Source: Cereibacter sphaeroides 2.4.1 (GTDB lineage Bacteria > Pseudomonadota > Alphaproteobacteria > Rhodobacterales > Rhodobacteraceae). Taken from it: 32,000 nucleotides of DNA. Below, in pieces: positions 1 through 32,000 of the stretch. The notes under the pieces were generated by a model. The model made no database searches and was not told where the DNA came from. It saw only the letters and a list, made by a program, of their open reading frames with translations. The stretch lies in contig NC_007488.2 of NCBI RefSeq assembly GCF_000012905.2, forward strand, positions 60,001-92,000, read 5' to 3'. Numbering within the stretch: position 1 is the first letter of the stretch; the number at the start of each line of letters is the position of its first letter. Both the position numbers and the translations under genes were made by a program.

Positions 1-320
1 TCGGCGGACGCGAGGCCCGTGGGGCGCAGCCGGCGGAGGGCATCGACCGCGGCCCCCATCCGGCGACGCGGGGGGGCGGCGGAGGCCTCCGGCGCGGCCT
101 GCGCCCGCGGTGCGCGGCCGCCGAGCACTTCGGCCTCCTCGATCCCGTCGAAGGAGGCTGCGGGCGCCGGCCGCGTGGCCTCCTGCGCTGCGGGTTCGCC
201 GCTCGCCCCGGTCTCGCGGCCCCGCAGCAGATCCTGGATCGCCCGCGTGGCCCCCGCCGGATCGCCGGCGCGCACCTGATCGAGCGCCCGGCCCATGGCC
301 GTCGCAAACTCCGTCTTCAT
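1..320 (-). CDS. 5' part of a gene for a PHB depolymerase family esterase-like protein (N-terminus only; continues past the window edge)
   Basis: The minus-strand ATG is at 318-320, preceded by AAGGAAGA (reverse complement of 326-333). The frame stays open to position 1. It is absent from the ORF track because there is no stop inside the window. My translation, MKTEFATAMGRALDQVRAGDPAGATRAIQDLLRGRETG... followed by an Ala/Pro-rich linker, resembles the N-termini of alphaproteobacterial proteins annotated as PHB depolymerase family esterases. The catalytic domain is outside the window, so the family call is tentative. Confidence 0.4.
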   Translation of the reverse strand, partial: MKTEFATAMGRALDQVRAGDPAGATRAIQDLLRGRETGASGEPAAQEATRPAPAASFDGIEEAEVLGGRAPRAQAAPEASAAPPRRRMGAAVDALRRLRPTGLASA

Positions 321-353
321 CTCGGTCTTCCTTGCCAGAGGGGCGCTGTGCGC

Positions 354-761
354 CTAGCGGATGCGGTCCCGGAGGGCCGCCTTGATCTCGGCGGACGCCT
401 GAAGCGCCCCGAGCACGGTGAGAGAGCCGATGGTGGCGCGCGCCAGATCGGCAGAGACGTCCGACGCGATCCGGGCCAGTCCCACGACGCGCACATGCAG
501 CAGCTCACCCGCCGCCTGTGCGGCCTCGAGCTCGGCCCGGCCGATGTCGCGCAGGCCGAGCTCGAGCGTGTGGCGCTCGATCGAGCGCGTCACGGCGTCG
601 GCCTCGGTTCCCAGCTGGTTGCGGATGGCGGTGCGGATGAAGTCGCTCCGGTTGGCGTAGAAGCCTTCCTGCACCAGAAGGTCGATCCGCCCGAGGTCCA
701 CCGGCCCGAGGTTGATCGTGATCTTCTCGCTGTCGCTGGTCTTCGGAGCCGGGGGCTGCAT
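354..761 (-). CDS. Ribbon-helix-helix (CopG/Arc-type) DNA-binding protein
   Basis: Taken from track ORF 354..899(-). I trimmed it to the internal ATG at 759-761 (MQPPAPKTSDSEKITINLGPVDLGRIDLLVQEGFYANRSDFIRTAIRNQL...). The beta-strand/helix/helix pattern 'ITINL...IDLLV..G.Y.NRSDFIRTAI' is typical of RHH regulators. It lies 33 nt upstream of the esterase-like gene on the same strand. Confidence 0.7.
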   Translation of the reverse strand: MQPPAPKTSDSEKITINLGPVDLGRIDLLVQEGFYANRSDFIRTAIRNQLGTEADAVTRSIERHTLELGLRDIGRAELEAAQAAGELLHVRVVGLARIASDVSADLARATIGSLTVLGALQASAEIKAALRDRIR

Positions 762-1157
762 CGTGTGTCTCCATCCGTGTGGATGGTATATGGATGTTGA
801 AGCGGCCGATGCAAGGGGCGACGAGCGCGCCCGCGCCTGACGTCGCGGCGCCCTCGGCGGGCGGTGCCACCCTGGCCGCAAGGGCCGGACGACGTCCACG
901 GGCAGTCCCGAGGACCGTGGTCAGTTATGCGGGCACGGAGCGGGAGAGGGATCGAAGGCCGGGCGCGCCGGGGCGTCAGAAGAGCGCGCCGGATCGGGCA
1001 GCTTCGGAGGGGGCCGCGCCGGAGGACGGGGGGCCGGGGTCGTCACAGGAGCGCACTGGATCAGACAGCTCGTGCGGAGGCAACGTCGGACGGGCAGGCC
1101 ACGGGAGGCGCAGGAAGAGAACGGCAGACGCCGGAGGGACGTTCTCCGTCCGAAGCG

Positions 1158-2156
1158 TCAGAAGCGCGCGCTGCGGCGCGAGCGGGCGAGCTTCGCGCGG
1201 GGTGGGGGGGCTTCGGCGGCGGTTTCATGGGCGAGGGTCGTGCAGACCCAGCGCCAGGTCTCGGCCAGCCCCTCCTCGAGGCCGATGCGCGGGGCCCAGT
1301 CGAAGGCTGCGCGCGCGCGGGAGATGTCGAGCACCACACGGGGCACGTCGTAGCCGCGGCCGGGCTGGCGGAGCGCGCGGACGGGCGGGCCGCCCGAAGC
1401 CTGGACGGTGCGGTCGATCCCGGCCACGATCTCGGCCACCGAGGTGCCGGTGCCGCTGCCCGCGTTGAAGAAGCCGCAGGTGTCCGAGCGCAGGGTCGCA
1501 ACGCAGAGCGCCGCCAGATCGCGGACATGGATGAAGTCGCGCGTCACCTGCCCGTCGCCCCAGATCTCGACCGGCTCGCCGCGCGCGGCGCGCCACAGGT
1601 GGGTGCCGATGATCCCCTGCACGCCGGTGTGGCCCTGTCGCGGCCCGTAGGGGTTCGAGGCGCGCAGCACCACGGGCGCCAGCCCGTAGAGCGCCTGCTC
1701 CATGCGGATGTAGCTCTCGATCGCGACCTTCACGATGCCGTAGGATCCGATGGGGCGCAGCGGATGCTCCTCGGGCACCGGATCGGCCTGCGGCACGCCA
1801 TAGACCGTGCCGCCGGACGAGAGGAACACGAGCCGCCGCTTGCCCGTCGCGCGCATCACGTCGAGAAGCCGCACCGTCGCCAGAAGATTGGCTTCGATGT
1901 CGAGCCCCGGGTTGAGGTTCGCGGTCGCGGGCACCGTCGCGCTCGCCAGATGGAGCACCGCCTCGACGTCGTGCAGCGCCCGGAACACCAGAGCCGGGTC
2001 GCTGTAGTCGCCCATGACATAATCGACGCCGGCAAGCGGCGGACGGAAGGCCTCGGGCCGTCGGCCGAAGACCCGCACCCGACAGCCCTCCTGCAACAGA
2101 AGGTCGACGACATGTGACCCGATAAAACCGCAGCCGCCTATTACCAGAACTTTCAT
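1158..2156 (-). CDS. NAD-dependent epimerase/dehydratase (UDP-sugar 4-epimerase-like, extended SDR)
   Basis: Track ORF 1158..2159(-). The first codon in the track is GTG, and the adjacent ATG at 2154-2156 gives MKVLVIGGCGFIGSHVVDLL (GxxGxxG Rossmann motif). It also has a YGxxK-type active-site region (SYGIVKVAIE) and an overall length of about 330 aa. Confidence 0.85.
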   Translation of the reverse strand: MKVLVIGGCGFIGSHVVDLLLQEGCRVRVFGRRPEAFRPPLAGVDYVMGDYSDPALVFRALHDVEAVLHLASATVPATANLNPGLDIEANLLATVRLLDVMRATGKRRLVFLSSGGTVYGVPQADPVPEEHPLRPIGSYGIVKVAIESYIRMEQALYGLAPVVLRASNPYGPRQGHTGVQGIIGTHLWRAARGEPVEIWGDGQVTRDFIHVRDLAALCVATLRSDTCGFFNAGSGTGTSVAEIVAGIDRTVQASGGPPVRALRQPGRGYDVPRVVLDISRARAAFDWAPRIGLEEGLAETWRWVCTTLAHETAAEAPPPRAKLARSRRSARF

Positions 2157-2337
2157 CACATGTTCCTCGCCAAGCCCTGCGCGGCTTAAACTACTTCCGA
2201 TTGTATTGAGTCAGATCCGATGTCAAGCCTCATTGTTCCTCAAGGCGAGAAAGACACAGCCTGAGGTAGAAATTGCTGTGGACGCGGCAGACGATGATCG
2301 CTATCAACCACCGGCATGGACCTGCCGTTGTGAGATC

Positions 2338-2826
2338 ATGCTGGCTGTGACGAGCAATGCCTTTCTGGGCGATTCGAATAAAGATTTCCTTGCCAACTGG
2401 CAGGAAACCTTCGTTCTCTTTGCCCTTCCGGGCAGCGGTCTCGGCCTGAAGGGGCTTCTCGAGCGCAACCGGAGCGCGATCCTCATCGAACATCTGCGGC
2501 CGCCCTCGGGCCCGTTCGCCCTGCTCGCGGACCTGCCGAAGTGGCTGGGCCACCATCTCCTCGATCCGACGCGGCCGCTCCTGTTCCTCGACCGGGCGTT
2601 CGAGACGGGCGAGCTGACCGAGGAAGAGCGCGCGGGCCGGGCCAGTCCCCGCGGGCTGCGGGCCGAGCTCGACGAGGCGGGGCGGCTGCGGCTGCTGCGG
2701 CTGGGCGGCATGATCGCCACGAGCCCGGTGCTGCCGCCCTTCCTGCGCATCCTCGCCCGGCAGGAGGTGGCGGTGGCCACGGCGCTCGACCTTCTGCGCA
2801 CGGCCTTCCCGGACAGCGGCACATGA
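2338..2826 (+). CDS. Hypothetical protein, translationally coupled to the downstream glycosyltransferase
   Basis: Track ORF 2206..2826(+), which begins at a TTG. The first in-frame ATG is at 2338, and an in-frame GTG at 2278 is an alternative start. The stop TGA at 2824-2826 overlaps the ATG at 2823-2825 of the next gene (ATGA). I recognised no family motif. Confidence 0.5.
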   Translation: MLAVTSNAFLGDSNKDFLANWQETFVLFALPGSGLGLKGLLERNRSAILIEHLRPPSGPFALLADLPKWLGHHLLDPTRPLLFLDRAFETGELTEEERAGRASPRGLRAELDEAGRLRLLRLGGMIATSPVLPPFLRILARQEVAVATALDLLRTAFPDSGT

Positions 2827-5288
2827 GCGACCTCGACGACCTCTGGCGCAGCCTCGCACCCGGGCAGGTGCTTGCCGAAAGGCCGGATTTCCGCCGCCCG
2901 CCGGTCGGAGAAGCCAGCGTCTACGACGAGCTGAAGGCGCAGATTTCCGGGCTCGACAAGGTGCTGGAGGACCTGACGACCCTGCCCGCCCTGTCGGAGG
3001 CCATTGCCCTCGGCGAACCCGACGCCTGCCATCTGGCCTGCGAACTGATCCGTCTGGGCGATCCGGTCGACCGGGCCGTGTCGGATTTCTCGCACGAGGC
3101 CTACCGGGCCTGGTATCCCGACATCGCGAAGGCGAAGATCGATCCCTTCCTCCACTATCTCGAACACGGCTGGAAGGAGGGGCGGCGCACGCTGGCGAGT
3201 CTGCGCGACAAGCACCACGCCGGGCGGCGGACCTACAACCCAAACGTGCAGACCTGCCTCATCGCCGTGCACGAGCTGTCGCGGACCGGCGCCCCTGTGG
3301 TGGGGCTCGATCTGGCGCGCGAGGCGGCCGAGACTTGCAATGTGGTTGTCGTCGCAGTGCGGGGCGGCGCCCTGCTGGAGGATTTTATCGATCATGTCTG
3401 CGATCTTGTGATTTCGGAAAATCCTTTTGGGGATATTCTTTTTCTCTCTCAAGAAAGTTTCACCAGGATAGATTTCGCGATCCTCAATTCGGTGGAGGCC
3501 GTTCCGCTCGTTCGCTATGCCGTCGCGCGGGACATTCCCTTCGCGACCTATATTCACGAATATACCGATTACACCTATCCGAATTACAAGGTGACATTGA
3601 CCTCGCTCTTTTCCGATCTGCTGATCTTTTCCTCGGATCACGTCCGGCAAAGCTGGACCGGTTGGCTACGCGACGTGGAGTGCGACATCGACCGCGACAC
3701 GCGGATCCTGCCGCAGCGCCCGGTCCGGATGGGAGGCTGCACCGAGGACCGCATCCGCGAGGCGCGGGAGCGGATCTCGGCGCTGATCGGGCGCGACTGC
3801 GCGCATGTGCGCCTCGTCTGCGGCGCGGGGCATCTCCAGTGGCGCAAGGGCCCCGACATCTTCGCCATGGCGGCCCAGATCTGCGCGGCGCGCGATCCCG
3901 ACACGCTGTTCCTCTGGATCGGCGACGGGCTCAATCCCGAGGACATGGAGTTCGGGGTATGGATGAGCTACCACCTGCGCCAGATCGGCGCGGGGCGGCC
4001 CGAGGGCAATCTCTTCCTGCTGCCGGCGGGGCCGGCCTATCCGGATGTGCTCGCGGCCGCGGATGCGATGTTCGTCTCGTCGCGGCTCGATCCGCTGCCG
4101 AACGTCGTGTTCGACGCGCTGGCGGCCGGGTGCCGGATCGTGCTCTTCGAGGGGGCGAGCGGCTTCGGCGATGCGGTCTACCGCCGATCGGGCCGGATCC
4201 GCACCGTCGAATATGGCAATCCCGCCGCCGCGGCCGAGGCGCTGCTCGACCTGCCGCGGAAGACCCCCGGGCCCGCGCGCGAGGCTGCGCCCGAGGCGGA
4301 CGGGCTCTTCGCCCGCATCCGCCGCGCGCTCCTCGACCGGCTCGCCACGCAGCGCTACTTCGTGCGCGGCGCGAGCGAGATCGACGCGCCGATGCTCTTC
4401 CACGAGCCGGAGCAGGCCGAGTTCCGCATCCTCGAGCGCGAGAAGATGATGCGCTACGGCCGCCGCCGCATGTGGCGCGATCTGGCCGAGGTCGAGGAGA
4501 GGCTGGCGGACGCCGACAACTGGGTCCACCGCAAGCTGCGGATCGCCCCCTACGGCACCGCAGAAGCCACGGAGCTGCCGCGCTTTTCGCTGCATGTCCA
4601 TGCCTTCTACACCGACGATCTGGCGCAGGACGTGCGCCGGCACGCGGCCTACCGCTGTGCCAGCCGGATCGTCGTCACCACCGACAGCGACCGGAAGGCG
4701 GACGAGATCCGCACGCTGATGGCGGCGGTGGGGCTTGCGCCCGAGGTGCTGGTCCGGCCCAACCGCGGGCGCGACATCCTGCCCTTCCTGCAGCTCTTCC
4801 TGCCCGGGGGCGCGGCGGGCGAGGACGAGATCTGGTGCCACCTGCATCAGAAGAAGTCGCTCGCCACCACGGACAGCGGCGACATCTGGCGCGCCTTCCT
4901 CCTGCGCATCCTCCTCGGGGATGAGGCGTCCCTGTCGGATGCGGCGACGAATCTGCGCAACCCAGGCGTGGGCCTCGTGGCGCCGTTCGATCCCTATTTC
5001 ATCCCGTGGGACGCCTCGCGCGCGCTGCTGCCGCGGGTCGCGCCGCGCCTGCCGGGCCCGCTGCCCGACAATCCGCTGCTCTTCCCGGTGGGCAACATGT
5101 TCTTTGTCCGCAGCGCGGTGGTGCGGGCGATGAACGACCTGTTCGGCGCGGGCTACCCCTGGCCCAACGAACCCATTCCCAACGACGGGACCGAGTTTCA
5201 TCTGATCGAGCGGCTCTGGCCCGCGCTGGCCGCGCAGTGCGGCCTGTCCTCGGTCTTCGTGCACAAGCTGGATCAGCAGAGGGTTTAG
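2823..5288 (+). CDS. Large polysaccharide-biosynthesis protein: GT4-like glycosyltransferase region fused to a C-terminal rhamnan synthesis F-like domain
   Basis: Track ORF 2541..5288(+), trimmed to the ATG at 2823 (MSDLDDLWRSLAPG...). The upstream extension is Arg/Ala/Pro-rich and overlaps the preceding ORF. The N-terminal part carries a 'YRAWYPDIAKAKIDPFLHYLEHGWKEGRR' motif common in glycan-locus proteins. The middle part looks GT4-like (CLIAVHELSRTGAPVV..., ...FVSSRLDPLPNVVFDALAAGCRIV). The C-terminal part (FSLHVHAFYTDDL...PNRGRDILPFLQLF...WCHLHQKKS...GNMFFVRS) matches my memory of the Rhamnan_synth_F family. Confidence 0.75.
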   Translation: MSDLDDLWRSLAPGQVLAERPDFRRPPVGEASVYDELKAQISGLDKVLEDLTTLPALSEAIALGEPDACHLACELIRLGDPVDRAVSDFSHEAYRAWYPDIAKAKIDPFLHYLEHGWKEGRRTLASLRDKHHAGRRTYNPNVQTCLIAVHELSRTGAPVVGLDLAREAAETCNVVVVAVRGGALLEDFIDHVCDLVISENPFGDILFLSQESFTRIDFAILNSVEAVPLVRYAVARDIPFATYIHEYTDYTYPNYKVTLTSLFSDLLIFSSDHVRQSWTGWLRDVECDIDRDTRILPQRPVRMGGCTEDRIREARERISALIGRDCAHVRLVCGAGHLQWRKGPDIFAMAAQICAARDPDTLFLWIGDGLNPEDMEFGVWMSYHLRQIGAGRPEGNLFLLPAGPAYPDVLAAADAMFVSSRLDPLPNVVFDALAAGCRIVLFEGASGFGDAVYRRSGRIRTVEYGNPAAAAEALLDLPRKTPGPAREAAPEADGLFARIRRALLDRLATQRYFVRGASEIDAPMLFHEPEQAEFRILEREKMMRYGRRRMWRDLAEVEERLADADNWVHRKLRIAPYGTAEATELPRFSLHVHAFYTDDLAQDVRRHAAYRCASRIVVTTDSDRKADEIRTLMAAVGLAPEVLVRPNRGRDILPFLQLFLPGGAAGEDEIWCHLHQKKSLATTDSGDIWRAFLLRILLGDEASLSDAATNLRNPGVGLVAPFDPYFIPWDASRALLPRVAPRLPGPLPDNPLLFPVGNMFFVRSAVVRAMNDLFGAGYPWPNEPIPNDGTEFHLIERLWPALAAQCGLSSVFVHKLDQQRV

Positions 5289-5293
5289 GGCGC

Positions 5294-6295
5294 ATGGAAG
5301 TCATTCTGCACATCGGCATGGGCAAGACGGGGACCTCCTCGATCCAGACGGCGCTGGAGCAGAACGCGGACGCGCTGCGCAGGCAGGGCGTCGACTATCT
5401 CGGCATGTGGTTCGACATGCTCGATCCCGCCTTCCACGGCCTCTCCGGGCAGCCCGCCTTCTTCCGCTCGGAGCCGCCGGAGATGCAGGCCCATGCCCGC
5501 CGCTTCGCGGACGTGCTGGCCGAGCGGGAGCGCGCCGCGGGCTGCAGCCGCTTCATCCTGTCGAACGAGGGGATCTACGGGCAGGTGCTCACCATGCTGC
5601 CCTTCGTCGAGGAACTGCGGCGCCATGTGCGGCTGCGGCTTCTGGCCTATGTGCGCGACCCGCACGAATGGCTGCCCTCGGCCTACAGCCAATGGTCGAT
5701 CTTCCACAAGAATTACGAAGGCCCCGTGCGACCCTTCGCCGAGATGGCGCGCCAGCAGGTGAAGGTCTATTCCGGCTTCCAGGTCTGGGGCGAGGCGGTG
5801 CCCGACCTGCTGACGGTGCGGCCCTACCTGAGGCAGAAGAACGTGGTCGAGGATGTCGCGGAGGTGCTGGGCGTCGCGCTCGCCCCGCCGGCGAAGCGGC
5901 GGCAGGCGCGCGTCACGGCCGACGAGGCGGCGCTGCGCATCTTCTACAACACCCGCCTGCCCGGCAACACGCTGCCCGGGATCTTCGACGGGGCGTTCGA
6001 GGGCCTGAACCTGCGCGCCGCTCCGGTGCTCGCGGATGTCGCGGCCCGGATGCTCGACTATCGCGGGACCGACCGGATCGTCGACGAGGCCCGCCCGCTC
6101 TTCGACTATCTGCGCACCCGCTTCGGGATCGACTTCCCGTCCGAACATGCCGAGATCGAGCCGCCTCCGGATCCCGAGGCGCTGCGGCGCCGGCTGACCG
6201 AGCATCTGCTGCAGATCGTCATGCATCAGGCCGACCGCATCACGGCCCTCGAGAAAGCCGTGGCGGCGCTTCAGGCCGCGCCCGGCGAGCGTTGA
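5294..6295 (+). CDS. Sulfotransferase-like P-loop protein
   Basis: Track ORF 5006..6295(+), trimmed to the ATG at 5294 (MEVILHIGMGKTGTSSIQ...). 'GMGKTGTS' resembles the 5'-phosphosulfate-binding loop of PAPS-dependent sulfotransferases. 'YVRDPHEWLPSAYSQ' resembles the 3'-phosphate-binding RxPxxxxxS motif. The gene starts 5 nt after the previous stop. Confidence 0.55.
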   Translation: MEVILHIGMGKTGTSSIQTALEQNADALRRQGVDYLGMWFDMLDPAFHGLSGQPAFFRSEPPEMQAHARRFADVLAERERAAGCSRFILSNEGIYGQVLTMLPFVEELRRHVRLRLLAYVRDPHEWLPSAYSQWSIFHKNYEGPVRPFAEMARQQVKVYSGFQVWGEAVPDLLTVRPYLRQKNVVEDVAEVLGVALAPPAKRRQARVTADEAALRIFYNTRLPGNTLPGIFDGAFEGLNLRAAPVLADVAARMLDYRGTDRIVDEARPLFDYLRTRFGIDFPSEHAEIEPPPDPEALRRRLTEHLLQIVMHQADRITALEKAVAALQAAPGER

Positions 6296-6565
6296 GCGGG
6301 GGGCGCGATGGAGGCTCCGGCAGAGGCAGGGACGGGCAGGAGGCGGAGGCGCCGGTCGCGGCACGCCGTCGCTTCGCGCGCCGCGGCCCGCGCGCGCGGC
6401 AACCGGCGGCCCGCCTGCCGCGGGAATGCGAGCAGGGCCGGGGCGCCTCCGCGTCCCGAGGATCGCGTCGCACCTCTCCCTCCATGCACCGCCCTCCACA
6501 GGACGGGCGCCCGGCCTGCCGCCGCCGCGCGCCCGGACCGTCTCTGACAGGGGTTATCGATCGTC

Positions 6566-8032
6566 ATGTCACTCGTCCAAGCCTCCCCACCGCGGATCGC
6601 CCTCATCGTCCTCGGGATGCACCGCTCCGGCACCTCCGCCCTCGCGGGCGTCCTCGCGCAGATGGGCTGCGACCTGCCGCAGGATCTGATGCCCTCCACC
6701 GCGTTCAATCCCCGTGGCCATTTCGAGTCGCTTCAGGTCTATCACCTGAACGATGCGATCCTCGCCTCGGGGGGGTCCGCGTGGGATGACTGGGCGCCCT
6801 TCAACCCCGAGTGGTATCGCTCGCCGCGGCTGGGCGAGTTCCGGCAGCGCGCGGCCGAGGTGATGGCGCAGGAATTCGGCCGGTCGAGCCTGATCGTGCT
6901 GAAGGACCCGCGCATCTGCCGCCTGCTGCCCTTCTGGAAGGAGGTGCTGGCCGAGGCGGGCTTCCGGCCGCTCTTCGTCTGCACCCATCGCGCCCCGGAC
7001 GAGGTGGCGGCCTCGCTCTCGCGGCGCGAGGGCTGGCCTCCGGGGTGGGGGCAGCTTCTCTGGCTGCGCCATGTGCTCGAGGCCGAGGCCGAGACCCGGC
7101 AGGAGCCGCGCCTCTTCGTGTCCTACGAGGCGCTCCTGTCGGACTGGCGCGCCACGGTGGCGCGGATCGGCGAGGGGCTCGGGCTGCGCTTCCCCCGCAC
7201 GGCGGATGCGGCCGCCCCGGCCATCCGCGATTTCCTCGCCGACGAGCTGCGCCACTTCCGCTCTGCCAGCGCGCGCGAGGGCGTGCTGCCGCCGGACTGG
7301 ATCCGCCGCCCGCAGGAGATCTTCGGCCGCTGGGCCGCTACGGGCGAGACGGCCGAGGACTGGGCCGAGCTCGACGGGATCCGGGCGGAGGTCGACCGCG
7401 CCACGCCGATGCTGGGGATGGTCGCGCGCGACGCGGCCAGGGCGAGCGCGCAGGGCCGGGACGGAGAGGAGGCCGAAAAGGCGGAGCAGGCGATGCGCGA
7501 GGAGGAACTCGCGCTCCTGCGGCGCGCGCAGGCCGACACCGAGGCCCGCCTGCGCCATGCCACGGTGCATCTGGAGGCCATGACCCGCCAGCTCTCGGCC
7601 GAGATCGAGGCGACGGCCCCGGCCGAGCTTCAGGCGCGGGAGCGTCTGCCGGCGGTGGAGGCGGCCCGCGCCGCGCTCGAGCGCGAGGTGGACGATCTGC
7701 GCCAGAACCTGCGGCACCGCGCGGCTCATGTGGTCGAGCTCGAACGCCACGCGGGCGCGCTGGCCGAGCGCGCGGCGGCGCTCGAGCAGTGCGTGGCGGC
7801 GCTCGAGCAGCGCGTGGCCGAGCTCGAGCAGTGCGTGGCAGAGCTTGAGGGGCAGGGCGAGGCGCTCGAGCGCCAGCGGAAGGACGCCACCGGGAAACTG
7901 GCCGCGGCCCGTCTTCAGATCGCAGAGATGGAGGCGCGCCACGCCGCGATCCTTTCCAGCACCTCCTGGAAGGTGACGCGGCCGATCCGGTCGGCGGTGG
8001 AGAGGCTGCACCGCGCGAAGCAGCCGTCGTGA
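6566..8032 (+). CDS. Sulfotransferase family protein with a long C-terminal coiled-coil tail
   Basis: Track ORF 6566..8032(+). The N-terminus IALIVLGMHRSGTSALAGVL is a P-loop/5'-PSB-like motif, and 'LIVLKDPRICRLLPFW' is a 3'-PB-like motif. The C-terminal ~200 aa is rich in Ala, Glu, Leu and Arg with heptad periodicity (ALEQCVAALEQRVAELEQCVAELEGQGEALE). It ends with the 'SSTSWKVTRPIR' motif often seen at the end of glycan-locus coiled-coil proteins. Confidence 0.65.
   Translation: MSLVQASPPRIALIVLGMHRSGTSALAGVLAQMGCDLPQDLMPSTAFNPRGHFESLQVYHLNDAILASGGSAWDDWAPFNPEWYRSPRLGEFRQRAAEVMAQEFGRSSLIVLKDPRICRLLPFWKEVLAEAGFRPLFVCTHRAPDEVAASLSRREGWPPGWGQLLWLRHVLEAEAETRQEPRLFVSYEALLSDWRATVARIGEGLGLRFPRTADAAAPAIRDFLADELRHFRSASAREGVLPPDWIRRPQEIFGRWAATGETAEDWAELDGIRAEVDRATPMLGMVARDAARASAQGRDGEEAEKAEQAMREEELALLRRAQADTEARLRHATVHLEAMTRQLSAEIEATAPAELQARERLPAVEAARAALEREVDDLRQNLRHRAAHVVELERHAGALAERAAALEQCVAALEQRVAELEQCVAELEGQGEALERQRKDATGKLAAARLQIAEMEARHAAILSSTSWKVTRPIRSAVERLHRAKQPS
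7778..7861 (+). repeat. In-frame 21-bp (7-codon) tandem repeat: three near-identical copies plus one degenerate copy
   Basis: Copies read directly from the sequence: 7778-7798 GCGCTCGAGCAGTGCGTGGCG, 7799-7819 GCGCTCGAGCAGCGCGTGGCC, 7820-7840 GAGCTCGAGCAGTGCGTGGCA and 7841-7861 GAGCTTGAGGGGCAGGGCGAG. They encode the ALEQCVA / ALEQRVA / ELEQCVA / ELEGQGE heptads. Confidence 0.85.
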
Positions 8033-8071
8033 GTCCGCGTCCGCGGCGCCCGCTCCGGGGACGGGCCTCCG

Positions 8072-8089
8072 CTCCGGCCGCGGCCGGAG
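8072..8089. terminator. 18-bp GC-rich palindrome (CTCCGGCCGCGGCCGGAG); candidate terminator stem for the sulfotransferase gene
   Basis: Perfect palindrome located 40 nt after the stop at 8032. There is no U-tract, so intrinsic-terminator function is uncertain. Confidence 0.3.
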
Positions 8090-8159
8090 GAGCCTGACCC
8101 GGCACCCCAAGGGCTGGGGCGACAGGGTGGAAGCGGCCCGCTGCCATACAACCTGCGGC

Positions 8160-8200
8160 CTGTGCGCCGCTGCGGCGGATCCCGCGGCAGCGGCGCACAG
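8160..8200. repeat. Perfect 14-bp inverted repeat (CTGTGCGCCGCTGC ... GCAGCGGCGCACAG) with a 13-nt spacer that can itself pair (GCGG/CCGC)
   Basis: The arms are at 8160-8173 and 8187-8200 and are exact reverse complements. It lies between the glycan locus and kaiC, about 25 nt upstream of a promoter-like TTGAGA/TATACT pair. Its function is unknown; it could be a terminator/insulator or an operator. Confidence 0.7.
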
Positions 8201-8225
8201 GCCTGAAAATAGTGCTCAAGGACAG

Positions 8226-8252
8226 TTGAGAATCCGCAGCACGGGATATACT
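8226..8252 (+). promoter_or_regulatory. Candidate sigma70-type promoter for the kai operon
   Basis: TTGAGA (8226-8231), a 15-nt spacer and TATACT (8247-8252), in a locally AT-richer stretch about 60 nt upstream of the kaiC ATG. The spacer is shorter than the optimum. This is a consensus match by eye only. Confidence 0.25.
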
Positions 8253-8311
8253 TCTCGCAACCCGGCGGCCTCGAACGGCCGCGGGTCTTGTTAAGCCGAG
8301 GTGATGGACCG

Positions 8312-10024
8312 ATGACGTCTCAGTTGGGGATCGGCAAGTCGCCGACCGGCATCCAGGGGTTCGACGAGCTGACACTCGGCGGACTGCCCACCGGACGCCC
8401 GAGCCTCGTCTGCGGGTCCGCGGGCTGCGGCAAGACCCTGTTCGCCTCCACCTTCCTCATCAACGGCGTGCGCGACCACGGCGAGCCGGGCGTCTTCGTG
8501 ACCTTCGAGGAGCGCCCCGAGGACATCGTGAACAACGTGGCCTCGCTGGGCTTCGAGCTCGACAAGCTGATCGAGGAAGAGAAGATCGCGATCGAACATA
8601 TCGCGGTCGATCCCTCCGAAGTGGCCGAGATCGGCGACTACGACCTCGAGGGGCTGTTCCTGCGACTGGAGCTGGCCATCGACACGGTGGGCGCCAAGCG
8701 CGTGGTTCTCGACACGATCGAAAGCCTGTTCTCGGCCTTCTCGAACCCCGCGATCCTGCGGGCCGAGATCCGGCGGCTGTTCGACTGGCTGAAGGAGCGC
8801 GGGCTCACCACCGTCATCACCGCCGAGCGGGGCGACGGCGCGCTGACGCGGCAGGGGCTCGAGGAATATGTCTCGGACTGCGTGATCCTGCTCGACCACC
8901 GGGTCGAGAACCAGATCTCGACCCGCCGCCTGCGCATCGTGAAATACCGCGGCACGGCGCACGGGACCAACGAATATCCGTTCCTGATCGACACCGACGG
9001 CTTCTCGGTGCTGCCCGTCAGCGCGCTGGGGCTGCTGCATCAGGTCCATGAGGAGCGCATCGCCTCGGGCGTGCCCGATCTCGATGCGATGATGGCGGGC
9101 GGCGGCTTCTTCCGCGGCTCCTCGATCCTCGTCTCGGGCGTGGCCGGCGCGGGCAAATCCTCGCTCGCCGCCCATTTCGCCGCCGCCGCCTGCGCGCGGG
9201 GCGAGCGGGCCATGTATTTCTCCTTCGAGGAGGCGGCCGATCAGGCGGTGCGCAACATGCGCTCGCTGGGCCTCGATCTCGGGCGCTGGCGCGACGCGGG
9301 CCTGCTGCGCTTCATGGCGACGCGGCCCACCTTCTACAGCCTCGAGATGCATCTGGCGGTGATCCTGCGCGAGGTGATGCGCTTCGAGCCCTCCGTCGTG
9401 GTGCTCGACCCGATCTCGGCCTTCACCGAGAGCGGCGACCGGCTCGAGGTGCAGTCGATGCTGCTGCGGATCGTCGATTTCCTCAAGAACCGCGGCATCA
9501 CCGGCATCTTCACCCATCTCGCCCACAGCCAGAACGAGGCCACGACCGATGCGGGCCTGTCGTCGCTGATGGATGGCTGGGTGCTGATGCTGAACCGCGA
9601 GGTGAATGGCGAGTTCAACCGCGAGCTCTATCTGCTCAAGGCCCGCGGCATGGCCCATTCGAACCAGGTGCGCGAGTTCCTGATGAGCGATCGCGGCATC
9701 TCGCTCCTGCCGCCGCATCTGGGCGAGGGCGGGGCGCTCACCGGCACCGCCCGCAAGGCCGAGGAGGCGCGGCTGCGCCGGGCCGAGATCGAGCGGCAGA
9801 CCGAGCTCGGCCGGCTCCAGCAGCAGATCGAGCAGCGCCGCCGCCGGGCGCGCGCGCAGATCGAGGCGCTCGAGGCGGAGCTGCAGGCCGAGGAGATCGC
9901 GCTCAAGGCGCTGGTGGAGAGCGAGAGCGCGCACGAGCGACAACGGCTGGCCGATGCCGATACCCTGGCCCGAAGCCGCGGAAACGAGCGTTTCGCGGAC
10001 CTCTTGATGAATAAGGGAGAGTGA
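8312..10024 (+). CDS. kaiC: Circadian clock protein KaiC (double RecA-like/P-loop domain autokinase) with an extended C-terminal coiled-coil tail
   Basis: Track ORF 8288..10024(+), which begins at a TTG. I trimmed it to the ATG at 8312, preceded by GAGGTG at 8297-8302. CI domain: [18 protein letters not shown], Walker A GSAGCGKT, catalytic pair [10 protein letters not shown] and Walker [14 protein letters not shown] domain: [13 protein letters not shown], Walker [19 protein letters not shown] and [10 protein letters not shown]. The segment [42 protein letters not shown] aligns with the S. elongatus HISTITDTIILLQ...KMRGSWHDKAIREF region, which puts Ser-Ser where Ser431/Thr432 sit. Confidence 0.95.
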
Positions 10025-10026
10025 GC

Positions 10027-10296
10027 ATGCGTCGCCTCGTCCTCTATGTCGCGGGTCAGACCCCCAAATCTCTGGCCGCCATCAGCAACCTCCGCCGCAT
10101 CTGCGAGGAAAACCTGCCCGGCCAGTATGAGGTCGAGGTCATCGACCTGAAGCAGAATCCGCGGCTCGCCAAGGAACACAGCATCGTGGCGATCCCCACC
10201 CTCGTGCGCGAGCTGCCGGTGCCGATCCGCAAGATCATCGGCGACCTGTCCGACAAGGAGCAGGTGCTGGTGAACCTCAAGATGGACATGGAGTAG
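10027..10296 (+). CDS. kaiB: Circadian clock protein KaiB
   Basis: Track ORF 10021..10296(+). The GTG at 10021 overlaps the kaiC stop (GTGA). The in-frame ATG at 10027 follows AAGGGAGAG (10013-10021) at good spacing, so I prefer it. The protein [81 protein letters not shown] is colinear with cyanobacterial KaiB (LKLYVAGNTPNS...[22 protein letters not shown]...PVRRIIGDLSDREKVL). Confidence 0.95.
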
Positions 10297-10301
10297 GGCC
10301 C

Positions 10302-11738
10302 GTGACCCCGGCCGAGATCGACGAGCTCCGCCGACGGCTCCACGAGGCCGAAGAGACGCTGAAGGCCATCCGTCAGGGCGATGTCGATGCCCTTGTGGTG
10401 GGCGCGTCCGACGACACCGACGTCTATGTGATCGGCGGCGATCCCGACATCTGCCGCAGCTTCCTCGACATGATGGAGATCGGGGCGGCCGCGCTCGACA
10501 ACACCGGGCGCGTCCTCTACGCGAATGCCGTGCTGGCCGATCTTGTGGGCCGGCCGCTGCCCGAACTCGAGGGGATGCGGCTGTCCGAGCTGACCGGCGA
10601 TCCGGCGCTCGAGAGCGAGATCCTCGAGGGCAGGCTCCGCCGCCGCCGGATCCCGCTCGGCGTGGCCGGCGCAGAGCGGCAGGTGATGCTCTCCTGCGGG
10701 AAGCTGCGGCTCGGCACCGTGTCGGGCCATGCCGTCACCTTCACCGATTTCACCGAGCAGCTCGCGGCCGAACGGTCGCGCCAGAACGAGAAGGCGGCGC
10801 TGGCCATCATCGCCTGCGCGAACGAGCCCGTCTTCGTCTGCGACACTTTGGGCCTCATCACGCATCTGAGCGGCGCCGCGGCGGTGCTCGCGGGCAGCGG
10901 GGCCATCGGCCGGCCCTTGTCGGAGGTCATGGATCTGAGCGTGGGCGACGGCACCGGGCTCCTCACGCTGGGCGAGATCGTGGCGCAGGCCACCGAGGGC
11001 ATTCCGGTGCAGGGGATCGAGGCGGTCGCGGCCGAGGGCACGCCCTTCTATCTCATCAGCGCGGCGCCGCTTCAGGTGCCGGGCGAGGCCGTCAGCGGCT
11101 GCGTCATCACCATGGTGGACCTGTCGCAGCGCAAGGCGGCCGAGCGCCACCAGCAGCTTCTGCTGCGCGAGCTCGATCACCGGGTCAAGAACACGCTCGC
11201 GCTGGTCATGTCGATCAGCCGCCGCACGATGCACAGCGAGGAGACGCTGGAGGGCTATCAGAAGGCCTTCACCGCCCGCATTCAGGCGCTGGCCGCGACG
11301 CACAACCTGCTTGCCGACAAGTCCTGGAGCGACATCTCGATCCGCGACGTGCTGGTGCGCGAACTGGCGCCCTACAACGAGGGCTTCTCGCAGCGCATCC
11401 TCGTCGAGGTGCCCGATGTCGAGATCGAGCCGCGCTCGGCCATCGCGCTCGGCCTCGTGATCCACGAGCTCGCGACCAACGCCACAAAATACGGCTCGCT
11501 CTCGACGCCTGAGGGGCAGGTCAGGGTCCGTGGCCTTCCGGGCGCGGACGAGCCTGCGGACGTGGTCTGCCTCGAATGGCTCGAGCGCGGCGGCCCGCCG
11601 GTGTCCGAGCCCACCCGGTCGGGCTTCGGCCAGACCGTGATCCGCCACGCCTTCGCCTATGCCGAGGGCGGCGGCGCCGAGGTCAGCTTCGAGCCCGACG
11701 GGGTGCGCTGCCGGGTTTCGGTGCCGACCGGCGTCTGA
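10302..11738 (+). CDS. PAS-domain sensor histidine kinase of the HWE/HisKA_2 type, co-transcribed with kaiCB
   Basis: Track ORF 10302..11738(+). The GTG start is only 5 nt after the kaiB stop (TAG, 10294-10296). The N-terminal helix is EIDELRRRLHEAEETLKAIRQGDVDALVV, followed by two PAS-like segments (..LDNTGRVLYANAVLADLVGRP.. and ..VFVCDTLGLITHLSGAAAVLAG..). The H-box is LLRELDHRVKNTLALV and the N-box is VIHELATNATKYGS. 'CLEWLERGGPPV' is the W-x-E signature of HWE kinases, and GFGQTVI is the G2 box. There is no receiver domain. Confidence 0.85.
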   Translation: MTPAEIDELRRRLHEAEETLKAIRQGDVDALVVGASDDTDVYVIGGDPDICRSFLDMMEIGAAALDNTGRVLYANAVLADLVGRPLPELEGMRLSELTGDPALESEILEGRLRRRRIPLGVAGAERQVMLSCGKLRLGTVSGHAVTFTDFTEQLAAERSRQNEKAALAIIACANEPVFVCDTLGLITHLSGAAAVLAGSGAIGRPLSEVMDLSVGDGTGLLTLGEIVAQATEGIPVQGIEAVAAEGTPFYLISAAPLQVPGEAVSGCVITMVDLSQRKAAERHQQLLLRELDHRVKNTLALVMSISRRTMHSEETLEGYQKAFTARIQALAATHNLLADKSWSDISIRDVLVRELAPYNEGFSQRILVEVPDVEIEPRSAIALGLVIHELATNATKYGSLSTPEGQVRVRGLPGADEPADVVCLEWLERGGPPVSEPTRSGFGQTVIRHAFAYAEGGGAEVSFEPDGVRCRVSVPTGV

Positions 11739-11745
11739 GCCGCCT

Positions 11746-12012
11746 TCAGCTCCCGCCCCGGCCGAAGAGACGGCCGAGCCAGCCCGCCCCGGATCCCGGC
11801 CTGGCCGGGCTGCGGGCCAGCGCCCGGCGCCCCGCCTCGGTCAGCCGGTAGCGCCGCGCCGTGACGATGCGGAAGAGGCCCAGATCCGTCAGCCGCTCGG
11901 CCCTCCGCACGATCTCCTCCTCGGCCTCGGTGAGCGACAAAAGCTCTTCGGGCTGCCGCGCCGCGAGGGCGAGCAGGTCCAGAAGCGGAGGGGGAAGCGG
12001 ATCGTCGGACAT
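11746..12012 (-). CDS. Small hypothetical protein (88 aa), possibly winged-helix-like
   Basis: Track ORF 11746..12012(-), starting at an ATG and convergent with the kinase (8 nt between the stops). '...LTDLGLFRIVTARRYRLTEAGRRAL' resembles the recognition-helix/wing end of wHTH proteins. No firm family assignment, and coding status is unproven. Confidence 0.4.
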   Translation of the reverse strand: MSDDPLPPPLLDLLALAARQPEELLSLTEAEEEIVRRAERLTDLGLFRIVTARRYRLTEAGRRALARSPARPGSGAGWLGRLFGRGGS

Positions 12013-12059
12013 CTGGCCTGCGGGGCGGCGGGGGCCGCCCCTCCCTCATTCGCGCCCTG

Positions 12060-12509
12060 TCAGCGCACCACGAGAACCGGCACCGGACTGTGGGCCAGCA
12101 CTTCGGCCGTCTGGCTGCCGAGGAGGAGCCGGCCCAGCCCGCGCCGCCCGTGCGAGGACATGCAGATCAGGCTGCAGTCGCGGCTGCGGGCGGCTTCGAC
12201 GATGGCTTCGGCCGGCAGCGAGCCCGGCACATGCAGCACCTCGGCCGAGACGCCCATCCGGTCGGCGGCCTCGCGGGCGTCCTTGAGGATGCCCTCGGCC
12301 CGCTCCTTCTGCCGCGCCTCATATTCGGTATCGAGCTCCACCGGGGCGACCCAGGCCTCGCCGGCCGAGGCGGCATAGAGCGGAAAGGCCTCGGTCACCG
12401 TGATGATCGTCACCTTCGCGCCGAGCGCCCGCGCGAGGGTGAGGCCGTGGTCGAGCCCCTTGCCGGCGGTTTCGGACCCGTCGGTGGCAATGAGAATATG
12501 TTGGTACAT
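12060..12509 (-). CDS. Universal stress protein (UspA family)
   Basis: Track ORF 12060..12584(-), trimmed to the ATG at 12507-12509, preceded by AGGAG. MYQHILIATDGSETAGKGLDHGLTLARALGAKVTIITV... and the C-terminal ...MSSHGRRGLGRLLLGSQTAEVLAHSPVPVLVVR carry the G-x2-G-x9-G(S/T) ATP-binding signature. Confidence 0.85.
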   Translation of the reverse strand: MYQHILIATDGSETAGKGLDHGLTLARALGAKVTIITVTEAFPLYAASAGEAWVAPVELDTEYEARQKERAEGILKDAREAADRMGVSAEVLHVPGSLPAEAIVEAARSRDCSLICMSSHGRRGLGRLLLGSQTAEVLAHSPVPVLVVR

Positions 12510-12749
12510 GACCGCTCCTGTCTCTGGATGAGAGGATCCGGCGCCGCGAGGACCCGTTTCCCCTTTCGCACAGAGGACCCGCAATGTCCGGGAAAATCAA
12601 GGAGAAGCCGCGCGGCCCGCGGCCTTTGCCCCGCCGTGCGGGGCTGGTGTGCGGCGCGCGCGGGACGAAATCCGGCGCATCGCGTGGGTGAGGCCCCGCA
12701 AGGGCAGTCCGCGCCGTCGTCCGGAGCCTTGCGCGCCCCCGAAGGTGCG

Positions 12750-13811
12750 TCAGAGGTCCAGCGTCACGCGCCCCTGCGGCCGGGCGCAGCAGGCGAGGAT
12801 CGTACCCGCCGCGATCTCCTCGTCCGAGATGCCGCCGTTGTGGACCATCGCCACCTCGCCCTCGATCTTCTGCACCTTGCAGGTGCCGCAGAGGCCGAAG
12901 TTGCAGCCCGAGGGGATGTTCAGCCCCGCGCGCCGGGCCACCGCCAGCACCGTCTCGGTGCCGTCGCAGGCGACCCGCACCCCCGAGGCCGCGAAACAGA
13001 GCTCGGAAACGGCGGCGGGTTCGGGGATGTCGACCGGCAGCTCCTCGAGCGCGGGGGCCGCGAAGCTCTCCTCGTGATAGCGGTCCATGTCGTAGCCCAG
13101 CGAGACCAGCATCTCGCGCACCGCCTGCATGAAGGGCTCCGGCCCGCAGCAGAACACCTCACGCTCGAGATAGTCGGGCGCCATCAGCCCCAGCATGATC
13201 TGCGAGAGCCGGCCGCGATAGCCCGTCCAGACCGAGAACGGATCCTCCTCCTTGACGGTGAAGCGCAACTGCAGGCCCGGCACGCGGCGGGCGAACTGCT
13301 CGAGCCTGCGGCGGAAGATGATCTCGGCCGGGCTGCGGGCCGCGTGGACGAAGACGATGTCGGGCATCTCGCCCGAATCCCAGGCCCAGGTGGTCATCGA
13401 CATCATGGGCGTGATGCCGGAGCCCGCCGAGATGAACAGGTATTTCGGGCTTCGGTGCCGCAGCGAGGTGAACTGCCCCGCCGGCCCGTAGGCCTTGATC
13501 CGCATGCCGGGCTTCAGCTTGTCGAGCATCCAGCGCCCGCCGATCGAGCCCGGCTGCGCCTTGACCGTGACCGAGAGCGACAGCGGCCGCGAGGGCGAGG
13601 AGGAGATCGTGTAGGTCCGCTGCACCCGCCCGCCGGGCACCGGCAGGTCGAGCGTCAGGAACTGACCCGGCTGATAGTCGAACCAGGCGCCCGAGGGCGC
13701 CCGGAAGGCGAAGGTGGCGCAGGTCTCGGTCTCGGGAATGACCATCGCGCATTCCAGCTCTTCGCTGTCGCTCCAGGGCTCGGCGGCCCAGTTCAGGCGC
13801 GGGCGGACCAT
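12750..13811 (-). CDS. Oxygenase reductase component: FNR-like FAD/NAD(P)-binding domain fused to a plant-type [2Fe-2S] ferredoxin domain
   Basis: Track ORF 12750..13811(-). It has RTYTISSSP (RxYS FAD motif), a GSGITPMMSM nucleotide-binding loop and the C-terminal CNFGLCGTCKV...ILACCA cysteine pattern. The start is 3 nt after the upstream Rieske gene stop. Confidence 0.85.
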   Translation of the reverse strand: MVRPRLNWAAEPWSDSEELECAMVIPETETCATFAFRAPSGAWFDYQPGQFLTLDLPVPGGRVQRTYTISSSPSRPLSLSVTVKAQPGSIGGRWMLDKLKPGMRIKAYGPAGQFTSLRHRSPKYLFISAGSGITPMMSMTTWAWDSGEMPDIVFVHAARSPAEIIFRRRLEQFARRVPGLQLRFTVKEEDPFSVWTGYRGRLSQIMLGLMAPDYLEREVFCCGPEPFMQAVREMLVSLGYDMDRYHEESFAAPALEELPVDIPEPAAVSELCFAASGVRVACDGTETVLAVARRAGLNIPSGCNFGLCGTCKVQKIEGEVAMVHNGGISDEEIAAGTILACCARPQGRVTLDL

Positions 13812-13814
13812 GGC

Positions 13815-15047
13815 CTATTCCGCGGCCATGGCGGAGGGACCGGCGAGGCCCGCCGTCATGGTGCGCACATACCAGTCGACGAACTGGATCACGCCGCTCT
13901 CCTGCCGGACGGAATAGGGGCCGGGCTCGTAGGCGGGCGAGGAGACGCCGATCTGGTTCTCCTCGACCACGCGACGGTCCTCGTCGTTGGTGGCGGTCCA
14001 GACTTCGGTCAGCCGGGCGAGATCGTAGTCGCGCCCCTCGACCGCGTCCTTGTGGACGAGCCAGGTCGTGGTGACCTCCGTCTCGGTCGGGCTGACCGGC
14101 AGCATGCGGAAGTTCAGCACATGGTCCGAGAGGAAGTGGTTCCAGGTGTTGGGATAATGGAAGAAGAGCAGAGAGCCCGCATTGTCGAAGGGAACGCCGG
14201 GGATCCGCGGCGCGGCGGCCCTGCCGTCCATCGTGTAGCTCACCGCCTCGCCCACGAAGGGGATCCGCACCAGCCGCCATTGCGCGTCGCCGCCGATCAG
14301 ATAGCGCGAGGGCAACCCCGCCGCCTCGCAGCGTGCCACATGGGCGGCGCCCGCGGGCGAGGACAGGCTGTCGTCCGATCCCACGAGGTCGGGATCGTCG
14401 TTGAAGGTGCGGCAGAGCGCGGGATGCGACCCGGCGCAGTGATAGCACTCGCGGTTGTTCTCCATCACCAGCTTCCAGTTCGCCTTCTCGAGGATCGAGG
14501 AGCGGTGCGCGACCTTCAGCTCGTCAAGCCGGTGCGGCGCGGCATAGCGGTCGGCGGCGGCCTTCACCTCCGAGAAATCGGGCGGATCCGCGGCGAGGCA
14601 GAGGAAGACCATGCCCGCGGCGATCTCGCAGGCGACGGGCTTCAGCCCGTGGCGGGCGGGCTCGAATTCCGGGCCCATGTCGCGGGCCCAGAGCAGCCGC
14701 CCGTCCGTCTCGTAGGTCCATTGATGATAGGGGCAGACCAGCTTCGCCGCCTGGCCCGAGGGTTTCGAGCAGATGCGGCTGCCGCGGTGGCGGCAGGAAT
14801 TGTGGAAGGCCCGCACCGCCCCGTCCGATCCCCGCACGATCACCAGCGGATAGCGCCCGAGCTGCAGCGTGACATAGCTGCCCGCGCGCGGCAGTTCGGC
14901 CGCCGAGGCCGCGAAGATCCAGCTGCGATACCAGATCGTCTCGAGATCGGCCTGATGCACCGAGGCGTCGGCATAGAAGGGCCGGGCGAGCGAGAAGCCC
15001 GACCGCTGGCTGTGAAGGAGGGGGAGCAGATCTGACGGATGGGCCAT
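13815..15047 (-). CDS. Rieske [2Fe-2S] non-heme-iron oxygenase, alpha-subunit type (GbcA/CntA-like class)
   Basis: Track ORF 13815..15185(-), trimmed to the ATG at 15045-15047 (MAHPSDLLPL...). It has the Rieske motif CRHRGSRIC...CPYHQW and the mononuclear-iron region NNRECYHCAGSHPAL. No beta subunit is present, and it is paired with a single-polypeptide reductase. Confidence 0.85.
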   Translation of the reverse strand: MAHPSDLLPLLHSQRSGFSLARPFYADASVHQADLETIWYRSWIFAASAAELPRAGSYVTLQLGRYPLVIVRGSDGAVRAFHNSCRHRGSRICSKPSGQAAKLVCPYHQWTYETDGRLLWARDMGPEFEPARHGLKPVACEIAAGMVFLCLAADPPDFSEVKAAADRYAAPHRLDELKVAHRSSILEKANWKLVMENNRECYHCAGSHPALCRTFNDDPDLVGSDDSLSSPAGAAHVARCEAAGLPSRYLIGGDAQWRLVRIPFVGEAVSYTMDGRAAAPRIPGVPFDNAGSLLFFHYPNTWNHFLSDHVLNFRMLPVSPTETEVTTTWLVHKDAVEGRDYDLARLTEVWTATNDEDRRVVEENQIGVSSPAYEPGPYSVRQESGVIQFVDWYVRTMTAGLAGPSAMAAE

Positions 15048-15177
15048 GGACGGAGGATCCTTGCGGGGCCGGAGGCGCGGCGGGGCTGGCCGGCGGATGG
15101 CTCGGGGGATCCGCCGGTGTCGCGCAGGATCCGGGCTGCGACACTCTTGCTCAACTGCAGAAATCCGTGCAGGTTGG

Positions 15178-15192
15178 ATAACCACCGGTTAT
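15178..15192. promoter_or_regulatory. Candidate LysR-type binding site: ATAACC-N3-GGTTAT, containing a T-N11-A core
   Basis: Perfect 6-bp inverted arms read directly from the sequence. TAACCACCGGTTA (15179-15191) fits T-N11-A. It sits in the 166-bp divergent region between the Rieske oxygenase operon and the LysR gene. A second inverted repeat, CTGCA-N8-TGCAG, lies at 15155-15172. Confidence 0.35.
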
Positions 15193-15213
15193 GGATGCAG
15201 CCCGGGCCGCCCT

Positions 15214-16137
15214 ATGCTTCCGCTTCGCCGCAGCATTCCCTCCCTCGGCGCGCTCGCCACCTTCGAGGCGGCGGCGCGGCTCGAGAGCTTCACGCTCGCC
15301 GCGAATGAGCTCGGGGTGACGCAGGCCGCGGTCAGCCGCCAGATCAAGCTCCTTGAGACCGACCTGAACACGCCCCTCTTCCTGCGCGCTCACCGCCGGG
15401 TGGTGCTGACGCCCGAGGGCGCGGCGCTGGCCGCCACCGTCACCGGGGCCTTCGGGCGCATGGCCGAGATGATCGAGACCATCCGCCAGCCGCTCGCGCC
15501 GGACACGGTGACGGTGCGCGCCTCGCTGGCCTTCAGCCACTTCTGGCTGCTGCCGCGGCTGGCCGATTTCCGGTCCCTGCACCCCGAGGTCAAGCTGAAG
15601 CTGGTGGCCGAGGATGCGACCGGGGATCTGCGCAAGGAGAGGGTCGATCTGGCCATCCGCTACAGCCGTCCGCCCTTCGAGGACGGGCGATCGGTGGCCG
15701 ATCACCGCGACGAGGTCTTCCCGGTCTGCAGCCCCGCGCTGCTCGAGCGGCTGGGGCTCGAGGCCGCGACCGCCGATCCGCGCAGCCTGCCCCTGATCGC
15801 CTCGGACAGCGTGAACCCGGCCTGGCTCACCTGGAAGTCCTGGGCGCGCAGCCTCGGGCTCGATCCGGCGCTGGCGCGGGCCTCGGATGCAAGCCGGCTG
15901 CGGTTCAACCATCACACCGACTCGATTCAGGCCGCGATCAACGGCGAGGGGGTGGCACTCGGCTGGGCGCTGCTCCTCTCGCGGCTCCTGGCCGAGGGGC
16001 GGCTCGTGCGCGTGGGCCGGACCTCGCTCGTGCCCGAGGACCGCTACCATGTGCTCGTGCCCTTCGGCCGCGAGCCCTCGCCGGCCTGCCGGGCGCTGCT
16101 CGACTGGATCAAAGAATGTCTTGAGAGTGATGCATAA
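15214..16137 (+). CDS. LysR family transcriptional regulator (GcvA-like)
   Basis: Track ORF 15046..16137(+), trimmed to the ATG at 15214. MLPLRRSIPSLGALATFEAAARLESFTLAANELGVTQAAVSRQIKLLE is a canonical LysR HTH, and a substrate-binding domain follows. It is divergent from the oxygenase operon. Confidence 0.85.
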   Translation: MLPLRRSIPSLGALATFEAAARLESFTLAANELGVTQAAVSRQIKLLETDLNTPLFLRAHRRVVLTPEGAALAATVTGAFGRMAEMIETIRQPLAPDTVTVRASLAFSHFWLLPRLADFRSLHPEVKLKLVAEDATGDLRKERVDLAIRYSRPPFEDGRSVADHRDEVFPVCSPALLERLGLEAATADPRSLPLIASDSVNPAWLTWKSWARSLGLDPALARASDASRLRFNHHTDSIQAAINGEGVALGWALLLSRLLAEGRLVRVGRTSLVPEDRYHVLVPFGREPSPACRALLDWIKECLESDA

Positions 16138-16416
16138 GCGTGCATCATGCGTAGGAATGCGACGCCCCTTGATGCAGAGGCGACGTGAGCGGGGGAGGGG
16201 CCATGCGGATCGGGATCATCGGCGGCACCGGCCCGAGAACGACCCGCGGCCTCGGGGACCACGGCCGGCGTGGGCGGAGCAGCGGCGGGCGGCATGGCGC
16301 GCGCGAACCCGTCCCCTCTGCCGCCGCCAAGGCGGCGCTGGCCGCGCTGCCGGGCCTGCGTCCGGTCGATCTGGTCTGACCCGCGGAGGCGGTTGCGGGC
16401 CCCACGCGAAGGCCGG

Positions 16417-16713
16417 TCACTTCCGTCTGTCCTTCGGGCGCCGCCGCTCTTCCCGCTCGATCTCGACCACGGCGAGGCTGCCCGGATCGAGCATCACCTC
16501 GACCTCGAAGCCCTCGCGGTCCCAGCCGTCGATCTCGTAGCAGCCGTCGTCGACATGGAGCCGCCGGATCGTCCAGCCTTCGCGGGCCGCCAGCGCCTCG
16601 ACGGCCGCGCGGGGCTGCCAGTCGGCCATGGCCACGCTGCACTCGTCATCCGCCGCGGCGGGCGCCGCCAGCACCGCGGCGACCAGCGCCATCGTCCGCA
16701 TCCCTGGCCTCAT
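16417..16713 (-). CDS. Secreted PepSY-like domain protein
   Basis: Track ORF 16417..16713(-), with GGAGG upstream of the ATG. It has a signal-peptide-like N-terminus (MRTMALVAAVLAAPAAA) and a small domain (...AAVEALAAREGWTIRRLHVDDGCYEIDGWDREGFEVEVMLDPGSLAVV) that resembles PepSY-type modules found next to two-component systems. Confidence 0.6.
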   Translation of the reverse strand: MRPGMRTMALVAAVLAAPAAADDECSVAMADWQPRAAVEALAAREGWTIRRLHVDDGCYEIDGWDREGFEVEVMLDPGSLAVVEIEREERRRPKDRRK

Positions 16714-16848
16714 GCCTCTGCCTCCACCGGATCGCCTCCTGTCTGCCGGGCGCGCCTTACGGTCACCTGACAGGTGGCGCGAAAGGCTGTCAGCCTGGTG
16801 TCAGGCGAAGTGCGGAGAATGAGCGGAAACCGTCTGGTGGTGAGTGAC

Positions 16849-17508
16849 ATGCGTATCCTGCTGATCGAGGACGACGAGGTGCTGGGCAATGCGGTGGCCG
16901 ACCATGTGGCCGAGGCCGGTCACACGGTCGATCGGGCGAAATGCCTCTCCGAGGCCGACGACTCCCTCGCCGTCGCGACCTACGATCTGGCGCTGCTCGA
17001 CCTGATGCTGCCCGACGGGCTGGGCATCCCCTTCCTGCGCAAGCGCCGGGCGCGGGGGGACAGCACGCCGGTCATCATCCTGACCGCGCTCGACCAGATC
17101 ACCGAGCGGATCGACGGGCTGAATGCGGGGGCGGACGACTATCTCGTGAAGCCCTTCGATCTGGCCGAACTTTCCGCGCGGATCGGATCGGTGGCCCGGC
17201 GCTACGGCGGCAATCCCAACCCGGTCGTCCGGCTCGGCGCCTTCGAGGTCGATCTCGCCGCCCGCACCATCCGCCGCGAGGGCCGCCCGGTGCCGCTCAC
17301 GGCGCGCGAATGGGTGCTGCTCGAGGCCTTCCTTGCGCGGCCCAATCAAGTGCTGTCCAAGGCGCAGCTCGAGGAGCGGCTCTGGTCCTTCGAGGCCGAG
17401 ATCGAGAGCAACGCCATCGAGGTCTATGTGAGCCGCCTCCGGCGCAAGCTCGACCACTCGGTGATCGAGACGGTGCGGGGCCTGGGCTACAGGCTCGGCT
17501 GCCCGTGA
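16849..17508 (+). CDS. OmpR/PhoB-family response regulator
   Basis: Track ORF 16774..17508(+), trimmed to the ATG at 16849. The receiver domain is MRILLIEDDEVLG...LALLDLMLPDGLG...DDYLVKPFDLAEL. The winged-helix output domain is LTAREWVLLEAF...IEVYVSRLRRKL...VRGLGYRL. Confidence 0.9.
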   Translation: MRILLIEDDEVLGNAVADHVAEAGHTVDRAKCLSEADDSLAVATYDLALLDLMLPDGLGIPFLRKRRARGDSTPVIILTALDQITERIDGLNAGADDYLVKPFDLAELSARIGSVARRYGGNPNPVVRLGAFEVDLAARTIRREGRPVPLTAREWVLLEAFLARPNQVLSKAQLEERLWSFEAEIESNAIEVYVSRLRRKLDHSVIETVRGLGYRLGCP

Positions 17509-18827
17509 GGGTGCGCTCGCTGCAGGCCCGCCTCGCGCTGATGCTGGGCGCGGGCGTCACGTTGCTCTGGCTCGCCAGCGCCAGCTTCACCGCGCATCTG
17601 CTGCATGGCGAGCTGGACGAAGTGTTCGATTCCGCGCTGGAAGAGACGGCGCAGCGCCTGTTGCCGCTTGCGGTGATGGAGATCCTCGGCCGCGAGGAGC
17701 CGGGCGTCAGCCAGCGCATCGCCGCGCTGCGCGCCCACGAGGAATTCTATACCTACCTCGTGCGCGATCCGGCGGGCGCGGTCCTGATCGCCTCGCACCG
17801 GGCCGAGCCTGCGGACTTCCCGCCCTGCACGGCCCCGGGCTTCACGCAGACGGCGACGCACAGGCTCTATTGCGACGCGGCGCTGAAGGGGACGTTCACC
17901 ATCGCCGTGGCCGAACCGCTGGCCCACCGGGCCCGGATCGCGCAGGAGCTGGTCATGGCGCTGGGACTGCCGCTCGTGGTGCTGATCCCGCTGGCGCTGG
18001 CGGGGATCGTGGCGGTGGTGCGCTGGAGCTTCCGCCCCGTGCGCGCGCTCCGCGATGCGCTGACCCGGCGCGGCGCGGGCGATCTCGCGCCGGTGGGGGG
18101 CGCCGACCTTCCGGCCGAGATCGCGCCGGTGGCGGCGGCGGCCGACCAGCTCCTCGAGCGGCTGCGCCGCGCCTTCGAGGCCGAACGCTCCTTCGCCGCC
18201 CATGCCGCGCACGAGCTGCGCACGCCGGTGGCGGGCGCCACCGCGCAGGCGCAGCGCATCCGGATCGAGACGACGGATCCCAAGGCCGCGATGCGCGCGG
18301 GCGAGATCGAGGCCACCCTGAAGCGCCTTTCGCGGCTGGCCGACAAGCTGATGCAGCTGGCCCGCGCCGAGGGCGGCCGCCCGCTGGCCGACACGCCCGC
18401 CGACCTCCGGCCGATCCTGTCGCTGGTGGCGAGCGACTTCACCCGCGCGGGCGCCGGCGCGCGGTTCGCGCTGACGCTGCCCGGGACGCCGGTGCCGAGC
18501 CGGATCGACCCCGACGCCTTCGCCATCCTCTGCCGCAACCTGATCGAGAATGCGCTGCGCCATGGCGGGCCCGACGAGCCCGTCGAGGTCGCCCTGACCG
18601 AGGACGGCCTGCTCAGGGTGCAGAACGGCGGCCCGCCCGTGCCGGCGGACGTGCTGCCCCGCCTGACCCGGCGGTTCGAGCGGGCGGCCGGCGCGGGCGA
18701 GGGCTCGGGCCTCGGCCTCTCGATCGTGCGCACCATCGTCGAGCGGGTGGGCGCCACGCTCGATCTCGCCTCGCCGCGCCCGGGCCGGAGCGACGGCTTC
18801 GCCGCGACCGTGCGCCTTCCCGCCTGA
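17505..18827 (+). CDS. Membrane sensor histidine kinase (HisKA + HATPase_c)
   Basis: This is the in-frame tail of track ORF 16941..18827(+). The GTG at 17505 overlaps the response regulator stop (GTGA), and the GTG at 17511 is an alternative start. It has two hydrophobic segments (LALMLGAGVTLLWLASASF and ALGLPLVVLIPLALAGIVAVV), an H-box FAAHAAHELRTPV, an N-box NLIENALRHG and a G-box GSGLGLSIV. Confidence 0.85.
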   Translation: MRVRSLQARLALMLGAGVTLLWLASASFTAHLLHGELDEVFDSALEETAQRLLPLAVMEILGREEPGVSQRIAALRAHEEFYTYLVRDPAGAVLIASHRAEPADFPPCTAPGFTQTATHRLYCDAALKGTFTIAVAEPLAHRARIAQELVMALGLPLVVLIPLALAGIVAVVRWSFRPVRALRDALTRRGAGDLAPVGGADLPAEIAPVAAAADQLLERLRRAFEAERSFAAHAAHELRTPVAGATAQAQRIRIETTDPKAAMRAGEIEATLKRLSRLADKLMQLARAEGGRPLADTPADLRPILSLVASDFTRAGAGARFALTLPGTPVPSRIDPDAFAILCRNLIENALRHGGPDEPVEVALTEDGLLRVQNGGPPVPADVLPRLTRRFERAAGAGEGSGLGLSIVRTIVERVGATLDLASPRPGRSDGFAATVRLPA

Positions 18828-19001
18828 CCGACGGGATCCGGCAGCAGGAGGCGCGGCCTTCGCTCTGCCTCTTGAAGGCTTCCGCCAACCTGCGGCGCGC
18901 TTCTGGCGCAAGGCTCCAATCTTTCCCGCCGCCGCGACGATTTTGGTGAGAAGCGGCGCCCGGCTTCTCCTATCCTCGGGCGAGGGACGGAGGAGAAGAC
19001 C

Positions 19002-21368
19002 ATGCAGGCTGAGTTGAAGGCGATCGAGCAGCGGCTCTTGTGGCTGTCGCACTGGATGATCCACCATGCGAACCACATCCGGCCGAAGGTCGACGGGATC
19101 AAGGTGGGCGGCCATCAGGCCTCGTCCGCCTCGATGGTCTCGATCCTGACCGCGCTCTATTTCTCGGCCCTGCGCCCCGAGGACCGGGTGGCGGTCAAGC
19201 CGCATGCCGGGCCACTCTTCCATGCCATGCAGTATCTGATGGGCAATCTCGACCGCGCGAAGATGGAGAATTTCCGCGGCTACGGCGGGGTGCAATCCTA
19301 TCCGAGCCGCACCAAGGACACGGACGACGTGGATTTCTCGACCGGCTCGGTCGGTCTCGGGGTGGCCATCACCGCCTTCGCCTCGCTGATCCAGGATTAT
19401 GTCCGCGCGAAGCCCTGGGGCGCCGATGTGGCGCCGGGGCGGATGATCGCGCTGATGGGCGACGCCGAGCTCGACGAGGGCAACATCCACGAATGCCTGC
19501 AGGAGGGCTGGAAACACGGGCTGCGCAACTGCTGGTGGATCGTCGATTACAACCGCCAGTCGCTCGACGGGGTGGTGCAGGAAGGGCTCTGGAGCCGGAT
19601 CGAGGGTCTCTTCACCGCCTTCGGCTGGGAGGTGGTGCGGCTCAAGCACGGCGTCCTGCAGCGCGCGGCCTTCGCCGAGCCGGGGGGCGAGCGGCTGCGC
19701 GCCTGGATCGACAGCTGCCCGAACGACCTTTATTCCGCGCTGACCTACGAGGGCGGTGCAGTCTGGCGCGCGCAGCTGATGGAGGATCTGGGCGATCAGG
19801 GCGAGGTCAATGCGCTGATCGGCCGCCGCAGCGACGAAGAGCTGGCGCTGCTGATGGAGAACCTCGGCGGCAATTGCGTGGACACGATGGCCGAGGCCTT
19901 CGCCGCAGTGGATCACGACCGGCCGACCTGCTTTCTCGCCTATACGGTCAAGGGCTGGGGCACGCCCATCGCCGGGCACAAGGACAACCACGGCGGGCTG
20001 ATGACCAAGGCGCAGATGGCCGACTGGCAGCGCCGCATGGGGGTGCCCGAGGGGCAGGAATGGGAGCCCTTCGCAGGCGTGGCGGACCCCGAGGCGCTGC
20101 GGCGCTTCCTGCGCTCGGTGCCCTTCTTCGCGGCGGGCCCGCGGCGGATGACCGACGCGCCGCTCGCCGTGCCGCCGATCGCGCTCACCTCCGAGCGCGA
20201 GATCTCGACCCAGGCGGCCTTCGGCAAGATCCTCGACGAGCTCGCCCGCGGCGACAGCCCGCTGGCCGCGCGGATCGTCACCACCTCGCCCGATGTCACC
20301 GGCACCACGGGCCTCGGCCCCTGGGTGAACCGCCGCGGCCTCTTCGCCCGCGCCGCCCGCGCCGACCGGTTCCGCGAGCGGCGCATCGCCTCGACCGCGA
20401 AATGGGATGCCGGGCCCGAGGGCCAGCATATCGAGCTCGGCATCGCCGAGATGAACCTCTTCCTGACGCTCGGCGCGGCGGGCCTTTCGCATGCGCTCTT
20501 CGGGCGGCGGCTCATTCCGGTGGGCACGGTCTACGATCCGTTCGTCTGCCGCGGCCTCGATGCGCTGAACTATGCCTGCTATCAGGATGCGCGTTTCCTG
20601 ATCGCGGGCACGCCCTCGGGCGTGACGCTGGCCCCCGAGGGCGGCGCGCACCAGTCGATCTCGACGCCGCTGATCGGCATGGCGCAGGACGGGCTCGCGG
20701 CCTTCGAGCCCGCCTTCGTGGACGAGCTTTCCGTCATCATGGAATGGGCCTTCGATTATCTCCAGCGCGACGGCCACGAGGGGCGCGATCCCCGCACATG
20801 GCTCCGGGACGCGACCGGCGGCTCGGTCTATCTGCGGCTGACGACGAACCCGCTCGAGCAGCCGGGGCGGCGGCACGACGATGCCTTCCGGCAGGGCGCG
20901 GTGGATGGCGGCTACTGGCTGCGCCCGCCGGGCAGCAACTGCGAGGTGGTGATCGCCTATCAGGGGGCGGTCGCGCCCGAGGCGATCCGCGCCGCGGGCC
21001 AGATGGCCGAGGCGCGCCGCGACGTGGGCGTGCTGGCCGTGACTTCGGCCGACCGGCTGAACGCGGGCTGGACCGCGGCGCAGCGGGCGCGCGCTCTGGG
21101 CGAGACCGGCGCCAGCGCCCTCGTCGAGCGGCTGCTGGCCGACGTGCCGCGCGACTGCCTGATCGTGACCGTGATCGACGGCCATCCCGCGACGCTGGCC
21201 TGGCTCGGCGGGGTGCGCGGGCACCGCACGCTCTCGCTCGGGGTCGAGCATTTCGGCCAGACCGGCACCATCGGCGATCTCTACCGCCATTTCGGCATCG
21301 ACGCCCGCAGCATCGTCGAGCGGGTCTCGGGGCTGACGGAGGGCCGCCGGATCCCCGCGCGGGCCTGA
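19002..21368 (+). CDS. Thiamine-diphosphate-dependent E1-type enzyme (homodimeric AceE-like / transketolase superfamily)
   Basis: Track ORF 19002..21368(+), starting at an ATG preceded by GGAGGAGAAG. GGHQASSASMVSILTALYF corresponds to the AceE 'GGH..S..S.A' region. LMGDAELDEGNIHECL...WWIVDYNRQSLDGVV parallels E. coli AceE GDGEMDEPES...VINCNLQRLDGPV. It is 788 aa long. No E2 or E3 gene is nearby. Confidence 0.75.
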   Translation: MQAELKAIEQRLLWLSHWMIHHANHIRPKVDGIKVGGHQASSASMVSILTALYFSALRPEDRVAVKPHAGPLFHAMQYLMGNLDRAKMENFRGYGGVQSYPSRTKDTDDVDFSTGSVGLGVAITAFASLIQDYVRAKPWGADVAPGRMIALMGDAELDEGNIHECLQEGWKHGLRNCWWIVDYNRQSLDGVVQEGLWSRIEGLFTAFGWEVVRLKHGVLQRAAFAEPGGERLRAWIDSCPNDLYSALTYEGGAVWRAQLMEDLGDQGEVNALIGRRSDEELALLMENLGGNCVDTMAEAFAAVDHDRPTCFLAYTVKGWGTPIAGHKDNHGGLMTKAQMADWQRRMGVPEGQEWEPFAGVADPEALRRFLRSVPFFAAGPRRMTDAPLAVPPIALTSEREISTQAAFGKILDELARGDSPLAARIVTTSPDVTGTTGLGPWVNRRGLFARAARADRFRERRIASTAKWDAGPEGQHIELGIAEMNLFLTLGAAGLSHALFGRRLIPVGTVYDPFVCRGLDALNYACYQDARFLIAGTPSGVTLAPEGGAHQSISTPLIGMAQDGLAAFEPAFVDELSVIMEWAFDYLQRDGHEGRDPRTWLRDATGGSVYLRLTTNPLEQPGRRHDDAFRQGAVDGGYWLRPPGSNCEVVIAYQGAVAPEAIRAAGQMAEARRDVGVLAVTSADRLNAGWTAAQRARALGETGASALVERLLADVPRDCLIVTVIDGHPATLAWLGGVRGHRTLSLGVEHFGQTGTIGDLYRHFGIDARSIVERVSGLTEGRRIPARA

Positions 21369-21382
21369 GGGGGGCGGGGCGG

Positions 21383-21847
21383 TCAGACCAGACGGGACTG
21401 GCGCCCCTTCACCCGGCGGATCGGGATCGAGGATTCGAGCGAGGCCACGCCCGGGATCTTCGTCAGCCGCCCGGTCAGGAACCGCTCGTACTCCGCGAGA
21501 TCCGCCACCGCGATCCGCAGGAGATAGTCGCGGTTGCCGGTCATCAGCCAGCAGTCGACCACCTCGGGGCAGAGCGCGATGGCCTTCTCGAAGGTGGCCA
21601 GCTGATCGCCGATCTGCCGGTCGAGCTTGACCGAGACGAAGACCGAGAAGCCGAAGCCCAGCCGCGCCTCATCCAGAAGCGCGGTGAAGCCGGTGATGTA
21701 GCCTGCTTCCTCGAGCATCCGCACCCGGCGGGCGCAGGGCGTGGGCGACAGACCCACCCGGTCGGCCAGCTCGCGGTGCGTGAGCCGCCCGTCCTCCTGC
21801 AGCTGCGCGAGGATGCGGCGGTCGAGCGGGTCGAGCACCTTGCCCAT
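21383..21847 (-). CDS. Lrp/AsnC family transcriptional regulator
   Basis: Track ORF 21383..21847(-). LDPLDRRILAQLQEDGRLTHRELADRVGLSPTPCARRVRMLEEAGYI is the HTH region, and it is followed by an RAM/AsnC_trans_reg domain. GGAGG lies upstream, and the start is 13 nt after the SDR stop. Confidence 0.9.
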   Translation of the reverse strand: MGKVLDPLDRRILAQLQEDGRLTHRELADRVGLSPTPCARRVRMLEEAGYITGFTALLDEARLGFGFSVFVSVKLDRQIGDQLATFEKAIALCPEVVDCWLMTGNRDYLLRIAVADLAEYERFLTGRLTKIPGVASLESSIPIRRVKGRQSRLV

Positions 21848-21860
21848 GCGGTTCCTCCGG

Positions 21861-22652
21861 TCAGGCGGGCACGGTCAGCGGTGCGCGGTAGCTCTCGAAA
21901 TTGCCGCAGACGCCGATCATCTGGCCCGAGACATGCGGCGCGAGATCCGAAGCGAGGAAGGCCGCCATGTCGGCCACCTCTTCCATCTGCACCATCGAAT
22001 GCATCGAGATATTGTGCAGGAAGAGACGGGTGTAGTCCTCGGGCGAGAGGCCGCGCTCCCGCGCCTGCTCGGCGATGATGCGCCGGCCGCGCGGGCCGTC
22101 GACCAGCCCCGGCAGGATCGCATTGACCCGCACGCCGATCTCGCCCAGCTCGATGGCGAGCGTCTCGGTCAGGCCGCGCACGGCATATTTCGACACCGAA
22201 TAGGGCAGGCGCAGCGGCATCCCCACGCGGCCCGCGACCGAGCCCATGTTGATGACCGCGCCCCCGCCCGCCGCACGGAAGAGCGGCACGGCGGCCCGCA
22301 CCATGTAGAACATCGCCGTGATGTTGACGGCGAGCGTGTCGTTCCATTCGGCGTCGGTGATCTCGTCCACGGGCCGGGTGGGCCCCGAGACGCCGGCATT
22401 GTTGACGAGGATGTCGAGCCCGCCGAACCGCTCGACCAGACGGTCCACCACCTCCTGCACATCGGCCGAGCGCGCGACGTCGGCCCGCAGGATCAGCGCC
22501 TCGGGCAACAGCGCCTGCGCCTCGGCGATGGCCGTCTCGGAGATGTCGCAGAGGCAGAGCTGCGCGCCCAGATCCGCGAAGCGGCGGGCGATGGCGAGGC
22601 CGATGCCTCCTGCGCCCGCGGTGATGAGGGCGGTCTTTCCGGTCAGGTCCAT
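21861..22652 (-). CDS. Short-chain dehydrogenase/reductase (SDR)
   Basis: Track ORF 21861..22652(-). It has TGKTALITAGAGGIGLAIA (TGxxxGxG), NNAG and the catalytic YSVSKYAV (YxxxK). Confidence 0.9.
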   Translation of the reverse strand: MDLTGKTALITAGAGGIGLAIARRFADLGAQLCLCDISETAIAEAQALLPEALILRADVARSADVQEVVDRLVERFGGLDILVNNAGVSGPTRPVDEITDAEWNDTLAVNITAMFYMVRAAVPLFRAAGGGAVINMGSVAGRVGMPLRLPYSVSKYAVRGLTETLAIELGEIGVRVNAILPGLVDGPRGRRIIAEQARERGLSPEDYTRLFLHNISMHSMVQMEEVADMAAFLASDLAPHVSGQMIGVCGNFESYRAPLTVPA

Positions 22653-22655
22653 GGC

Positions 22656-23402
22656 TCAGCTCTCGCTCGGTTCGGCCCGGCGCCGGCCGCGCCGCGGCGT
22701 GGCGGCGGCCGGAGGCGTGGCCTCGTTGATGACATCCACGTTCCGGCGGAAGTAGCGGGCCGAATGCCAGATGTCGCCGGCGATGGCGCGGGCCGCCGCC
22801 GTGGGGGTGCCGCGCTCGCAGGCGGCGATGATCCGTTCGTGAAAGAGGGTGCCCGCGCGCAGGAAGGGCGTCGGATTGTCGAGCTTGCGGTGGGCGTTCA
22901 TCAGATAGGGCCCGGCGCGGAGCCACAGCCCGTTGATGATGTCGAGAAGCTGCGGCATCTCGGCGCTCTCGTAGAGCGTGAAATGGAAGGCGCGGTTGGC
23001 GGTCATCACCGCAGTGGGCACGCCCTCCTCGACGCCCGCCTTCATCTCGAGATTGATCTCGCGCAGGCGGGCGATGGTCTCGGGCGTGATGCGCCGCACC
23101 GCCTGATTGGCGGCCAGCCCCTCGACCGCCATCCGCACCCGCATCAGCTCGCGGAACATGGCGGCGGTGAAGGGGGTCACGCAGAAGGTGCGGTTCGGCA
23201 GCTGCGTCAGCGCATGCTCCGCCACGAGCCGCTGCAGCGCCTCGCGCACGGGCATCGGGCTCGTGCCCAGCATGGCGGCCAGATTGCGGATCGTGAGGCT
23301 CTCGCCCGGCAGCAGCTTGCCCGTGAACAGCGCCTCGCGGAGGCGGTTGTAGACCTGAAGCTGGATCGTCACCGATTCGATCTGACCGAGATCTGCCGTC
23401 AT
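22656..23402 (-). CDS. GntR family transcriptional regulator (FadR/FCD subfamily)
   Basis: Track ORF 22656..23402(-). The wHTH is VYNRLREALFTGKLLPGESLTIRNLAAMLGTSPMPVREALQRLVAEHAL, followed by an all-helical FCD-like C-terminal domain. The stop is 3 nt before the SDR start. Confidence 0.9.
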   Translation of the reverse strand: MTADLGQIESVTIQLQVYNRLREALFTGKLLPGESLTIRNLAAMLGTSPMPVREALQRLVAEHALTQLPNRTFCVTPFTAAMFRELMRVRMAVEGLAANQAVRRITPETIARLREINLEMKAGVEEGVPTAVMTANRAFHFTLYESAEMPQLLDIINGLWLRAGPYLMNAHRKLDNPTPFLRAGTLFHERIIAACERGTPTAAARAIAGDIWHSARYFRRNVDVINEATPPAAATPRRGRRRAEPSES

Positions 23403-23574
23403 GCTTCCCCACCCCTCACGCCGGGTCCCGGTGCCCGCTCCGACTCATCGATAGCACAAAGTTCCCGTGTCGCAAATTGAGATCACAGATCACGATTTTG
23501 GTTGACCCACGCCCGGGAAGCGGGAAGGGTGGCAGCGGGAGACGACGGTAAGCGGCTTGGGAGGGCCTCACTTC

Positions 23575-24510
23575 ATGTCGGTGGGAGTGATTGGAACCGG
23601 CTTCGTCGGCCGGGGCTGGGCGATCTGCCTTGCCCGGGCCGGCCACGAGGTCCGGCTGTGGGATCCGGCGCCCGACGCCGCCGAGGCCGCCCGCACCTAT
23701 ATCGCCGAGATGCTGCCGGATCTGGCGGCCGCGGACCTGCTGGGCGGCCGCGCCCCGGACGCGGTGCTGGAGCGGATCCGCGTCGCCCCGGACATGGCCA
23801 CCGCCGTCCGCGGCGCCCGCCACATTCAGGAAAGCGCCCCCGAGGATCTGCTTCTGAAGACCGCGCTCTTCGCCGAGCTCGACGCTCTGGCCGATCCCGG
23901 CGCGGTGATCGCAAGCTCCTCCTCGGCGCTTCTGCCTTCGGCCTTCACCGAGGGGCTGGCAGGGGCGGGCCGCTGCCTCGTCGCCCATCCGGTCAATCCG
24001 CCGCACCTCATTCCGCTGGTCGAGCTGGTGCCGGCGCCGTGGACCGACGAGGAGACGCTGGCCCGGACCGAGACGCTCATGCGCGAGATCGGCCAGAGCC
24101 CGGTGCGGCTCGAGCGCGAGGTGGACGGCTTCCTGCTGAACCGGATCCAGGCCGCGGTGCTCGACGAGGCCTTCCGGCTGGTCGATGCGGGCCTCGCCTC
24201 GGCCGATGCGGTGGATGCCTGCCTCCGCGACGGTCTGGCGCTGCGCTGGGTCTTCATGGGGCCGTTCGAGACCATCGACCTCAACGCGCCCGAGGGCGTG
24301 CGCGACTATGTCGCCCGCTACCAGCCGATGTTCCGCAGGCTCACCGACACGATGCGGGAAAGCGCCGACTGGTCCGGCCCGGTGCTCGACCGGATCGAGG
24401 CCGACCGCCGCGCGCGCCTGCCGCAGGAGGCGCTGCGCGCCCGGCAGATGTGGCGCGACCGCCGGCTGATGGCGCTCGCCGCCTTCCGCCGCCAATCCCT
24501 GCAATCCTAG
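23575..24510 (+). CDS. 3-hydroxyacyl-CoA dehydrogenase-family beta-hydroxy acid dehydrogenase (L-carnitine dehydrogenase / L-gulonate 3-dehydrogenase-like)
   Basis: Track ORF 23557..24510(+), which begins at a TTG. I trimmed it to the ATG at 23575, preceded by GGGAGGG. It has the Rossmann motif VGVIGTGFVGRGWA, ESAPEDLLLK, the HPVNPPHLIPLVELV motif typical of 3HCDH_N/3HCDH folds and DGFLLNRIQ. Confidence 0.8.
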   Translation: MSVGVIGTGFVGRGWAICLARAGHEVRLWDPAPDAAEAARTYIAEMLPDLAAADLLGGRAPDAVLERIRVAPDMATAVRGARHIQESAPEDLLLKTALFAELDALADPGAVIASSSSALLPSAFTEGLAGAGRCLVAHPVNPPHLIPLVELVPAPWTDEETLARTETLMREIGQSPVRLEREVDGFLLNRIQAAVLDEAFRLVDAGLASADAVDACLRDGLALRWVFMGPFETIDLNAPEGVRDYVARYQPMFRRLTDTMRESADWSGPVLDRIEADRRARLPQEALRARQMWRDRRLMALAAFRRQSLQS

Positions 24511-24519
24511 GAGCCCCGC

Positions 24520-25452
24520 ATGGCCAAGCCCGATCCGGTCATCATCACCTGCGCCGTGACAGGCGGCATCCATACGCCGTCCATGTCGCCGCACCTGCCT
24601 ATCACGCCCGACGAGATCGTGGCCGACGCGCTCGGCGCGGCCGAAGCCGGCGCCTCGATCCTGCATCTGCATGCCCGCAACCCCGAGGACGGCCGCCCCG
24701 ACCAGACGGTCGAGGGCTTCATGCGCTTCCTGCCGCGGCTGAAGCAGGCCACGAACGCCGTCATCAACCTGACCTCGGGCGGCTCGCCGCACATGAAGCT
24801 CGAGGAGCGGGTGAAGCCCGCGGCCCAGCTGAAGCCCGAGGTGGCCTCGCTCAACATGGGCTCGATGAACTTCGGCCTCTTCCCGCTGATCGAGCGCTAC
24901 CCGGACCTGAAATACGACTGGGAGCGCACGCATTTCGAGGCGACGCGGGATGTGGTGTTCCGCAACACCTTCAAGGATATCGAATATATCCTCACCTCCT
25001 GCTCGGCCAACGGCACGCGCTTCGAGTTCGAGTGCTACGACATCTCGCATCTCTACAATCTCGCGCATTTCGTGGACCGCGGCCTCGTGAAGCCGCCGTT
25101 CTTCGTCCAGTCGGTCTTCGGGATCCTCGGCGGCATCGGCACCCATCCCGAGGATGTGGCGCACATGAAGCGGACGGCCGACCGGCTGTTCGGGTCCGAT
25201 TACCGCTGGTCGGTGCTGGGCGCGGGCTCGGCGCAGCTGCGCATCGTGGCGCAGGCCGCGGCCATGGGCGGCAACGTGCGGGTGGGGCTCGAGGATTCGC
25301 TCTGGGCCGGCCGCGGACGGCTCGCCACCTCGAGCGCCGAGCAGGTGCGCCTTGCGCGCAAGATCATCGAGGGTCTGGGGCTCGAAGTGGCCAGCCCCGA
25401 CGAGGCGCGCCGGATGCTCGCGCTGAAGGGCGGAGCCGACGTCGGCTTCTGA
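24520..25452 (+). CDS. BKACE family enzyme (3-keto-5-aminohexanoate cleavage enzyme-like, DUF849)
   Basis: Track ORF 24520..25452(+). PVIITCAVTGG..., ...AGASILHLHARNPEDGRP... and the C-terminal ...GGNVRVGLEDSLW match my memory of the TIM-barrel BKACE family. The gene starts 9 nt after the dehydrogenase stop. Confidence 0.85.
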   Translation: MAKPDPVIITCAVTGGIHTPSMSPHLPITPDEIVADALGAAEAGASILHLHARNPEDGRPDQTVEGFMRFLPRLKQATNAVINLTSGGSPHMKLEERVKPAAQLKPEVASLNMGSMNFGLFPLIERYPDLKYDWERTHFEATRDVVFRNTFKDIEYILTSCSANGTRFEFECYDISHLYNLAHFVDRGLVKPPFFVQSVFGILGGIGTHPEDVAHMKRTADRLFGSDYRWSVLGAGSAQLRIVAQAAAMGGNVRVGLEDSLWAGRGRLATSSAEQVRLARKIIEGLGLEVASPDEARRMLALKGGADVGF

Positions 25453-25468
25453 AAGCACGTCATCGCAT

Positions 25469-25492
25469 GTGAGGCCGGCCCTGCCGCCTCAC
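25469..25492 (+). other. Intercistronic stem-loop between the BKACE gene and the ABC substrate-binding-protein gene
   Basis: GTGAGGCCGG (25469-25478) pairs with CCGCCTCAC (25484-25492) with one bulged C and a 5-nt loop. The RBS GGGGGAGG and the ATG at 25515 follow. There is no U-tract. Confidence 0.3.
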
Positions 25493-25514
25493 CGTCAAGG
25501 GGGAGGAAACGCTC

Positions 25515-26768
25515 ATGAAAAGAAGAACCGTTCTGAAGAGCTTCGCCGGAGCCGCCGCGCTTCTGGGGATGAACGCCACCTACCTGCGCGCCCAGTCGGG
25601 GCCGATCCGCGTCGGCGCGGCCTTCGCGCTGAGCGGGGTGGGGGCGCCCGTGGGCAAGCAGATGCTGGCCGGGACCGAAGTGGCGGCCATGCAGATCAAC
25701 AAGGCCGGAGGCCTCCTCGGCCGCGAGGTCGAGCTCGTGATCCGCGACGACAAATACAACAGCTCGGAATCGGTCGCCGTGGCGCGCGAGCTGGCGGGCG
25801 ACGGGATCAACCTCCTGCTCGGCGGCTCGCAGACGGTGACGGCGCTCGGCCTCGCCCCGCTCGCGCCCGAGCTGAACATGGCGGTCATGATCGTCGCGGC
25901 CGCGGGGATGCCCGTCACGCACGAGCTCTTCAACCCCAACATCTTCCGGGCCACGGCCAACAACTACACGCAATACAGCTCGCTCGGCCGGGTGCTGATC
26001 GAGCAGAACCCCGACGTCCGCACCTGGGTGTCGCTCGCCCCCGACGGCGACTTCGGGCGCGACTCGGCGCTCTTCTTCGGCAAGGCCGTCGAGAAATATG
26101 CGCCGGGCGAGAAGCCCACCGTGCTCGACACGATCTATACCCAGGCCACCGCCACCGACTTCCGCACCCAGATCAACCAGCTCATGAGCTCGGACGCCGA
26201 GGGGCTCTATATCGGCATCGCGGCCTCGGCGCAGATCAGCTTCTTCCAGCAGGCGCGCAGCGTCGGCCTCTACGACAAGTTCAAGGCCATCGGCGAGGTG
26301 GGCAACGGCGACATCACCGGCAAGGCGATGGGGCGCAACACGCACCCGAACCTCTGGTCGGTCTGCCACTGGATCTACAATGCCGAGCCCTTCGCGAGCA
26401 ATCCGGTCAGCAAGCAGCTCTACGAGGATTATGTGACGCTGAAGGGCGACGAGATGCCCTCGGCGCAGGTGGCGGCGGGCCATCGCGCGGCCATGGCGAT
26501 CTTCGAGGGCATCCGCGCCGCGGGCTCGACCGAGACCGAGGCGGTTCTCGCGGCCATCGAGGATGTGGAATTCGAGACGGTGGGCGGCCCGGTCAGCTTC
26601 CGCAAGGAAGACCACCAGCTGGTGAACACCAACTACTATTCCCAGATGGGGCCGTCGCGCGAAGAGCCCTTCTTCGCCTTCAACAAGGTGGTGAGCATCG
26701 ACGCGGCCGAGATGATCGAGCCCGCCACGCCCGGCAAGGCGTTCGACATCTCCGAGCTGCCGCAATGA
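25515..26768 (+). CDS. ABC transporter periplasmic substrate-binding protein (LivK/Peripla_BP_6-like)
   Basis: Track ORF 25515..26768(+). It has the signal sequence MKRRTVLKSFAGAAALLGM (twin-Arg-like), then IRVGAAFALSGVGAPVGKQMLAGTEVAAMQINKAGGLLGREVELVIRDD, which is typical of branched-chain-amino-acid-type binding proteins. Confidence 0.9.
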   Translation: MKRRTVLKSFAGAAALLGMNATYLRAQSGPIRVGAAFALSGVGAPVGKQMLAGTEVAAMQINKAGGLLGREVELVIRDDKYNSSESVAVARELAGDGINLLLGGSQTVTALGLAPLAPELNMAVMIVAAAGMPVTHELFNPNIFRATANNYTQYSSLGRVLIEQNPDVRTWVSLAPDGDFGRDSALFFGKAVEKYAPGEKPTVLDTIYTQATATDFRTQINQLMSSDAEGLYIGIAASAQISFFQQARSVGLYDKFKAIGEVGNGDITGKAMGRNTHPNLWSVCHWIYNAEPFASNPVSKQLYEDYVTLKGDEMPSAQVAAGHRAAMAIFEGIRAAGSTETEAVLAAIEDVEFETVGGPVSFRKEDHQLVNTNYYSQMGPSREEPFFAFNKVVSIDAAEMIEPATPGKAFDISELPQ

Positions 26769-27646
26769 GCTCGCAGGCCGTCTTCGTCCTGTTCAACGGC
26801 ATGGCGCAGGGGATGGCCTTCTTCCTCGTCGCGGCGGGCCTGACCTGGGTGTTCGGGATCCTCAAGATCCTGAACCTTGCCCACGGCGCCTTCTTCATGC
26901 TGGGCGCCTATATCGCCTACAGCGTGGGCGGCGCCTGGCCTGCCTCGATCTGGACCTTCCTCGCCGTGGCGCTCGTCGCCGCGGCGGCGGTGGGGGTGCT
27001 CGGCTATCTGACCGATGTGCTGGTGCTGCGCCGGCTGCGCAACGTCGACTACCATTATGCGCTGATCGCGACCTTCGGGCTCATGCTCTTCTGCGAGGGG
27101 GTGGCGAAGGCCATCTGGGGCACCGACTATTTCGCCGTCATGCCCCCGCCCGAGGTCGACCGCGCCATCGTCGTCGGCGGCTCCTACATCTCGGTCTATA
27201 CGCTCTTCGTGATCGGCACGGGGCTCGTGCTCTATGCCGCGCTCGAGATCGTCATGCACCGCACCTGGGCCGGAAAGATCATGCGCGCGGTCTCGAACGA
27301 TCCCTGGATGGCCGGAACGGTGGGCATCAACGTGCCGCTCGTCCTGATGCTGTCGGTGGTGGCGAGCTTCGTGCTGGCGGGCTTTGCGGGCGGCGTCCTC
27401 GTGCCGAACCAGGCGCTGTCGCCGCATGTGGGTGCCTCGTTCGTGCTCTATGCCTTCATGGCGGTGGTGATCGGCGGGCTCGGCAGCATCCGCGGCACCT
27501 TCCTCGCCTGCATCCTCCTCGGCATCGTCGAGAGCGCCAACGCCACCTTCATGGCGCAGTATGGCGGGATCGCGATCTACATCCTCCTCGCCGTCGCGCT
27601 CGTGTGGAAACCGAACGGCCTCTTCCCCGCACAAGGAACGACCTGA
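26765..27646 (+). CDS. ABC transporter permease (LivH-like)
   Basis: This is the tail of track ORF 25469..27646(+). The ATG at 26765 overlaps the SBP stop (ATGA). MSSQAVFVLFNGMAQGMAFFLVAAGLTWVFGILKILNLAHGAFFMLGAY... is multi-spanning and matches the LivH signature. Confidence 0.9.
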   Translation: MSSQAVFVLFNGMAQGMAFFLVAAGLTWVFGILKILNLAHGAFFMLGAYIAYSVGGAWPASIWTFLAVALVAAAAVGVLGYLTDVLVLRRLRNVDYHYALIATFGLMLFCEGVAKAIWGTDYFAVMPPPEVDRAIVVGGSYISVYTLFVIGTGLVLYAALEIVMHRTWAGKIMRAVSNDPWMAGTVGINVPLVLMLSVVASFVLAGFAGGVLVPNQALSPHVGASFVLYAFMAVVIGGLGSIRGTFLACILLGIVESANATFMAQYGGIAIYILLAVALVWKPNGLFPAQGTT

Positions 27647-28659
27647 TGTCTGAAGCCTCCCTCGCCTCGGCAGAGGGCCGGCGGAGCGGCACCGAGACGC
27701 GTCTCGGGCTCCTGTGCCTGGCCGTGCTGGTGGTCCTGCTGTTTCTCGCGCCGGGCCTCGTGAACCCGGGCATCCTCTTCGTCATCGGCATGACGCTGAT
27801 CCAGGCGGTCTTCGCTTTGTCCTGGAACCTGCTCTTCGGCTTCACCGGGCTTGCGAGCTTCGGCCATGCCGGCTTCTTCGCCATCGGCGCCTATTTCACC
27901 GGGGCGGCGCTGCGCTACGATTTCCACCTGCCGTTCCTCGCCGTGCTGGCGGTGGCGGGCCTTCTCGGCGCGCTGGTGGCGCTGGCCATCGGGGTCGTGG
28001 CGCTGAAGCGGCTGACGGGGATCTTCCTCGCGGTTCTGACCGTGGCGCTGACCGAGGCCATGGCCAAGATCATCGGCTTCTCGCCCGCGCTCGGAGAGCA
28101 GGACGGGCTGGGCAACATCCCCCGCCCGGTGATCGAGATGGGCCTGTTCCAGATCGACCTCACCCACGGCGACGACTATTACCGCTTCCTCGTCGTGGCC
28201 ACCGTCCTCATCGTGGCGGCGCTCTGGTGGGTGGTCCATTCGCGCCTCGGCCGCACCTTCCGCGCGATCCGCGAGGATGCCGACCGCGCCCGCTTCGTGG
28301 GCATCGACGTGGCGCGCTACCGGGTGATCTCCTTCATGATCTCGGGCGGCACCGCGGCGCTCGCGGGCGCGCTCTCGGCGCCGCTGACCCGGATCGTGAC
28401 GCTCGATCAGGTGAACTGGCTCGCCTCGACCCAGCCGATCCTGAACTCGCTTCTGGGCGGCTTCACCTCGTTCTGGGGGCCGATCGTGGGCTCGGCGGCC
28501 TTCAGCACGATCAACTACTTCACCCGCGGCTTCCCGGGCCTGTCCGAGATCATGGTGGGCGGCATCCTCGTCGTCGTGATCCTCGTGGCGCCCACGGGCA
28601 TCCTCGGGCTTCTGGGCAAGCTGCGCCGGAGCGCGCTCGGCAAAGGAGGCCGCAAATGA
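27646..28659 (+). CDS. ABC transporter permease (LivM-like)
   Basis: Track ORF 27604..28659(+), trimmed to the ATG at 27646, which overlaps the upstream TGA by 1 nt. AAGGAA lies upstream. ...ALSWNLLFGFTGLASFGHAGFFAIGAYF... is the LivM signature. Confidence 0.9.
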   Translation: MSEASLASAEGRRSGTETRLGLLCLAVLVVLLFLAPGLVNPGILFVIGMTLIQAVFALSWNLLFGFTGLASFGHAGFFAIGAYFTGAALRYDFHLPFLAVLAVAGLLGALVALAIGVVALKRLTGIFLAVLTVALTEAMAKIIGFSPALGEQDGLGNIPRPVIEMGLFQIDLTHGDDYYRFLVVATVLIVAALWWVVHSRLGRTFRAIREDADRARFVGIDVARYRVISFMISGGTAALAGALSAPLTRIVTLDQVNWLASTQPILNSLLGGFTSFWGPIVGSAAFSTINYFTRGFPGLSEIMVGGILVVVILVAPTGILGLLGKLRRSALGKGGRK

Positions 28660-29438
28660 CCGGCACCCCCCTCCTGACCGCCACCGACCTGCGCGTGAGC
28701 TACGGCGCCTTCCATGTCATCAAGGGCGTGAGCCTCTCGGTGAATGCAGGCGACGCGCTGGCCATCATCGGCCCGAACGGGGCGGGCAAGTCCACGCTCT
28801 TCAAGGCGCTGACCGGTGAGATCTCCTGCCGGAGCGGCGAGGTGCGCTTCCGCGGCAAGGACGTGACCGCGCTGCCCGCCCATCTGCGCACCGCCGAAGG
28901 CATGGGCCGCACCTTCCAGGTCTCGCGGGTGTTCCTCGAACTGACCGCGCTCGCCAATGTGATCGTGGCGCTCGAATCCCGCCAGCGCTGCAAGAAGCGG
29001 GGGCAGGGGCGCTGGTGGCGCGCGGCCCCCGAGCCCGCGCTGGTGGAGGAGGCGGGGCATCTCTTGTCGCAGCTGGGCATCGCTCATCTGCGCCACGAGG
29101 TGGCCGCCACCATCTCGCACGGCGACCGCAAGCGGCTGGAGCTTGCCCTCGCGCTCGCGCTCGACCCGCTGATCCTCATGCTCGACGAGCCCACCGCCGG
29201 CATGGCCCCCGCCGACCGGATGCATATCGTCGATCTGATCCTCTCCATCCGCGCCGAGAAGGGCGTGGCCGTCATCATGACCGAGCACGACATGGACGTG
29301 ATCTTCTCGATCTCCGAGCAGGTGATGGTGCTGAACTATGGCGAGGTGATCGCCGCCGGCACCGTGGACGAGGTGCGCAACAGCCAGACCGTGCGCGAGG
29401 TCTATCTGGGCAAGGACATGTATCATGCTGAAGGTTGA
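28656..29438 (+). CDS. ABC transporter ATP-binding protein (LivG-like)
   Basis: This is the tail of track ORF 27714..29438(+). The ATG at 28656 overlaps the LivM-like stop (ATGA). It has Walker A GPNGAGKST, the signature ISHGDRKRLELA and Walker B LILMLDEPTAGM. Confidence 0.9.
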   Translation: MTGTPLLTATDLRVSYGAFHVIKGVSLSVNAGDALAIIGPNGAGKSTLFKALTGEISCRSGEVRFRGKDVTALPAHLRTAEGMGRTFQVSRVFLELTALANVIVALESRQRCKKRGQGRWWRAAPEPALVEEAGHLLSQLGIAHLRHEVAATISHGDRKRLELALALALDPLILMLDEPTAGMAPADRMHIVDLILSIRAEKGVAVIMTEHDMDVIFSISEQVMVLNYGEVIAAGTVDEVRNSQTVREVYLGKDMYHAEG

Positions 29439-30132
29439 GCGGCTGGATGCCTTTTACGGCCAGAGCCACATCCTGCACGGGATCGACCTGTCGGTGGACG
29501 AGGGCCGGCGCACGACCGTGCTGGGCCGCAACGGGGCGGGCAAGTCCACGCTCCTGAAATCCATCACCAATTCCGGGCCGAAGGTCGAGGGCAGCGTCTC
29601 GCTTCAGGGCCGCCCGCTCGGCAGCCGCGCCTGGTTCCGCCGCGCCAAGGACGGCGTGGCCTTCGTGCCCGAGGACCGGCGCATCTTCACCCACATCACG
29701 GTGGAGGAGAATATCGAGCTCGGCCGGTTCGGCGCCACGGCCGCGCGCCCGGTGGTGCCGGCGGCCCAGATCTACGAGTGGTTCCCCATGCTCGGGCCGC
29801 TCCGCGCGCGCCTCGGCGGCCAGCTCAGCGGCGGGCAGCAGCAGATGCTGGCCGTGGCCCGCGCGGTGGCCGCGCGGCCGCGGCTCCTGCTCCTCGACGA
29901 GCCGACCGAGGGGCTCGCCCCCGTCATCGTCGAGGATCTGGCCAAGATCGTGGCCCGGATCTGCGACGAGCTGGGCATCACCCTGCTTCTCGTCGAGCAG
30001 AACATCTGGTTCGGCCGCCAGACGACCGACCGGGTCTATGTGCTCGACACCGGCTCCGTCGTCTTCTCGGGCTCCTGGGCCGAGTTCGACCGGGACGAAA
30101 CCATCCGCAACCGCCATCTGGCGCTTGCCTGA
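29425..30132 (+). CDS. ABC transporter ATP-binding protein (LivF-like)
   Basis: Track ORF 29425..30132(+). It overlaps the upstream gene by 14 nt. It has Walker A GRNGAGKST, the signature LSGGQQQMLAVA and Walker B LLLLDEPTEGL. Confidence 0.9.
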   Translation: MLKVERLDAFYGQSHILHGIDLSVDEGRRTTVLGRNGAGKSTLLKSITNSGPKVEGSVSLQGRPLGSRAWFRRAKDGVAFVPEDRRIFTHITVEENIELGRFGATAARPVVPAAQIYEWFPMLGPLRARLGGQLSGGQQQMLAVARAVAARPRLLLLDEPTEGLAPVIVEDLAKIVARICDELGITLLLVEQNIWFGRQTTDRVYVLDTGSVVFSGSWAEFDRDETIRNRHLALA

Positions 30133-30154
30133 CACATCTCTGGGAGGAGACATC

Positions 30155-30910
30155 ATGACCAGGTTCGAAGGACGGACCGCGCTCGTCACCGGCGGCGCGA
30201 ACGGGATCGGCCGTGCCAGCGCGATCGCATTCGCCGAGCAGGGCGCCCGCGTGGGCATCCTCGACATCGAGGAGGGCCCGCTGGCCGAGACCGCCGAGGC
30301 GATCCGCGCCAAGGGCGGGCGCGTGGTGACCGTCGTCACCGACATGCGCGACCGCGCAGCCGTCAAGGCCGCCATCGGTCAGGTCGAGGCCGAACTCGGG
30401 CCGATCGACCTCCTCCTCAACAACGTGGGTCAGACCGCGCGCAAGAATGCCTCGGAATTCCTCGATTCCGTGCCCGAGACCTGGGACTTCGTGGTGGATC
30501 TGAACCTCATGGTGACCTTCTACGTCACCTGGACGGTCGCCAAGGGCATGAAGGAGCGCGGCTTCGGCCGCATCGTGAACATCTCGTCGGATTCGACCCT
30601 CGTGGGCGAGCGCAGCATCGTCGACTATGTCGCGGCGAAATCGGGCGTCTCGGGCTTCACCCGCGGGCTTGCGCGCGAACTCGCGCCCTTCGGCATCACC
30701 GTGAATGCGGTCGCCCCCGGCGTGACCAACACCCGCGGCCCGAAGCAGCTGCCGAAGGAAGTCTACGATGCGGCGCTGGCCGAGATCCCGCTCGGCCATC
30801 TGGCCGAGCCCGAGGATATCGCCAATGCGATCACCTTCCTCGCCAGCCAGGAGGCGCGCTGCATCACCGGACAGATGCTGACCGTCAACGGCGGCCGGAT
30901 CTTCTACTGA
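30155..30910 (+). CDS. Short-chain dehydrogenase/reductase (SDR, FabG-like)
   Basis: Track ORF 30038..30910(+), trimmed to the ATG at 30155, preceded by GGGAGGAGA. It has GRTALVTGGANGIGRA, NNVG, the catalytic YVAAKSGV and the C-terminal ITGQMLTVNGG. Confidence 0.9.
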   Translation: MTRFEGRTALVTGGANGIGRASAIAFAEQGARVGILDIEEGPLAETAEAIRAKGGRVVTVVTDMRDRAAVKAAIGQVEAELGPIDLLLNNVGQTARKNASEFLDSVPETWDFVVDLNLMVTFYVTWTVAKGMKERGFGRIVNISSDSTLVGERSIVDYVAAKSGVSGFTRGLARELAPFGITVNAVAPGVTNTRGPKQLPKEVYDAALAEIPLGHLAEPEDIANAITFLASQEARCITGQMLTVNGGRIFY

Positions 30911-30920
30911 GGGGCGCGAG

Positions 30921-31721
30921 ATGCTGCACAATACCGGAAGCCACTGGATCTATTACGACCTGATCGGCGCGCCCGACGCGCCGGTCGTCTGCATGAGCCA
31001 CTCGCTGACCTCGGACCACGGCATGTGGGCCGAGCAGGTGCCCGCCTTGCTCGAGGCCGGGTTCCAGGTGCTCAGGATCGACACCCGCGGCCACGGCGGC
31101 AGCAGCGCCCCGCCCGGCGACTACCGGATCGAGGAACTGGCCGGCGACGTGCTCTCGGTGCTCGACGCGCTCGGGTTCGAGAGCGGCGTCCACATGATCG
31201 GCCTGTCGATGGGCGGCATGATCGGGCAGGTGATCGCGGCCGACCATCCCGGCCGGCTCGCCTCGCTCATGGTCTGCTGCTCGGCCTCGAAATGGATGGG
31301 CGACACCGAGCTGATGAAGGGGCGCATCCGCGCGGTGAAGGAGTCCGGCACGCTCGAGAGCATCGTCGCGGCCAACATGGAACGCCGCTACGGCCCGGGC
31401 TTCCGCGAGCGGCGCCCGCTCCGGTGGGAGGCGCTGCGCCAGACCTTCCTCGGCACCAAGCTCGACGGCTATTTCGGCTGCATGAACGCCTGCCTCACCC
31501 ACAATGTCGAGCCGCGCCTCGGGCAGATCGACATTCCGGTGCTGGTGGTGGCGGGCTCCGAGGATCCGACCACGCCGCCGGCCGACAACCGGCTGATCGC
31601 CTCCTGCATCCCCGGCGCGCGCTACGCGGAGATCGCGGGCGGCTATCACTTCCCGAACGTCGAATTCGACGGCGAATTCAACCGGATCATGCTGGACTGG
31701 CTGAAGGAACGGCGCGGCTGA
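30921..31721 (+). CDS. Alpha/beta hydrolase (3-oxoadipate enol-lactonase-like)
   Basis: Track ORF 30921..31721(+). It has the nucleophile elbow GLSMGG, an HS...D..MW oxyanion region, the LVVAGSEDPTTPP motif and a C-terminal His (GGYHFPNVE). Confidence 0.85.
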   Translation: MLHNTGSHWIYYDLIGAPDAPVVCMSHSLTSDHGMWAEQVPALLEAGFQVLRIDTRGHGGSSAPPGDYRIEELAGDVLSVLDALGFESGVHMIGLSMGGMIGQVIAADHPGRLASLMVCCSASKWMGDTELMKGRIRAVKESGTLESIVAANMERRYGPGFRERRPLRWEALRQTFLGTKLDGYFGCMNACLTHNVEPRLGQIDIPVLVVAGSEDPTTPPADNRLIASCIPGARYAEIAGGYHFPNVEFDGEFNRIMLDWLKERRG

Positions 31722-31737
31722 GATCCTGCCGCGCAAG

Positions 31738-31764
31738 GGCCCGGACCCCGCGAGGGTCCGGGCC
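31738..31764. terminator. Bidirectional stem-loop terminator candidate between convergent genes
   Basis: GGCCCGGACCC (31738-31748) and GGGTCCGGGCC (31754-31764) are exact reverse complements with a 5-nt loop, followed by ATTTCG. It lies in the 49-nt gap between the hydrolase stop (31721) and the convergent SDR stop (31771). Confidence 0.55.
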
Positions 31765-31770
31765 ATTTCG

Positions 31771-32000
31771 TCAATGGAAGGTGCGGCCGTTGTCGATCGC
31801 CAGCGCGACGCCCGTGATGGCCGCGGCCTCGTCCGACATCAGGAACAGGATGCCCGCCGCGATCTCCTCGGGCTGGGCCAGACGGTTCATCGCATAGACC
31901 GCGGCCAGCGCCTTGCGGCCCGCCACATCGTCGGGCGCCACGCCCTGATCGGTCATCGGCGTCTCGGTGGCCCCCGGGCAGATGATGTTCACCCGCACCG
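31771..32000 (-). CDS. 3' part of an SDR-family oxidoreductase gene (start lies beyond the window)
   Basis: Track ORF 31771..31998(-). Its listed first residue is an internal alternative start codon. ...VNIICPGATETPM...RLAQPEEIAAGILFLMSDEAAAITGVALAIDNGRT is the classical SDR C-terminal region (the PG motif after the catalytic site, and the 'ITG..l.vDGG' ending). Confidence 0.7.
   Translation of the reverse strand, partial: VRVNIICPGATETPMTDQGVAPDDVAGRKALAAVYAMNRLAQPEEIAAGILFLMSDEAAAITGVALAIDNGRTFH

Follow-up and report, generated by a model that had tools for sequence, protein, structure and literature searches.

A KaiA-less kaiC-kaiB-kinase locus on a plasmid of Cereibacter sphaeroides 2.4.1 and a candidate Kai-partner domain in its sensor kinase

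The 32-kb stretch of DNA analyzed in this study, referred to here as the window, carries a kaiC gene of the KaiC2 subgroup on the forward strand at positions 8312-10024, which encodes 570 amino acids from the ATG at 8312 and corresponds to RefSeq WP_011331300.1 ('circadian clock protein KaiC'). Two other in-frame starts are possible, TTG 8288 and TTG 8324; the latter was used for the published construct, four codons downstream of the RefSeq start, and published residue numbers are accordingly 4 lower than those given here. The protein contains two tandem RecA-like domains, and Pfam PF06745 matched it in two stretches (whole-protein E 3.4e-108); it also aligned with KaiC structures along its full length. 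A motif search located the CI Walker A loop GSAGCGKT (residues 35-42, 8414-8437), the CI catalytic EE pair (residues 66-67, 8507-8512), the CII Walker A loop GVAGAGKS (residues 276-283, 9137-9160) and the CII catalytic EE pair (residues 306-307, 9227-9232), all on the forward strand. Both Walker A loops, both catalytic pairs and the phosphosite pair Ser417-Ser418 (published S413/S414; 9560-9565, forward strand) were invariant in an alignment of five KaiC sequences. The Ser-Ser pair enters the definition of KaiC2, and electron density for pS414 has been reported (PMC10076222). All of this agrees with the original prediction, which had described a two-domain KaiC with a Walker A loop and an EE pair in each domain and with a Ser-Ser pair. 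The chain is longer than those of S. elongatus KaiC (570 versus 519 amino acids) and ends in a C-terminal extension at about residues 482-570 (9755-10021, forward strand), which all five sequences of the alignment share and which is identical in sequence to that of PDB 8DBA, where it forms a 12-helix coiled-coil bundle joining two hexamers (PMC10076222).

A kaiB gene encoding 89 amino acids follows on the same strand at 10027-10296, with its stop codon at 10294-10296 (RefSeq WP_002725098.1). Two starts are possible: the GTG at 10021, with a 4-nt overlap (GTGA) with the kaiC stop, and the ATG at 10027 used by RefSeq, 2 nt after that stop; the gap between kaiC and kaiB is thus -4 or +2 nt, and the overlapping or abutting start that had been proposed was found in either case. 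KaiB contains a thioredoxin-like domain (Pfam PF07689, E 3.2e-26). Only 5 nt further on, a third gene at 10302-11738 on the forward strand encodes a soluble PAS-PAS-HWE sensor histidine kinase of 478 amino acids, the downstream HWE kinase that had been anticipated.

A 4-kb stretch of the locus showed 100% identity to the approximately 114-kb plasmid(s) of Cereibacter (Rhodobacter) sphaeroides 2.4.1 and 98.6% DNA identity to plasmid pRSKD131A of strain KD131, which is the strain studied by Pitsawong et al. (Nature 2023; PMC10076222). KaiC and KaiB each have a single RefSeq accession common to both strains. The kaiC genes differ at 8 nt and at 0 amino acids, and all differences in kaiC and kaiB between the window and KD131 are synonymous. 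Furthermore, the window KaiC is 100% identical to 8DBA_A over 566 residues and KaiB is 100% identical to chain M of 8FWJ; the KaiC of 8FWI and 8FWJ differs solely by the S-to-E phosphomimetic pair (EE at the Ser-Ser position), and 8DB3 is a coil truncation of the same KaiC. The KD131 system (8DBA, 8DB3, 8FWI, 8FWJ) therefore has the KaiC and KaiB of the window, encoded on a plasmid in the same order and between the same neighboring genes, and differs only by strain. It is almost certain that the locus is the kaiC-kaiB(-kinase) operon of the approximately 114-kb plasmid of strain 2.4.1, with KaiC and KaiB identical to the KD131 proteins characterized in 2023. The locus is already known: it is annotated in RefSeq, its two core proteins have been solved by crystallography and cryo-EM, and their mechanism in vitro has been published. 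The expectations that the pair would belong to the KaiA-less hourglass class of purple bacteria, and that its core had probably been described, were both borne out, since this is the same system.

The kaiC, kaiB and kinase genes, all of which are under purifying selection in the strain comparison, are probably transcribed as one unit, as their spacing suggests. A scan of 7900-12700 revealed no terminator-like site between the three genes and zero sigma-70 promoter-like sites; the two terminator-like hairpins that it returned were at chance level, which makes the scan uninformative. A candidate promoter/operator block, TTGAGA-N15-TATACT, was tentatively placed upstream of kaiC at 8205-8262 on the forward strand. 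This block is AT-richer than its surroundings and, unlike the variable intergenic DNA on either side, nearly invariant in strains 2.4.1, KD131 and IL106; it was missed by the consensus sigma-70 scan because its spacer is 15 nt. A 22-nt inverted repeat at 8157-8203 was considered as a regulatory element and set aside; it is not conserved in KD131 or IL106 and therefore probably not essential. On the 5' side of kaiC lie genes for an NAD-dependent epimerase/dehydratase, an RgpF-type rhamnan-synthesis/glycosyltransferase protein and two sulfotransferase-like proteins, consistent with the upstream glycan locus described earlier, and the GC content across the window (64-76%) is as high as had been stated. 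Shortly beyond the three genes, the opposite strand carries a gene for a universal stress protein (12060-12509).

The original prediction also held that nothing resembling KaiA, SasA, CikA or RpaA flanks the pair, and the present data support this view. No KaiA-like open reading frame was found in the 32-kb window or in a 44-kb annotated stretch of the plasmid, and the organism has been stated to contain 'only KaiBC' (PMC10076222). Previous investigations restricted KaiA to cyanobacteria among 11,264 genomes, and non-cyanobacterial KaiA3 homologues have been reported in five genera, Rhodobacter not among them. The kinase is of neither cyanobacterial type: it comprises PAS_4, PAS_9 and HWE_HK domains without the KaiB-like domain of SasA, gave no SasA match in the PDB search, and lacks the GAF and receiver (pseudo-receiver) domains of CikA. 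An OmpR-family response regulator is encoded 6.5 kb downstream (16849-17508). As an RpaA equivalent it was rejected, because it comes with a HisKA kinase of its own and a neighboring PepSY gene, because DrrD, BasR and KdpE are nearer (E 1e-39 to 1e-32) and RpaA ranks only 17th among its PDB matches (E 6e-26); it is therefore generic. No cognate response regulator is encoded near the kaiBC-kinase genes.

The published mechanism was established in vitro throughout, with proteins identical to those of the window. KaiC autophosphorylates at the Ser-Ser pair without KaiA and has KaiA-independent autokinase, autophosphatase and ATPase activities; its C-terminal extension of roughly 50 residues leaves the A-loop exposed and joins two hexamers, zipper-like, as a dodecamer, whose coiled-coil register is shifted by phosphorylation and allosterically coupled to dephosphorylation (PMC10076222). 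Moreover, fold-switched KaiB on the CI ring accelerates ATP hydrolysis (PMC10076222), and the fold-switching of KaiB has been described separately (PMC11185700). Owing to these properties, KaiC remains phosphorylated in vitro at high ATP:ADP ratios ('day') and loses its phosphates at low ratios ('night'), which makes the system in vitro an externally reset hourglass rather than a self-sustained oscillator. Our literature search found neither a knockout nor an in-cell phosphorylation time course for R. sphaeroides. Min et al. (2005) are cited as having recorded rhythms of roughly 20 h with a reporter under constant conditions, data that Ma et al. (2016) judged inconclusive; if real, these rhythms would not fit a pure hourglass.

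S. elongatus KaiC shares the two-domain architecture and the catalytic motifs of the window KaiC (phmmer E ~1e-103 to structures), and cyanobacterial KaiB, which is bound to CI in its fold-switched state, is homologous to the window KaiB (E ~1e-23). The two systems differ, however, in several respects: the phosphosite is Ser-Ser instead of Ser431-Thr432; the R. sphaeroides proteins form a coiled-coil dodecamer and an hourglass without KaiA, whereas the S. elongatus KaiABC proteins form a self-sustained oscillator; and R. sphaeroides KaiB stimulates the ATPase, whereas cyanobacterial KaiB sequesters KaiA. Rhodopseudomonas palustris has a kaiC-kaiB-PAS/HK operon with the same three-gene architecture, likewise without KaiA, and its authors stated that the same operon occurs in R. 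sphaeroides (Ma et al., PLoS Genet 2016). R. palustris differs from R. sphaeroides in having in-vivo evidence from a knockout with a fitness effect under light/dark cycles. As here, Pseudomonas species encode a KaiC homologue beside a kinase with a PAS domain, in modules that also contain a response regulator; the KaiC homologue binds this neighboring kinase, and the kinase's N-terminal PAS domain is enough for binding (Terrettaz et al., bioRxiv 2022). By analogy, this binding is the best precedent for how kinase and KaiC may be coupled in the present system, although the Pseudomonas kaiC neighborhoods as described list no kaiB and their phenotypes lie in stress resistance and metabolism.

The sensor kinase gene is presumably co-transcribed with kaiC and kaiB. 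The Pfam matches of the kinase are HWE_HK (PF07536, E 2.6e-24), PAS_4 and PAS_9. The HWE dimerization/phosphoacceptor domain spans residues 290-369 (11169-11408, forward strand) and contains the H-box ELDHRVKN with His293 (11178-11180, forward strand). The protein belongs to the HWE family by its H-box His, its N-box without an F-box and the Trp and Glu from which the family is named; H293, N393, W426, E428, G441 and G443 are invariant across 26 kinase orthologues. In the PDB, only LOV-HWE kinases proved to be related to it, with matches restricted to the kinase core. Five of the 478 residues differ from the KD131 counterpart, and dN/dS between strains is 0.12-0.20. No Cys, His or Trp in PAS-A or PAS-B is invariant among the 26 orthologues, which is weak negative evidence, and thus neither a LOV-type Cys nor a FixL-type His signature is present. 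The claim that the wiring of this module to the cell is undescribed holds in part. The operon with its PAS/HK gene has been mentioned by Ma 2016, by Schmelling 2017 (citing Min 2005) and in a 2024 review, and the kinase has been noted since 2005; our literature search found no functional study of the R. sphaeroides kaiBC-linked kinase. The direction favored in this literature is that of the kinase as an O2/redox input, the reverse of the output role considered below.

The order kaiC-kaiB-HWE kinase is kept in 27 loci, mostly alphaproteobacterial and often with 4-nt gene overlaps. The nearest three-gene orthologues, with KaiC 71-75% identical, occur in Aquibium, Sphingomonas, Devosia, Rhizobium, Pseudorhizobium and Pleomorphomonas, and the long KaiC type is also found in Acidobacteriota, Bacteroidota, Ignavibacteria, Planctomycetota and Verrucomicrobiota. 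The kinase begins with a helix followed by PAS-A (residues 1-165, 10302-10796, forward strand; motif EAEETLKAIRQGDVDALVV), a candidate Kai-partner domain. Among 86 long-type KaiC loci from at least 8 phyla, there are 66 in which the next gene after kaiC-kaiB encodes a homologue of this module at its N-terminus, and none was found elsewhere in the flanks of these 86 loci. Furthermore, a PAS-A search of 72,556 plasmids matched 13 records, every one a kai locus in which the match adjoins kaiB. A generic PAS flavor was considered and discarded, as the matches were confined to kai loci in both searches. Conservation across phyla covers the N-terminal helix and the initial half of PAS-A, while the transmitter behind PAS-A varies: HWE, HisKA, HisKA_3, hybrid, GGDEF-EAL, CheB/CheR, and PAS-only adaptor or none. 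In one locus, KaiB, PAS and kinase are fused in a single protein.

The distribution of PAS-A points to a dedicated Kai partner domain. In our main reading, the PAS-PAS-HWE kinase is probably the physical partner of KaiBC; it would most likely dock through the N-terminal helix+PAS-A module and would convert the state of KaiC into phosphotransfer to a putative response regulator. The partnership is suggested by the gene spacing, the purifying selection on all three genes, the conserved gene order, the confinement of PAS-A to this position and the PAS-mediated binding in Pseudomonas. The output step of this proposal, as an inference, draws on synteny and on analogy with the KaiB-less Pseudomonas systems. 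A bolder reading, held tentatively at a probability of about 35%, is that the helix and PAS-A are specialized across phyla in binding KaiC2-KaiB2 timers and reading them out, a functional counterpart of the KaiB-like domain of SasA behind which the transmitter has been swapped. The module might sense the phosphorylation-dependent shift of the coiled-coil register in the KaiC dodecamer. The linkage of kaiBC with a kinase and the PAS-mediated binding of KaiC in Pseudomonas are already published; the only new elements would be a PAS subfamily that is specific to Kai loci across phyla and the recognition that the R. sphaeroides system of known structure contains a member of it.

The same comparative data bear on a broader alternative, in which the KaiBC module is a general sensor of energy state or stress that reads adenylate charge and signals through the kinase to a stress response, a role proposed for the KaiC systems of Legionella and Pseudomonas, and day/night timing in a phototroph is a special case. 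The nearest orthologues listed above come mostly from non-phototrophs. The spread of the long KaiC type over the further groups named above, the plasmid-borne location of the locus and the nearby universal stress protein gene (12060-12509) also fit this alternative, as do the reported stress roles of KaiC homologues in Pseudomonas and Legionella and the simple in-vitro cue for KaiC, namely the ATP:ADP ratio. In R. palustris, however, the fitness effect of the kaiC knockout is specific to light/dark cycles (Ma 2016). We regard a general sensor of energy state or stress as somewhat unlikely; since the ATP:ADP ratio tracks light in a phototroph, it and the day/night reading are not mutually exclusive.

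Whether the kinase reads KaiC or instructs it is a separate matter. PAS domains often bind redox cofactors. Min et al. (2005) suggested that the kinase is an input whose PAS domains would respond to oxygen or redox state and act on KaiC, a suggestion repeated in Schmelling 2017 and in the 2024 review, according to which the reporter period was not the same in aerobic as in anaerobic growth. Nevertheless, PAS-A and PAS-B have no invariant Cys, His or Trp in the 26 orthologues, the ATP:ADP ratio is a sufficient input for KaiBC in vitro, and a Pseudomonas PAS domain binds KaiC directly. The combination of a conserved helix/PAS-A with swapped transmitters fits a docking domain with diverse outputs better than a single shared ligand sensor that acts on KaiC. 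An input role of the kinase seems doubtful. A true self-sustained circadian oscillator in vivo, driven with an unrecognized KaiA substitute encoded elsewhere in the genome, is highly improbable. The roughly 20-h rhythms attributed to Min et al. (2005) would agree with it, and chimeric KaiA3 proteins are known from some non-cyanobacteria, among them the purple bacterium Rhodospirillum. However, KaiA3 orthologues are unreported in Rhodobacter and their partner is KaiC3, not KaiC2; KaiC_RS needs no activator to autophosphorylate within half an hour, and its oscillation depends on switching of the ATP:ADP ratio (PMC10076222); entrainment and temperature compensation were never shown (Ma 2016); and the window contains nothing KaiA-like.

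In conclusion, for the best-understood KaiA-free timer the gene likeliest to supply the output is the next one of its operon. The comparative result narrows the focus to residues 1-165 of the kinase and predicts that Kai proteins of many phyla, those of non-phototrophs among them, are contacted through the helix+PAS-A module. A dedicated read-out domain of this kind would supply the missing output of the 'primordial' hourglass; if the prediction holds, KaiBC would look less like a day/night clock than like a general energy-state timer.

The kaiC gene extended on the forward strand from an ATG at 8312 to a TGA at 10022-10024 (570 codons) and contained PF06745 in two stretches (Pfam, E = 3.4e-108). 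Motif searches located the Walker A loops at residues 35-42 (GSAGCGKT) and 276-283 (GVAGAGKS), the catalytic EE pairs at residues 66-67 and 306-307, and the Ser-Ser phosphosite at residues 417-418, which bore out the two-domain KaiC of the original prediction. RefSeq starts kaiC at 8312, and the crystallised construct starts at a TTG at 8324, four residues shorter. The kaiB gene (forward strand, PF07689, E = 3.2e-26) ended at 10296, so the predicted interval of 8312-10296 was exact to the nucleotide. Its start, expected to overlap or abut the kaiC stop, was either a GTG at 10021 (91 codons), overlapping that stop as GTGA, or an ATG at 10027 (89 codons, the RefSeq choice); a GGGAGAG Shine-Dalgarno-like run lay a little 5' of the ATG. 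The third gene (10302-11738, forward strand) began with a GTG 5 nt past the kaiB stop and encoded, in 478 codons, a kinase with PAS_4, PAS_9 and HWE_HK domains (PF07536, E = 2.6e-24). Third-position GC was 0.85-0.90 in all three open reading frames, as expected for real genes of this window (GC 64-76%); RefSeq names them kaiC, KaiB-family protein and HWE histidine kinase.

The predicted glycan locus upstream and HWE kinase downstream agreed with the gene content by Pfam and RefSeq. The 5' neighbours were an NAD-dependent epimerase/dehydratase, an RgpF-type rhamnan-synthesis/glycosyltransferase protein and two sulfotransferase-like genes, and the 3' neighbours, on the opposite strand, were a small hypothetical gene and a universal stress protein. 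Inside a large rhamnan-synthesis/glycosyltransferase gene, GC at 2001-4000 was 0.64-0.65 versus approximately 0.70 elsewhere, which would fit horizontal acquisition of a polysaccharide gene. The sulfotransferase-kaiC spacer harbored a 22-nt inverted repeat (8157-8203; arms 95% complementary, 3-nt loop) that was whole in strain 2.4.1 and degraded in its right arm in KD131 and IL106. Directly 3' of it, the block at 8205-8262 was conserved.

The comparison with R. sphaeroides KaiC proposed earlier gave 100% identity over 566 residues (PDB 8DBA). The 8FWI and 8FWJ entries differed from the window KaiC solely by Glu-Glu at the Ser-Ser pair, 8DB3 was the same sequence in truncated form, and KaiB was 100% identical to chain M of 8FWJ. 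A 4-kb stretch around the locus was 100% identical to an approximately 114-kb plasmid in six Cereibacter (Rhodobacter) sphaeroides records (2.4.1-derived or 2.4.1-matching) and 98.6% identical to pRSKD131A of strain KD131, which was used by Pitsawong et al. (Nature 2023, PMC10076222), the depositors of these Kai structures. Because of these identities, and because the RefSeq accessions of KaiC and KaiB are common to 2.4.1 and KD131, the window encodes exactly the studied proteins. The kaiBC core is thus already known, down to atomic structure and in vitro mechanism, as had been guessed.

In vitro, KaiC_RS (the KD131 protein) needs no KaiA for nucleotide exchange, and its autophosphorylation is approximately 16-fold faster than that of S. 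elongatus KaiC activated by KaiA (PMC10076222). The C-terminal extension of KaiC_RS holds the A-loop exposed, and these extensions form a 12-helix coiled coil linking two hexamers; the register of this coiled coil shifts upon phosphorylation of S413/S414 (417/418 in the window), and the shift is coupled to dephosphorylation via an allosteric network (PMC10076222). KaiB_RS interconverts spontaneously between two folds (PMC11185700), and the fold-switched form binds CI and speeds ATP hydrolysis whatever the phosphostate (in vitro, PMC10076222). KaiC_RS remains phosphorylated at high ATP, dephosphorylates with KaiB at 25:75 ATP:ADP and restarts the cycle when ATP is restored (in vitro, PMC10076222); in vitro, the system is therefore an hourglass that the ATP:ADP ratio resets, and the assignment of this locus to the purple-bacterial KaiA-less hourglass class was supported.

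No KaiA-like protein was found in the 32-kb window by Pfam, other protein searches or RefSeq annotation; the organism is reported to have KaiBC only (PMC10076222), and a survey of 11,264 genomes found KaiA in cyanobacteria alone (Schmelling 2017). As predicted, KaiA, SasA, CikA and RpaA were likewise lacking around the pair, the kinase and OmpR regulator being of other types. The kinase was rejected as SasA/CikA-like, having no KaiB-like, GAF or receiver domain (Pfam); its solved relatives were LOV-HWE kinases only, matching over the kinase core alone (PDB search). The OmpR-type regulator 6.5 kb away, rejected as an RpaA equivalent, was closer to DrrD, BasR and KdpE than to RpaA and has its own HisKA kinase. 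At 16417-18827, this regulator and its 2CSK_N/HisKA sensor kinase, an ordinary two-component system not related to RpaA/SasA, lie divergent from a PepSY-domain gene (reverse strand). Elsewhere in the window, RefSeq places two short "ATP-binding cassette domain" CDSs that overlap each other (28656-29171 and 29099-29437) within a branched-chain amino-acid ABC transporter cluster, suggesting a frameshifted or split ATPase gene, and a strong negative AT skew (-0.31) at 27001-28000, over two ABC-transporter membrane permease genes, probably stems from T-rich hydrophobic codons.

All three operon genes were under purifying selection. Against KD131, kaiC differed by 8 nt and no amino acid, with dN/dS of 0 for kaiB and 0.12 for the kinase; against IL106, dN/dS was 0.15, 0.10 and 0.20 for kaiC, kaiB and the kinase. 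A KaiC-alignment scan of species-representative genomes gave at least 598 relatives, of which the best 80 were analyzed together with six plasmid loci. In 27 loci, kaiC-kaiB was followed by a full-length orthologue of the window kinase, frequently with 4-nt gene overlaps. These loci came from Rhizobiales, Sphingomonas, Bradyrhizobium, Devosia, Falsirhodobacter and others, mostly Alphaproteobacteria with some unclassified MAGs. The kinases were 32-51% identical, with H293, N393, W426, E428 and the GFG box invariant. In Sphingomonas sp. S2M10 (L020, 6680-6990), kaiC and the orthologous kinase had no detected kaiB ORF between them, and the kinase ORF runs approximately 90 codons further 5' through low-complexity sequence; kaiB could be frameshifted or lost, or the assembly in error. 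In Sinorhizobium sp. B11 (L003, 6491-7973), the annotation splits the kinase into two overlapping CDSs (PAS protein and sensor kinase), likely a frameshift or pseudogene.

R. sphaeroides "includes a kaiC-B-PAS/HK operon (as in R. palustris)" (Ma 2016), and outside cyanobacteria kaiC-kaiB clusters are nearly always followed directly by a gene for a kinase or a GGDEF/EAL protein (De Luca 2011). The window kinase is not mentioned in PMC10076222, and no functional study of it was found in the literature searched. A homologue of its residues 1-165 (10302-10796), comprising a helix carrying EAEETLxAIRxGEVDALVV and then the first PAS domain (PAS-A), formed the N-terminus of the protein directly 3' of kaiC-kaiB in 66 of the 86 long-type KaiC loci, across many phyla; among the 20 loci lacking a match, approximately seven were truncated contigs. 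No match occurred elsewhere in the approximately 10-kb flanks. An independent control, in which 72,556 plasmids were searched for the module by tblastn, matched 13 records, always in the gene after kaiB of a KaiC-bearing record. The transmitter behind the PAS domains differed in other phyla: third genes (n = 43) contained PAS (35), HATPase_c (27), HisKA (21), receiver (19) and HisKA_3 (7) domains, and included PAS-only proteins of approximately 240 aa, one GGDEF-EAL and one CheB/CheR protein. The constant position, the plasmid control and the varied transmitters together indicated that the helix and PAS-A, not a kinase type, travel with KaiC2-KaiB2. In most non-Alphaproteobacteria loci, a second KaiB-like ORF followed kaiB (L005, L032, L035, L038, L039, L042, L044, L045, L047 and others). 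In a MAG labelled delta proteobacterium (L029, 7080-8648), a KaiB domain was fused to PAS and kinase (522 aa), a SasA-like architecture outside cyanobacteria.

Judged from sequence, the module may be a Kai-docking or read-out domain, perhaps the missing output interface, and the kinase is probably the output of KaiBC. A parallel exists in Pseudomonas, where KaiC homologues bind the neighbouring kinase, its N-terminal PAS domain being sufficient (Terrettaz et al.). A weaker rival is that the kinase PAS acts as a redox input; Min et al. (2005), as cited by Schmelling (2017) and a 2024 review, suggested that KaiBC receives redox or oxygen information through the kinase. The kinase orthologue alignment contained no invariant Cys, His or Trp in PAS-A or PAS-B. 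As a possible output interface, the Kai-specific PAS module extends published observations.

The kaiBC-kinase operon lay on plasmids (114-157 kb) in every C. sphaeroides record found, rhizobial homologues were megaplasmid-borne, and in Falsirhodobacter algicola the operon directly adjoined plasmid replication and partition genes; these locations suggest that it is mobile. The nearest three-gene orthologues belonged to genera that are mostly non-phototrophic, and the long KaiC type was present in many phyla. Together with the in vitro cue, the ATP:ADP ratio (PMC10076222), these distributions of orthologues and KaiC type make a broader reading credible: KaiBC would be a general energy-state or stress timer, and the timing of day and night in a phototroph a special case of it.

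Follow-up and report, generated by a model that had tools for sequence, protein, structure and literature searches.

A PAS-PAS-HWE histidine kinase encoded directly after kaiB as a candidate output of the KaiBC timer of Cereibacter sphaeroides

The KaiBC timer of Cereibacter sphaeroides (KaiBC_RS) is biochemically the best understood timer outside cyanobacteria, and for the route from it to physiology the histidine kinase encoded immediately after kaiB is the first candidate to consider. The locus raises the question whether this kinase carries the Kai signal outwards, feeds signals into the timer, tunes it, or only shares its transcript. The window analysed is a stretch of 32,000 nucleotides, and the locus lies on a 114-kb plasmid of strain 2.4.1. 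The finding is not new, because RefSeq annotates the gene as an HWE kinase and a kaiC-kaiB-PAS/HK operon is on record for R. sphaeroides (Min et al. 2005, as cited in PMC5520375 and PMC6627678), R. palustris (Ma 2016, PMC4794148) and Bradyrhizobium ORS278 (BRADO1478-1481, PMC3899966). The arrangement has been described since 2005, with input and output roles already proposed, and was also described or interpreted by De Luca 2011 (PMC3164672) and Kim 2022 (PMC9478674). The window is 100% identical to the 2.4.1 plasmid locus and holds this operon of purple bacteria, with the same gene order and PAS-kinase. In Bradyrhizobium ORS278 an extra CheY-like regulator follows the kinase, whereas the C. 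sphaeroides locus is without it. What is added here is the adjacency to kaiB across orthologues and metagenomes, and a constant N-terminal module carried by varying transmitters.

The locus is made up of the following features:
8033..8311, forward strand: intergenic region, presumed operon promoter region (gene calls)
8312..10024, forward strand: kaiC (KaiC_RS, KaiC2-type; ATG 8312, TGA 10024; RefSeq WP_011331300.1)
10027..10296, forward strand: kaiB (KaiB_RS; ATG 10027; RefSeq WP_002725098.1)
10290..10301, forward strand: coupling junction (GGAG 10290-10293, kaiB stop TAG 10294-10296, spacer GGCCC 10297-10301)
10302..11738, forward strand: Kai-linked PAS-PAS-HWE histidine kinase, 478 aa (RefSeq CDS WP_011331301.1, Pfam, AF2)
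11746..12012, reverse strand: convergent hypothetical ORF, 88 aa, marking the 3' end of the operon (RefSeq WP_009564096.1)

The two genes upstream of the kinase encode the timer itself. KaiC and KaiB of the window are 100% identical to KaiC_RS and KaiB_RS of the Nature 2023 hourglass study, in which KaiB_RS binds KaiC_RS and drives the hourglass and for which the same KaiB accession, WP_002725098.1, was used (PMC10076222). KaiC matched NF006799 KaiC with 757.6 bits, carries a C-terminal coiled-coil extension of about 50 aa and matches PDB 8DBA/8FWI at 100% identity across residues 6-571 of the queried translation (window 8309-10024, beginning one codon ahead of ATG 8312). KaiB scored 91.4 bits against Pfam KaiB and is 100% identical to PDB 8FWJ chain M. 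A relation to defence systems was rejected after a PADLOC search, since the KaiC 'mad8' match is confined to residues 267-325 and too weak to be meaningful.

The kinase ORF runs from GTG 10302 to TGA 11736-11738. As originally predicted, the GTG lies 5 nt past the kaiB stop, with GGCCC between TAG and start codon. A Shine-Dalgarno-like GGAG is placed 8 nt 5' of the GTG, within the final codons of kaiB. An in-frame stop ends at 10130 and GTG 10302 is the earliest ATG, GTG or TTG thereafter; a longer kinase ORF is therefore impossible. Kinase homologues share the same start position, and the RefSeq gene call agrees on the CDS. The tight coupling claimed for kaiC, kaiB and the kinase was borne out by the short spacer, the GGAG inside the kaiB end and the 2-nt gap between kaiC and kaiB. 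Judged from the sequence, kinase production appears translationally coupled to kaiB, and the three genes probably share one transcript, of which the kinase gene is to be taken as the third cistron. Scans for promoters, terminators and Rfam families detected nothing promoter-like or terminator-like from the start of kaiC to the end of the kinase gene, a result that is positive evidence neither for nor against an internal promoter. Upstream of kaiC, a GC-rich hairpin with a T-run is present at 8265-8282; the promoter scan found no sigma-70-like site in 8033..8311, which presumably holds the operon promoter. The convergent 88-aa ORF had no significant Pfam match.

Along the kinase, the following segments were delimited:
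10302..10436, forward strand: N-terminal helix (residues 3-24) and strand G-[DE]-V-D-A-L-V-V (residues 26-33) (AF2, conservation)
10443..10748, forward strand: PAS1, residues 48-149 (Pfam PAS_4 over 60-153, AF2 secondary structure)
10752..10817, forward strand: inter-PAS linker helix, residues 151-172 (AF2)
10830..11120, forward strand: PAS2, residues 177-273 (weak Pfam PAS_9 match 175-276, AF2)
11124..11318, forward strand: DHp / HWE_HK domain, residues 275-339 (Pfam HWE_HK over 290-369)
11340..11726, forward strand: catalytic ATP-binding domain, residues 347-475 (AF2, N-box and W-x-E motifs, structural match)

The HWE signatures noted in the original prediction were recovered as ELDHRVKN at residue 290, HELATNATKYG at 388 and WLERGGP at 426, and the protein scored 86.2 bits against HWE_HK (PF07536; cut-off 22.8) and 32.1 bits against HisKA_2 (cut-off 22.3). 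The residues that define the HWE family are all in place: H-box H293 (the phospho-acceptor, codon 11178-11180), N-box H388-E389...N393 and W426-L-E428. H293, H388/E389/N393 and W426/E428 are invariant in 24/24 homologues, as is ELDHRVKN. Both predicted PAS-like domains were confirmed by the Pfam matches and by the AF2 model (mean pLDDT 80.8; low confidence for residues 28-42), in which both PAS folds are complete and a DHp helix pair and the catalytic domain are present. In PAS2, C180 and H188 are invariant among the 24 homologues, and no cofactor motif could be assigned in the PAS domains. Kyte-Doolittle hydropathy over 19 residues peaks at 1.55, within a strand of PAS2, and the kinase therefore has no transmembrane segment. 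Neither a receiver, a GAF nor a KaiB-like domain was found by Pfam search and by BLASTP against KaiB; the predicted absence of membrane segment and receiver thus holds.

Several known kinases were considered as models. The best Foldseek match is Brucella abortus LOV-HK (E 1.8e-28; PDB 6PH4 full length, 5EPV core), which has the same three-domain plan of PAS, PAS and HWE kinase and about 33% identity in the kinase core (5EPV); the C. sphaeroides protein differs from it by an extra conserved N-terminal helix-strand segment and by its linkage to kaiB. Assignment as a LOV histidine kinase was rejected (NF052306 BluLightHisKinLov, 139.7 bits, cut-off 450, match confined to kinase core 273-475), and PAS1 is not a LOV domain because the flavin-adduct cysteine motif NCRF (NCRFLQ) is absent from the kinase. 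PhyK was likewise rejected on its score (NF051872, 19.2 bits, equivalog cut-off 750). The 32-kb window holds no sigma factor, NepR or PhyR gene. As foreseen, the architecture is unlike that of SasA, which docks on KaiC, or CikA, which docks on KaiB-KaiC. A SasA-like N-terminus, that is a KaiB-like thioredoxin domain, was dismissed (no Pfam KaiB match; residues 1-153 against KaiB by BLASTP, E = 0.11 over 22 residues), and so was CikA, with GAF, HisKA (PF00512), Response_reg and pseudo-receiver all lacking by Pfam. The transmitter is HWE instead of HisKA, and no RpaA-type partner is known. The likeness to SasA and CikA may be functional, as histidine kinases set by docking. KidA of Synechococcus elongatus (multi-PAS GGDEF/EAL) may be compared as another soluble multi-PAS protein, but here the output is a histidine kinase and not c-di-GMP enzymes, and kidA lies outside the kai operon. 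Its authors suggested that PAS genes co-operonic with kaiBC beyond cyanobacteria work likewise (PMC9478674). The KaiC-associated kinases of Pseudomonas (PP_3835; Terrettaz et al.) are also encoded beside kaiC; in contrast to the present case, those systems are without kaiB and their kinases are of other types, whereas here the link is specific to kaiB-containing clusters.

The gene lies directly 3' of kaiB, on the same strand, in a kaiC-kaiB cluster, the position by which PAS sensors of Kai operons are recognised (De Luca 2011, Ma 2016, Kim 2022). To what extent is this position kept? All 9 full-length orthologues examined, from isolate genomes and MAGs, directly follow kaiC-kaiB, and the order was found in Rhodobacterales, Rhodospirillales, Hyphomicrobiales and Sphingomonadales. 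A search with the full-length alignment drew its patterns from the generic HWE core; 5 of the 80 matches listed were true orthologues, and the other 75 served as negative control. kaiB was a neighbour at none of these generic HWE-kinase loci (0/75). Metagenome loci were then chosen solely by patterns in the first 65 residues of the kinase, the N-terminal sensor region. Among the best 80 of 400 relatives, kaiB was immediately upstream in 79; weaker relatives may be Kai-independent, as only these 80 were inspected. Where a gap separates kaiB from the sensor gene, it holds a second kaiB. The commonest layout is a 4-nt overlap (distance from kaiB stop to sensor start -4 nt, 35/88 loci), and in 70/88 the distance falls within -23 to +14 nt. 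Clustering of the 90 sequences gave 77 clusters at an identity threshold of 90% and 26 at 50%. Gene order is thus kept well beyond close relatives, the point on which the original prediction had staked itself.

The same was seen on plasmids, where the N-terminal module occurs in 14 of 72,556 records. Copies inspected on Cereibacter, Falsirhodobacter, Sinorhizobium, Rhizobium and Pararhizobium plasmids are all 3' of kaiC-kaiB, and the other 7 Cereibacter records are near-identical across the whole cluster. All plasmid loci inspected that have the full module follow kaiC-kaiB; the one deviation seen is a Novosphingobium match, and that match is partial. Apparent loss of the kinase from plasmid pB of strain DSM 158 was read as an assembly error and not as biology: the alignment contains four single-base G/C insertions and a 2-nt deletion, and 46 of about 100 genes are annotated in that record. 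Two loci depart from the pattern, L125, which has the module without kaiB, and L170, in which the N-terminal helix alone is found on a Kai-less HWE kinase; both count against an output reading.

Within the Kai-linked module, conservation is highest in the N-terminal helix-strand segment (24 and 90 sequences). An HMM of residues 1-47 matched all 89 Kai-linked loci and none of the 75 generic HWE loci. At Kai-linked loci helix, strand and PAS1 are constant, and the transmitter varies between HWE_HK, HisKA+HATPase_c, a hybrid kinase with REC, and GAF+SpoIIE (PP2C phosphatase). A fixed module with exchangeable transmitters is what one would expect of a part that takes up a shared Kai signal and passes it on to different outputs. 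It is therefore proposed, tentatively and with slightly more doubt than belief, that the first 100-150 or so residues (helix ELRRRLxEAEETLRAIR, strand GEVDALVV, PAS1) are a dedicated Kai-docking adaptor, most likely on KaiB, plugged onto at least four kinds of effector and linking the KaiBC hourglass timers of proteobacteria in general to their outputs. If docking is correct, the adaptor would be the KaiA-less equivalent of the KaiB-like domain of SasA or the pseudo-receiver of CikA. Strand 26-33, conserved but modelled with low confidence, might extend the beta-sheet of fold-switched KaiB at its edge; KaiA and CikA reportedly dock on KaiB in this manner (Tseng et al. 2017).

The claim that the operon holds no partner regulator stood up, as the next gene is the convergent one at 11746-12012. 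A single response regulator, of OmpR type, is encoded in the 32 kb (16774-17508). It was rejected as a partner because it overlaps its own HisKA kinase (17508-18827). No conserved downstream partner was found among relatives: of 52 downstream genes only 6 code for a receiver, and the others are of mixed kinds. PhyR might be suggested as target by family-level analogy; the R. sphaeroides homologue RSP_1274 has an atypical role (PMC5830050).

Taken together, the comparative data favour a Kai-docking output adaptor that would signal to an unlinked regulator, and between input and output we lean to output. That the kinase is a soluble signalling protein physically wired to the KaiBC hourglass timer, mainly as its output, is judged somewhat more likely than not. 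The kinase would be made by translational coupling to kaiB. The helix, the G-E/D-V-D-A-L-V-V strand and PAS1 would then dock on KaiB or on the KaiB-KaiC complex, which forms at a falling ATP/ADP ratio while KaiC_RS dephosphorylates. Docking could be relayed via PAS2 and the DHp helices, and would switch H293 autophosphorylation or phosphatase activity. Finally, the phosphoryl group might pass to a regulator encoded elsewhere, the HWE-family precedent being a single-domain receiver or a PhyR-type protein. Gene structure, domains, intact catalytic motifs, KaiBC identity, kaiB adjacency and the constant N-terminal module were observed directly; co-transcription, binding, signalling direction and the partner regulator are the parts that we infer. 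Precedents for docking are the N-terminal PAS domains of KidA, which bind fold-switched KaiB (PMC9478674), and the Pseudomonas kinase, whose N-terminal PAS domain is sufficient for binding of KaiC and for which single-domain regulators were proposed as partners (bioRxiv 10.1101/2022.01.26.477890). Against the output reading, the Nature 2023 reconstitution needed KaiB and KaiC alone and the kinase is unmentioned there (PMC10076222). The PP2C variant could have KaiC phospho-Ser/Thr as its substrate, which would make it a regulator and not an output. Ligand binding is likewise a possibility for the two PAS domains and would suit an input role. The downstream genes also show no conserved partner regulator.

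In such an input role, attributed to Min et al. 2005, the PAS domains would pick up redox, oxygen or light cues, and the timer would be entrained or reset by the kinase. The invariant C180 and H188 of PAS2 could bind a ligand or sense redox, the kinase has been proposed to transduce redox signals to KaiBC, given that the rhythm period of R. sphaeroides depends on oxygen (PMC5520375; PMC10931921), and cyanobacterial CikA has both input and output roles. We nevertheless consider a sensor of this kind unlikely. Receiver domains and known His-Asp acceptors are absent from KaiB and KaiC, which leaves a histidine kinase without an evident chemical route to either. Moreover, KaiBC_RS is entrained in vitro directly by the ATP/ADP ratio, without the kinase (PMC10076222, according to the summary in PMC11372060), a variable transmitter on a fixed N-terminal module is hard to square with one specific enzymatic action on the timer, and the PAS domains offer neither a LOV nor any other assignable cofactor motif.

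The strict position behind kaiB, kept even where a second kaiB paralogue is present, speaks for KaiB over KaiC as the partner. This would also suit a module that binds and stabilises fold-switched KaiB and tunes timer kinetics, kinase output being secondary, or simultaneous so that the protein is modulator and output at once. KidA PAS-ABC indeed binds fsKaiB and shortens the period without enzymatic domains (PMC9478674). The likeness to KidA is drawn by analogy, however, and the strict conservation of the transmitter catalytic residues indicates that enzymatic output is under selection; a modulator of this type is thus quite improbable. Hardly credible is an ordinary orphan HWE sensor kinase that merely sits on the kaiCB transcript. 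HWE kinases are abundant orphans in Alphaproteobacteria, a partner regulator is absent nearby, and L125 and L170 are relatives without kai genes, yet adjacency to kaiB, mostly with overlapping stop and start codons, persists over the four orders and the 26 clusters at 50% identity and is absent from the generic HWE loci.

For the output reading, the comparative result singles out residues 1-160 of the kinase as the fragment of interest and KaiB as its likely partner. Should binding and Kai-dependent switching of the kinase be borne out, this would be the first output pathway of a KaiA-less timer and would define a portable docking module.

In the window (69.9% G+C), kaiC, kaiB and the kinase gene lie on one strand, arranged head to tail.

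8312-10024, + strand: kaiC, ATG to TGA (gene call)
10027-10296, + strand: kaiB, ATG to TAG (gene call)
10302-11738, + strand: kinase ORF of 478 codons, GTG to TGA (gene call; RefSeq CDS identical)

The original prediction, an HWE-type kinase gene starting at a GTG 5 nt past the kaiB stop, was correct in every detail as an observation of this gene. The spacer is GGCCC, and a GGAG motif is found inside the last kaiB codons, 8 nt 5′ of the GTG. No start codon lies between the upstream in-frame stop and GTG 10302, and in the alignment homologues start at the equivalent residue. The RefSeq product names are KaiC, KaiB family protein and 'HWE histidine kinase domain-containing protein'. Scanning from kaiC through the end of the kinase ORF for promoter- or terminator-like sites revealed none. 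The sole nearby hairpin (8265-8282) lies 30 nt 5′ of the kaiC ATG; it is GC-rich (GCGGCC...GGCCGC), is followed by a T-rich run and has no match in Rfam. It could be the terminator of the upstream sulfotransferase genes or a 5′-UTR element of the kai operon. A polysaccharide-modification cluster (1158-8032) precedes kaiC. Its products are a NAD-dependent epimerase, a large glycosyltransferase/RgpF (rhamnan synthesis) protein and a pair of sulfotransferase-like proteins, of which the second ends in a long coiled-coil tail.

Both the locus and the hypothesis about it are already known, in the literature and in RefSeq. De Luca et al. are among the earlier literature on kai-operon arrangement. Ma et al. 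(2016; PMC4794148) listed for Rhodobacter 'a kaiC-B-PAS/HK operon (as in R. palustris)' and drew the three genes under one predicted promoter. A 'circadian clock operon' of Bradyrhizobium ORS278 comprises kaiC, kaiB, a PAS/PAC kinase and a CheY-like regulator (PMC3899966). Min et al. (2005) proposed the kinase as a transducer of a redox signal to KaiBC, as relayed by Schmelling et al. (2017; PMC5520375) and two later papers. The neighbouring proteins are those used to reconstitute the KaiA-independent hourglass timer (KaiC_RS and KaiB_RS of Rhodobacter (Cereibacter) sphaeroides; PMC10076222): KaiC of the window is 100% identical to PDB 8DBA/8FWI and KaiB to 8FWJ chain M. That Nature 2023 paper makes no mention of the kinase, and no paper testing the kinase protein was found in the open-access literature.

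Pfam analysis of the kinase gave HWE_HK (86.2 bits), HisKA_2, PAS_4 (residues 60-153) and a weaker PAS_9 (175-276), with no receiver, GAF or KaiB-like domain found. All three HWE motifs quoted in the prediction are present, as are the two PAS-like domains, which also appear in an AF2 model based on 24 homologues (mean pLDDT 80.8). Since the maximum hydropathy is only 1.55, the kinase has no membrane span, again as predicted, along with the lack of a receiver. The model is divided as follows.

Residues 3-24: N-terminal helix
Residues 28-42: low-confidence stretch
Residues 48-149: PAS1
Residues 151-172: linker helix
Residues 177-273: PAS2
Residues 275-339: DHp
Residues 347-475: catalytic domain

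The whole model is best matched by the full-length LOV-PAS-HK structure 6PH4, and in the kinase core, identity to Brucella LOV-HK (5EPV) is about 33%. The two kinases share the plan PAS-PAS-HWE; unlike LOV-HK, PAS1 of the kinase has no LOV cysteine motif. The kinase as a PhyK or LOV-HK equivalog was rejected on profile scores.

Full-length relatives (98-100% coverage, 47-54% identity) number in the hundreds; they are 480-510 aa long, have the same domains and are found, among others, in Devosia, Aquibium, Rhodospirillum rubrum, Nitrobacter, Aureimonas and Acetobacteraceae. A reference-genome scan by full-length alignment yielded mostly generic HWE cores; among the 80 loci listed, five were true orthologues (Bradyrhizobium, Rhizobium, Sphingomonas, a Hyphomicrobiales MAG and a Rhizobiales isolate). 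kaiC and kaiB are directly 5′ of the kinase in 5/5 of these and at 0/75 generic HWE-kinase loci. Individual look-ups of the R. rubrum, Devosia, Nitrobacter and Prosthecomicrobium orthologues gave kaiC-kaiB-kinase in 4/4, with a 4-nt kaiB/kinase overlap in three. The gene order, which was to be checked beyond close relatives, is thus conserved in 9/9 orthologues of several genera.

Metagenome contigs were scanned by alignment of the sensor region alone, with search patterns within the first 65 residues. Among the best 80 of 400 relatives, kaiB is immediately 5′ of the sensor in 79, and kaiC is also present wherever the contig extends far enough. Where a gap of 340-620 nt was apparent, a second kaiB paralogue fills it. 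The distance from kaiB stop to sensor start is -4 nt in 35/88 loci and -23 to +14 nt in 70/88. Clustering of the 90 sequences leaves 77 groups at 90% identity and still 26 at 50%; they do not represent one clone counted repeatedly. The sole exception among the 80, L125 (1401-3011), is a full module-PAS-PAS-HWE kinase on a contig of only 3.2 kb, whose upstream 1.4 kb holds a single divergent gene, L,D-transpeptidase-like by eye. Two or three tandem kaiB paralogues separate kaiC from the sensor in 29/88 Kai-linked loci (L126-L164; examples are L127 4507-4812 and L169 3308-3981); in every case the sensor comes after the last of them, and a Pararhizobium plasmid is annotated so. On two related metagenome contigs a bacterial globin-like gene is convergent with the Kai-linked kinase (L093 3676-4080, - strand, and L094).

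Among Kai-linked relatives the N-terminus is constant and the C-terminal part variable. Domain scans of ten relatives identified HWE_HK in two, a HisKA+HATPase_c kinase without receiver in two (404 and 552 aa), a HisKA hybrid kinase with one or two receiver domains in four, HATPase_c plus receiver with no HisKA match in one, and GAF plus a SpoIIE/PP2C phosphatase in one. The best-conserved stretch over the 90 sequences, ELRRRLxEAEETLRAIRxGEVDALVV, then VFTLxG, SYRxFMExMxxGAAALD and LYAN, spans the helix, the strand and the first part of PAS1. A profile HMM built from residues 1-47 matches 89/89 Kai-linked loci and 0/75 generic HWE loci. The AF2 monomer cannot place the conserved strand (pLDDT about 40); low pLDDT is typical of segments that order only in a complex or dimer, as this strand may do. 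Specificity of the module for Kai loci, drawn from the best 80 of 400 metagenome relatives, is held with lower confidence. No account of the module was found in open-access text, and a compact N-terminal module tracking kaiB across effector types may be a new description.

The whole window (1-32000) is plasmid DNA. Its 3.45-kb cluster (8288-11738) matches the ~114-kb non-mobilizable plasmid of C. sphaeroides 2.4.1 at 100% identity, and a 157-kb plasmid of KD131 carries the same cluster at 99.1% identity. When 72,556 annotated plasmids were searched with the first 100 kinase residues (E <= 1e-3), only 14 gave a match. Nine are from Cereibacter and near-identical across the whole cluster (annotation inspected in two of the nine); in the Falsirhodobacter, Sinorhizobium, Rhizobium and Pararhizobium plasmids the annotated order is kaiC-kaiB(-kaiB)-sensor. 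Carriage on plasmids of several genera suggests horizontal movement of the cassette. In Falsirhodobacter it adjoins a replication initiator gene. The match in the fourteenth plasmid, from Novosphingobium, is restricted to the helix (residues 6-31). At this locus (L170 4004-4669, N. resinovorum pSA1) the helix motif, at 73% identity, is joined directly to an HWE kinase core; PAS domains are absent, and no kai gene is present within 4 kb. By itself, then, the helix also occurs outside Kai loci. On plasmid pB of C. sphaeroides DSM 158 (L171) the kinase is unannotated. Compared with the window, this record has single-base G/C insertions at 10305, 11011, 11086 and 11239, and its kaiC lacks 2 nt (9923-9924); as it has less than half the usual gene number, an assembly error is most likely.

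Absence of a partner regulator from the operon had also been claimed, and the genes downstream agree with it: the next gene is convergent, and the sole response regulator of the window has a kinase of its own.

11746-12012, - strand: ORF for an 88-aa hypothetical protein
12060-12509, - strand: universal stress protein gene, next after it and opposite to the kinase
16417-18827: region with a PepSY gene on the - strand
16774-17508: OmpR-type regulator in this region
17508-18827: 2CSK_N/HAMP/HisKA kinase in this region

The stop codons of the kinase and the 88-aa ORF are 7 nt apart, with no terminator-like site between them. This downstream neighbourhood is not kept in other genera. The OmpR-type regulator was rejected as a kai partner; it overlaps its own kinase, with which it makes up a complete two-component system that has no relation to the kai genes. 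Genes immediately 3′ of Kai-linked sensors encode a receiver domain in 6/52 cases and are otherwise mutually unrelated, so that lack of a partner in the operon is the rule for this kinase subfamily. Five of the six receivers were identified: three follow short HisKA-type sensors, one is a weak single-domain receiver behind an HWE-type orthologue (L005), and one, next to an HWE-type sensor (L131) on its downstream side, is encoded on the opposite strand. The partner, where present, is a single-domain receiver, in agreement with the known behaviour of HWE/HisKA_2 kinases (PMC5964349). R. sphaeroides has a PhyR homologue of atypical role (PMC5830050); a PhyR route for the kinase is a guess.

That the kinase is an input sensor to the timer is unlikely. 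A constant sensor with interchangeable effectors is harder to explain by action of the kinase on the timer, as neither KaiB nor KaiC has a His-Asp acceptor. The PP2C-bearing variant is the exception, and could act on KaiC phospho-serines. There are precedents for PAS domains binding Kai proteins. Fold-switched KaiB is bound by the N-terminal PAS domains of KidA, and PAS genes outside cyanobacteria are often co-operonic with kaiBC, suggesting a conserved PAS-Kai association (Kim et al. 2022; PMC9478674); in Pseudomonas, KaiC binds a neighbouring kinase via its N-terminal PAS domain (Terrettaz et al.; bioRxiv 10.1101/2022.01.26.477890). A KidA-like modulator of the timer is quite unlikely here, and an unrelated neighbour of the kai genes very improbable.

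The description in the original prediction is accurate and its interpretation reasonable. A Kai-reading adaptor would be expected to show this pattern of a constant sensor with exchangeable effectors immediately after kaiB, and it is somewhat probable that the kinase is a Kai-docking output kinase signalling to an unlinked regulator. The constant N-terminal adaptor would read the Kai complex and hand the information on to interchangeable effectors.
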